A stretch of 64,000 nt of DNA from NCBI GenBank assembly GCA_964016885.1, contig OZ024742.1:376402001-376466000 (forward strand), written 5' to 3'. Under the pieces are notes generated by a model that saw nothing but the letters and a program-made list of their open reading frames with translations, did no database searches and was not told the DNA's origin. Both the position numbers and the translations under genes were made by a program. This DNA comes from Eledone cirrhosa. Lineage: Eukaryota. Numbering within the stretch: the stretch's first letter is position 1; the number at the start of each line of letters is the position of its first letter. Shown here in pieces: positions 1 to 64,000 of this stretch.

Positions 1-3000
1 AGTGAAAATACAATAGTATAGAGTAATGTAAATGTTATGTGAGATAAAGCCTTTACAGTGAAAATACAATAGTATAGAGTAATGTAAATGTTATGTGAGA
101 TAAAGCCTTTACAGTGAAAATACAATAGTATAGAGTAATGTAAATGCTATGTGAGGTAAAGCCTTTACAGTGAAAATACAATAGTATAGAGTAATGTAAA
201 TGCTATGTGAGATAAAGCCTTTACAGGGAAAATACAATAGTATAGAGTAATGTAAATGTTATGTGAGATGAAGCCTTTACAGTGAAAATACAATAGTATA
301 GAGCAATGTAAATGTTATGTGTAATATTATGTGAGATAAAGCCTTTTCAGTGAAAATACAATAGTATAGAGTAATGTAAATGTCATGTGAGATAAAGCCT
401 TTACAGTGAAAATACAATAGTACAGAGTAATGTAAATGTTATATGTAATATTATGTGAGATAAAGCACTTACAGTGAAAATACAATAGTATAGAGTAATG
501 TAAATGTTATGTGTAATATTATGTGAGATAAAGCCTTTACAGTGAAAATACAATAGTATAGAGTAATGTAAATGTCATGTGAGATAAAGCCTTTACAGTG
601 AAAATAAAATAGTATAGAGTAATATAAATGCTATGTGTAATATTATGTGAGATAAAGCCTTTACAGTGAAAATACAATAGTATAGAGTAATGTAAATGCT
701 ATGTGTAATATTATGTGAGATAAAGCCTTTACAGTGAAAATACAATAGTATGGAGTAATGTAAATGTTATGTGAGATAAAGCCTTCACTGTGAAAATACA
801 ATAGTATAGAGTAATGTAAACGCTATGTGAGATAAAGCCTTTACAGTGAAAATACAATCGTATAGAATAATGAAAAATGTTACGTGAGATAAAGCCTTTA
901 CAGTGAAAATACAATAGTATAGAGTAATGTAAATGTTATGTGAGATAAAGCCTTTACAGTGAAAATACAATAGTATAGAGTAATGTAAGTGTTATGTGAG
1001 ATAAAGCCTTTACAGTGAAAATACAATAGTATAGAGTAATGTAAATGTTATGTGAGATAAAGCCTTTACATTGAAAATACAATAGTATAGAGTAATGTAA
1101 ATGTTAAGTGACAGAAAGCATTTACAGTGAAAATACAATAGTATAGAGTAATGTAAATGATATGTGAGATAAAGCCTTTACGGTGAAAATACCATAGTAT
1201 AGAGTAATGTAAATGTTATGTGAGATAAAGCCTTTACAGTGAAAATACAATAGTATAGAGTAATGTAAATGTTATGTGAGATAAAGCCTTTACAGTGAAA
1301 ATACAATAGTATAGAGTAATGTAAATGTTATGTGAGATGAAGCCTTTACAGTGAAAATACAATAGTATAGAGTAGTGTAAATGTTATGTGAGATAAAGCC
1401 TTTACAGTGAAAGTACAATAGTATAGAGTAATGTAAATGTTATGTGAGATAAAGCCTTTACAGTGAAAATACAATAGTATAGAGTAATGTAAATGTTATG
1501 TGAGATAAAGCCTTTACAGTGAAAATACAATAGTATAGAGTAATGTAAATGTTATGTGAGATAAAGCCTTTACAGTGAAAATACAATAGTATAGAGTAAT
1601 GTAAACGTTATGTCAGATAAAGCCTTTACAGTGAAAATACAATAGTATAGAGTAATGTAAATGCTATGTGAGATAAAGCCTTTACAGTGAAAATACAATA
1701 GTATAGAGTAATGTAAATGTTATGTGAGATAAAGCCTTTACAGTGAAAATACAATAGTATAGAGTAATGTAAATGTTATGTGAGATAAAGCCTTTACAGT
1801 GAAAATACAATAGTATAGAGTAATGTAAACGTTATGTCAGATAAAGCCTTTACAGTGAAAATACAATAGTATAGAGTAATGTAAATGCTATGTGAGATAA
1901 AGCCTTTACAGTGAAAATACAATAGTATAGAGTAATGTAAATGTTATGTGAGATAAAGCCTTTACAGTGGAAATACAATAGTATAGAGTAATGTAAATGT
2001 TATGTGAGATAAAGCCTTTACAGTGAAAATACAATAGTATAGATTAATGTAAATGTTTTGTGAGGTAAAGCCTTTACAGTGAAAATACAATAGTATAGAG
2101 TAATGTAAATGTTATGTGAGATAAAGCCTTTACAGTGAAAATACAGTAGTATAGAGTAATGTAAATGTTATGTGAGATAAAGCCTTTACAGTGAAAATAC
2201 AGTAGTATAGAGTAATGTAAATGTTATGTGAGATAAAGCCTTTACAGTGAAAATACAATAGTATAGAGTAATGTAAATGTTAAGTGAGATAAAGCCTTTA
2301 CAGTGAAAATACAATAGTATAGAGTAATGTAAATGCAATGTGAGATAAAGCCTTTACAGTGAAAATACAATAGTATAGAGTAATGTAAATGTTATGTGAG
2401 ATAAAGCCTTTACAGTGAAAATACAATAGTATAGATTAATGTAAATGTTATGTGAGATAAAGCCTTTACAGTTAAAATACAATAGTATAGAGTAAAGTAA
2501 ATGCTACGTGAGATAAAGCCTTTACAGTGAAAATACAATAGTATAGAGTAATGTAAATGCTATGTGAGATAAAGCCTTTACAGTGAAAATACAATAGTAT
2601 AGAGTAATGTAAATGTTATGTGAGATAAAGCCTTTACAGTGAAAATACAATAGTATAGAGTAATGTAAATGTTATGTGAGATAAAGCCTTTACAGTGAAA
2701 ATACAATAGTATAGAGTAATGTAAACGTTATGTCAGATAAAGCCTTTACAGTGAAAATACAATAGTATAGAGTAATGTAAATGCTATGTGAGATAAAGCC
2801 TTTACAGTGAAAATACAATAGTATAGAGTAATGTAAATGTTATGTGAGATAAAGCCTTTACAGTGAAAATACAATAGTATAGAGTAATGTAAATGTTATG
2901 TGAGATAAAGCCTTTACAGTGAAAATACAATAGTATAGAGTAATGTAAATGCTATGTGAGATAAAGCCTTTACAGTGAAAATACAATAGTATAGAATAAT

Positions 3001-3365
3001 GTAAATGTTATGTGAGATAAAGCCTTTACAGTGAAAATACAATAGTATAGAGTAATGTAAATGCTATGCGAGATAAAGCCTTTACAGTGAAAATACAATA
3101 GTATAGAGTAATGTAAATGTTATGTGAGATAAAGCCTTTACAGTGAAAATACAATAGTATAGAGTAATGTAAATGTTATGTGAGATAAAGCCTTTACAGT
3201 GAAAATACAATAGTATAGAGTAATGTAAATGCTATGTGAGGTAAAGCCTTTACAGTGAAAATACAATAGTATAGAGTAATGTAAATGCTATGTGAGATAA
3301 AGCCTTTACAGTGAAAATACAATAGTATAGAGTAATGTAAATGTTATGTGAGATGAAGCCTTTAC

Positions 3366-6300
3366 AGTGAAAATACAATAGTATAGAGCAATGTAAATGT
3401 TATGTGTAATATTATGTGAGATAAAGCCTTTTCAGTGAAAATACAATAGTATAGAGTAATGTAAATGTCATGTGAGATAAAGCCTTTACAGTGAAAATAC
3501 AATAGTACAGAGTAATGTAAATGTTATATGTAATATTATGTGAGATAAAGCACTTACAGTGAAAATACAATAGTATAGAGTAATGTAAATGTTATGTGTA
3601 ATATTATGTGAGATAAAGCCTTTACAGTGAAAATACAATAGTATAGAGTAATGTAAATGTCATGTGAGATAAAGCCTTTACAGTGAAAATAAAATAGTAT
3701 AGAGTAATATAAATGCTATGTGTAATATTATGTGAGATAAAGCCTTTACAGTGAAAATACAATAGTATAGAGTAATGTAAATGCTATGTGTAATATTATG
3801 TGAGATAAAGCCTTTACAGTGAAAATACAATAGTATGGAGTAATGTAAATGTTATGTGAGATAAAGCCTTCACTGTGAAAATACAATAGTATAGAGTAAT
3901 GTAAACGCTATGTGAGATAAAGCCTTTACAGTGAAAATACAATCGTATAGAATAATGTAAATGTTATGTGAGATAAAGCCTTTACAGTGAAAATACAATA
4001 GTATAGAGTAATGTAAATGTTATGTGAGATAAAGCCTTTACAGTGAAAATACAATAGTATAGAGTAATGTAAGTGTTATGTGAGATAAAGCCTTTACAGT
4101 GAAAATACAATAGTATAGAGTAATGTAAATGTTATGTGAGATAAAGCCTTTACATTGAAAATACAATAGTATAGAGTAATGTAAATGTTAAGTGACAGAA
4201 AGCATTTACAGTGAAAATACAATAGTATAGAGTAATGTAAATGATATGTGAGATAAAGCCTTTACGGTGAAAATACCATAGTATAGAGTAATGTAAATGT
4301 TATGTGAGATAAAGCCTTTACAGTGAAAATACAATAGTATAGAGTAATGTAAATGTTATGTGAGATAAAGCCTTTACAGTGAAAATACAATAGTATAGAG
4401 TAATGTAAATGTTATGTGAGATGAAGCCTTTACAGTGAAAATACAATAGTATAGAGTAGTGTAAATGTTATGTGAGATAAAGCCTTTACAGTGAAAGTAC
4501 AATAGTATAGAGTAATGTAAATGTTATGTGAGATAAAGCCTTTACAGTGAAAATACAATAGTATAGAGTAATGTAAATGTTATGTGAGATAAAGCCTTTA
4601 CAGTGAAAATACAATAGTATAGAGTAATGTAAATGTTATGTGAGATAAAGCCTTTACAGTGAAAATACAATAGTATAGAGTAATGTAAACGTTATGTCAG
4701 ATAAAGCCTTTACAGTGAAAATACAATAGTATAGAGTAATGTAAATGCTATGTGAGATAAAGCCTTTACAGTGAAAATACAATAGTATAGAGTAATGTAA
4801 ATGTTATGTGAGATAAAGCCTTTATAGTGAAAATACAATAGTATAGAGTAATGTAAATGCTATGTGAGATAAAGCCTTTACAGTGAAAATACAATAGTAT
4901 TGAGTAATGTAAATGTAATGTGAGATAAAGCCTTTACAGTGAAAATACAATAGTATAGAGTAATGTAAATGTTATGTGAGATAAAGCCTTTACAGTGAAA
5001 ATACAATAGTATAGAGTAATGTAAATGCTATGTGAGGTAAAGCCTTTACAGTGAAAATACAATAGTATAGAGTAATGTAAATGCTATGTGAGATAAAGCC
5101 TTTACAGTGAAAATACAATAGTATAGAGTAATGTAAATGTTATGTGAGATGAAGCCTTTACAGTGAAAATACAATAGTATAGAGCAATGTAAATGTTATG
5201 TGTAATATTATGTGAGATAAAGCCTTTTCAGTGAAAATACAATAGTATAGAGTAATGTAAATGTCATGTGAGATAAAGCCTTTACAGTGAAAATACAATA
5301 GTATAGAGTAATGTAAATGTTATATGTAATATTATGTGAGATAAAGCACTTACAGTGAAAATACAATAGTATAGAGTAATGTAAATGTTATGTGTAATAT
5401 TATGTGAGATAAAGCCTTTACAGTGAAAATACAATAGTATAGAGTAATGTAAATGTCATGTGAGATAAAGCCTTTACAGTGAAAATAAAATAGTATAGAG
5501 TAATATAAATGCTATGTGTAATATTATGTGAGATAAAGCCTTTACAGTGAAAATACAATAGTATAGAGTAATGTAAATGCTATGTGTAATATTATGTGAG
5601 ATAAAGCCTTTACAGTGAAAATACAGTAGTATAGAGTAATGTATATGTTATGTGAGATAAAGCCTTTACAGTGAAAATACAATAGTATAGAGTAATGTAA
5701 ATGTTATGTGAGATAAAGCCTTTACAGTGAAAATACAATAGTATAGAGTAATGTAAGTGTTATGTGAGATAAAGCCTTTACAGTGAAAATACAATAGTAT
5801 AGAGTAATGTAAATGTTATGTGAGATAAAGCCTTTACATTGAAAATACAATAGTATAGAGTAATGTAAATGTTAAGTGACAGAAAGCATTTACAGTGAAA
5901 ATACAATAGTATAGAGTAATGTAAATGTTATGTGAGATAAAGCCTTTACGGTGAAAATACCATAGTATAGAGTAATGTAAATGTTATGTGAGATAAAGCC
6001 TTTACAGTGAAAATACAATAGTATAGAGTAATGTAAACGTTATGTGAGATAAAGCCTTTACAGTGAAAATACAATAGTATAGAGTAATGTAAATGCTATG
6101 TGAGATAAAGCCTTTACAGTGAAAATACAATAGTATAGAGTAATGTAAATGTTATGTGAGATAAAGCCTTTACAGTGAAAATACAATAGTATAGAGTAAT
6201 GTAAATGTTATGTGAGATAAAGCCTTTACAGTGAAAATACAATAGTATAGAGTAATGTAAATGCTATGTGAGATAAAGCCTTTACAGTGAAAATACAATA

Positions 6301-9300
6301 GTATAGAATAATGTAAATGTTATGTGAGATAAAGCCTTTACAGTGAAAATACAATAGTATAGAGTAATGTAAATGCTATGTGAGATAAAGCCTTTACAGT
6401 GAAAATACAATAGTATAGAGTAATGTAAATGTTATGTGAGATAAAGCCTTTACAGTGAAAATACAATAGTATAGAGTAATGTAAATGTTATGTGAGATAA
6501 AGCCTTTACAGTGAAAATACAATAGTATAGAGTAATGTAAATGCTATGTGAGGTAAAGCCTTTACAGTGAAAATACAATAGTATAGAGTAATGTAAATGC
6601 TATGTGAGATAAAGCCTTTACAGTGAAAATACAATAGTATAGAGTAATGTAAATGTTATGTGAGATGAAGCCTTTACAGTGAAAATACAATAGTATAGAG
6701 CAATGTAAATGTTATGTGTAATATTATGTGAGATAAAGCCTTTTCAGTGAAAATACAATAGTATAGAGTAATGTAAATGTCATGTGAGATAAAGCCTTTA
6801 CAGTGAAAATACAATAGTACAGAGTAATGTAAATGTTATATGTAATATTATGTGAGATAAAGCACTTACAGTGAAAATACAATAGTATAGAGTAATGTAA
6901 ATGTTATGTGTAATATTATGTGAGATAAAGCCTTTACAGTGAAAATACAATAGTATAGAGTAATGTAAATGTCATGTGAGATAAAGCCTTTACAGTGAAA
7001 ATAAAATAGTATAGAGTAATATAAATGCTATGTGTAATATTATGTGAGATAAAGCCTTTACAGTGAAAATACAATAGTATAGAGTAATGTAAATGCTATG
7101 TGTAATATTATGTGAGATAAAGCCTTTACAGTGAAAATACAATAGTATGGAGTAATGTAAATGTTATGTGAGATAAAGCCTTCACTGTGAAAATACAATA
7201 GTATAGAGTAATGTAAACGCTATGTGAGATAAAGCCTTTACAGTGAAAATACAATCGTATAGAATAATGTAAATGTTATGTGAGATAAAGCCTTTACAGT
7301 GAAAATACAATAGTATAGAGTAATGTAAATGTTATGTGAGATAAAGCCTTTACAGTGAAAATACAATAGTATAGAGTAATGTAAGTGTTATGTGAGATAA
7401 AGCCTTTACAGTGAAAATACAATAGTATAGAGTAATGTAAATGTTATGTGAGATAAAGCCTTTACATTGAAAATACAATAGTATAGAGTAATGTAAATGT
7501 TAAGTGACAGAAAGCATTTACAGTGAAAATACAATAGTATAGAGTAATGTAAATGATATGTGAGATAAAGCCTTTACGGTGAAAATACCATAGTATAGAG
7601 TAATGTAAATGTTATGTGAGATAAAGCCTTTACAGTGAAAATACAATAGTATAGAGTAATGTAAATGTTATGTGAGATAAAGCCTTTACAGTGAAAATAC
7701 AATAGTATAGAGTAATGTAAATGTTATGTGAGATGAAGCCTTTACAGTGAAAATACAATAGTATAGAGTAGTGTAAATGTTATGTGAGATAAAGCCTTTA
7801 CAGTGAAAGTACAATAGTATAGAGTAATGTAAATGTTATGTGAGATAAAGCCTTTACAGTGAAAATACAATAGTATAGAGTAATGTAAATGTTATGTGAG
7901 ATAAAGCCTTTACAGTGAAAATACAATAGTATAGAGTAATGTAAATGTTATGTGAGATAAAGCCTTTACAGTGAAAATACAATAGCATAGAGTAATGTAA
8001 ACGTTATGTCAGATAAAGCCTTTACAGTGAAAATACAATAGTATAGAGTAATGTAAATGCTATGTGAGATAAAGCCTTTACAGTGAAAATACAATAGTAT
8101 AGAGTAATGTAAATGTTATGTGAGATAAAGCCTTTACAGTGAAAATACAATAGTATAGAGTAATGTAAATGCTATGTGAGATAAAGCCTTTACAGTGAAA
8201 ATACAATAGTATTGAGTAATGTAAATGTAATGTGAGATAAAGCCTTTACAGTGAAAATACAATAGTATAGAGTAATGTAAATGTTATGTGAGATAAAGCC
8301 TTTACAGTGAAAATACAATAGTATAGAGTAATGTAAATGCTATGTGAGGTAAAGCCTTTACAGTGAAAATACAATAGTATAGAGTAATGTAAATGCTATG
8401 TGAGATAAAGCCTTTACAGTGAAAATACAATAGTATAGAGTAATGTAAATGTTATGTGAGATGAAGCCTTTACAGTGAAAATACAATAGTATAGAGCAAT
8501 GTAAATGTTATGTGTAATATTATGTGAGATAAAGCCTTTTCAGTGAAAATACAATAGTATAGAGTAATGTAAATGTCATGTGAGATAAAGCCTTTACAGT
8601 GAAAATACAATAGTATAGAGTAATGTAAATGTTATATGTAATATTATGTGAGATAAAGCACTTACAGTGAAAATACAATAGTATAGAGTAATGTAAATGT
8701 TATGTGTAATATTATGTGAGATAAAGCCTTTACAGTGAAAATACAATAGTATAGAGTAATGTAAATGTCATGTGAGATAAAGCCTTTACAGTGAAAATAA
8801 AATAGTATAGAGTAATATAAATGCTATGTGTAATATTATGTGAGATAAAGCCTTTACAGTGAAAATACAATAGTATAGAGTAATGTAAATGCTATGTGTA
8901 ATATTATGTGAGATAAAGCCTTTACAGTGAAAATACAGTAGTATAGAGTAATGTATATGTTATGTGAGATAAAGCCTTTACAGTGAAAATACAATAGTAT
9001 AGAGTAATGTAAATGTTATGTGAGATAAAGCCTTTACAGTGAAAATACAATAGTATAGAGTAATGTAAGTGTTATGTGAGATAAAGCCTTTACAGTGAAA
9101 ATACAATAGTATAGAGTAATGTAAATGTTATGTGAGATAAAGCCTTTACATTGAAAATACAATAGTATAGAGTAATGTAAATGTTAAGTGACAGAAAGCA
9201 TTTACAGTGAAAATACAATAGTATAGAGTAATGTAAATGTTATGTGAGATAAAGCCTTTACGGTGAAAATACCATAGTATAGAGTAATGTAAATGTTATG

Positions 9301-12300
9301 TGAGATAAAGCCTTTACAGTGAAAATACAATAGTATAGAGTAATGTAAACGTTATGTCAGATAAAGCCTTTACAGTGAAAATACAATAGTATAGAGTAAT
9401 GTAAATGCTATGTGAGATAAAGCCTTTACAGTGAAAATACAATAGTATAGAGTAATGTAAATGTTATGTGAGATAAAGCCTTTACAGTGAAAATACAATA
9501 GTATAGAGTAATGTAAATGTTATGTGAGATAAAGCCTTTACAGTGAAAATACAATAGTATAGAGTAATGTAAATGCTATGTGAGATAAAGCCTTTACAGT
9601 GAAAATACAATAGTATAGAATAATGTAAATGTTATGTGAGATAAAGCCTTTACAGTGAAAATACAATAGTATAGAGTAATGTAAATGCTATGTGAGATAA
9701 AGCCTTTACAGTGAAAATACAATAGTATAGAGTAATGTAAATGTTATGTGAGATAAAGCCTTTACAGTGAAAATACAATAGTATAGAGTAATGTAAATGT
9801 TATGTGAGATAAAGCCTTTACAGTGAAAATACAATAGTATAGAGTAATGTAAATGCTATGTGAGGTAAAGCCTTTACAGTGAAAATACAATAGTATAGAG
9901 TAATGTAAATGCTATGTGAGATAAAGCCTTTACAGTGAAAATACAATAGTATAGAGTAATGTAAATGTTATGTGAGATGAAGCCTTTACAGTGAAAATAC
10001 AATAGTATAGAGCAATGTAAATGTTATGTGTAATATTATGTGAGATAAAGCCTTTTCAGTGAAAATACAATAGTATAGAGTAATGTAAATGTCATGTGAG
10101 ATAAAGCCTTTACAGTGAAAATACAATAGTACAGAGTAATGTAAATGTTATATGTAATATTATGTGAGATAAAGCACTTACAGTGAAAATACAATAGTAT
10201 AGAGTAATGTAAATGTTATGTGTAATATTATGTGAGATAAAGCCTTTACAGTGAAAATACAATAGTATAGAGTAATGTAAATGTCATGTGAGATAAAGCC
10301 TTTACAGTGAAAATAAAATAGTATAGAGTAATATAAATGCTATGTGTAATATTATGTGAGATAAAGCCTTTACAGTGAAAATACAATAGTATAGAGTAAT
10401 GTAAATGCTATGTGTAATATTATGTGAGATAAAGCCTTTACAGTGAAAATACAATAGTATGGAGTAATGTAAATGTTATGTGAGCTAAAGCCTTCACTGT
10501 GAAAATACAATAGTATAGAGTAATGTAAACGCTATGTGAGATAAAGCCTTTACAGTGAAAATACAATCGTATAGAATAATGTAAATGTTATGTGAGATAA
10601 AGCCTTTACAGTGAAAATACAATAGTATAGAGTAATGTAAATGTTATGTGAGATAAAGCCTTTACAGTGAAAATACAATAGTATAGAGTAATGTAAGTGT
10701 TATGTGAGATAAAGCCTTTACAGTGAAAATACAATAGTATAGAGTAATGTAAATGTTATGTGAGATAAAGCCTTTACATTGAAAATACAATAGTATAGAG
10801 TAATGTAAATGTTAAGTGACAGAAAGCATTTACAGTGAAAATACAATAGTATAGAGTAATGTAAATGATATGTGAGATAAAGCCTTTACGGTGAAAATAC
10901 CATAGTATAGAGTAATGTAAATGTTATGTGAGATAAAGCCTTTACAGTGAAAATACAATAGTATAGAGTAATGTAAATGTTATGTGAGATAAAGCCTTTA
11001 CAGTGAAAATACAATAGTATAGAGTAATGTAAATGTTATGTGAGATGAAGCCTTTACAGTGAAAATACAATAGTATAGAGTAGTGTAAATGTTATGTGAG
11101 ATAAAGCCTTTACAGTGAAAGTACAATAGTATAGAGTAATGTAAATGTTATGTGAGATAAAGCCTTTACAGTGAAAATACAATAGTATAGAGTAATGTAA
11201 ATGTTATGTGAGATAAAGCCTTTACAGTGAAAATACAATAGTATAGAGTAATGTAAATGTTATGTGAGATAAAGCCTTTACAGTGAAAATACAATAGTAT
11301 AGAGTAATGTAAACGTTATGTCAGATAAAGCCTTTACAGTGAAAATACAATAGTATAGAGTAATGTAAATGCTATGTGAGATAAAGCCTTTACAGTGAAA
11401 ATACAATAGTATAGAGTAATGTAAATGTTATGTGAGATAAAGCCTTTACAGTGAAAATACAATAGTATAGAGTAATGTAAATGCTATGTGAGATAAAGCC
11501 TTTACAGTGAAAATACAATAGTATTGAGTAATGTAAATGTAATGTGAGATAAAGCCTTTACAGTGAAAATACAATAGTATAGAGTAATGTAAATGTTATG
11601 TGAGATAAAGCCTTTACAGTGAAAATACAATAGTATAGAGTAATGTAAATGCTATGTGAGGTAAAGCCTTTACAGTGAAAATACAATAGTATAGAGTAAT
11701 GTAAATGCTATGTGAGATAAAGCCTTTACAGTGAAAATACAATAGTATAGAGTAATGTAAATGTTATGTGAGATGAAGCCTTTACAGTGAAAATACAATA
11801 GTATAGAGCAATGTAAATGTTATGTGTAATATTATGTGAGATAAAGCCTTTTCAGTGAAAATACAATAGTATAGAGTAATGTAAATGTCATGTGAGATAA
11901 AGCCTTTACAGTGAAAATACAATAGTATAGAGTAATGTAAATGTTATATGTAATATTATGTGAGATAAAGCACTTACAGTGAAAATACAATAGTATAGAG
12001 TAATGTAAATGTTATGTGTAATATTATGTGAGATAAAGCCTTTACAGTGAAAATACAATAGTATAGAGTAATGTAAATGTCATGTGAGATAAAGCCTTTA
12101 CAGTGAAAATAAAATAGTATAGAGTAATATAAATGCTATGTGTAATATTATGTGAGATAAAGCCTTTACAGTGAAAATACAATAGTATAGAGTAATGTAA
12201 ATGCTATGTGTAATATTATGTGAGATAAAGCCTTTACAGTGAAAATACAGTAGTATAGAGTAATGTATATGTTATGTGAGATAAAGCCTTTACAGTGAAA

Positions 12301-13469
12301 ATACAATAGTATAGAGTAATGTAAATGTTATGTGAGATAAAGCCTTTACAGTGAAAATACAATAGTATAGAGTAATGTAAGTGTTATGTGAGATAAAGCC
12401 TTTACAGTGAAAATACAATAGTATAGAGTAATGTAAATGTTATGTGAGATAAAGCCTTTACATTGAAAATACAATAGTATAGAGTAATGTAAATGTTAAG
12501 TGACAGAAAGCATTTACAGTGAAAATACAATAGTATAGAGTAATGTAAATGTTATGTGAGATAAAGCCTTTACGGTGAAAATACCATAGTATAGAGTAAT
12601 GTAAATGTTATGTGAGATAAAGCCTTTACAGTGAAAATACAATAGTATAGAGTAATGTAAATGTTATGTGAGATAAAGCCTTTACAGTGAAAATACAATA
12701 GTATAGAGTAATGTAAATGTTATGTGAGATGAAGCCTTTACAGTGAAAATACAATAGTATAGAGTAGTGTAAATGTTATGTGAGATAAAGCCTTTACAGT
12801 GAAAGTACAATAGTATAGAGTAATGTAAATGTTATGTGAGATAAAGCCTTTACAGTGAAAATACAATAGTATAGAGTAATGTAAATGTTATGTGAGATAA
12901 AGCCTTTACAGTGAAAATACAATAGTATAGAGTAATGTAAATGTTATGTGAGATAAAGCCTTTACAGTGAAAATACAATAGTATAGAGTAATGTAAACGT
13001 TATGTCAGATAAAGCCTTTACAGTGAAAATACAATAGTATAGAGTAATGTAAATGCTATGTGAGATAAAGCCTTTACAGTGAAAATACAATAGTATAGAG
13101 TAATGTAAATGTTATGTGAGATAAAGCCTTTACAGTGAAAATACAATAGTATAGAGTAATGTAAATGCTATGTGAGATAAAGCCTTTACAGTGAAAATAC
13201 AATAGTATTGAGTAATGTAAATGTAATGTGAGATAAAGCCTTTACAGTGAAAATACAATAGTATAGAGTAATGTAAATGTTATGTGAGATAAAGCCTTTA
13301 CAGTGAAAATACAATAGTATAGAGTAATGTAAATGCTATGTGAGGTAAAGCCTTTACAGTGAAAATACAATAGTATAGAGTAATGTAAATGCTATGTGAG
13401 ATAAAGCCTTTACAGTGAAAATACAATAGTATAGAGTAATGTAAATGTTATGTGAGATGAAGCCTTTAC
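3366..13469 (+). repeat. Higher-order repeat in satellite A: alternating 1796-bp (31-mer) and 1516-bp (26-mer) blocks, giving a 3312-bp super-unit
   Basis: The marker monomer with GAGCAATG starts at 3366, 5162, 6678, 8474, 9990, 11786 and 13470 (spacings 1796, 1516, 1796, 1516, 1796, 1684). Each spacing equals n x 56 + 5 x 12. Confidence 0.9.
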
Positions 13470-15545
13470 AGTGAAAATACAATAGTATAGAGCAATGTAA
13501 ATGTTATGTGTAATATTATGTGAGATAAAGCCTTTTCAGTGAAAATACAATAGTATAGAGTAATGTAAATGTCATGTGAGATAAAGCCTTTACAGTGAAA
13601 ATACAATAGTATAGAGTAATGTAAATGTTATATGTAATATTATGTGAGATAAAGCACTTACAGTGAAAATACAATAGTATAGAGTAATGTAAATGTTATG
13701 TGTAATATTATGTGAGATAAAGCCTTTACAGTGAAAATACAATAGTATAGAGTAATGTAAATGTCATGTGAGATAAAGCCTTTACAGTGAAAATAAAATA
13801 GTATAGAGTAATATAAATGCTATGTGTAATATTATGTGAGATAAAGCCTTTACAGTGAAAATACAATAGTATAGAGTAATGTAAATGCTATGTGTAATAT
13901 TATGTGAGATAAAGCCTTTACAGTGAAAATACAATAGTATGGAGTAATGTAAATGTTATGTGAGATAAAGCTTTCACTGTGAAAATACAATAGTATAGAG
14001 TAATGTAAACGCTATGTGAGATAAAGCCTTTACAGTGAAAATACAATCGTATAGAATAATGTAAATGTTACGTGAGATAAAGCCTTTACAGTGAAAATAC
14101 AATAGTATAGAGTAATGTAAATGCTATGTGAGATAAAGCCTTTACAGTGAAAATACAGTAGTATAGAGTAATGTATATGTTATGTGAGATAAAGCCTTTA
14201 CAGTGAAAATACAATAGTATAGAGTAATGTAAATGTTATGTGAGATAAAGCCTTTACAGTGAAAATGCAATAGTATAGAGTAATGTAAGTGTTATGTGAG
14301 ATAAAGCCTTTACAGTGAAAATACAATAGTATAGAGTAATGTAAATGTTATGTGAGATAAAGCCTTTACATTGAAAATACAATAGTATAGAGTAATGTAA
14401 ATGTTAAGTGACAGAAAGCATTTACAGTGAAAATACAATAGTATAGAGTAATGTAAATGTTATGTGAGATAAAGCCTTTACGGTGAAAATACCATAGTAT
14501 AGAGTAATGTAAATGTTATGTGAGATAAATCCTTTACAGTGAAAATACAATATTATAGAGTAATGTAAATGTTATGTGAGATAAAGCCTTTACAGTGAAA
14601 ATACAATAGTATAGAGTAATGTAAATGTTATGTGAGATGAAGCCTTTACAGTGAAAATACAATAGTATAGAGTAGTGTAAATGTTATGTGAGATAAAGCC
14701 TTTACAGTGAAAGTACAATAGTATAGAGTAATGTAAATGTTATGTGAGATAAAGCCTTTACAGTGAAAATACAATAGTATAGAGTAATGTAAATGTTATG
14801 TGAGATAAAGCCTTTACAGTGAAAATACAATAGTATAGAGTAATGTAAATGTTATGTGAGATAAAGCCTTTACAATGAAAATACAATAGTATAGAGTAAT
14901 GTAAATGTTATGTCAGATAAAGCCTTTACAGTGAAAATACAATAGTATAGAGTAATGTAAATGCTATGTGAGATAAAGCCTTTACAGTGAAAATACAATA
15001 GTATAGAGTAATGTAAATGTTATGTGAGATAAAGCCTTTACAGTGAAAATACAATAGTATAGAGTAATGTAAATGTTATGTGAGATAAAGCCTTTACAGT
15101 GAAAATACAATAGTATAGAGTAATGTAAATGCTATGTGAGATAAAGCCTTTACAGTGAAAATACAATAGTATAGTGTAATGTAAATGTTATGTGAGATAA
15201 AGCCTTTACAGTGAAAATACAATAGTATAGAGTAATGTAAATGCTATGTGAGATAAAGCCTTTACAGTGAAAATACAATAGTATAGAGTAATGTAAATGT
15301 TATGTGAGATAAAGCCTTTACAGTGAAAATACAATAGTATAGAGTAATGTAAATGTTATGTGAGATAAATCCTTTACAGTGAAAATACAATAGTATAGAG
15401 TAATGTAAATGCTATGTGAGGTAAAGCCTTTACAGTGAAAATACAATAGTATAGAGTAATGTAAATGCTATGTGAGATAAAGCCTTTACAGTGAAAATAC
15501 AATAGTATAGAGTAATGTAAATGTTATGTGAGATGAAGCCTTTAC

Positions 15546-18500
15546 AGTGAAAATACAATAGTATAGAGCAATGTAAATGTTATGTGTAATATTATGTGAG
15601 ATAAAGCCTTTTCAGTGAAAATACAATAGTATAGAGTAATGTAAATGTTATGTGAGATAAAGCCTTTACAGTGAAAATACAATAGTATAGAGTAATGTAA
15701 ATGTTATATGTAATATTATGTGAGATAAAGCACTTACAGTGAAAATACAATAGTATAGAGTAATGTAAATGTTATGTGTAATATTATGTGAGATAAAGCC
15801 TTTACAGTGAAAATACAATAGTATAGAGTAATGTAAATGTCATGTGAGATAAAGCCTTTACAGTGAAAATACAATAGTATAGAGTAATGTAAATGCTATG
15901 TGTAATATTATGTGAGATAAAGCCTTTACAGTGAAAATACAATAGTATAGAGTAATGTAAATATTATGTGAGATAAAGCCTTTACATTGAAAATACAATA
16001 GTATAGAGAAATGTAAATGTTAAGTGAGAGAAAGCATTTTCAGTGAAAATACAATAGTATAGAGTAATGTAAATGTTATGTGAGATAAAGCCTTTACAGT
16101 GAAAATACAATAGTATAGAGTAATGTAAATGTTATGTGAGATAAAGCCTTTACAGTGAAAATACAATAGTATAGAGTAATGTAAATGTTATGTGACATAA
16201 AGCCTTTACAGTGAAAATACAATAGTATAGAGTAATGTAAATGTTATGTGAGATGAAGCCTTTACAGTGAAAATACAATAGTATAGAGTAGTGTAAATGT
16301 TATGTGAGATAAAGCCTTTACAGTGAAAGTACAATAGTATAGAGTAATGTAAATGTTATGTGAGATAAAGCCTTTACAGTGAAAATACAATAGTATAGAG
16401 TAATGTAAATGTTATGTGAGATAAAGCCTTTACAGTGAAAATACAATAGTATAGAGTAATGTAAATGTTAAGTGTAATATTATGTGAGATAAAGCCTTTA
16501 CAGTGAAAATACAATAGTATAGAGTAATGTAAATGTTATGTGTAATATTTTGTGAGATAAAGCCTTTACAGTGAAAATACAATAGTATAGAGTAATGTAA
16601 ATGTTATGTGAGATAAAGCCTTTACAGTGAAAATACAATAGTATAGAGTAATGTAAATGTTATGTGAGATAAAGCCTTTACAGTGAAAATACAATAGTAT
16701 AGAGTAATGTAAATGCTATGTTAGATAAAGCCTTTACAGTGAAAATACAATAGTATAGAGTAATGTAAATGTTATGTGAAATAAAGCCTTTACAGTGAAA
16801 ATACAATAGTATAGAGTAATGTAAATGTTATGTGAGATAAAGCCTTTACAGTGAAAATACAATAGTATAGAGTAATGTAAATGTTATGTGAGATAAAGCC
16901 TTTACAGTGAAAATACAATAGTATAGAGTAATGTAAATGTTAAGTGAGGTAAAGCCTTTACAGTGAAAATACAATAGTATAGAGTAATGTAAATCTTATG
17001 TGAGATAAAGCCTTTACAGTGAAAATACAGTAGTATAGAGTAATGTAAATGTTATGTGAGATAAAGCCTTTACAGTGAAAATACAGTAGTATAGAGTAAT
17101 GTAAATGTTATGTGAGATAAAGCCTTTACAGTGAAAATACAATAGTATAGAGTAATGTAAATGCTATGTGAGATAAAGCCTTTACAGTGAAAATACAATA
17201 GTATAGAGTAATGTAAATGTTATGTGAGATAAAGCCTTTACAGTGAAAATACAATAGTATAGAGTAATGTAAATGCTATGTGAGATAAAGCCTTTACAGT
17301 GAAAATACAATAGTATAGAGTAATGTAAATGTTATGTGAGATAAAGCCTTTACGGTGAAAATACCATAGTATAGAGTAATGTAAATGTTATGTGAGATAA
17401 ATCCTTTACAGTGAAAATACAATAGTATAGAGTAATGTAAATGTTATGTGAGATAAAGCCTTTACAGTGAAAATACAATAGTATAGAGTAATGTAAATGT
17501 TATGTGAGATGAAGCCTTTACAGTGAAAATACAATAGTATAGAGTAGTGTAAATGTTATGTGAGATAAAGCCTTTACAGTGAAAGTACAATAGTATAGAG
17601 TAATGTAAATGTTATGTGAGATAAAGCCTTTACAGTGAAAATACAATAGTATAGAGTAATGTAAATGTTATGTGAGATAAAGCCTTTACAGTGAAAATAC
17701 AATAGTATAGAGTAATGTAAATGTTATGTGAGATAAAGCCTTTACAATGAAAATACAATAGTATAGAGTAATGTAAACGTTATGTCAGATAAAGCCTTTA
17801 CAGTGAAAATACAATAGTATAGAGTAATGTAAATGCTATGTGAGATAAAGCCTTTACAGTGAAAATACAATAGTATAGAGTAATGTAAATGTTATGTGAG
17901 ATAAAGCCTTTACAGTGAAAATACAATAGTATAGAGTAATGTAAATGTTATGTGAGATAAAGCCTTTACAGTGAAAATACAATAGTATAGAGTAATGTAA
18001 ATGCTATGTGAGATAAAGCCTTTACAGTGAAAATACAATAGTATAGAGTAATGTAAATGTTATGTGAGATAAAGCCTTTACAGTGAAAATACAATAGTAT
18101 AGAGTAATGTAAATGCTATGTGAGATAAAGCCTTTACAGTGAAAATACAATAGTATAGAGTAATGTAAATGTTATGTGAGATAAAGCCTTTACAGTGAAA
18201 ATACAATAGTATAGAGTAATGTAAATGTTATGTGAGATAAATCCTTTACAGTGAAAATACAATAGTATAGAGTAATGTAAATGCTATGTGAGGTAAAGCC
18301 TTTACAGTGAAAATACAATAGTATAGAGTAATGTAAATGCTATGTGAGATAAAGCCTTTACAGTGAAAATACAATAGTATAGAGTAATGTAAATGTTATG
18401 TGAGATGAAGCCTTTACAGTGAAAATACAATAGTATAGAGCAATGTAAATGTTATGTGTAATATTATGTGAGATAAAGCCTTTTCAGTGAAAATACAATA

Positions 18501-21500
18501 GTATAGAGTAATGTAAATGTTATGTGAGATAAAGCCTTTACAGTGAAAATACAATAGTATAGAGTAATGTAAATGTTATATGTAATATTATGTGAGATAA
18601 AGCACTTACAGTGAAAATACAATAGTATAGAGTAATGTAAATGTTATGTGTAATATTATGTGAGATAAAGCCTTTACAGTGAAAATACAATAGTATAGAG
18701 TAATGTAAATGTCATGTGAGATAAAGCCTTTACAGTGAAAATACAATAGTATAGAGTAATGTAAATGCTATGTGTAATATTATGTGAGATAAAGCCTTTA
18801 CAGTGAAAATACAATAGTATAGAGTAATGTAAATATTATGTGAGATAAAGCCTTTACATTGAAAATACAATAGTATAGAGAAATGTAAATGTTAAGTGAG
18901 AGAAAGCATTTTCAGTGAAAATACAATAGTATAGAGTAATGTAAATGTTATGTGAGATAAAGCCTTTACAGTGAAAATACAACAGTATAGAGTAATGTAA
19001 ATGTTATGTGAGATAAAGCCTTTACAGTGAAAATACAATAGTATAGAGTAATGTAAATGTTATGTGACATAAAGCCTTTACAGTGAAAATACAATAGTAT
19101 AGAGTAATGTAAATGTTATGTGAGATGAAGCCTTTACAGTGAAAATACAATAGTATAGAGTAGTGTAAATGTTATGTGAGATAAAGCCTTTACAGTGAAA
19201 GTACAATAGTATAGAGTAATGTAAATGTTATGTGAGATAAAGCCTTTACAGTGAAAATACAATAGTATAGAGTAATGTAAATGTTGTGAGATAAAGCCTT
19301 TACAGTGAAAATACAATAGTATAGAGTAATGTAAATGTTAAGTGTAATATTATGTGAGATAAAGCCTTTACAGTGAAAATACAATAGTATAGAGTAATGT
19401 AAATGTTATGTGTAATATTTTGTGAGATAAAGCCTTTACAGTGAAAATACAATAGTATAGAGTAATGTAAATGTTATGTGAGATAAAGCCTTTACAGTGA
19501 AAATACAATAGTATAGAGTAATGTAAATGTTATGTGAGATAAAGCCTTTACAGTGAAAATACAATAGTATAGAGTAATGTAAATGCTATGTTAGATAAAG
19601 CCTTTACAGTGAAAATACAATAGTATAGAGTAATGTAAATGTTATGTGAAATAAAGCCTTTACAGTGAAAATACAATAGTATAGAGTAATGTAAATGTTA
19701 TGTGAGATAAAGCCTTTACAGTGAAAATACAATAGTATAGAGTAATGTAAATGTTATGTGAGATAAAGCCTTTACAGTGAAAATCAATAGTATAGAGTAA
19801 TGTAAATGTTATGTGAGATAAAGCTTTTACAGTGAAAATACAATAGTATAGAGTAATGTAAACGTTATGTCAGATAAAGCCTTTATAGTGAAAATACAAT
19901 AGTATAGAGTAATGTAAATGCTATGTGAGATAAAGCATTTGCAGTGAAAATACAATAGTATAGAGTAATGTAAATGCTATGTTAGATAAAGCCTTTACAG
20001 TGAAAATACAATAGTATAGAGTAATGTAAATGTTATGTGAAATAAAGCCTTTACAGTGAAAATACAATAGTATAGAGTAATGTAAATGTTATGTGAGATA
20101 AAGCCTTTACAGTGAAAATACAATAGTATAGAGTAATGTAAATGTTATGTGAGATAAAGCCTTTACAGTGAAAATACAATAGTATAGAGTAATGTAAATG
20201 TTAAGTGAGGTAAAGCCTTTACAGTGAAAATACAATAGTATAGAGTAATGTAAATCTTATGTGAGATAAAGCCTTTACAGTGAAAATACAGTAGTATAGA
20301 GTAATGTAAATGTTATGTGAGATAAAGCCTTTACAGTGAAAATACAGTAGTATAGAGTAATGTAAATGTTATGTGAGATAAAGCCTTTACAGTGAAAATA
20401 CAATAGTATAGAGTAATGTAAATGCTATGTGAGATAAAGCCTTTACAGTGAAAATACAATAGTATAGAGTAATGTAAATGTTATGTGAGATAAAGCCTTT
20501 ACAGTGAAAATACAATAGTATAGAGTAATGTAAATGCTATGTGAGATAAAGCCTTTACAGTGAAAATACAATAGTATAGAGTAATGTAAATGTTATGTGA
20601 GATAAAGCCTTTACGGTGAAAATACCATAGTATAGAGTAATGTAAATGTTATGTGAGATAAATCCTTTACAGTGAAAATACAATAGTATAGAGTAATGTA
20701 AATGTTATGTGAGATAAAGCCTTTACAGTGAAAATACAATAGTATAGAGTAATGTAAATGTTATGTGAGATGAAGCCTTTACAGTGAAAATACAATAGTA
20801 TAGAGTAGTGTAAATGTTATGTGAGATAAAGCCTTTACAGTGAAAGTACAATAGTATAGAGTAATGTAAATGTTATGTGAGATAAAGCCTTTACAGTGAA
20901 AATACAATAGTATAGAGTAATGTAAATGTTATGTGAGATAAAGCCTTTACAGTGAAAATACAATAGTATAGAGTAATGTAAATGTTATGTGAGATAAAGC
21001 CTTTACAATGAAAATACAATAGTATAGAGTAATGTAAACGTTATGTCAGATAAAGCCTTTACAGTGAAAATACAATAGTATAGAGTAATGTAAATGCTAT
21101 GTGAGATAAAGCCTTTACAGTGAAAATACAATAGTATAGAGTAATGTAAATGTTATGTGAGATAAAGCCTTTACAGTGAAAATACAATAGTATAGAGTAA
21201 TGTAAATGTTATGTGAGATAAAGCCTTTACAGTGAAAATACAATAGTATAGAGTAATGTAAATGCTATGTGAGATAAAGCCTTTACAGTGAAAATACAAT
21301 AGTATAGAGTAATGTAAATGTTATGTGAGATAAAGCCTTTACAGTGAAAATACAATAGTATAGAGTAATGTAAATGCTATGTGAGATAAAGCCTTTACAG
21401 TGAAAATACAATAGTATAGAGTAATGTAAATGTTATGTGAGATAAAGCCTTTACAGTGAAAATACAATAGTATAGAGTAATGTAAATGTTATGTGAGATA

Positions 21501-23300
21501 AATCCTTTACAGTGAAAATACAATAGTATAGAGTAATGTAAATGCTATGTGAGGTAAAGCCTTTACAGTGAAAATACAATAGTATAGAGTAATGTAAATG
21601 CTATGTGAGATAAAGCCTTTACAGTGAAAATACAATAGTATAGAGTAATGTAAATGTTATGTGAGATGAAGCCTTTACAGTGAAAATACAATAGTATAGA
21701 GCAATGTAAATGTTATGTGTAATATTATGTGAGATAAAGCCTTTTCAGTGAAAATACAATAGTATAGAGTAATGTAAATGTTATGTGAGATAAAGCCTTT
21801 ACAGTGAAAATACAATAGTATAGAGTAATGTAAATGTTATATGTAATATTATGTGAGATAAAGCACTTACAGTGAAAATACAATAGTATAGAGTAATGTA
21901 AATGTTATGTGTAATATTATGTGAGATAAAGCCTTTACAGTGAAAATACAATAGTATAGAGTAATGTAAATGTCATGTGAGATAAAGCCTTTACAGTGAA
22001 AATACAATAGTATAGAGTAATGTAAATGCTATGTGTAATATTATGTGAGATAAAGCCTTTACAGTGAAAATACAATAGTATAGAGTAATGTAAATATTAT
22101 GTGAGATAAAGCCTTTACATTGAAAATACAATAGTATAGAGAAATGTAAATGTTAAGTGAGAGAAAGCATTTTCAGTGAAAATACAATAGTATAGAGTAA
22201 TGTAAATATTATGTGAGATAAAGCCTTTACAGTGAAAATACAATAGTATAGAGTAATGTAAATGTTATGTGAGATAAAGCCTTTACAGTGAAAATACAAT
22301 AGTATAGAGTAATGTAAATGTTATGTGACATAAAGCCTTTACAGTGAAAATACAATAGTATAGAGTAATCTAAATGTTATGTGAGATGAAGCCTTTACAG
22401 TGAAAATACAATAGTATAGAGTAGTGTAAATGTTATGTGAGATAAAGCCTTTACAGTGAAAGTACAATAGTATAGAGTAATGTAAATGTTATGTGAGATA
22501 AAGCCTTTACAGTGAAAATACAATAGTATAGAGTAATGTAAATGTTGTGAGATAAAGCCTTTACAGTGAAAATACAATAGTATAGAGTAATGTAAATGTT
22601 AAGTGTAATATTATGTGAGATAAAGCCTTTACAATGAAAATACAATAGTATAGAGTAATGTAAATGTTATGTGTAATATTTTGTGAGATAAAGCCTTTAC
22701 AGTGAAAATACAATAGTATAGAGTAATGTAAATGTTATGTGAGATAAAGCCTTTACAGTGAAAATACAATAGTATAGAGTAATGTAAATGTTATGTGAGA
22801 TAAAGCCTTTACAGTGAAAATACAATAGTATAGAGTAATGTAAATGCTATGTTAGATAAAGCCTTTACAGTGAAAATACAATAGTATAGAGTAATGTAAA
22901 TGTTATGTGAAATAAAGCCTTTACAGTGAAAATACAATAGTATAGAGTAATGTAAATGTTATGTGAGATAAAGCCTTTACAGTGAAAATACAATAGTATA
23001 GAGTAATGTAAATGTTATGTGAGATAAAGCCTTTACAGTGAAAATACAATAGTATAGAGTAATGTAAATGTTAAGTGAGGTAAAGCCTTTACAGTGAAAA
23101 TACAATAGTATAGAGTAATGTAAATCTTATGTGAGATAAAGCCTTTACAGTGAAAATACAGTAGTATAGAGTAATGTAAATGTTATGTGAGATAAAGCCT
23201 TTACAGTGAAAATACAGTAGTATAGAGTAATGTAAATGTTATGTGAGATAAAGCCTTTACAGTGAAAATACAATAGTATAGAGTAATGTAAATGTTATGT
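15546..23300 (+). repeat. Second higher-order repeat domain in satellite A (2872-bp and 3261-bp periods)
   Basis: GAGCAATG marker monomers at 15546, 18418 and 21679. Private variants (GAGAAATG, GTGACATAAAG, AATATTTTGTG, AAATCTTATG) recur in the same order. The ORF track shows the same 3261 offset (19134 vs 22395). Confidence 0.85.
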
Positions 23301-26300
23301 GAGATAAAGCCTTTACAGTGATAATACAATAGTATAGAGTAATGTAAATGCTATGTGAGATAAAGCCTTTACAGTGAAAATACAATAGTATAGAGTAATG
23401 TATATGTTATGTGAGATAAAGCCTTTACAGTGAAAATACAATAGTATAGAGTAATGTAAATGTTATGTGAGATAAAGCCTTTACAGTTAAAATACAATAG
23501 TATAGAGTAAAGTAAATGCTACGTGAGATAAAGCCTTTACAGTGAAAATACAATAGTATAGAGTAATGTAAATGCTATGTGAGATAAAGCCTTTACAGTG
23601 AAAATACAATAGTATAGAGTAATGTAAATGTTATGTGAGATAAAGCCTTTACAGTGAAAATCAATAGTATAGAGTAATGTAAATGTTATGTGAGATAAAG
23701 CCTTTACAGTGAAAATACAATAGTATAGAGTAATGTAAACGTTATGTCAGATAAAGCCTTTATAGTGAAAATACAATAGTATAGAGTAATGTAAATGCTA
23801 TGTGAGATAAAGCATTTGCAGTGAAAATACAATAGTATAGAGTAATGTAAATGTTATGTGAGATAAAGCCTTTGCAGTGAAAATACGATAGTATAGAATA
23901 ATGTAAATGTTATGTGAGATAAAGCCTTTACAGTGAAAATACAATAGTATAGAGTAATGTAAATGCTATGTGAGATAAAGCCTTTACAGTAAAAATACAA
24001 TAGTATAGATTAATGTAAATGTTATGTGAGATAAAGCCTTTACAGTGAAAATACAATAGTATAGAGTAATGTAAATGATATGTGAGATAAAGCCTTTACA
24101 GTGAAAATACAATAGTATAGAGTAATGTAAATGCTATGTGAGATAAAGCCTTTACAGTGAAAATACAATAGTATAGAGTAATGTAAATGTTATGTGAGAT
24201 AAAGCCTTTACAGTGAAAATACAATAGTATAGAGTAATGTAAACGTTATGTCAGATAAAGCCTTTACAGTGAAAATACAATAGTATAAAGTAATGTAAAT
24301 GCTATGTGAGATAAAGCCTTTACAGTGAAAATACAATAGTATAGAGTAATGTAAATGTTATGTGAGATAAAGCCTTTACAGTGAAAATACAATAGTATTG
24401 AGTAATGTAAACGTTATGTCAGATAAAGCCTTTACAGTGAAAATACAATAGTATAGAGTAATGTAAATGCTATGTGAGCTAAAGCCTTTACAGTGAAAAT
24501 ACAATAGTATAGAGTAATGTAAATGTTATGTGAGATAAAGCCTTTACAGTGAAAATACAATAGTATAGAGTAATGTAAATGTTATGTGAGATAAAGCCTT
24601 TACAGTGAAAATACAATAGTATAGAGTAATGTAAATGCTATGTGAGATAAAGCCTTTACAGTGAAAATACAATAGTATAGAGTAATGTAAATGTTATGTG
24701 AGATAAAGCCTTTACAGTGAAAATACAATAGTATAGAGTAATGTAAATGTTATGTGAGATAAAGCCTTTACAGTGAAAATACAATAGTATCGAGTAATGT
24801 AAATGTTATGTGAGATAAAGCCTTTACAGTGAAAATACAATAGTATAGAGTAATGTAAATGCTATGTGAGATAAAGCCTTTACAGTGAAAATACAATAGT
24901 ATAGAGTAATGTAAATGTTATGTGAGATAAAGCGTTTACAGTGAAAATACAATAGTATTGAGTAATGTAAATGTTATGTGAGATAAAGCCTTTACAGTGA
25001 AAATACAATAGTCTAGAGTAATGTAAATGTTATGTGAGATAAAGCGTTTACAGTGAAAATACAATAGTATAGAGTAATGTAAATGTTATGTGAGATAAAG
25101 CCTTTACAGTGAAAATACAATAGTATAGAGTAATGTAAATGTTATGTGAGATAAAGCCTTTACAGTGAAAATAAAATAGTATAGAGTAATGTAAATGTTA
25201 TGTGAGATAAAGTCTTTACAGTGAAAATACAATAGTATAGAGTAATGTAAATGCTATGTGAGATAAAGCCTTTACAGTGAAAATACAATAGTATAGAGTA
25301 ATGTAAATGTTATGTGAGATAAAGCCTTTACAGTGAAAATACAATAGTATAGAGTAATGTAAATGCTATGTGAGATAAAGCCTTTACAGTGAAAATACAA
25401 TAGTATAGAGTAATGTAAATGTTATGTGAGATAAAGCCTTTACAGTGAAAATAGAATAGTATAGAGTAATGTAAATGTTATGTGAGATAAAGCCTTTACA
25501 GTGAAAATACAATAGTATAGAGTAATGTAAATGCTATGTGAGATAAAGCCTTTACAGTTAAAATACAATAGTATAGAGTAATGTAAATGCTATGTGAGAT
25601 AAAGCCTTTACAGTAAAAATACAATAGTATAGAGTAATGTAAATGTTATGTGAGATAAAGCCTTTACAGTGAAAATACAATAGTATAGAGTAATGTAAAT
25701 GTTATGTGAGATAAAGCCTTTACAGTGAAAATACAATAGTATAGAGTAATGTAAACGTTATGTCAGATAAAGCTTTTACAGTGAAAATACAATAGTATAG
25801 AGTAATGTAAATGCTATGTGAGATAAAGCCTTTACAGTGAAAATACAATAGTATAGAGTAATGTAAATGTTATGTGAGATAAAGCCTTTACAGTGAAAAT
25901 ACAATAGTATAGAGTAATGTAAATGCTATGTGAGATAAAGCCTTTACAGTGAAAATACAATAGTATAGAGTAATATAAATGTTATGTGAGATAAAGCCTT
26001 TACAGTGAAAATACAATAGTATAGAGTAATGTAAACGTTATGTCAGATAAAGCCTTTACAGTGAAAATACAATTGTATAGAGTAATGTAAATGCTATGTG
26101 AGATAAAGCCTTTACAGTGAAAATACAATAGTATAGAGTAATGTAAATGTTATGTGAGATAAAGCCTTTAGAGTGAAAATACAATAGTATAGAGTAATGT
26201 AAATGCTATGTGAGATAAAGCCTTTACAGTGAAAATACAATAGTATAGAGTAATGTAAATGCTATGTGAGATAAAGCCTTTACAGTGAAAATACAATAGT

Positions 26301-29279
26301 ATAGAGTAATGTAAATGCTATGTGAGATAAAGCCTTTACAGTGAAAATACAATAGTATAGAGTAATGTAAATGCTATGTGAGATAAAGCCTTTACAGTGA
26401 AAATACAATAGTATAGAGTAATGTAAATGTTATGTGAGATAAAGCCTTTACAGTGAAAATAGAATAGTATAGAGTAATGTAAATGTTATGTGAGATAAAG
26501 CCTTTACAGTGAAAATACAATAGTATAGAGTAATGTAAATGCTATGTGAGATAAAGCCTTTACAGTTAAAATACAATAGTATAGAGTAATGTAAATGCTA
26601 TGTGAGATAAAGCCTTTACAGTAAAAATACAATAGTATAGAGTAATGTAAATGTTATGTGAGATAAAGCCTTTACAGTGAAAATACAATAGTATAGAGTA
26701 ATGTAAATGTTATGTGAGATAAAGCCTTTACAGTGAAAATACAATAGTATAGAGTAATGTAAACGTTATGTCAGATAAAGCTTTTACAGTGAAAATACAA
26801 TAGTATAGAGTAATGTAAATGCTATGTGAGATAAAGCCTTTACAGTGAAAATACAATAGTATAGAGTAATGTAAATGTTATGTGAGATAAAGCCTTTACA
26901 GTGAAAATACAATAGTATAGAGTAATGTAAATGCTATGTGAGATAAAGCCTTTACAGTGAAAATACAATAGTATAGAGTAATATAAATGTTATGTGAGAT
27001 AAAGCCTTTACAGTGAAAATACAATAGTATAGAGTAATGTAAACGTTATGTCAGATAAAGCCTTTACAGTGAAAATACAATTGTATAGAGTAATGTAAAT
27101 GCTATGTGAGATAAAGCCTTTACAGTGAAAATACAATAGTATAGAGTAATGTAAATGTTATGTGAGATAAAGCCTTTAGAGTGAAAATACAATAGTATAG
27201 AGTAATGTAAATGCTATGTGAGATAAAGCCTTTACAGTGAAAATACAATAGTATAGAGTAATGTAAATGCTATGTGAGATAAAGTCTTTACAGTGAAAAT
27301 ACAATAGTATAGAGTAATGTAAATGCTATGTGAGATAAAGCCTTTACAGTGAAAATACAATAGTATAGAGTAATGTAAATGTTATGTGAGATAAAGCCTT
27401 TACAGTGAAAATACAATAGTATAGAGTAATGTAAATGTTATGTGAGATAAAGCCTTTACAGTGAAAATACAATAGTCTAGAGTAATGTAAATGCTATGTG
27501 AGATAAAGCGTTTACAGTGAAAATACAATAGTATAGAGTAATGTAAATGTTATGTGAGATAAAGCCTTTACAGTGAAAATACAATAGTATAGAGTAATGT
27601 AAATGTTATGTGAGATAAAGCCTTTACAGTGAAAATAAAATAGTATAGAGTAATGTAAATGTTTTGTGAGATAAAGCCTTTACAGTGAAAATACAATAGT
27701 ATAGAGTAATGTAAATGCTATGTGAGATAAAGCCTTTACAGTGAAAATACAATAGTATAGAGTAATGTAAATGTTATGTGAGAATAAGCCTTTACAGTGA
27801 AAATACAATAGTATAGAGTAATGTAAATGCTATGTGAGATAAAGCCTTTACAGTGAAAATACAATAGTATAGAGTAATGTAAATGTTATGTGAGATAAAG
27901 CCTTTACAGTGAAAATACAATAGTATAGAGTAATGTAAATGTTATGTGAGATAAAGCCTTTACAGTGAAAATACAATAGTATAGAGTAATGTAAATGCTA
28001 TGTGAGATAAAGCCTTTACAGTGAAAATACATTAGTATAGAGTAATGTAAATGCTATCTGAGATAAAGCCTTTACAGTGAAAATACAATAGTATAGAGTA
28101 ATGTAAATTTTATGTGAGATGAAGCCTTTACAGTGAAAATACAATAGTATAGAGTAATGTAAATGTTATGTGAGATAAAGCCTTTACAGTGAAAATACAC
28201 TAGTATAGAGTAATGTAAACGTTATGTCAGATAAAGCCTTTACAGTGAAAATACAATAGTATAGAGTAATGTAAATGTTATGTGAGATAAAGCCTTTACA
28301 GTGAAAATACAATAGTATAGAGTAATGTAAATGTTATGTGAGATAAAGCCTTTACAGTGAAAATACAATAGTATAGAGTAATGTAAATGTTATGTGAGAT
28401 AAAGCTTTTACAGTGAAAATACAATAGTATAGAGTAATGTAAATGCTATGTGAGATAAAGCCTTTACAGTGAAAATACAATAGTATAGAGTAATGTACAT
28501 GTTATGTGAGATAAAGCCTTTACAGTGAAAATACAATAGTATAGGGTAATGTAAATGTTATGTGAGATAAAGCTTTTACAGTGAAAATACAATACTATAG
28601 AGTAATGTAAATGCTATGTGAGATAAAGCCTTTACAGTGAAAATACAATAGTATAGAGTAATGTAAATGTTATGTGAGATAAAGCCTTTACAGTGAAAAT
28701 ACAATAGTATTGAGTAATGTAAATGTTATGTGAGATAAAGCCTTTACAGTGAAAATACAATAGTATAGAGTAATGTAAATGTTATGTGAGATAAAGCCTT
28801 TACAGTGAAAATACAATAGTATAGAGTAATGTAAATGTTATGTGAGATAAAGCCTTTACAGTGAAAATACAATAGTATAGAGTAATGTAAATGTTATGTG
28901 AGATAAAGCCTTTACAGTGAAAATACAATAGTATAGAGTAATGTAAATGTTATGTGAGATAAAGCCTTTACAGTGAAAATACAATAGTATAGAGTAATGT
29001 AAATGTTATGTGAGATAAAGCCTTTACAGTGAAAATACAATAGTATAGAGTAATGTAAATGCTATGTGAGATAAAGCCTTTACAGTGAAAATACAATAGT
29101 ATAGAGTAATGTAAATGTTATGTGAGATAAAGCCTTTACAGTGAAAATACAATAGTATAGAGTAATGTAAATGTTATGTGAGATAAAGCCTTTACAGTGA
29201 AAATACAATAGTATAGAGTAATGTAAATGCTATGTGAGATAAAGCCTTTACAGTGAAAATACAATAGTATAGAGTAATG

Positions 29280-32200
29280 TAAATGTTATGTGAGATAAAA
29301 CCTTTACAGTGAAAATACAATAGTATAGAGTAATGTAAATGTCATGTGAGATAAAGCCTTTACAGTGAAAATACAATAGTATAGAGTAATGTAAATGCTA
29401 TGTGAGATAAAGCCTTTACAGTGAAAATACAATAGTATAGAGTAATGTAAATGCTATCTGAGATAAAGCCTTTACAGTGAAAATACAATAGTATAGAGTA
29501 ATGTAAATGTTATGTGAGATGAAGCCTTTACAGTGAAAATACAATAGTATAGAGTAATGTAAATGTTATGTGAGATAAAGCCTTTACAGTGAAAATACGA
29601 TAGTATAGAGTAATGTAAACGTTATGTCAGATAAAGCCTTTACAGTGAAAATACAATAGTATAGAGTAATGTAAATGCTATGTGAGATAAAGCCTTTACA
29701 GTGAAAATACAATAGTATAGAGTAATGTAAATGTTATGTGAGATAAAGCCTTTACAGTGAAAATACAATAGTATAGAGTAATGTAAATGTTATGTGAGAT
29801 AAAGCCTTTACAGTGAAAATACAATGGTATAGAGTAATGTAAATGTTATGTGAGATAAAGCCTTGACAGTGAAAATGCAATAGTATAGAGTAATGTAAAT
29901 GTTATGTGAGATAAAGCCATTACAGTGAAAATACAATAGTATAGAATAATGTAAATGCTATGTGAGATAAAGCCTTTACAGTGAAAATACAATAGTATAG
30001 AGTAATGTAAATGTTATGTGAGATAAAGCCTTTACAGTGAAAATACAATAGTATAGAGTAATGTAAATGTTATGTGAGATAAAGCCTTTACAGTGAAAAT
30101 ACAATAGTCTAGAGTAATGTAAATGTTATGTGAGATAAAGCCTTTAAGGTGAAAATACAATAGTATAGAGTAATGTAAATGCTATGTGAGATAAAGCCTT
30201 TACAGTGAAAATACAATAGTATAGAGTAATGTAAATGTTATGTGAGATAAAACCTTTTCAGTGAAAATACAATAGTATAGAGTAATGTAAATGCTATGTG
30301 AGATAAAGCCTTTACAGTGAAAATAAAATAGTATAGAGTAATGTAAATGTTACGTGAGATAAAGCCTTTACAGTGAAAATACAATAGTATAGAGTAATGT
30401 AAATGTTATGTGAGATAAAGCCTTTACAGTGAAAATACAATAGTATAGAGTAATGTAAATGTTATGTGAGATAAAGCCTTTACAGTGAAAATACAATAGT
30501 ATAGAGTAATGTAAATGTTATGTGTAATATTATGTGAGATAAAGCCTTTTCAGTGAAAATACAACAGTATAGAGTAATGTAAATGTTATGTGAGATAAAA
30601 CCTTTACAGTGAAAATACAATAGTATAGAGTAATGTATATGTTGTGTAATATTATGTGAGATAAAGCCTTTACAGTGAAAATACAATAGTATAGATTAAT
30701 GTAAATGTCATGTGAGATAAAGCCTTTACAGTGAAAATACAATAATATAGAGTAATGTAAATGCTATGTGTAATATTATGTGAGATAAAGCCTTTACAGT
30801 GAAAATACAATAGTATAGAGTAATGTAAATGCTATGTGTAATATTATGTGAGATAAAGCCTTTACAGTGAAAATACAATCGTATAGAATAATGTAAATGT
30901 TATGTGAGATAAAGCCTTTACAGTGAAAATACAATAGTATAGAGTAATGTAAATGTTATGTCAGATAAAGCCTTTACAGTGAAAATACAATAGTATAGAG
31001 TAATGTAAATGTTATGTGAGATAAAGCCTTTACAGTGAAAATACAATAGTATAGAGTAATGTAAATGTTATGTGTAATATTATGTGAGATAAAGCCTTTT
31101 CAGTGAAAATACAATAGTATAGAGTAATGTAAATGTTATGTGTAATATTATGTGAGATAAAGCCTTTACAGTGAAAATACAATAGTATAGAGTAATGTAA
31201 ATGTTATATGTAATATTATGTGAGATAAAGCCTTTACAGTGAAAATACAATAGTATAGAGTAATGTAAATGTTATGTGTAATATTATGTGAGATAAAGCC
31301 TTTACAGTGAAAATACAATAGTATAGAGTAATTTAAACGTTATGTCAGATAAAGCCTTTACAGTGAAAATACAATAGTATAGAGTAATGTAAATGTTATG
31401 TGAGATAAAGCCTTTACAGTGAAAATACAATAGTATAGAGTAATGTAAATGTTATGTGAGATAAAGCCTTTACAGTGAAAATACAGTAGTATAGAGTAAT
31501 GTAAATGTTATGTGAGATAAAGCCTTTACAGTGAAAATACAGTAGTATAGAGTAATGTAAATGTTATGTGAGATAAAGCCTTTACAGTGAAAATACAATA
31601 GTATAGAGTAATGTAAATGCTATGTGAGATAAAGCCTTTACAGTGAAAATACAATAGTATAGAGTAATGTAAATGTTATGTGAGATAAAGCCTTTACAGT
31701 GAAAATACAATAGTATAGAGTAATGTAAATGTTTTGTGAGATAAAGCCTTTACAGTGAAAATACAATAGTATAGAGTAATGTAAATGCTACGTGAGATAA
31801 AGCCTTTACAGTGAAAGTACAATAGTATAGAGTAATGTAAATGTTATGTGAGATAAAGCCTTTGCAGTGAAAATACAATAGTATAGAGTAATGTAAATGT
31901 TACGTGAGATAAAGCCTTTACCGTGAAAATAGAATAGTATAGAGTAACGTAAATGTTATGTGAGATAAAGCCTTTACAGTGAAAATACAATAGTATAGAG
32001 TAATGTAAATGTTATGCGAGATAAAGCCTTTACAGTGAAAATACAGTAGTATAGAGTAATGTAAATGTAATGTGAGATAAAGCCTTTACAGTGAAAATAC
32101 AATAGTATAGAGTAATGTAAATGCTATGTTAGATAAAGCCTTTACAGTGAAAATACAATAGTATAGAGTAATGTAAATGTTATGTGAGATAAAGCCTTTA

Positions 32201-35200
32201 CAGTGAAAATACAATAGTATAGAGTAATGTAAATGTTATGTGAGATAAAGCCTTTACAGTGAAAATACAATAGTATAGAGTAATGTAAATGTTATGTGAG
32301 GTAAAGCCTTTACAGTGAAAATACAATAGTATAGAGTAATGTAAATGTTATGTGAGATAAAGCCTTTACAGTGAAAATACAGTAGTATAGAGTAATGTAT
32401 ATGTTATGTGAGATAAAGCCTTTACAGTGAAAATACAGTAGTATAGAGTAATGTAAATGTTATGTGAGATAAAGCCTTTACAGTGAAAATACAATAGTAT
32501 AGAGTAATGTAAATGTTACGTGAGATAAAGCCTTTACCGTGAAAATAGAATAGTATAGAGTAATGTAAATGTTATGTGAGATAAAGCCTTTACAGTGAAA
32601 ATACAATAGTATAGAGTAATGTAAATGTTATGCGAGATAAAGCCTTTACAGTGAAAATACAGTAGTATAGAGTAATGTAAATGTAATGTGAGATAAAGCC
32701 TTTACAGTGAAAATACAATAGTATAGAGTAATGTAAATGCTATGTTAGATAAAGCCTTTACAGTGAAAATACAATAGTATAGAGTAATGTAAATGTTATG
32801 TTAGATAAAGCCTTTACAGTGAAAATACAATAGTATAGAGTAATGTAAATGTTATGTGAGATAAAGCCTTTACAGTGAAAATACAATAGTATAGAGTAAT
32901 GTAAATGTTATGTGAGGTAAAGCCTTTACAGTGAAAATACAATAGTATAGAGTAATGTAAATGTTATGTGAGATAAAGCCTTTACAGTGAAAATACAGTA
33001 GTATAGAGTAATGTAAATGTTATGTGAGATAAAGCCTTTACAGTGAAAATACAGTAGTATAGAGTAATGTAAATGTTATGTGAGATAAAGCCTTTACAGT
33101 GAAAATACAATAGTATAGAGTAATGTAAATGCTATGTGAGATAAAGCCTTTACAGTGAAAATACAATAGTATAGAGTAATGTAAATGTTATGTGAGATAA
33201 AGCCTTTACAGTGAAAATACAATAGTATAGAGTAATGTAAATGTTATGTGAGATAAAGCCTTTACAGTGAAAATACAATAGTATAGAGTAATGTAAATGT
33301 TATGTGAGATAAAGCCTTTACAGTGAAAATACAATAGTATAGAGTAATGTAAATGTTATGCGAGATAAAGCCTTTACAGTGAAAATACAGTAGTATAGAG
33401 TAATGTAAATGTAATGTGAGATAAAGCCTTTACAGTGAAAATACAATAGTATAGAGTAATGTAAATGTAATGTGAGATAAAGCCTTTACAGTGAAAATAC
33501 AGTAGTATAGAGTAATGTAAATGTTATGTGAGATAAAGCTTTTACAGTGAAAATACAATAGTATAGAGTAATGTAAATGTTATGTGAGATAAAGCCTTTA
33601 CAGTGAAAATACAGTAGTATAGAGTAATGTAAATGTTATGTGAGATAAAGCCTTTACAGTGAAAATACAGTAGTATAGAGTAATGTAAATGTTATGTGAG
33701 ATAAAGCCTTTACAGTGAAAATACAGTAGTATAGAGTAATGTAAATGTTATGTGAGATAAAGCCTTTACAGTGAAAATACAATAGTATAGAATAATGTAA
33801 ATGCTATGTGAGATAAAGCCTTTACAGTGAAAATACAATAGTATAGAGTAATGTAAATGTTATGTGAGATAAAGCCTTTACAGTGAAAATACAATAGTAT
33901 AGAGTAATGTAAATGCTATCTGAGATAAAGCCTTTACAGTGAAAATACAATAGTATAGAGTAATGTAAATGTTATGTGAGATGAAGCCTTTACAGTGAAA
34001 ATACAATAGTATAGAGTAATGTAAATGTTATGTGAGATAAAGCCTTTACAGTGAAAATACAATAGTATAGAGTAATGTAAACGTTATGTCAGATAAAGCC
34101 TTTACAGTGAAAATACAATAGTATAGAGTAATGTAAATGCCATGTGAGATAAAGCCTTTACAGTGAAAATACAATAGTATAGAGTAATGTAAATGTTATG
34201 TGAGATAAAGCCTTTACAGTGAAAATACAATAGTATAGAGTAATGTAAATGTTATGTGAGATAAAGCCTTTACAGTGAAAATACAATAGTATAGAGTAAT
34301 GTAAATGTTATGTGAGATAAAGCCTTTACAGTGAAAATACAATAGTATAGAGTTATGTAAATGCTATGTGAGATAAAGCCTTTACAGTGAAAATACAATA
34401 GTATAGAGTAATGTAAATGTTATGTGAGATAAAACCTTTACAGTGAAAATACAATAGTATAGAGTAATGTAAATGTCATGTGAGATAAAGCCTTTACAGT
34501 GAAAATACAATAGTATAGAGTAATGTAAATGCTATGTGAGATAAAGCCTTTACAGTGAAAATACAATAGTATAGAGTAATGTAAATGCTATCTGAGATAA
34601 AGCCTTTACAGTGAAAATACAATAGTATAGAGTAATGTAAATGTTATGTGAGATGAAGCCTTTACAGTGAAAATACAATAGTATAGAGTAATGTAAATGT
34701 TATGTGAGATAAAGCCTTTACAGTGAAAATACGATAGTATAGAGTAATGTAAACGTTATGTCAGATAAAGCCTTTACAGTGAAAATACAATAGTATAGAG
34801 TAATGTAAATGCTATGTGAGATAAAGCCTTTACAGTGAAAATACAATAGTATAGAGTAATGTAAATGTTATGTGAGATAAAGCCTTTACAGTGAAAATAC
34901 AATAGTATAGAGTAATGTAAATGTTATGTGAGATAAAGCCTTTACAGTGAAAATACAATAGTATAGAGTAATGTAAATGTTATGTGAGATAAAGCCTTGA
35001 CAGTGAAAATACAATAGTATAGAGTAATGTAAATGTTATGTGAGATAAAGCCTTTACAGTGAAAATACAATAGTATAGAATAATGTAAATGCTATGTGAG
35101 ATAAAGCCTTTACAGTGAAAATACAATAGTATAGAGTAATGTAAATGTTATGTGAGATAAAGCCTTTACAGTGAAAATACAATAGTATAGAGTAATGTAA

Positions 35201-38200
35201 ATGTTATGTGAGATAAAGCCTTTACAGTGAAAATACAATAGTCTAGAGTAATGTAAATGTTATGTGAGATAAAGCATTTACAGTGAAAATACAATAGTAT
35301 AGAGTAATGTAAATGTTATGTGAGATAAAGCCTTTACAGTGAAAATACAATAGTATAGAGTAAGGTAAATGTTATGTGAGATAAAGCCTTTACAGTGAAA
35401 ATACAATAGTATAGAGTAATGTAAATGTTATGTGAGATAAAGCCTTTACAGTGAAAATACAATAGTATAGAGTAATGTAAATGCTATGTGAGATAAAGCC
35501 TTTACAGTGAAAATACAATAGTATAGAGTAATGTAAATGTTATGTGAGATAAAACCTTTTCAGTGAAAATACAATAGTATAGAGTAATGTAAATGCTATG
35601 TGAGATAAAGCCTTTACAGTGAAAATAAAATAGTATAGAGTAATGTAAATGTTATGTGAGATAAAGCCTTTACAGTGAAAATACAATAGTATAGAGTAAT
35701 GTAAATGTTATGTGAGATAAAGCCTTTACAGTGAAAATACAATAGTATAGAGTAATGTAAATGTTATGTGAGATAAAGCCTTTACAGTGAAAATACAATA
35801 GTATAGAGTAATGTAAATGTTATGTGTAATATTATGTGAGATAAAGCCTTTTCAGTGAAAATACAATAGTATAGAGTAATGTAAATGTTATGTGAGATAA
35901 AACCTTTACAGTGAAAATACAATAGTATAGAGTAATGTATATGTTGTGTAATATTATGTGAGATAAAGCCTTTACAGTGAAAATACAATAGTATAGATTA
36001 ATGTAAATGTCATGTGAGATAAAGCCTTTACAGTGAAAATACAATAATATAGAGTAATGTAAATGCTATGTGTAATATTATGTGAGATAAAGCCTTTACA
36101 GTGAAAATAGAATAGTATAGAGTAATGTAAATGCTATGTGTAATATTATGTGAGATAAAGCCTTTACAGTGAAAATACAATCGTATAGAATAATGTAAAT
36201 GTTATGTGAGATAAAGCCTTTACAGTGAAAATACAATAGTATAGAGTAATGTAAATGCTATGTGAGATAAAGCCTTTACAGTGAAAATACAATAGTATAG
36301 AGTAATGTAAATGTTATGTGAGATAAAGCCTTTACAGTGAAAATACAATAGTATAGAGTAATGTAAGTGTTATGTGAGATAAAGCCTTTACAGTGAAAAT
36401 ACAATAGTATAGAGTAATGTAAATGTTATGTGAGATAAAGCCTTTACAGTGAAAATACAATAGTATAGGGTAATGTAAATGTTAAGTGAGATAAAGCCTT
36501 CACAGTGAAAATACAATAGTATAGAGTAATGTAAATGTTATGTGAGATAAAGCCTTTACAGTGAAAATACAATAGTATAGAGTAATGTAAATGTTATGTG
36601 AGATAAAGCCTTTACAGTGAAAATACAATAGTATAGAGTAATGTAAATGTTATGTGAGATAAAGCCTTTACAGTGAAAATACAATAGTATAGAGTAATGT
36701 AAATGTTATGTGTAATATTATGTGAGATAAAGCCTTTTCAGTGAAAATACAATAGTATAGAGTAATGTAAATGTTATGTGTAATATTATGTGAGATAAAG
36801 CCTTTATAGTGAAAATACAATAGTATAGAGTAATGTAAATGTTATATGTAATATTATGTGAGATAAAGCCTTTACAGTGAAAATACAATAGTATAGAGTA
36901 ATGTAAATGTTATGTGTAATATTATGTGAGATAAAGCCTTTACAGTGAAAATACAATAGTATAGAGTAATTTAAACGTTATGTCAGATAAAGCCTTTACA
37001 GTGAAAATACAATAGTATAGAGTAATGTAAATGTTATGTGAGATAAAGCCTTTACAGTGAAAATACAATAGTATAGAGTAATGTAAATGTTATGTGAGAT
37101 AAAGCCTTTACAGTGAAAATACAATAGTATAGAGTAATGTAAATGTTATGTGAGATAAAGCCTTTACAGTGAAAATACAATAGTATAGAGTAATGTAAAT
37201 GTTATGTGAGATAAAGCCTTGACAGTGAAAATACAATAGTATAGAGTAATGTAAATGTTATGTGAGATAAAGCCTTTACAGTGAAAATACAATAGTATAG
37301 AATAATGTAAATGCTATGTGAGATAAAGCCTTTACAGTGAAAATACAATAGTATAGAGTAATGTAAATGTTATGTGAGATAAAGCCTTTACAGTGAAAAT
37401 ACAATAGTATAGAGTAATGTAAATGTTATGTGAGATAAAGCCTTTACAGTGAAAATACAATAGTCTAGAGTAATGTAAATGTTATGTGAGATAAAGCATT
37501 TACAGTGAAAATACAAAAGTATAGAGTAATGTAAATGTTATGTGAGATAAAGCCTTTACAGTGAAAATACAATAGTATAGAGTAAGGTAAATGTTATGTG
37601 AGATAAAGCCTTTACAGTGAAAATACAATAGTATAGAGTAATGTAAATGTTATGTGAGATAAAGCCTTTACAGTGAAAATACAATAGTATAGAGTAATGT
37701 AAATGCTATGTGAGATAAAGCCTTTACAGTGAAAATACAATAGTATAGAGTAATGTAAATGTTATGTGAGATAAAACCTTTTCAGTGAAAATACAATAGT
37801 ATAGAGTAATGTAAATGCTATGTGAGATAAAGCCTTTACAGTGAAAATAAAATAGTATAGAGTAATGTAAATGTTACGTGAGATAAAGCCTTTACAGTGA
37901 AAATACAATAGTATAGAGTAATGTAAATGTTATGTGAGATAAAGCCTTTACAGTGAAAATACAATAGTATAGAGTAATGTAAATGTTATGTGAGATAAAG
38001 CCTTTACAGTGAAAATACAATAGTATAGAGTAATGTAAATGTTATGTGTAATATTATGTGAGATAAAGCCTTTTCAGTGAAAATACAATAGTATAGAGTA
38101 ATGTAAATGTTATGTGAGATAAAACCTTTACAGTGAAAATACAATAGTATAGAGTAATGTATATGTTGTGTAATATTATGTGAGATAAAGCCTTTACAGT

Positions 38201-41200
38201 GAAAATACAATAGTATAGATTAATGTAAATGTCATGTGAGATAAAGCCTTTACAGTGAAAATACAATAATATAGAGTAATGTAAATGCTATGTGTAATAT
38301 TATGTGAGATAAAGCCTTTACAGTGAAAATACAATAGTATAGAGTAATGTAAATGCAATGTGTAATATTATGTGAGATAAAGCCTTTACAGTGAAAATAC
38401 AATCGTATAGAATAATGTAAATGTTATGTGAGATAAAGCCTTTACAGTGAAAATACAATAGTATAGAGTAATGTAAATGCTATGTGAGATAAAGCCTTTA
38501 CAGTGAAAATACAATAGTATAGAGTAATGTAAATGTTATGTGAGATAAAGCCTTTACAGTGAAAATACAATAGTATAGAGTAATGTAAGTGTTATGTGAG
38601 ATAAAGCCTTTACAGTGAAAATACAATAGTATAGAGTAATGTAAATGTTATGTGAGATAAAGCCTTTACAGTGAAAATACAATAGTATAGGGTAATGTAA
38701 ATGTTAAGTGAGATAAAGCCTTCACAGTGAAAATACAATAGTATAGAGTATGGTAAATGTTATGTGAGATAAAGCCTTTACAGTGAAAATACAATAGTAT
38801 CGAGTAATGTAAATGTTATGTGAGATAAAGCCTTTACAGTGAAAATACAATAGTATAGAGTAATGTAAATGTTATGTGAGATAAAGCCTTTACAGTGAAA
38901 ATACAATAGTATAGAGTAATGTAAATGTTATGTCAGATAAAGCCTTTACAGTGAAAATACAATAGTATAGAGTAATGTAAATGTTATGTGAGATAAAGCC
39001 TTTACAGTGAAAATACAATAGTATAGAGTAATGTAAATGTTATGTGTAATATTATGTGAGATAAAGCCTTTTCAGTGAAAATACAATAGTATAGAGTAAT
39101 GTAAATGTTATGTGTAATATTATGTGAGATAAAGCCTTTACAGTGAAAATACAATAGTATAGAGTAATGTAAATGTTATATGTAATATTATGTGAGATAA
39201 AGCCTTTACAGTGAAAATACAATAGTATAGAGTAATGTAAATGTTATGTGTAATATTATGTGGGATAAAGCCTTTACAGTGAAAATACAATAGTATAGAG
39301 TAATTTAAACGTTATGTCAGATAAAGCCTTTACAGTGAAAATACAATAGTATAGAGTAATGTAAATGTTATGTGAGATAAAGCCTTTACAGTGAAAATAC
39401 AATAGTATAGAGTAATGTAAATGTTATGTGAGATAAAGCCTTTACAGTGAAAATACAGTAGTATAGAGTAATGTAAATGTTATGTGAGATAAAGCCTTTA
39501 CAGTGAAAATACAGTAGTATAGAGTAATGTAAATGTTATGTGAGATAAAGCCTTTACAGTGAAAATACAATAGTATAGAGTAATGTAAATGCTATGTGAG
39601 ATAAAGCCTTTACAGTGAAAATACAATAGTATAGAGTAATGTAAATGTTATGTGAGATAAAGCCTTTACAGTGAAAATACAATAGTATAGAGTAATGTAA
39701 ATGTTATGTGAGATAAAGCCTTTACAGTGAAAATACAATAGTATAGAGTAATGTAAATGCTACGTGAGATAAAGCCTTTACAGTGAAAGTACAATAGTAT
39801 AGAGTAATGTAAATGTTATGTGAGATAAAGCCTTTGCAGTGAAAATACAATAGTATAGAGTAATGTTAATGTTACGTGAGATAAAGCCTTTACCGTGAAA
39901 ATAGAATAGTATAGAGTAATGTAAATGTTATGTGAGATAAAGCCTTTACAGTGAAAATACAATAGTATAGAGTAATGTAAATGTTATGCGAGATAAAGCC
40001 TTTACAGTGAAAATACAGTAGTATAGAGTAATGTAAATGTAATGTGAGATAAAGCCTTTACAGTGAAAATACAATAGTATAGAGTAATGTCAATGCTATG
40101 TTAGATAAAGCCTTTACAGTGAAAATACAATAGTATAGAGTAATGTAAATGTTATGTGAGATAAAGCCTTTACAGTGAAAATACAATAGTATAGAGTAAT
40201 GTAAATGTTATGTGAGATAAAGCCTTTACAGTGAAAATACAATAGTATAGAGTAATGTAAATGTTATGTGAGGTAAAGCCTTTACAGTGAAAATACAATA
40301 GTATAGAGTAATGTAAATGTTATGTGAGATAAAGCCTTTACAGTGAAAATACAGTAGTATAGAGTAATGTATATGTTATGTGAGATAAAGCCTTTACAGT
40401 GAAAATACAGTAGTATAGAGTAATGTAAATGTTATGTGAGATAAAGCCTTTACAGTGAAAATACAATAGTATAGAGTAATGTAAATGTTACGTGAGATAA
40501 AGCCTTTACCGTGAAAATAGAATAGTATAGAGTAATGTAAATGTTATGTGAGATAAAGCCTTTACAGTGAAAATACAATAGTATAGAGTAATGTAAATGT
40601 TATGCGAGATAAAGCCTTTACAGTGAAAATACAGTAGTATAGAGTAATGTAAATGTAATGTGAGATAAAGCCTTTACAGTGAAAATACAATAGTATAGAG
40701 TAATGTAAATGCTATGTTAGATAAAGCCTTTACAGTGAAAATACAATAGTATAGAGTAATGTAAATGTTATGTGAGATAAAGCCTTTACAGTGAAAATAC
40801 AATAGTATAGAGTAATGTAAATGTTATGTGAGATAAAGCCTTTACAGTGAAAATACAATAGTATAGAGTAATGTAAATGTTATGTGAGGTAAAGCCTTTA
40901 CAGTGAAAATACAATAGTATAGAGTAATGTAAATGTTATGTGAGATAAAGCCTTTACAGTGAAAATACAGTAGTATAGAGTAATGTAAATGTTATGTGAG
41001 ATAAAGCCTTTACAGTGAAAATACAGTAGTATAGAGTAATGTAAATGTTATGTGAGATAAAGCCTTTACAGTGAAAATACAATAGTATAGAGTAATGTAA
41101 ATGTTATGTGAGATAAAGCCTTTACAGTGAAAATACAATAGTATAGAGTAATGTAAATGTTATGCGAGATAAAGCCTTTACAGTGAAAATACAGTAGTAT

Positions 41201-41330
41201 AGAGTAATGTAAATGTAATGTGAGATAAAGCCTTTACAGTGAAAATACAATAGTATAGAGTAATGTAAATGTAATGTGAGATAAAGCCTTTACAGTGAAA
41301 ATACAGTAGTATAGAGTAATGTAAATGTTA
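29280..41330 (+). repeat. Third higher-order domain in satellite A: multi-kb block duplications with a nested 616-bp (11-mer) duplication
   Basis: The same variant block occurs at 30480, 35782 and 38004. The marker TACCGTGAAAATAG is at about 31922/32538 and again at about 39894/40510 (616 bp apart in both). Confidence 0.8.
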
Positions 41331-42150
41331 TGTGAGATAAAGCCTTTACAGTGAAAATACAATAGTATAGAGTAATGTAAATGTTATGTGAGATAAAGCC
41401 ATTACAGTGAAAATACAGTAGTATAGAGTAATGTAAATGTTATGTGAGATAAAGCCTTTACAGTGAAAATACAGTAGTATAGAGTAATGTAAATGTTATG
41501 TGCGATAAAGCCTTTACAGTGAAAATACAATAGTATAGAGTAATGTAAATGTTATGTGAAATAAAGCCTTTACACTGAAAATACAGTAGTATAGAGTAAT
41601 GTAAATGTTATGTGAGATAAAGCCTTTACAGTGAAAATACAGTAGTATAGAGTAATGTAAATGTTATGTGAGATAAAGCCTTTACAGTGAAAATACAGTA
41701 GTATAGAGTAATGTAAATGTTATGTGAGATAAAGCCTTTACAGTGAAAATACAATAGTATAGAGTAATGTAAATGTTATGTGAGATAAAGCCTTTACAGT
41801 GAAAATACAATAGTATAGAGTAATGTAAATGTTATGTGAGATAAAGCCTTTACAGTGAAAATACAATAGTATAGAGTAATGTAAATGTTATGTGAGATAA
41901 AGCCTTTACAGTGAAAATACAATAGTATAGAGTAATGTAAATGTTATGTGAGATAAAGCCTTTACAGTGAAAATACAATAGTATAGAGTAATGTAAATGT
42001 TATGTGAGATAAAGCCTTTACAGTGAAAATACAATAGTATAGAGTAATGTAAATGTTATGTGAGATAAAGCCTTTACAGTGAAAATACAATAGTATAGAG
42101 TAATGTAAATGCTATGTGAGATAAAGCCTTTACAGTGAAAATACAATAGT

Positions 42151-42179
42151 ATAGAGTAATGTAAATGCTAAAGGGTTAA
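42151..42179 (+). mobile_element. Right terminus of a piggyBac-like MITE (…AGAGTAATGTAAATGCTAAAGGG) plus TTAA target site, capping satellite A
   Basis: The last monomer runs into AAGGG (to 42175) then TTAA (42176-42179). The reverse complement TTAA-CCCTTTAGCATTT matches the termini at 43494-43510, 43856-43872 and 44037-44053. CCC...GGG ends with TTAA duplications are characteristic of the piggyBac superfamily. Confidence 0.8.
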
Positions 42180-42946
42180 TGAGACTTTATTTTATCAACT
42201 CCAGAAGGATGAAAGGCAATTCTTGGCAAGATTTGAACTTAGAACCTAAAGAGCTGGAAGAAATAGCACAAAATATGTTATCTAATGCTCTACTGATTCT
42301 GCCAACCCATCTCTAATACTGGTTTCTCATTTAGACACAAGGGCAACAACTTTTGGGGTAGAAGAAAGTTGATTAAATCGACCCCAGTGCATTACTGTAT
42401 TTGATTTCATCGGCCCCATAAGGATGAAAGGCAAAACTAACCTCGGCAGGATTTGAACTCAGAATATAAAGGGACGTAACTATATACTGCAAAGCATGTT
42501 GTCTGACGCTCTACTGATTACTGATAACCCACTCAAGGTGGAAATAATGATTTTTGATTTAGACATAACGGCAACAATTTTCGGTGAGGGGAAAGTCGAT
42601 TAAATTGAGCCCAGTGCATTACTGGTACTTTATTTTATTGACCCTGTAAAGATGAAAGGTGGGATTTGAACTCAGAATATAAAGGACCATAACTCTCTGC
42701 TGCAAAACATATTGTCCGACGCTCTACTGATTACTGCTAATCTACTGTCCTGACCCACCTCAAATAATGATTTCTATTTTAAGTACAAGACCAGTAAATT
42801 GGTATGAGGGGAAAGTTGATTAAATTGACCCTAGTATATTACTGGTACTTTATTTTATCAACTCTGAACAGTTGAAAGACAAATTTGACCTCGACAGGAT
42901 TCAAACTCAGAATGTAAAGAGTCAAAAGAATTACCTCAATACATTT

Positions 42947-43090
42947 GTGAAGGCACATGGCTTAGTGGTTAGTGCATTGGGCTTGCAATCGAAAGGTTGT
43001 GAGTTCAATTCTCGGACCGGGTGATGTGTTGTTTCCTTGAGCAAGACACTTTATTTCACATTGCTCCAGTTTACTCAGCTGTAGAAATGA
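42947..43090 (+). mobile_element. tRNA-derived SINE head with CORE-like central domain, inserted into SINE copy 4 in the opposite orientation
   Basis: A box TGGCTTAGTGG and B box GTTCAATTC, then GTTTCCTTGAGCAAGACACTTT resembling the CORE-SINE consensus. A possible short ATTT duplication lies at 42943-42946 and 43346-43349 (weak). Confidence 0.75.
42958..43011 (+). promoter_or_regulatory. Internal RNA polymerase III promoter (A and B boxes) of the SINE
   Basis: TGGCTTAGTGG at 42958-42968 fits TRGCNNAGYGG. GTTCAATTC at 43003-43011 fits GTTCRANNC. Spacing is tRNA-like. Confidence 0.7.
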
Positions 43091-43118
43091 GATGATAGGA
43101 CTGGGATCCCTATCATTT

Positions 43119-43347
43119 CACTGTAAAGTGGTTGTGGAGGTGCCACGGCAAAAAAAAGCACCCAGCACTCACTGTAAATGAGGTTGGTGTTTGGAAGGGC
43201 ATCCAGCTGTAGAAATCAAGCCAAAATCAGTTCCCGTATGAGCAAGACAAGGTCAGCTGACCGGACACTGCCCATAACAGGACAACCTGTCTAACCCATG
43301 CTAGCGTGGAAGAACGGACGTAAAACGGTGATGATGATGATGATGAT
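43119..43347 (+). mobile_element. RTE LINE 3' UTR with (GAT)n tail, same family as the insertions at 44121, 45716 and 48614
   Basis: Aligns to the reverse complement of 44121-44398 (GGAAGGGCATCCAGCTGTAGAAAT...CTAACCCATGCTAGCGTGGAAGAACGGACGTAAAACGGTGATGATG) but lacks one of the roughly 46-50 bp internal UTR repeats. Confidence 0.9.
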
Positions 43348-43397
43348 TTAGTCCTATGTTCTAACAATTCTGCCAATCCACTGCCTTATATTCAATA

Positions 43398-43497
43398 ACA
43401 ACAATACTATGTAACAATAGGTATATAGTTAAAGTCACCAACATCCCTCAGATTGCTGGGTTTTATAAGAATACTACAGAACAATATATATACTTAA
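43398..43497 (+). repeat. About 1.5 degenerate copies of a short (about 65-bp) form of the satellite B monomer
   Basis: ACAACAATACTATGTAACAATAGGTATATAGTTAAAGTCACCAACATCCCTCAGATTGCTGGGTTTTATAAGAATACTACAGAACAATATATATACTTAA aligns to satellite B but lacks AGCAGTCTCTGTAAC in both passes. Confidence 0.85.
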
Positions 43498-43620
43498 CCC
43501 TTTAGAATTTAAACTGGATGTATCCAGCCAGAATTCTTTCACCTCTTTCTGTTCAAACCTGTTATGGCTGGTTTGAACAGAAAGTAGTGAGAGAATTCTA
43601 TCTGGATACGGCTGGTTTAA
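43494..43620. mobile_element. Fold-back MITE (type A): TTAA-CCCTTTAG terminus followed by a 51-bp-arm palindrome; right end cut at an internal TTAA
   Basis: Arms 43509-43559 and 43570-43620 are reverse complements at 42 of 51 positions, with loop TGTTATGGCT. A second, complete right arm ending AAATGCTAAAGAG-TTAA lies at 43797-43872. Confidence 0.75.
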
Positions 43621-44053
43621 CCCTTGCAAGCAGGGAAAAGCAGACATAAAATGATGATGATGATTACTCTCTATATACTATCGTATTTTTGTGGCAAAGG
43701 CTTTACCTCACATAATTATCACACATAATATCGAATCTATGAGATTTTGATATTATTTATTTTGAGAACAATACTTTAACATCAGTGTGAGTAGCTGGTT
43801 ATGGCCGGTTCGAACTGAAAGAGGTTAAAGAACTCTGGCCGGATACGGCCGGTTCAAATGCTAAAGAGTTAAGTATATATATATATTGTTCTATAGTATT
43901 CTTATAAAACCCAGACTTTAAGGTATTGTTCTCAAAATAAATAATAACAAAATTTCATACATTCAATATTATGTGAGATGATTATGTATGGTAAAGACTT
44001 TACCATAAAAATATAATAGTAAATATAGAGTAATGTAAATGATAAAGGTTTAA
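43617..44053. mobile_element. piggyBac-like MITE (type B) with long (about 120-135 bp) inverted arms that contain the satellite A monomer
   Basis: Begins TTAA-CCCTT (43617-43625) and ends AAATGATAAAGGT-TTAA (TTAA at 44050-44053). Arm 43663-43779 is the approximate reverse complement of 43918-44034. Confidence 0.75.
43619..43664 (+). mobile_element. Very short RTE-type 3' tail fragment inside the left terminus of MITE B
   Basis: AACCCTTGCAAGCAGGGAAAAGCAGACATAAAATGATGATGATGAT resembles the RTE end AACCCATGCTAGCGTGGAAGAACGGACGTAAAACGGTGATGATGAT. Confidence 0.7.
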
Positions 44054-44120
44054 AGTTATCAACCCCAGATTGTTAGTTTTACAACAATACTATGTAACAA
44101 CAGTCTCTGTAACAATAGAT

Positions 44121-44985
44121 CATCATCATCATCATCATCATCACCGTTTTACGTCCGTTCTTCCACGCTAGCATGGGTTAGACGGGTTGTCCTGTTGTGG
44201 GCAGTGTCTGGTCGGCTGACCATGCCTTGCTCATACAGGAACTGATCTGGCTTAATTTCTACAGCTGGATGCCCTTCCTAACACCAACCTCATTTACAGT
44301 GAGTGCTGGGTACTTTTTCGTGGCGCCTACACGTCCACTTTACAGTGTGGGCTGGGTGCTTTTTTTGCCGTGGCACCTCCACAACCACCTTACAGTGGGA
44401 GGGTGTGGGGGAATATTGTCTATATGCTTCAGCATGTACCCATGGGAGGTCGGGTACTCTGCATTACTGCGTGACGCCAGAGGTCACAGTCGTGTGTCAT
44501 CGCCTTTGAGAGGTGTAATTGGGTAAAGTCGGCCTTTATCACCTCATCCCAGGTCATCTTGGGTTCCCCACTCCACGGTTTTCATCGACTTCTAGTGCTC
44601 TGCACCTTTTTATGCAGCTGTCACCCTTCATACGCATCACATGTCCATACCAACGCAACCGCCTCTCCTGCACACAGCATTTGATTCCTCTTATGCTCAG
44701 TCTCTCTCTCAATTCATTTATGCTTTGTCGGTCGCGTATATTACTATTACATATCCATCGGAGCATGCAAGCTTCATTTCTCTCTAATCTACGTAAGTCT
44801 TCCACCTTCAGCGCCCAGGTCTCACTACCATGTAACATTGCTGTTCGGAAAGACGCATCATACAGTCTGCCTTTCATTTTGAGGGAGAAGCCTTTTGCAG
44901 CTAGCAGTGGCAGTAGTTCCGTGAATTTCTTCCATCCAGTTCTTACCCTAGTTATTGTACTTTCTGAACACCCACCTCCGCTGCT
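44121..44985 (-). mobile_element. 5'-truncated RTE-clade LINE, copy 1 (865 bp), with 7-bp target-site duplication AATAGAT
   Basis: (CAT)7 tail at 44121-44141. AATAGAT at 44114-44120 and 44986-44992. Encodes the RTE ORF C-terminus. Confidence 0.93.
44429..44985 (-). pseudogene. C-terminal fragment of the RTE LINE reverse transcriptase polyprotein, frameshifted near 44565
   Basis: SSGGGCSESTITRVRTGWKKFTELLPLL...KGRLYDAS.RTAMLHGSETW...MLRWIC...RRLRWYGHVMRM are typical post-RT RTE motifs. A 1-bp deletion relative to copies 2 and 3 converts GRPKMTW to GNPR-stop. The first residues in the ORF track come from satellite sequence. Confidence 0.9.
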
Positions 44986-45715
44986 AATAGATATATAGTT
45001 AAAACCATCAACTCTCACAGATTGTTAGTTTTACAACAATACTATGTAACAGCAGTCTCTGTAACAATAGATATATAGTTAGAACTATCAACTCTCACAG
45101 ATTGTTAGTTTTACAACAATACTATGTAACAGCAGTCTCTGTAACAATAGATATATAGTTAAAACTATCAACTCTCACAGATTGTTAGTTTTACAACGAT
45201 ACTATGTACCAGCAGTCTCTGTAACAATAGATATATAGTTAAAACTATCAACTCTCACAGATTGTTAGTTTTACGACAATACTATGTAGCAGCAGTCTCT
45301 AACAATAGATATATAGTTAAAACCATCAACTCTCACAGATTGTTAGTTTTACAACAATACTATGTAACAGCAGTCTCTGTAACAATAGATATATAGTTAA
45401 AACTATCAACTCTCACAGATTGTTAGTTTTACAACAATACTATGTAACAGCAGTCTCTGTAACAATAGATATATAGTTAAAACCATCAACTCTCACAGAT
45501 TGTTAGTCTTACAACAATACTATGTAACAGCAGTCTCTGTAACAATAGATATATAGTTAAAACTATCAACTCTAAACAGATTGTTAGTTTTACAACAATA
45601 CTATGTAGCAGCAGTCTCTGTAACAATAGATATATAGTTAAAACCATCAACTCTCACAGATTGTTAGTTTTACGACAATACTATGTAGCAGCAGTCTCTG
45701 TAACAATGGATATAT

Positions 45716-46370
45716 CATCATCATCATCATCACCGTTTTACGTCCGTTCTTCCACGCTAGCATGGGTTAGACGGGTTGTCCTGTTGTGTGCAGTGTCTGG
45801 TCGGCTAACCATGCTTTGCTCATACAGGAACTGATCTGGCTTGATTTCTACAGCTGGATGCCCTTCCTAACACCAACCTCATTTACAGTGAGTGCTGGGT
45901 GCTTTTTCGTGGCGCCTACACGTCCACTTTACAGTGTGGGCTGGGTGCTTTTTTGCTGTGGCACCTCCACGACCACCTTGCGGGGGAGGGGGGCATATTG
46001 TTTATATTCTTCAGCATGTACCCATGGGAGGTCGGGTACTCTGTATTACTGCGTGACACCAGAAGTCACGGTCGCGTGTCATTGTCTTTGAGAGGTGTAA
46101 TTGGGTAAGGTCGGCTTTTATCACCTCATCCCAGGTCATCTTGGGTCTCCCCACTCCGCGGTTTCCGTCAACTACTAGTGCTCTGCACCTTTTTATGCAG
46201 CTGTCATCCTTCATACGCATCACATGTCCATACCAGCGCAACCGCCTCTCCTGCACACAGCATTTGATTCCTCTTATGCTCAGTCTCTCTCTCAATTCAT
46301 TTATGCTTTGTCGGTCACGTATATTACTGTTACACATCCATCGGAGCATGAAGGCTTCGTTTCTCTCTAA
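45716..46370 (-). mobile_element. 5'-truncated RTE LINE, copy 2 (655 bp), no target-site duplication
   Basis: Inserted at GGATATAT^AGTTAAAA with the (CAT)n tail from 45716. The satellite resumes in register at 46371. Confidence 0.93.
46011..46370 (-). pseudogene. RTE ORF C-terminal fragment (copy 2)
   Basis: LERNEA.MLRWMC...RRLRWYGHVMRM...RGVGRPKMTWDEVIKADL...stop. No native start codon. Confidence 0.9.
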
Positions 46371-48613
46371 AGTTAAAAATATCAACTGTCACAGATTGTT
46401 AGTTTTACAACAATACTATGTAACAGCAGTCTCTGTAACAATAGATATATAGTTAAAACTATCAACTCTCACAGATTGTTAGTTTTACAACAATACTATG
46501 TAACAACAGTCTCTGTAACAATAGATATATAGTTAAAACTATCAACTCTAAACAGATTGTTAGTTTTACAACAATACTATGTAGCAGCAGTCTCTGTAAC
46601 AATAGATATATAGTTAAAACTATCAACTCTCACAGATTGTTAGTTTTACAACAATACTATGTAACAGCAGTCTCTGTAACAATAGATATATAGTTAAAAC
46701 TATCAACTCTCACCGATTGTTAGTTTAACAACAATACTATGTAACAGCAGTCTCTGTAACAATAGATATATAGTTAAAACCATCAACTCTCACAGATTGT
46801 TACTTTTACAACAATACTATCTAACAGCAGTCTCTGTAACAATAGATATATAGTTAAAAGCATCAACTCTCACAGATTGTTAGTTTTATAACAATACTAT
46901 GTAACAGCAGTCTCTGTAACAATAGATATATAGTTAAAACTATCAACTCTCACAGATTGTTAGTTTTACAACAATACTATGTAACAGCAGTCTCTGTAAC
47001 AATAGATATATAGTTAAAACTATCAACTCTCACAGATTGTTAGTTTTACAACAATACTAAGTAACAGCAGTCTCTGTAACAATAGATATATAGTTAAAAC
47101 CATCAACTCTCACAGATTGTTAGTTTTACAACAATACTATGTAGCAGCAGTCTCTGTAACAATAGATATATAGTTAAAACTATCAACTCTCACAGATTGT
47201 TAGTTTTACAACAATACTATGTAACAGCAGTCTCTGTAACAATAGATATATAGTTAAAACCATCAACTCTCACAGATTGTTAGTTTTACAACAATACTAT
47301 GTAACAGCAGTCTCTGTAACAATAGATATATAGTTAAAACTATCAACTGCCACAGATTGTTAGTTTTACAACAATACTATGTAACAACATTCTCTGTAAT
47401 AATAGATATATAGTTAAAACTATCAACTCTCACAGATTGTTAGTTTTACAACAATACTATGTAACAGCAGTCTCTGTAACAATAGATATATAGTTAAAAC
47501 TATCAACTGTCACAGATTGTTAGTTTTACAACAATACTATGTAACAGCAGTCTCTGTAACAATAGATATATAGTTAAAACTATCAACTGTCACAGATTGT
47601 TAGTTTTACAACAATACTATGTAACAACAGTCTCTGTAACAATAGATATATAGTTAAAACTATCAACTCTAAACAGATTGTTAGTTTTACAACAATACTA
47701 TGTAACAGCAGTCTCTGTAACAATAGATATATAGTTAAAACTATCAACTTTCACCAATTGTTAGTTTTACAACAATACTATGTAACAGCAGTCTCTGTAA
47801 CAATAGATATATAGTTAAAACTATCAACTCTCACAGATTGTTAGTTTTACAACAATACTATGTAACAGCAGTCTCTGTAACAATAGATATATAGTTAAAA
47901 CCATCAACTCTCACAGATTGTTAGTCTTGCAACAATACTATGTAACAGCAGTCTCTGTAACAATAGATATATAGTTAAAACTATCAACTGTCACAGATTG
48001 TTAGTTTTACAACAATACTATGTAACAGCAGTCTCTGTAACAATAGATATATAGTTAAAACTATCAACTGTCACAGATTGTTAGTTTTACAACAATACTA
48101 TGTAACAACAGTCTCTGTAACAATAGATATATAGTTAAAACTATCAACTCTAAACAGATTGTTAGTTTTACAACAATACTATGTAACAGCAGTCTCTGTA
48201 ACAATAGATATATAGTTAAAACTATCAACTTTCACCAATTGTTAGTTTTACAACAATACTATGTAACAGCAGTCTCTGTAACAATAGATATATAGTTAAA
48301 ACTATCAACTCTCACAGATTGTTAGTTTTACAACAATACTATGTAACAGCAGTCTCTGTAACAATAGATATATAGTTAAAACCATCAACTCTCACAGATT
48401 GTTAGTCTTGCAACAATACTATGTAACAGCAGTCTCTGTAACAATAGATATATAGTTAAAACTATCAACTCTCACAGATTGTTAGTTTTACAACAATACT
48501 ATGTAGCAGCAGTCTCTGTAACAATAGATATATAGTTAAAACCATCAACTCTCACAGATTGTTAGTTTTACGACAATACTATGTAGCAGCAGTCTCTGTA
48601 ACAATGGATATAT

Positions 48614-49268
48614 CATCATCATCATCATCACCGTTTTACGTCCGTTCTTCCACGCTAGCATGGGTTAGACGGGTTGTCCTGTTGTGTGCAGTGTCTGGTC
48701 GGCTGACCATGCTTTGCTCATACAGGAACTGATCTGGCTTGATTTCTACAGCTGGATGCGCTTCCTAACACCAACCTCATTTACAGTGAGTGCTGGGTGC
48801 TTTTTCGTGGCGCCTACACGTCCACTTTACAGTGTGGGCTGGGTGCTTTTTTGCTGTGGCACCTCCACGACCACCTTGCGGGGGGGGGGGGCATATTGTT
48901 TATATTCTTCAACATGTACCCATGGGAGGTCGGGTACTCTGTATTACTGCGTGACACCAGAAGTCACGGTCGCGTGTCATTGTTTTTGAGAGGTGTAATT
49001 GGGTAAGGTCGGCTTTTATCACCTCATCCCAGGTCATCTTGGGTCTCCCCACTCCGCGGTTTCCGTCAACTACTAGTGCTCTGCACCTTTTTATGCAGCT
49101 GTCATCCTTCATACGCATCACATGTCCATACCAGCGCAACCGCCTCTCCTGCACACAGCATTTGATTCCTCTTATGCTCAGTCTCTCTCTCAATTCATTT
49201 ATGCTTTGTCGGTCACGTATATTACTGTTACACATCCATCGGAGCATGCAGGCTTCGTTTCTCTCTAA
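48614..49268 (-). mobile_element. RTE LINE copy 3 (655 bp), duplicate of copy 2
   Basis: Same two junctions and same rare flanking variants (TACGACAATACTATGTAGCAGC...CAATGGATATAT), offset 2898 bp. I count about 6 substitutions versus copy 2. Confidence 0.93.
48909..49268 (-). pseudogene. RTE ORF C-terminal fragment (copy 3)
   Basis: Same peptide as copy 2 apart from one visible change (EAC vs EAF). Confidence 0.9.
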
Positions 49269-51299
49269 AGTTAAAACTATCAACTGTCACAGATTGTTAG
49301 TTTTACAACAATACTATGTAACAGCAGTCTCTGTAACAATAGATATATAGTTAAAACTATCAACTCTCACAGATTGTTAGTTTTACAACAATACTATGTA
49401 ACAACAGTCTCTGTAACAATAGATATATAGTTAAAACTATCAACTCTAAACAGATTGTTAGTTTTACAACAATACTATGTAGCAGCAGTCTCTGTAACAA
49501 TAGATATATAATTAAAACTATCAACTCTCACAGATTGTTAGTTTTACAACAATACTATGTAACAGCAGTCTCTGTAACAATAGATATATAGTTAAAACTA
49601 TCAACTCTCACAGATTGTTAGTTTTACGACAATACTATGTAACAGCAGTCTCTGTAACAATAGATATATAGTTAAAACTATCAACTCTCACCGATTGTTA
49701 GTTTAACAACAATACTATGTAACAGCAGTCTCTGTAACAATAGATATATAGTTAAAACCATCAACTCTCACAGATTGTTACTTTTACAACAATACTATGT
49801 AACAGCAGTCTCTGTAACAATAGATATATAGTTAAAACTATCAACTGTCACAGATTGATAGTTTTACAACAATACTGTGTAACAGCAGTCTTTTTAACAA
49901 TAGATATATAGTTAGAACTATCAACTCTCACAGATTGTTACTTTTACAACAATACTATGTAACAACAGACTCTGTAACAATAGATATATAGTTAGAACTA
50001 TCAACTCTCACAGATTGTTACTTTTACAACAATACTATGTACCAGCAGTATCTGTAACAATAGATATACAGTTAAAACTATCACCTCTCACAGATTGTTA
50101 GTTTTACAACAATACTATGTAACAGCAGTCTCTGTAACAATAGATATATAGTTAGAACTATCAACTCTCACAGATTGTTACTTTTACAACAATACTATGT
50201 AACAGCAGTCTCTGTAACAATAGATATATAGTTAAAACTATCAACTCTCACAGATTGTTAGTTTTACAACAATACTATGTAACAACAGACTCTGTAACAA
50301 TAGATATATAGTTAAAACCATCAACTCTCACAGATTGTTACTTTTACAACAATACTATGTAACAGCAGTCTCTGTAACAATAGATATATAGTTAAAACCA
50401 TCAACTCTCACAGATTGTTAGTTTTACAACAATACTATGTAACAGCAGTCTCTGTAACAATAGATATATAGTTAAAACCATCAACTCTCACAGATTGTTA
50501 GTTTTACAACAATACTATGTAACAGCAGTCTCTGTAACAATAGATATATAGTTAAAACTATCAACTGCCACAGATTGTTAGTTTTACAACAATACTATGT
50601 AACAACATTCTCTGTAATAATAGATATATATTTAAAACTATCAACTCTCACAGATTGTTAGTTTTACAACAATACTATGTAACAGCAGTCTCTGTAACAA
50701 TAGATATATAGTTAAAACTATCAACTGTCACAGATTGTTAGTTTTACAACAATACTATGTAACAGCAGTCTCTGTAACAATAGATATATAGTTAAAACTA
50801 TCAACTGTCACAGATTGTTAGTTTTACAACAATACTATGTAACAACAGTCTCTGTAACAATAGATATATAGTTAAAACTATCAACTCTAAACAGATTGTT
50901 AGTTTTACAACAATACTATGTAACAGCAGTCTCTGTAACAATAGATATATAGTTAAAACCATCAACTCTCACAGATTGTTAGTTTTACAACAATACTATG
51001 TAACAGCAGTCTCTGTAACAATAGATATATAGTTAAAACTATCAACTGTCACAGATTGATAGTTTTACAACAATACTATGTAACAGCAGTCTTTGTAACA
51101 ATAGATATATAGTTAGAACTATCAACTCTCACAGATTGTTACTTTTACAACAATACTATGTAACAACAGACTCTGTAACAATAGATATATAGTTAGAACT
51201 ATCAACTCTCACAGATTGTTAATTTTACAACAATACTATGTACCAGCAGTATCTGTAACAATAGATATACAGTTAAAACTATCAACTCTCACAGATTGT

Positions 51300-54200
51300 T
51301 AGTTTTACAACAATACTATGTAACAACAGACTCTGTAACAATAGATATATAGTTAAAACCATCAACTCTCACAGATTGTTACTTTTACAACAATACTATG
51401 TAACAGCAGTCTCTGTAACAATAGATATATAGTTAAAACCATCAACTCTCACAGATTGTTAGTTTTACAACAATACTATGTAACAGCAGTCTCTGTAACA
51501 ATAGATATATAGTTAAAACCATCAACTCTCACAGATTGTTAGTTTTACAACAATACTATGTAACAGCAGTCTCTGTAACAATAGATATATAGTTAAAACT
51601 ATCAACTGCCACAGATTGTTAGTTTTACAACAATACTATGTAACAACATTCTCTGTAATAATAGATATATATTTAAAACTATCAACTCTCACAGATTGTT
51701 AGTTTTACAACAATACTATGTAACAGCAGTCTCTGTAACAATAGATATATAGTTAAAACTATCAACTGTCACAGATTGTTAGTTTTACAACAATACTATG
51801 TAACAGCAGTCTCTGTAACAATAGATATATAGTTAAAACTATCAACTGTCACAGATTGTTAGTTTTACAACAATACTATGTAACAACAGTCTCTGTAACA
51901 ATAGATATATAGTTAAAACTATCAACTCTAAACAGATTGTTAGTTTTACAACAATACTATGTAACAGCAGTCTCTGTAACAATAGATATATAGTTAAAAC
52001 CATCAACTCTCACAGATTGTTAGTTTTACAACAATACTATGTAGCAGCAGTCTCTGTAACAATAGATATATAGTTAAAACCATCAACTGTCACAGATTGA
52101 TAGTTTTACAACAATACTATGTAACAGCAGTCTTTGTAACAATAGATATATAGTTAGAACTATCAACTCTCACAGACTGTTACTTTTACAACAATACTAT
52201 GTAACAGCAGTCTCTGTAACAATAGATATATAGTTAGAACTATCAACTCTCACAGATTGTTACTTTTACAACAATACTATGTAACAGCAGTCTCTGTAAC
52301 AATAGATATATAGTTAGAACTATCAACTCTCACAGATTGTTACTTTTACAACAATACTATGTAACAGCAGTCTCTGTAACAATAGATATATAGTTAGAAC
52401 TATCAACTCTCACAGATTGTTAGTTTTACAACAATACTATGTAACAGCAGTCTCTGTAACAATAGATATATAGTTAAAACTATCAACTCTCACAGATTGT
52501 TAGTTTTACAACAATACTATGTAACAGCAGTCTCTGTAATAATAGATATATAGTTAGACCTATCAACTCTCACAGATTGTTACTTTTACAACAATACTAT
52601 GTAACAACAGACTCTGTAACAATAGATATATAGTTAAAACTATTAACTCTCACAGATTGTTAGTTTTACAACAATACTATGTAACAGCAGTCTCTGTAAC
52701 AATAGATATATAGTTAAAACCATCAACTCTCACAGATTGTTAGTTTTACAACAATACTATGTAACAGCAGTCTCTGTAACAATAGATATATAGTTAAAAC
52801 TATCAACTGCCACAGATTGTAAGTTTTACAACAATACTATGTAACAACATTCTCTGTAATAATAGATATATAGTTAAAACCATCAACTCTCACAGATTGT
52901 TAGTTTTACAACAATACTATGTAACAGCAGTCTCTGTAACAATAGATATATAGTTAAAACTATCAACTCTCAGAGATTGTTAGTTTTACAACAATACTAT
53001 GTAACAGCAGTCTCTGTAACAATAGATATATAGTTAGAACTATCAACTCTCACAGATTGTTACTTTTACAACAATACTATGTAACAGCAGTCTCTGTAAC
53101 AATAGATATATAGTTAAAACTATCAACTCTCACAGATTGTTAGTTTTACAACAATACTATGTAACAACAGACACTGTAACAATAGATATATAGTTAAAAC
53201 CATCAACTCTTACAGATTGTTACTTTTACAACAATACTATGTAACAGCAGTCTCTGTAACAATAGATATATAGTTAAAACTATCAACTCTCACAGATTGT
53301 TAGTTTTACAACAATACTATGTAACAGCAGTCTCTGTAACAATAGATATATAGTTAAAACCATCAACTCTCACAGATTGTTAGTTTTACAACAATACTAT
53401 GTAACAGCAGTCTCTGTAACAATAGATATATAGTTAAAACTATCAACTGCCACAGATTGTTAGTTTTACAACAATACTATGTAACAACATTCTCTGTAAT
53501 AATAGATATATAGTTAAAACTATCAACTCTCACAGAGTGTTAGTTTTACAACAATACTATGTAACAACAGTCTCTGTAACAATAGATATATAGTTAAAAC
53601 TATCAACTCTAAAGAGATTGTTAGTTTTACAACAATACTATGTAACAGCAGTCTCTGTAACAATAGATATATAGTTAAAACTATCAACTCTCACCGATTG
53701 TTAGTTTTACAACAATACTATGTAACAGCAGTCTCTGTAACAATAGATATATAGTTAAAACCATCAACTCTCACAGATTGTTAGTTTTACAACAATACTA
53801 TGTAACAGCAGTCTCTGTAACAATAGATATATAGTTAAAACTATCAACTGTCACAGATTGTTAGTTTTACAACAATACTATGTAACAGCAGTCTCTGTAA
53901 CAATAGATATATAGTTAAAACTATCAACTCTCAGAGATTGTTAGTTTTACAACAATACTATGTAACAACAGTCTCTGTAACAATAGATATATAGTTAAAA
54001 CTATCAACTCTAAACAGATTGTTAGTTTTACAACAATACTATGTAACAGCAGTCTCTGTAACAATAGATATATAGTTAAAACTATCAACTCTCACCGATT
54101 GTTAGTTTTACAACAATACTATGTAACAGCAGTCTCTGTAACAATAGATATATAGTTAAAACCATCAACTCTCACAGATTGTTACTTTTACAACAATACT

Positions 54201-57200
54201 ATGTAACAGCAGTCTCTGTAACAATAGATATATAGTTAAAACTATCAACTCTCACAGATTGTTAGTTTTACAACAATACTATGTAACAGCAGTCTCTGTA
54301 ACAATAGATATATAGTTAAAACTATCAACTGTCACAGATTGATAGTTTTACAACAATACTATGTAACAGCAGTATTTGTAACAATAGATATATAGTTAGA
54401 ACTATCAACTCTCACAGATTGTTACTTTTACAACAATACTATGTAACAACAGACTCTGTAACAATAGATATATAGTTAGAACTATCAACTCTCACAGATT
54501 GTTAATTTTACAACAATACTATGTACCAGCAGTATCTGTAACAATAGATATACAGTTAAAACTATCACCTCTCACAGATTGTTAGTTTTACAACAATACT
54601 ATGTAACAGCAGTCTCTGTAACAATAGATATATAGTTAGAACTATCAACTCTCACAGATTGTTACTTTTACAACAATACTATGTAACAGCAGTCTCTGTA
54701 ACAATAGATATATAGTTAAAACTATCAACTCTCACAGATTGTTAGTTTTACAACAATACTATGTAACAACAGACTCTGTAACAATAGATATATAGTTAAA
54801 ACCATCAACTCTCACAGATTGTTACTTTTACAACAATACTATGTAACAGCAGTCTCTGTAACAATAGATATATAGTTAAAACCATCAACTCTCACAGATT
54901 GTTAGTTTTACAACAATACTATGTAACAGCAGTCTCTGTAACAATAGATATATAGTTAAAACCATCAACTCTCACAGATTGTTAGTTTTACAACAATACT
55001 ATGTAACAGCAGTCTCTGTAACAATAGATATATAGTTAAAACTATCAACTGCCACAGATTGTTAGTTTTACAACAATACTATGTAACAACATTCTCTGTA
55101 ATAATAGATATATATTTAAAACTATCAACTCTCACAGATTGTTAGTTTTACAACAATACTATGTAACAGCAGTCTCTGTAACAATAGATATATAGTTAAA
55201 ACTATCAACTGTCACAGATTGTTAGTTTTACAACAATACTATGTAACAGCAGTCTCTGTAACAATAGATATATAGTTAAAACTATCAACTGTCACAGATT
55301 GTTAGTTTTACAACAATACTATGTAACAACAGTCTCTGTAACAATAGATATGTAGTTAAAACTATCAACTCTAAACAGATTGTTAGTTTTACAACAATAC
55401 TATGTAACAGCAGTCTCTGTAACAATAGATATATAGTTAAAACCATCAACTCTCACAGATTGTTAGTTTTACAACAATACTATGTAGCAGCAGTCTCTGT
55501 AACAATAGATATATAGTTAAAACCATCAACTGTCACAGATTGATAGTTTTACAACAATACTATGTAACAGCAGTCTTTGTAACAATAGATATATAGTTAG
55601 AACTATCAACTCTCACAGACTGTTACTTTTACAACAATACTATGTAACAGCAGTCTCTGTAACAATAGATATATAGTTAGAACTATCAACTCTCACAGAT
55701 TGTTACTTTTACAACAATACTATGTAACAGCAGTCTCTGTAACAATAGATATATAGTTAGAACTATCAACTCTCACAGATTGTTACTTTTACAACAATAC
55801 TATGTAACAGCAGTCTCTGTAACAATAGATATATAGTTAGAACTATCAACTCTCACAGATTGTTAGTTTTACAACAATACTATGTAACAGCAGTCTCTGT
55901 AACAATAGATATATAGTTAAAACTATCAACTCTCACAGATTGTTAGTTTTACAACAATACTATGTAACAGCAGTCTCTGTAATAATAGATATATAGTTAG
56001 ACCTATCAACTCTCACAGATTGTTACTTTTACAACAATACTATGTAACAACTGACTCTGTAACAATAGATATATAGTTAAAACTATTAACTCTCACAGAT
56101 TGTTAGTTTTACAACAATACTATGTAACAGCAGTCTCTGTAACAATAGATATATAGTTAAAACCATCAACTCTCACAGATTGTTAGTTTTACAACAATAC
56201 TATGTAACAGCAGTCTCTGTAACAATAGATATATAGTTAAAACTATCAACTGCCACAGATTGTAAGTTTTACAACAATACTATGTAACAACATTCTCTGT
56301 AATAATAGATATATAGTTAAAACCATCAACTCTCACAGATTGTTAGTTTTACAACAATACTATGTAACAGCAGTCTCTGTAACAATAGATATATAGTTAA
56401 AACTATCAACTCTCAGAGATTGTTAGTTTTACAACAATAATATGTAACAGCAGTCTCTGTAACAATAGATATATAGTTAGAACTATCAACTCTCACAGAT
56501 TGTTACTTTTACAACAATACTATGTAACAGCAGTCTCTGTAACAATAGATATATAGTTAAAACTATCAACTCTCACAGATTGTTAGTTTTACAACAATAC
56601 TATGTAACAACAGACACTGTAACAATAGATATATAGTTAAAACCATCAACTCTTACAGATTGTTACTTTTACAACAATACTATGTAACAGCAGTCTCTGT
56701 AACAATAGATATATAGTTAAAACTATCAACTCTCACAGATTGTTAGTTTTACAACAATACTATGTAACAGCAGTCTCTGTAACAATAGATATATAGTTAA
56801 AACCATCAACTCTCACAGATTGTTAGTTTTACAACAATACTATGTAACAGCAGTCTCTGTAACAATAGATATATAGTTAAGAACTATCAACTGCCACAGA
56901 TTGTTAGTTTTACAACAATACTATGTAACAACATTCTCTGTAATAATAGATATATAGTTAAAACTATCAACTCTCACAGAGTGTTAGTTTTACAACAATA
57001 CTATGTAACAACAGTCTCTGTAACAATAGATATATAGTTAAAACTATCAACTCTAAAGAGATTGTTAGGTTTACAACAATACTATGTAACAGCAGTCTCT
57101 GTAACAATAGATATATAGTTAAAACTATCAACTCTCACCGATTGTTAGTTTTACAACAATACTATGTAACAGCAGTCTCTGTAACAATAGATATATAGTT

Positions 57201-57700
57201 AAAACCATCAACTCTCACAGATTGTTAGTTTTACAACAATACTATGTAACAGCAGTCTCTGTAACAATAGATATATAGTTAAAACTATCAACTGTCACAG
57301 ATTGTTAGTTTTACAACAATACTATGTAACAGCAGTCTCTGTAACAATAGATATATAGTTAAAACTATCAACTCTCAGAGATTGTTAGTTTTACAACAAT
57401 ACTATGTAACAACAGTCTCTGTAACAATAGATATATAGTTAAAACTATCAACTCTAAACAGATTGTTAGTTTTACAACAATACTATGTAACAGCAGTCTC
57501 TGTAACAATAGATATATAGTTAAAACTATCACTCTCACCGATTGTTAGTTTTACAACAATACTATGTAACAGCAGTCTCTGTAACAATAGATATATAGTT
57601 AAAACCATCAACCTCTCACAGATTGTTACTTTTACAACAATACTATGTAACAGCAGTCTCTGTAACAATAGATATATAGTTAAAACTATCAACTCTCACA
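51300..57700 (+). repeat. Higher-order duplication in satellite B, 3443-bp period (43 monomers)
   Basis: Private variant CAGACTGTTAC at 52177 and 55620, followed in the same order by TTAGACCTATC, CTATTAACT, TTGTAAGTT, GACACTGT, CAGAGTGTT and CTAAAGAG. 3443 = 43 x 80 + 3. Confidence 0.85.
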
Positions 57701-60700
57701 GATTGTTAGTTTTACAACAATACTATGTAACAGCAGTCTCTGTAACAATAGATATATAGTTAGAACTATCAACTCTCACAGATTGTTACTTTTACAACAA
57801 TACTATGTAACAGCAGTCTCTGTAACAATAGATATATAGTTAAAACTATCAACTCTCACAGATTGTTAGTTTTACAACAATACTATGTAACAGCAGTCTT
57901 TGTAACAATAGATATATAGTTTAAAACTATCAACTGCCACAGATTGTTAGTTTTACAACAATACTATGTAACAACAGACTCTGTAACAATAGATATATAG
58001 TTAAAACCATCAACTCTCACAGATTGTTACTTTTACAACAATACTATGTAACCAGCAGTCTATGTAACAATAGATATATAGTTAAAACCATCAACTCTCA
58101 CAGATTGTTAGTTTTTACAACAATACTATGTAACAGCAGTCTCTGTAACAATAGATATATAGTTAAAACCATCAACTCTCACAGATTGTTAGTTTTACAA
58201 CAATACTATGTAACAGCAGTCTCTGTAACAATAGATATATAGTTAAACTATCAACTGCCCACAGATTGTTAGTTTTACAACAATACTATGTAACAACATT
58301 CTCTGTAATAATAGATATATAGTTAAAACCTATCAACTCTCACAGATTGTTAGTTTTACAACCAATACTATGTAACAGCAGTCTCTGTAACAATAGATAT
58401 ATAGTTAAAAGTATCAACTGTCACAGATTGTTAGTTTTACAACAATACTATGTAACAGCAGTCTCTGTAACAATAGATATATAGTTTAAAACTATCAACT
58501 GTCACAGATTGTTAGTTTTACAACAATACTATGTAACAACAGTCTCTGTAACAATAGATATATAGTTAAAACCTATCAACTCTAAACAGATTGTTAGTTT
58601 TACAACAATACTATGTAACAGCAGTCTCTGTAACAATAGATATATAGTTAAAACTATCAACTCTCACAGATTGTTAGTTTTACAACAAATACTATGTAAC
58701 AGCAGTCTTTGTAACAATAGATATATAGTTAGAACTATCAACTCTCACAGATTGTTACTTTTACAACAATACTATGTAACAGCAGTCTCTGTAACAATAG
58801 ATATATAGTTAGAACTATCAACTCTCACAGATTGTTACTTTTACAACAATACTATGTAACAGCAGTCTCTGTAACAATAGATATATAGTTAGAACTATCA
58901 ACTCTCACAGATTGTTACTTTTTACAACAATACTATGTAACAACAGTCTCTGTAACAATAGATATATAGTTAAAACTATCAACTCTAAACAGATTGTTAG
59001 TTTTACAACAATACTATGTAACAGCAGTCTCTGTAACAATAGATATATAGTTAAAACTATCAACTCTCACCGATTGTTAGTTTTACAACAATACTATGTA
59101 ACAGCAGTCTCTGTAACAATAGATATATAGTTAAAAACTATTAACTCTCACAGATTGTAAGTTTTACAACAATACTATGTAACAACATTCTCTGTAATAA
59201 TAGATATATAGTTAAAACTATCAACTCTCACAGATTGTTAGTTTTACAACAATACTATGTAACAGCAGTTTCTGTAACATAGATATATAGTTAAAACTAT
59301 CAACTCTCAGAGATTGTTAGTTTTACAACAATACTATGTAACAACAGTCTCTGTAACAATAGATATATAGTTAAAACTATCAACTCTAAACAGATTGTTA
59401 GTTTTACAACAATACTATGTAACAGCAGTCTCTGTAACAATAGATATATAGTTAAAACTATCAACTCTCACCGATTGTTAGTTTTACAACAATACTATGT
59501 AACAGCAGTCTCTGTAACAATAGATATATAGTTAAAACCATCAACTCTCACAGATTGTTACTTTTACAACAATACTATGTAACAGCAGTCTCTGTAACAA
59601 TAGATATATAGTTAAAACTATCAACTCTCACAGATTGTTAGTTTTACAACAATACTATGTAACAGCAGTCTCTGTAAGAATAGATATATAGTTAGAACTA
59701 TCAACTCTCACAGATTGTTACTTTTACAACAATACTATGTAACAGCAGTCTCTGTAACATAGATATATAGTTAAAACTATCAACTCTCACAGATTGTTAG
59801 TTTTACAATAATACTATGTAACAACAGACTCTGTAACAATAGATATATAGTTAAAACCATCAACTCTCACAGATTGTTACTTTTACAACAATACTATGTA
59901 CCAGCAGTCTCTGTAACAATAGATATATAGTTAAAACTATCAACTCTCTCAGATTGTTAGTTTTACAACAATACTATGTAACAGCAGTCTCCGTAACAAT
60001 AGATATATAGTTAAAACTATCAACTCTCACAGATTGTTAGTTTTACCAACAATACTATGTAACAGCAGTCTCTGTAACAATAGATATATAGTTAAAACCA
60101 TCAACTCTCACAGATTGTTAGTTTTACAACAATACTATGTAACAGCAGTCTCTGTAACAATAGATATATAGTTTAAAACTATCAACTGCCACAGATTGTT
60201 AGTTTTACAACAATACTATGTAACAACATTCTCTGTAATAATAGATATATAGTTAAAACTATCAACTCTCACAAGATTGTTAGTTTTACAACAATACTAT
60301 GTAACAGCAGTCTCTGTAACAATAGATATATAGTTAGAACTATCAACTCTCACAGATTGTTAATTTTACAACAATACTATGTAACAACAGTCTCTGTAAC
60401 AATAGATATATAGTTAAAACTATCAACTCTCACAGATTGTTAGTTTTACAACAATACTATGTAACAACTGTCTCTGTAACAATAGATATATAGTTAAAAC
60501 TATCAACTCTCACAGATGTTAGTTTTACAAACAATACTATGTAACAGCAGTCTCTGTAACAATAGATATATAGTTAGAACTATCAACTCTCACAGATTGT
60601 TAGTTTTAACAACAATACTATGTAACAACAGTCTCTGTAACAATAGATATATAGTTAAAACTATCAACTCTCACAGATTGTTAGTTTTACAACAATACTA

Positions 60701-63700
60701 TGTAACAACAGTCTCTGTAACAATAGATATATAGTTAAAACTATCAACTCTCACAGATTGTTAGTTTTACAACAATACTATGTAACAGCAGTCTCTGTAA
60801 CAATAGATATATAGTTAGAACTATCACCTCTCACAGATTTTAGTTTTACAACAATACTATGTAACAGCAGTCTCTGTAACAATAGATAATATATAGTTAA
60901 AACTATCAACTCTAAACAGATTGTTAGTTTTACAACAATACTATGTAACAGCAGTCTCTGTAACAATAGATATATAGTTAAAACTGTCAACTCTCACCGA
61001 TTGTTAGTTTTACAACAATACTATGTAACAGCAGTCTCTGTAACAATAGATATATAGTTAAAACCATCAACTGTCACAGATTGATAGTTTTACAACAATA
61101 CTATGTAACAGCAGTCTTTGTAACAATAGATATATAGTTAAAACTATCAACTCTCACAGATTGTTACTTTTACAACAATACTATGTAACAACAGACTCTG
61201 TAACAATAGATATATAGTTAAAACTATCAACTCTCACAGATTGTTAGTTTTTACAACAATACTATGTAACAGCAGTCTCTGTAACAATAGATATATAGTT
61301 AAAACTATCAACTCTCACAGATTGTTACTTTTACAACAATACTATGTAACAGCAGTCTCTGTAACAATAGATATATAGTTAAAACTATCAACTCTCACAG
61401 ATTGTTACTTTTACAACAATACTATGTAACAGCAGTCTCTGTAACAATAGATATATAGTTAAAACTATCAAACTCTCACAGATTGTTAGTTTTACAACAA
61501 TACTATGTAACAGCAGTCTCTGTAACAATAGATATATAGTTAAAACTATCAACTGCCACAGATTGTTAGTTTTACAACAATACTATGTAACAACATTCTC
61601 TGTAATAATAGATATATAGTTAAAACTATCAACTCTCACAGATTGTTGACTTTTACAACAATACTATGTAACAGCAGTCTCTGTAACAATAGATATATAG
61701 TTAAAACTATCAACTCTCACAGATTGTTACTTTTACAACAATACTATGTAACAGCAGTCTCTGTAACAATAGATATATAGTTAAAACTATCAACTCTCAC
61801 AGATTGTTACTTTTACAACAATACTATGTAACAGCAGTCTCTGTAACAATAGATTATAGTTAAAACCATCAACTCTCACAGATTGTTACTTTTACCAACA
61901 ATACTATGTAACAGCAGTCTCTGTAACAATAGATATATAGTTAAAACCATCAACTCTCACAGATTGTTAGTTTTACAACAATACTATGTAACAGACAGTC
62001 TCTGTAACAATAGATATATAGTTAAAACCATCAACTCTCACAGATTGTCACTTTTACAACAATACTATGTAACAGCAGTCTCTGTAACAATAGATATATA
62101 GTTAAAACTATCAACTCTCACAGATTGTTAGTTTTACAACAATACTATGTAACAGCAGTCTCTGTAACAATAGATATATAGTTAGAACTATCAACTCTCA
62201 CAGATTGTTACTTTTACAACAATACTATGTAACAGCAGTCTCTGTAACAATAGATATATAGTTAAAACTATCAACTCTCACAGATTGTTAGTTTTACAAC
62301 AATACTATGAAACAACAGACTCTGTAACAATAGATATATAGTTAAAACCATCAACTCTCACAGATTGTTACTTTTACAACAATACTATGTACCAGAAGTC
62401 TCTGTAACAATAGATATATAGTTAAAACTATCAACTCTCACAGATTGTTAGTTTTACAACAATACTATGTAACAGCAGTCTCTGTAACAATAGATATATA
62501 GTTAAAACTATCAACTCTCACAGATTGTTAGTTTTACAACAATACTATGTAACAGCAGTCTCTGTAACAATAGATATATAGTTAAAACCATCAACTCTCA
62601 CAGATTGTTAGTTTTACAACAATACTATGTAACAGCAGTCTCTGTAACAATAGATATATAGTTAAAACTATCAACTGCCACAGATTGTTAGTTTTACAAC
62701 AATACTATGTAACAACATTCTCTGTAATAATAGATATATAGTTAAAACTATCAACTCTCACAGATTGTTAGTTTTACAAACAATACTATGTAACAGCAGT
62801 CTCTGTAACAATAGATATATAGTTAGAACTATCAACTCTCACAGATTGTTAGTTCTACAACAATACTATGTAACAACAGTCTCTGTAACAATAGATATAT
62901 AGTTAAAACTATCAACTCTCACAGATTGTTAGTTTTACAACAATACTATGTAACAACAGTCTCTGTAACAATAGATATATAGTTAAAACTATCAACTCTC
63001 ACAGATTGCTAGTTTTACAACAATACTATGTAACAGCAGTCTCTGTAACAATAGATATATAGTTAGAACTATCAACTCTCACAGATTGTTAGTTTTACAA
63101 CAATACTATGTAACAACAGTCTCTGTAACAATAGATATATAGTTAAAACTATCAACTCTCACAGATTGTTAGTTTTACAACAATACTATGTAACAACAGC
63201 CTCTGTAACAATAGATATATAGTTAAAACTATCAACTCTCACAGATTGTTAGTTTTACAACAATACTATGTAACAGCAGTCTCTGTAACAATAGATATAT
63301 AGTTAGAACTATCAACTCTCACAGATTTTTAGTTTTACAACAATACTATGTAACAGCAGTCTCTGTAACAATAGATAATATATAGTTAAAACTATCAACT
63401 CTAAACAGATTGTTAGTTTTACAAACAATACTATGTAACAGCAGTCTCTGTAACAATAGATATATAGTTAAAACTGTCAACTCTCACCGATTGTTAGTTT
63501 TACAACAATACTATGTAACAGCAGTCTCTGTAACAATAGATATATAGTTAAAACCATCAACTCTCACAGATTGTTACTTTTACAACAATACTATGTAACA
63601 TCAGTCACTGTAACAATAGATATATAGTTAAAACCATCAACTCTCACAGATTGTTAGGTTTACAACAATACTATGTAACAGCAGTCTCTGTAACAATAGA

Positions 63701-64000
63701 TATATAGTTTAAAACCATCAACTGTCACAGATTGATAGTTTTACAACAATACTATGTAACAGCAGTCTCTGTAACAATAGATATATAGTTAGAACTATCA
63801 ACTCTCACAGATTGTTACTTTTACAACAATACTATGTAACAACAGACTCTGTAACAATAGATATATAGTTAAAACTATCAACTTTCACAGATTGTTAGTT
63901 TTACAACAATACTATGTAACAGCAGTCTCCTGTAACAATAGATATATAGTTAAAACTATCAACTCTCACAGATTGTTACTTTTACAACAATACTATGTAA

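Follow-up and report, generated by a model that had tools for sequence, protein, structure and literature searches.

How does a long satellite array come to stop exactly at the terminus of a transposon? The locus that raises this question lies in a 64,000-bp stretch of the 3.0-Gb Eledone genome (G000:C3:376402001-376466000, ‘the window’), the first 42,167 bp of which are a 56-bp tandem array (Table 1). At the right edge of the array, the last unit passes into AAGGG-TTAA (42160-42179) without any degenerate zone. AAAGG occurs only once in the entire array, at this right terminus, which means that the sequence at the array end did not arise by chance variation within a unit. The first-pass annotation had taken this boundary for an exact transposon terminus, which is borne out, but it put the array at 42 kb. 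Tracking the array leftward through twelve contiguous 10-kb stretches, back to L037, places its start ~63 kb outside the window and its whole length, as assembled, at ~105.4 kb. It contains 1,822 unit anchors, the units being 56 or 68 bp long (spacings of 56 bp account for 1,527 of the 1,821, those of 68 bp for 276), all in one orientation, with no N bases and no foreign inserts. At the left edge, TTAA is followed by a complete left arm of a miniature inverted-repeat element (MITE), and then by the array. The annotation had predicted an inner arm before the first unit and TTAA-CCCTTT further left. Both are present, but the two arms are not mirror images beyond the perfect 14-bp terminal inverted repeats, which start CCCTT and after which the left end reads AACC. 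With its ends, the element occupies 105,612 bp as assembled (G000:C3:376338564-376444175). We hold with high confidence that the array lies between the ends, and within the TTAA duplication, of one non-autonomous piggyBac-type MITE, and that it likely grew there by tandem expansion.

Table 1. Positions of the array, the enclosing element and related sequences (window coordinates unless a contig or locus is named).
Feature	Position	Strand	Remarks
Left TTAA of element	C3:376338560-376338563		63.4 kb left of window
Left inverted end and ~150-bp left arm	L037:6560-6710		63.4 kb left of window
Array, in-window part, 56/68-bp units	1..42167	+	Defined by anchors and spacings
Last unit, being the MITE right end, with the array-private 4-bp deletion	42112..42175	+	
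Right terminal inverted repeat, 14 bp	42162..42175	+	Perfectly reverse-complementary to the L037 left end
TTAA, right copy of target-site duplication	42176..42179	.	
Right half of older dispersed repeat interrupted by the MITE	42180..42295	+	Left half adjoins L037:6560
Rearranged MITE sequence	43494..43872	.	Left-end-like termini face to face, at 43494 and 43857-43872; reversed partial copy between
MITE fragment with the inner arm, a single unit and a somewhat decayed right end plus TTAA	43918..44053	+	

The element belongs to a large dispersed family, as had been anticipated from its terminus. When the genome was searched with window positions 43910-44060, copies outside the window were 89-92% identical to the query among the 40 scored of 2,493 candidates, and the dispersed copies inspected mostly have TTAA-CCCTTT on the left, GGG-TTAA on the right and unrelated flanks. 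A 28-mer comprising the right end and TTAA has at least 8,243 exact matches in the genome, against none for a reversed control pattern. Copies with a single unit are 197-229 bp long including both TTAAs (13 measured of 22 single-unit copies). Short length, inverted ends and high copy number make this a MITE family, though the giant copy is itself no longer short. The terminus was also said to recur in the island next to the array. It does so at three sites (43494, 43857 and 44038), but none is exact, each having 1-2 mismatches in 16 bases. The first two of these sites fall in an inverted duplication (43400-43915), in which MITE left ends face each other between mirrored flanks resembling an 80-bp satellite, while the TTAA of the fragment ending at 44053 sits within a unit of that satellite.

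The superfamily can be assigned from a partner transposon. A search of the genome with the PF13843 profile gave 125 matches, of which 30 loci were taken for comparison of their ends, and 19 of these piggyBac loci have both MITE-matching ends in the same left/right order. The autonomous element is ~2.57 kb long and has a 558-aa transposase frame with DDE_Tnp_1_7 (PF13843) and zf-Tnp_2 (PF13842) domains. The best solved relative of this protein is the piggyBat transposase (E 2.7e-57), T. ni-type structures (9c0f, 6x67) also being matched, and three of its aspartates align with piggyBat aspartates, which we take to be the catalytic triad. Over the first 18 bases, the autonomous ends agree with those of the MITE at 17 positions on the right and at as many as 18 on the left. 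Past its first 20 bp, the MITE left arm still aligns to the autonomous left end with a score of 61, against 25 ± 4 and none as high for 300 shuffles. Beyond the first 18-20 bases, the MITE diverges from the autonomous family, from which its subterminal repeats have drifted, and on these comparisons the true mobiliser may be a related family rather than this one. CCCTT is given as the commonest piggyBac end motif, with short inverted ends beginning CCC, in the accessible text of PMC10813416. The TTAA duplication, the CCCTT inverted ends and the sharing of both ends with a transposase-encoding element thus place the MITE in piggyBac, as the annotation had supposed. A Kolobok identity was considered and rejected: T2-MITEs also have a TTAA target, but their termini are purine-rich (AGGRR, according to the accessible part of PMC6004289), whereas the present ends start with CCC. 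The piggyBac family (L053:973-3547, with relatives in L052-L080) is young, its copies being 93-98% identical, with several open frames of ~560 aa. The right end in L052 lies in an inverted rearrangement. The genome also contains a second family found in the piggyBac search, with ends CCCTTTCGTTACC.

The flanks indicate a single insertion. The right flank is part of an older dispersed repeat, and in 14 of 42 copies of this repeat the sequence upstream fits the left flank of the element better than all 200 shuffles. The best of these alignments (z 11.1) has no gaps and places TTAA over TTAC. The 28 copies that did not beat all shuffles are mostly a shorter variant without the matching stretch, and the median score of the real flank exceeds those of all 43 unrelated MITE flanks used as controls. 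The test was also made in reverse, with the left flank as query: all four copies examined, from 23 non-self matches to the left flank, run into the right flank with an offset of 0-1, and none of 300 shuffles scored as high. The target is the same four bases in either flank, as is characteristic of a TTAA duplication, and only one TTAA has been duplicated. These anchored alignments were used instead of a plain BLAST test for the empty site, which placed the left flank in one locus only. The flank itself is single-copy in the assembly, and a search with it found neither an empty-site haplotype nor a second copy there. Since the flanks fit, the enclosure of the array is hard to explain as an artefact, though the length of the array may be mis-assembled. 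The proposal that the whole array lies in one hugely inflated element, with a MITE arm and TTAA on its left, a terminus and TTAA on its right and flanks that rejoin, is therefore upheld.

The same evidence bears on the alternative that the array arose between two MITE copies, by recombination or loop excision (the Hikosaka-Kawahara route), or that two loci were joined by the assembler. MITE copies are dense here, with three further termini within 2 kb, and among the Logan contigs listed, which were swamped by paralogous repeats, none bridged either junction under a 31-base rule. Nevertheless, this origin is very improbable, because the outer flanks are adjacent halves of one copy of the older repeat with only TTAA duplicated, and because the array, which is free of N, shows local higher-order blocks, with lags that include 31, 57 and 82 units, as well as 235 different 56-mers. 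One Logan contig, from run X12, joins the left flank to 19 bases of the element with no differences, but it probably comes from the source sample and so is not independent. In relatives, a search of Logan contigs for the left flank at 97% found no coverage. The flanks would also be compatible with two insertions in tandem at one TTAA and a subsequent deletion, a history that differs from a single insertion only in the origin of the first duplication.

The composition of the unit points to the element's own ends as its source. It aligns to both the left end (0/300 shuffles) and the right end (1/300 shuffles) of the autonomous transposon, which makes it likely that the unit spans a deletion join, the match to the right end depending mainly on the terminal 18 bases. 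The annotation had derived the unit simply from one MITE arm, but it appears to extend across a junction of left-end and right-end sequence. Each internal unit has the inner part of the right inverted end and lacks the terminal AAGGG. Single-unit copies contain an internal 12-bp direct repeat, not present in the autonomous element, and a jump from the inner right end to one or the other copy of this repeat gives 60 or 72 bp; both periods are found in the other arrays of the family. The borders of the unit share 5 of 7 bases, and both of the possible crossover forms are present in the arrays. In the giant array, every unit has a private 4-bp deletion, which gives the 56- and 68-bp lengths, and none of the 1,821 spacings is 60 or 72 bp. 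All 1,092 genome matches to a 34-mer diagnostic of the 56-bp form lie inside the giant element, whose first and last units alike show this deletion and are exactly in phase with the arms.

These properties weigh against a free-standing 56-bp satellite having recombined into, or been captured by, a resident MITE, with no growth from this copy. Homology of the unit to all MITE copies would make such recombination possible, and some 60-bp arrays (4 of 20) have no MITE ends. There are also parallels in the accessible text of PMC12628747, namely the capture of a pre-existing repeat proposed for miDNA4 and, in oyster, recombination of arrays inside elements with standalone ones. However, the assembly offers no 56-bp donor outside the element, the private deletion is in register at both extremes of the array, and the unit, since it aligns to the ends of the autonomous transposon itself, has no external source; such an origin accordingly has only a slim probability.

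Internal arrays are a recurring trait of this MITE family. The junction motif has 5,273 exact matches in the genome, 930 of them in the giant element, and other copies have 2, 3, 5, 9, 12, 28, 36, 55, 74, 118 and ~156 units. Twenty arrays of at least five units, picked by array content, were checked for MITE ends: both were found in 11 by a script threshold and in 13 after inspection, which left three arrays with one end and four with neither. As 38 of 2,847 candidates were scored, larger 60-bp arrays may exist, and the 4,343 remaining junction matches set a loose bound only on them. Two loci, L154 and L160, have common flanks (93%) but 37 and 26 units, respectively, so arrays change in length where they stand. 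Copies with several units belong to two subfamilies and do not group together on a weakly resolved tree of 74 arms, which has 20 label changes against 22.6 when shuffled (72 of 500 shuffles being as low), at least six of them forced by starred branches. An alternative order of events, in which a multi-unit ancestor underwent repeated contraction, may apply, as this tree, most of it lacking resolution, accommodates gain and loss alike. Arrays in L113 (C1:9.59 Mb) and on C2 have a common inserted sequence upstream, and those in L115 (C1:30.45 Mb) and on C2 have a right flank in common, although in each case the contigs differ; three arrays, of 151, 102 and 72 units, lie at C2:20.58-20.61 Mb (L141-143, L201). 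Duplication, or carriage within another element, may be a further way in which arrays spread.

The giant copy, with 1,822 head-to-tail units and higher-order blocks, is by its structure a satellite array. Divergence of its units from the column majority is 2.0% and uniform over the length of the array, whereas the left arm of the element differs by 7-34% from 50 dispersed copies (median 12.5%; best 93% identical). The diversity within the array is therefore younger than the insertion, which could reflect either late growth or homogenisation. Position on the chromosome may be relevant. Over the first 31 Mb of C1, there are 21 exact termini and 11 places with an exact junction; over the next 28.5 Mb, there are 79 exact termini and no exact junction. 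Among the first 30 termini, eight belong to copies with more than one unit; this proportion overstates the genome-wide rate because all eight are among the first 21. The giant array is on C3, at a distance of 2.5 Mb from the contig end, amid arrays of 44, 80, 24, 68, 48 and 18 bp. One chromosome arm and one locus thus support the inference that the chromosome region affects array size.

A sequence of events can be proposed in which the array grew in place from the MITE, as we infer it did. The 2.57-kb piggyBac element has the two ends of the MITE in order, and the MITE would be an internal-deletion derivative of a related element, retaining ~190 bp of the left end and ~20 bp of the right. One copy inserted at a TTAA inside the older repeat near the C3 end. 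The segment from the 12-bp repeat to the inner right inverted end would then have been duplicated through the short homology at the unit borders, with a start at one or the other copy of the 12-bp repeat producing the 60- or 72-bp unit seen throughout the family. The 4-bp deletion reduced these to the 56 and 68 bp that are private to the giant's units. Further growth might have been by unequal exchange or by replication-based duplication of blocks, helped by a location near a chromosome end where other satellites abound. The giant array need not have any function, and is most likely a neutral by-product.

Alternatively, the expanded element could have grown elsewhere and then transposed to this site, or could still be mobile as a block. 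Its two ends have been preserved and correspond to those of a family in which transposase frames are open and copies are 97-98% identical, and piggyBac can move, and precisely excise, 100-kb cargo in mouse cells (accessible text of PMC3239208). We regard this history as extremely unlikely, since the 56-bp form has a single locus with no second flank copy or empty site in the assembly, the arm is older than the internal diversity of the array, and the MITE's subterminal repeats have drifted from those of the autonomous family. Growth in place remains the preferred reading. The clean excision of 100 kb by piggyBac, set beside the requirement of T. ni piggyBac for subterminal binding sites (accessible part of PMC7351741), leaves a small chance that the 105-kb block is still a substrate; it is unlikely, but conceivable, that the open-frame transposase of this genome could move it or excise it without a footprint. 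If so, satellite blocks would appear and vanish as single units, and the ~1,800 internal partial ends could soak up transposase.

Satellites derived from MITEs are established, Xstir/Xmix, miDNA4 and Tetris among them (PMC9659126, PMC12628747; here and below, comparisons refer to the accessible portions of the sources). The closest parallel in mechanism is Xmix/Xstir of Xenopus, where an internal segment of a TTAA MITE has been amplified in tandem and single, composite and array forms coexist (PMC6004289, PMC12628747). However, Xmix is a T2-MITE with AGGRR ends, assigned to Kolobok (PMC6004289), whereas the Eledone element has CCCTT ends and a piggyBac partner, and its array of ~1,822 units has kept both ends and the target duplication. 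The mechanism is thus like that of Xmix/Xstir and fits the Scalvenzi-Pollet model, without membership of the Xmix type. In that model, as in miDNA4 of Xenopus tropicalis, unit number varies within the MITE, short direct repeats lie at unit borders and growth into classical satellite arrays is expected (PMC12628747, PMC9659126). The same sources describe miDNA4 as a Tc1/mariner element whose repeat is proposed to have been captured, while the Eledone unit comes from the element's own ends; they also expect long arrays to lose their ends, which in Eledone survive at 105 kb.

Short tandem arrays in dispersed non-autonomous elements are also found in DTC84 of Donax trunculus (PMC3879986) and in the Helitrons of Crassostrea gigas (PMC8268682), both from superfamilies different from that of the Eledone element. 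DTC84 has at most five units, and in the oyster the longest element-associated array has 89 units, those of more than 100 being mostly standalone. The Ogre satellites of Lathyrus sativus resemble the present case in that most arrays are short and within the element while a few expand regionally, FabTR-51 reaching 174 kb. They originate from LTR retrotransposons and have expanded in primary constrictions, and the accessible text describes no single giant array with both ends and a target duplication (PMC7004042). Tetris/TIR-220 of Drosophila virilis, as far as its accessible description goes, is likewise a satellite from the terminal-repeat sequence of a DNA transposon. Tetris is a foldback element with long modular inverted repeats. 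In contrast, the Eledone inverted end is 14 bp long and each unit has only its inner part. What sets the present case apart is the piggyBac origin, the formation of the unit from the element's own ends, and an array of satellite size that retains both ends and the target duplication. A piggyBac-derived satellite was not found in the accessible text of two reviews (PMC9659126, PMC12628747), where the word is absent, or in the literature searched, which included few subscription papers; nothing on this repeat was found in the cephalopod literature searched.

That MITEs can give rise to satellites is a model already in the literature, where the case for it generally rests on sequence similarity, on short internal arrays or on long arrays that no longer have their ends. 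The giant array would catch a transposon in the course of turning into satellite DNA, in a genome that also holds stages from 1 to ~156 units and the likely parent transposon family. Because the founder's ends, the target duplication and the interrupted target have been kept, the starting sequence and the single origin are known, and rates of unit mutation, block duplication and homogenisation thereby become measurable across individuals and relatives. The locus also points to a division of roles, the seed being supplied by a transposon and the size of the array being set by the chromosome region.

An 86-base contig (56 + 30) from run X2, labelled as another organism, matches window positions 42082-42167 with no differences, 86 bases being the length expected of a cyclic 56-bp repeat at a word size of 31. 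The 56-bp unit may perhaps be common to a relative, or the label or run type may differ. Around the array, C3 from ~375.4 to 376.6 Mb (L038-L050, L123-L129) is a patchwork of unrelated satellites with short unique islands between them: the 44-bp satellite covers at least 54 kb, the 80-bp satellite ~55 kb and the 24-bp satellite ~95 kb of samples, while 68-, 48- and 18-bp satellites were met in sparse samples. By eye, and at one end each, the neighbouring 80-, 44- and 24-bp satellites have no such MITE terminus. Within the window, a dispersed-repeat insert of ~680-740 bp lies in the 80-bp satellite three times (44050-44787, 45638-46388 and 48536-49286), and positions 44986-48613 are duplicated at 47882-51510 with 96.6% identity, so this satellite has amplified the insert along with itself. 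On the other side, 1.1 kb to the left of the element, a 61-bp tandem repeat (L037:4865-5417) has nine copies at 99% identity within sequence that, on visual inspection, resembles a LINE fragment in reverse orientation.

What the first reader, a model, noticed from the sequence alone, without database searches (positions are those of the whole stretch)
43663..44053. Single-copy progenitor of satellite A preserved twice, as the inverted arms of a MITE about 1.5 kb from the array
Seen: 43965-44053 (AATATTATGTGAGATGATTATGTATGGTAAAGACTTTACCATAAAAATATAATAGTAAATATAGAGTAATGTAAATGATAAAGGTTTAA) is one diverged monomer followed by the same terminus that caps the array. 43663-43730 is the same unit on the minus strand (rc TATTATGTGTGATAATTATGTGAGGTAAAGCCTTTGCCACAAAAATACGATAGTATATAGAGAGTAAT). 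Both continue inward with about 50 bp of shared non-satellite sequence, so they are arms of an element rather than stray monomers. Inference: source family and derived satellite sit side by side.
Basis: partly seen in the sequence, partly recalled or inferred. Interest (0 to 1): 0.75.

Follow-up and report, generated by a model that had tools for sequence, protein, structure and literature searches.

The report
Satellite array inside one piggyBac MITE
The two inverted "arms" are two separate copies of an abundant 229-bp piggyBac-type miniature transposon, and the neighbouring 56-bp satellite is a 105.6-kb array that lies wholly between the two ends of a third copy of that transposon, so it likely grew by repeated duplication of a 60-bp piece inside that copy.

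Summary
43663-43788 and 43909-44034 form a 126-nt inverted repeat, 84% complementary. Each arm holds one unit like the satellite A monomer, and the right arm ends like the array.

The arms are not the two arms of one MITE. They are pieces of two independent copies of a 229-bp family with 17-nt terminal inverted repeats, counting the TTAA, and TTAA target duplications. The family has at least 10,934 exact 5' ends in the genome. A young 2,575-bp autonomous piggyBac with a 561-aa transposase frame carries matching termini.

The two local copies are not the progenitor: they rank 26th and 27th of 29 units in likeness to satellite A.

The array has its own host copy. It starts with TTAA, the 5' repeat and 157 bp of MITE body, 63.4 kb left of the window. 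It ends with the 3' repeat and TTAA at 42163-42179. The two outer flanks rejoin into one unit of a neighbouring 220-bp repeat. Dispersed copies with 2 to 38 units share the same unit junction.

This is a new member of a known kind, the tandem-repeat-bearing MITE that gives rise to a satellite.

The parts
1..42162 (+). Window part of the satellite A array. Units are 56 bp, with a 68-bp variant. The array begins 63.4 kb left of the window, at G000:C3:376338560, with TTAA, the MITE 5' inverted repeat and 157 bp of MITE body.
   Evidence: TRF finds 1-42167, period 56, 735.6 copies. Upstream stretches were fetched and joined with no N and no interruption. The left end was read in L052 4560-4715. 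There are 1,815 units; the 56-mers are 98.0% identical to their consensus.
42163..42179 (+). 3' terminal inverted repeat AAATGCTAAAGGG (42163-42175) plus the TTAA target-site duplication (42176-42179) of the host MITE. This is the cap of the array.
   Evidence: The array end matches family consensus positions 159-229 at 63 of 71. The outer flanks rejoin on one TTAA. In run X1, 292 contigs leave the stretch right behind 42179 with unlike flanks.
42180..42950 (.). About 3.5 units of a roughly 220-bp tandem repeat. The host MITE inserted into one unit of it, and the left flank of the array continues that same unit.
   Evidence: Direct-repeat families D1, D3, D5 and D11. Empty-site alignment.
43396..43493 (+). 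Diverged satellite-B-like sequence (79% to B) that ends at a TTAA.
   Evidence: BLAST against a B dimer, plus reading.
43494..43559 (+). MITE fragment, family positions 1-66 (TTAA plus 5' inverted repeat).
   Evidence: 59 of 66 identical to the family consensus.
43561..43620 (-). MITE fragment, family positions 16-75. It forms a hairpin with the preceding fragment and breaks at the internal TTAA.
   Evidence: 51 of 60 identical. Inverted pair I5.
43621..43662 (+). Short piece like the 3' end of the (GAT)n-tailed retroelement seen at 43119-43347. It abuts the MITE copy at family position 210.
   Evidence: Direct repeat D12, 78% over 50 nt.
43663..43872 (-). MITE copy, family positions 1-210; the last 19 nt with the 3' repeat are missing.
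   Evidence: 194 of 210 (92.4%) identical to the family consensus.
43873..43917 (-). Satellite-B-like spacer between the two copies. Positions 43878-43914 are 97% complementary to 43456-43492.
   Evidence: Inverted pair I11.
43918..44053 (+). MITE fragment, family positions 94-229. It starts at the internal TTAA and ends with the 3' repeat plus TTAA.
   Evidence: 122 of 136 (89.7%) identical to the family consensus.
44050..44120 (+). Satellite B monomer that starts at its own TTAA (B positions 14-17). It is the target-site flank of the right MITE fragment.
   Evidence: 90.5% to the B consensus from position 14.
44986..64000 (+). Satellite B array, 80-bp units. It is context and not part of the MITE-satellite A system.
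   Evidence: TRF: period 80, 236.8 copies.

Best explanation
Satellite A is a 105,620-bp array of 56-bp and 68-bp units that lies entirely between the two terminal inverted repeats and TTAA duplications of one copy of a 229-bp piggyBac-type MITE. It likely arose by tandem amplification of the 60-bp segment next to that copy's 3' end.

Shown:
- The family has sharp ends: 5' TTAA-CCCTTTAGCATTT and 3' AAATGCTAAAGGG-TTAA.
- A 2,575-bp autonomous piggyBac in the same genome has the same termini.
- Every sampled family copy carries one such unit.
- Other copies, bounded by both ends, carry 2 to 38 units joined at the same point (GTAAATG|TTATGTGAG).
- The big array has both ends, and its outer flanks rejoin into one unit of a 220-bp repeat.
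- The two 'arms' of the finding are two further, independent, damaged copies lying head to head.

Inferred:
- The order of events: a single-unit MITE, then a sub-lineage with a founding duplication that spread by transposition, then local copy-number change, then runaway expansion and homogenisation at this locus.
- The mechanism of expansion, which would be slippage or unequal exchange helped by the 12-bp direct sub-repeat TTATGTGAGATA.
- Mobilisation in trans by the autonomous element.
For: Family and ends.
- The query 43663-44053 hits a dispersed family (7,640 first-look candidates, of which 40 were scored).
- Alignment of 27 copies with their flanks gives sharp boundaries and a 229-bp consensus.
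- TTAA stands at the 5' end in 24 of 27 copies, at the 3' end in 17 of 27, and at both in 16 of 27.
- The 22-nt 5' end occurs 5,463 + 5,471 times; the reversed control occurs 0 times.

Autonomous partner.
- PF13843 gives 125 matches, several with uninterrupted 561-aa frames.
- 20 of the 30 loci fetched hold a full or nearly full 2,575-bp element, 93.3-100% identical to one another. Its ends read TTAACCCTTTAGC(A/G)TTC and GAA(C/T)GCTAAAGGGTTAA.
- MITE positions 1-157 align to one subterminal region at 67-68% (E 2e-8 to 1e-4). Positions 208-229 match the other end at 95%.

Homology of monomer and MITE.
- The monomer matches MITE positions 158-217 at 52 of 60. The differences are a 4-bp TATA deletion and CCAC to CAGT.

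The array lies inside one copy.
- Left end: L052 4560-4715 is TTAA, the 5' repeat and the body (135 of 151 to the consensus), running straight into monomers.
- Right end: window 42163-42179.
- The stretch between is continuous, with no N and no 500-bp bin below 45% consensus 10-mers.
- Empty-site test: 75 nt of left flank, one TTAA and 60 nt of right flank align collinearly with three neighbouring 220-bp units. Identities are 98-105 of 144-150. The score is 96, against a shuffle mean of 18.8, sd 5.7 and a maximum of 47 in 500 shuffles. Both TTAAs fall on the same TTAC of the unit.

Intermediates.
- Copies bounded by both ends carry about 2.4, 5, 8, 9 and 38 units (L024, L023, L094, L095, L090); others are partial.
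- The junction 22-mer occurs 17,559 + 17,882 times with 0 in the control. At most 1,815 of these can lie in this array.

Lineage.
- After GCCTTTA, single-unit copies read CCATGA, CCACAA or CCACGA in 21 of 33 units. Arrays of more than 5 units read CTGTGA in 75 of 113. Satellite A reads CAGTGA in 1,632 of 1,818.
- In the ML tree, satellite A falls in a clade with 6 of the 9 arrays of more than 5 units (UFBoot 81, SH-aLRT 91).

The local arms are not the source.
- They match 48 and 44 of 56 monomer positions, against 49-53 for 25 of the 27 genome-wide copies. That ranks them 26th and 27th of 29.
- They fall elsewhere in the tree.
Against: - The core of the unit (MITE positions 158-207) has no counterpart in the autonomous element. 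Its ultimate origin is therefore open, and it could once have been captured.
- The tree rests on 60 columns. The satellite's clade is not strongly supported, and 26 of 40 inner branches are unresolved.
- The host copy's 5' body is not closer to repeat-bearing copies than to single-unit ones. The sub-lineage claim therefore rests on the unit alone.
- The loci sampled are not random. They are the best scorers to the query and junction hits in the first 5 Mb of contig C1.
- No read or contig was shown to span either array junction. One search was swamped by repeats, and the second read-laying request did not complete. Array length and continuity therefore rest on the assembly alone.
- 38 of 670 exact satellite-A-type 32-mers lie outside this array. 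Only one of them was looked at (L089).
Confidence: 0.85

Rival explanations
1. 43663-44053 is one MITE whose two long inverted arms each preserve the single-copy progenitor monomer of satellite A.
For: A 126-nt inverted repeat at 84%. Two other loci, L002 and L004, match the whole 391 nt at 76-79%.
Against: - The family's ends are 17-nt repeats. Typical copies are 229 bp with one unit.
- The left arm belongs to a copy that runs on to 43872 with its own 5' end, followed by foreign satellite-B-like sequence.
- L002 and L004 are head-to-head pairs with different junctions (family position 16 joined to 1, and 57 joined to 1). They are independent events, not a dimer family.
- The arms share no private variants (reading), and they are among the least satellite-like units.
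Confidence: 0.04
2. Capture in the other direction. A pre-existing satellite A supplied one monomer to the founder of the MITE family, as proposed for miDNA4 in Xenopus, and the array here is a remnant of that older satellite.
For: The unit core (MITE positions 158-207) is absent from the autonomous piggyBac. The review passages describing Scalvenzi and Pollet's model include capture of a pre-existing tandem repeat.
Against: - This array lies inside a MITE copy, with both ends and a clean TTAA insertion site.
- Its diagnostic TATA deletion occurs in 1 of 160 dispersed units.
- 632 of 670 exact satellite-A-type 32-mers are in this one array.
- The last 10 nt of the monomer overlap the terminus shared with the autonomous element.
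- Capture of some older repeat by the family founder is not excluded, but this array is not that repeat.
Confidence: 0.07
3. Assembly artefact. The array, or its joins to the MITE ends, were produced or mis-sized by the assembler, which could join dispersed MITE ends to a collapsed repeat.
For: No read-level check of either junction succeeded (and the calls that did not complete). Long homogeneous arrays are hard to assemble.
Against: - There is no N in 132 kb.
- Both outer flanks belong to the same unit of the 220-bp repeat and share the same TTAA position. A chance mis-join would not produce that.
- The 68-bp variant is interspersed throughout, and divergence is flat along the array.
- Smaller copies elsewhere, bounded by both ends, show the same architecture.
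Confidence: 0.04

Closest known systems
miDNA4, a Tc1/mariner MITE of Xenopus tropicalis carrying a satellite motif (Scalvenzi and Pollet 2014). I saw it only as described in passages of two reviews, PMC12628747 and PMC9659126.
   Same: A MITE whose internal unit occurs once or as arrays of variable copy number. The proposed path runs from a repeat-bearing MITE to classical satellite arrays.
   Different: - The superfamily differs: piggyBac with TTAA here, Tc1/mariner there.
- That model expects long arrays to have lost their inverted repeats. Here a 105.6-kb array still has both repeats and both TTAAs.
- That model proposes capture of a pre-existing repeat. Here the unit sits next to, and overlaps, the 3' terminus.
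DTC84 and pearl-type tandem-repeat-containing MITEs of bivalves (Satovic and Plohl 2013, PMC3879986; abstract read).
   Same: A high-copy MITE with an internal array of core repeats of variable number and flanking 'cassette' sequences. A palindrome or short repeat near the unit junction is proposed there as a hotspot.
   Different: DTC84 has up to five core repeats, a microsatellite segment and a putative AA target duplication. Here there are TTAA duplications, a 17-nt repeat, no microsatellite module, 1 to about 1,815 units, and an identified autonomous partner. No sequence relation was tested.
Xstir/Xmix of Xenopus laevis (Hikosaka and Kawahara 2004; seen only in review passages).
   Same: MITE, tandem array and composite MITE-plus-array forms coexist, and the tandem unit derives from internal MITE sequence.
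   Different: The proposed mechanism there joins two neighbouring elements through a stem-loop. Here the array grows from one subterminal segment inside a single element.
Tetris foldback transposon and its satellite in Drosophila virilis (Dias et al. 2014, PMC4079207; search listing and start of abstract only).
   Same: A DNA transposon whose internal tandem repeats provided the building blocks of a satellite.
   Different: In Tetris the repeats are part of long inverted arms of a foldback element.

Membership tests
piggyBac-superfamily non-autonomous element (MITE) | TTAA target-site duplication | tested here: met
   TTAA stands at the 5' end in 24 of 27 copies, at the 3' end in 17 of 27, and at both in 16 of 27. 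The rejoined flanks of the array-bearing copy align to paralogous units with one TTAA-equivalent. TTAA as the piggyBac hallmark is established knowledge.
piggyBac-superfamily non-autonomous element (MITE) | Short terminal inverted repeats beginning CCC... and ending ...GGG | tested here: met
   CCCTTTAGCATTT and AAATGCTAAAGGG are perfect reverse complements in the consensus and in the host copy.
piggyBac-superfamily non-autonomous element (MITE) | An autonomous element in the same genome with matching termini that encodes a DDE_Tnp_1_7 transposase | tested here: met
   PF13843 matches up to 299 bits with 561-aa open frames. The 2,575-bp elements carry TTAACCCTTTAGC... and ...GCTAAAGGGTTAA ends. 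Subterminal similarity to MITE positions 1-157.
piggyBac-superfamily non-autonomous element (MITE) | Small size and high copy number | tested here: met
   229-bp consensus. 10,934 exact 22-nt 5' ends, control 0. Absence of an ORF was not formally tested; 229 bp leaves no room for a transposase.
piggyBac-superfamily non-autonomous element (MITE) | Mobilisation in trans by the transposase, with precise excision | not testable with these tools
   This needs an excision or transposition assay, or insertion polymorphism data.
Tandem-repeat-containing MITE | Copies bounded by both ends that carry a variable number of the same internal unit | tested here: met
   L024 (2.4 units), L023 (5), L094 (8), L095 (9) and L090 (38) each have both ends. 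The host of satellite A has 1,815 units.
Satellite DNA (classical sense) | A long, homogeneous head-to-tail array | tested here: met
   105.6 kb without interruption. The 56-mers are 98.0% identical to their consensus.
Satellite DNA (classical sense) | Heterochromatic location, and high abundance at several loci | tested here: inconclusive
   The 56-bp type is almost confined to this locus: 632 of 670 exact 32-mers. The wider 60-72-bp family is at very many loci. Chromatin state cannot be tested. The locus lies 2.5 Mb from the end of a 378.9-Mb contig.

The most novel reading that the evidence does not exclude
The 105.6-kb satellite array is still a legitimate piggyBac substrate. It has perfect terminal repeats and TTAAs on both sides, and autonomous copies up to 100% identical to one another are present in the genome. 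A whole satellite array could therefore be cut out and pasted elsewhere in one step. The family as a whole would then act as a genome-wide seeder of satellite arrays, with transposase-linked repair at the 3' end driving the unit duplications.
Probability: 0.12. Interest if true: 0.75.

Novelty: new member of a known kind. Interest (0 to 1): 0.5.

Why it matters
Models of how satellites are born from transposons usually rest on sequence likeness between a dispersed element and an array whose ends are lost. In this case every stage is present in one genome:
- the autonomous piggyBac;
- its single-unit MITE;
- copies bounded by both ends, with 2 to 38 units;
- a 105.6-kb homogenised array that still keeps both terminal repeats, both TTAAs and a recognisable empty site.

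That fixes the direction, from MITE to array, for this locus. It also gives a dated contrast. The host body is about 10.6% diverged from the family consensus, while the array units are about 2% diverged from theirs. Last, it offers a test bed for whether transposase activity or plain unequal exchange drives the expansion.

Neither of the two reviews I searched mentions piggyBac among satellite-forming MITEs ('piggyBac' occurs 0 times in each).

Tried and rejected
- Read-level check of the junctions. Read laying on window:41900-44300 with four coded runs gave only short contigs swamped by repeat copies, and no piece spanned a junction. The second request, for the left junction at L052:3700-4900, did not complete: the machine was busy.
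- Species comparison. The genome has no relatives in the held set. Runs under three coded organism labels hold parts of the stretch, but the labels are coded and the depths are sums over repeats. No statement about 'MITE without satellite' in a relative can be made.
- Search for other satellite A arrays. The DNA search scored only 40 of 1,495 candidates, all within this array. The reverse-complement pattern search listed the same places as and added nothing. The 38 outside matches remain unlocated except one on C2 (L089, a 6-unit array of mostly 72-bp units).
- Considered and dropped: the left arm as a local inverted duplicate of the right arm. They share no private variants.
- Considered and dropped: the host 5' body marking the repeat-bearing sub-lineage. 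There is no signal.
- ARAGORN finds no tRNA in 42100-46500. My impression that the neighbouring repeats look tRNA-derived is therefore unsupported.
- Earlier-findings look-ups returned nothing.
- A literature search for the terminal-repeat and monomer strings found only 5 unrelated papers.

Full report
**Layout of the window**

TRF finds three zones:
- satellite A, 56-bp units, 1-42167, running off the left end;
- satellite B, 80-bp units, 44986-64000, running off the right end;
- a 2.8-kb mosaic between them.

The window is G000:C3:376402001-376466000 in a 3.0-Gb genome of 1,796 contigs. It lies 2.5 Mb from the end of a 378.9-Mb contig.

**Check of the observation**

The arms 43663-43788 and 43909-44034 form a 126-nt inverted repeat at 84% complementarity. 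BLAST gives 86.3% over 117 nt, E = 2e-35.

Satellite A monomers match the left arm in reverse complement, 45 nt at 82%. They match the right arm directly at 48 of 56 monomer positions. The right arm ends like the array: 17 of 19 positions of GTAAATGCTAAAGGGTTAA agree.

**What the arms are**

Searching the genome with 43663-44053 gave 7,640 first-look candidates, of which 40 were scored. Typical hits cover query positions 1-210 on one strand and 256-391 on the other strand at the same place. So the usual element is about 230 bp and has one satellite-like unit, not two arms.

I aligned 27 copies with their flanks, leaving out the window's own copy and the two dimers L002 and L004. The alignment gives sharp boundaries and a 229-bp consensus. 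The element starts TTAA-CCCTTTAGCATTT and ends AAATGCTAAAGGG-TTAA. That is a perfect 13-nt inverted repeat, or 17 nt counting the TTAA.

TTAA stands at the 5' end in 24 of 27 copies, at the 3' end in 17 of 27, and at both in 16 of 27. The exact 22-nt 5' end occurs 5,463 + 5,471 times in the genome, and the reversed control pattern occurs 0 times.

**The autonomous partner**

Pfam PF13843, the piggyBac transposase family, gives 125 matches in the genome. Several have uninterrupted 561-aa frames. Of the 30 loci fetched, 20 hold a full or nearly full 2,575-bp element, 93.3-100% identical to the L063 copy. Thirteen of these are at least 98.2% identical.

The ends of this element read TTAACCCTTTAGC(A/G)TTC and GAA(C/T)GCTAAAGGGTTAA. 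MITE positions 1-157 align with one subterminal region at 67-68% (E 2e-8 to 1e-4). Positions 208-229 match the other terminus at 95%.

The family is therefore a piggyBac-type MITE with a young autonomous relative. The unit core, positions 158-207, has no counterpart in the autonomous element.

**Anatomy of the finding**

Against the family consensus:

| Window coordinates | Strand | Family positions | Identity | Note |
|---|---|---|---|---|
| 43663-43872 | minus | 1-210 | 92.4% | last 19 nt missing; abuts a (GAT)n-tailed retroelement-like piece |
| 43918-44053 | plus | 94-229 | 89.7% | starts at an internal TTAA |
| 43494-43559 | plus | 1-66 | 59 of 66 | |
| 43561-43620 | minus | 16-75 | 51 of 60 | |

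Between the two main copies lie 45 bp of satellite-B-like sequence. The copies are flanked by B-like sequence that breaks at B's own TTAA, positions 14-17 of the B unit.

The two arms share no private differences from the consensus (my reading). They are independent family members lying head to head.

L002 and L004 matched the whole 391 nt, and they are also head-to-head pairs. Their junctions differ, with position 16 joined to 1 in one and 57 joined to 1 in the other, so they are separate events. I could not reconstruct the full history of the local mosaic.

**Relation to satellite A**

The 56-bp monomer aligns to MITE positions 158-217 at 52 of 60. The differences are a 4-bp TATA deletion and CCAC to CAGT. 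The last array unit runs into GCTAAAGGG-TTAA, which is the 3' terminal repeat, at 42163-42179.

I then walked left of the window. The array begins at L052 4560, which is C3:376338560, with TTAA, the 5' repeat and the whole 157-bp body. The body is 135 of 151 identical to the consensus, and it runs directly into monomers.

The joined stretch has no N, and no 500-bp bin falls below 45% consensus 10-mers. The element measures 105,620 bp; the figure carried one extra leading base.

The array holds 1,815 units: 1,512 of 56 bp and 276 of 68 bp. The 68-bp form adds one 12-bp sub-repeat. The 56-mers are 98.0% identical to their consensus, evenly along the array.

**Empty-site test**

I joined 75 nt of left flank, one TTAA and 60 nt of right flank, and aligned the result to the ~220-bp repeat that follows the array. 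It aligns collinearly with each of three neighbouring units. Identities are 98-105 of 144-150. The score is 96, against a shuffle mean of 18.8, sd 5.7 and a maximum of 47 in 500 shuffles. Both TTAAs fall on the same TTAC of the unit.

The whole 105.6 kb is thus one insertion into a 220-bp repeat unit, with a TTAA duplication. The array grew inside it.

**Intermediates**

Among the family loci, several copies carry short arrays of the same unit, all joined at GTAAATG|TTATGTGAG:
- L023: 5 units of 60 bp, with both ends;
- L024: 2.4 units, with both ends;
- L012: 5.8 units of 72 bp, with a degraded 3' end;
- L030: 7.8 units of 85 bp;
- L009: about 4 units.

The junction 22-mer occurs 17,559 + 17,882 times in the genome with 0 in the control. 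At most 1,815 of these can be in this array.

I fetched eight junction loci: seven chosen from the first 5.2 Mb of C1, plus the C2 place. They include:
- L090: 38 units of 72 bp, 2.85 kb, with both ends;
- L094: 8 units, with both ends;
- L095: 9 units, with both ends;
- L091: about 8 units, with both ends;
- L092: at least 17.5 units of 60 bp;
- L093, L096 and L089, which are partial.

The period follows the number of 12-bp sub-repeats: 60, 72 and 85 bp. Satellite A is the 60-bp form minus TATA.

**Lineage**

After GCCTTTA:
- single-unit copies read CCATGA, CCACAA or CCACGA in 21 of 33 units, and CTGTGA in 3 of 33;
- arrays of more than 5 units read CTGTGA in 75 of 113;
- satellite A reads CAGTGA in 1,632 of 1,818, one step from CTGTGA.

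The TATA deletion is present in 1 of 160 dispersed units.

An ML tree of 48 unit sequences over 60 columns puts satellite A in a clade with 6 of the 9 arrays of more than 5 units and 3 single units (UFBoot 81, SH-aLRT 91). The two local arms fall elsewhere. Most forks are unresolved.

The local arms match the monomer at 48 and 44 of 56 positions, against 49-53 for 25 of the 27 genome-wide copies. That ranks them 26th and 27th of 29.

The satellite-A-specific 32-mer occurs 670 times in the genome, 632 of them in this array.

**Mechanism, with its status**

Shown:
- the ends, the TTAA and the matching autonomous element;
- the unit in every sampled copy;
- one common junction;
- a graded series of unit numbers inside copies bounded by both ends;
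- the big array enclosed by both ends, with a clean empty site.

Inferred:
- A founding duplication of the subterminal segment occurred in one sub-lineage. Short homology around ATG/TTATG and the 12-bp direct sub-repeat would favour it.
- That sub-lineage spread by transposition.
- Copy number changed locally by slippage or unequal exchange.
- One copy underwent a runaway, recently homogenised expansion. The host body is 10.6% diverged from the consensus, the units 2% from theirs.

The array interior is poor in TTAA: 0.99 per kb, against 16.5 per kb expected from base composition and 10.4 per kb in satellite B. This fits the absence of nested piggyBac-type insertions, but that link is my inference.

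**What is known**

Tandem-repeat-bearing MITEs and satellites derived from MITEs are established:
- DTC84 and pearl elements in bivalves (PMC3879986; abstract read);
- Xstir/Xmix and miDNA4 in Xenopus (seen only in passages of the reviews PMC12628747 and PMC9659126);
- Tetris in Drosophila virilis (search listing only).

As the review describes it, the Scalvenzi-Pollet model expects long arrays to have lost their inverted repeats. In this array they are intact. Neither review mentions piggyBac (0 occurrences in each). No paper in the library holds the terminal-repeat or monomer strings (5 unrelated hits). I did not see supplements, Repbase or Dfam, so the family may already be catalogued there.

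That piggyBac can carry cargos of 100 kb or more is recalled from memory, not from any call.

**Limits**

- The sampled copies are not random.
- The junctions rest on the assembly alone: one search was uninformative and six further calls did not complete.
- No related genome could be compared.
- The origin of the unit core is open.

**Verdict**

The stronger result is that satellite A is an internally expanded piggyBac-type MITE. This is a new member of a known kind, and an unusually complete one.

Noticed in passing
window 44986-64000, also 44119-44985 and 45715-46370: The satellite B array (80-bp units) is interrupted by 5'-truncated copies of a retroelement-like repeat that ends in (GAT)n on its own strand. 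A copy in the opposite orientation lies at 43119-43347. Together these form a 122-nt (94%) and a 78-nt (92%) inverted pair around the whole mosaic (I1 and I3).
   Followed up: partly
window 43396-43493, 43873-43917, 44050-44120: Each B unit carries a TTAA at positions 14-17. The MITE pieces here are flanked by B-like sequence that breaks exactly at that TTAA, so satellite B has served as a piggyBac target. The B-like flank at 43456-43492 recurs inverted at 43878-43914 at 97%.
   Followed up: partly
G000:C3:376302001-376335995 (L036, L043-L050, L052 1-1995): A third satellite of 44-bp units (ATATACCTGTAACCCCTAATTCTGTACCTTCTCACCCTACAATA, 95% matches) covers at least 34 kb just left of the satellite A element. 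Three different satellites thus lie side by side near the contig end.
   Followed up: no
L052 2865-3417: A 61-bp repeat of 9.1 copies at 99% identity, between the 44-bp satellite and the satellite A element.
   Followed up: no
L003, L013, L030 and window 43662/43663: Family position 210 (after GAGTAAT) is a recurrent breakpoint. In three copies the same SINE-like sequence follows it. In L013 the MITE resumes after about 110 bp with a duplication of about 19 bp, as after a retroelement insertion. In the window's left copy a (GAT)n-tailed piece abuts the same position.
   Followed up: partly
L011 1756-2407: Whole-element tandem repeat of the MITE: period 216 bp, 3 copies at 98%. This is a second and different way in which the family forms tandem arrays.
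   Followed up: no
L059-L088, for example L063 507-3081: The autonomous piggyBac family is 2,575 bp long. Many copies are 98-100% identical to one another and carry uninterrupted 561-aa frames, so the family is likely active or was active very recently.
   Followed up: partly
G000:C1:4221182-4260254 (places listed): Clusters of the unit junction recur at spacings of about 6 to 17 kb on the minus strand. This may be a larger tandemly duplicated segment that contains a repeat-bearing MITE.
   Followed up: no
window 42134, in runs X1-X4: At the site that separates satellite A (CAGTG) from the dispersed array type (CTGTG), 52% of the summed contig depth reads T in X3, 65% in X1 (another organism label) and 0 in X2. 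X2 holds one 86-nt contig identical to satellite A.
   Followed up: no
window 42180-42950: About 3.5 units of a roughly 220-bp tandem repeat whose sequence recurs next to other MITE copies (L003, L013, L030). It looked tRNA-derived to me, but ARAGORN finds no tRNA there.
   Followed up: partly
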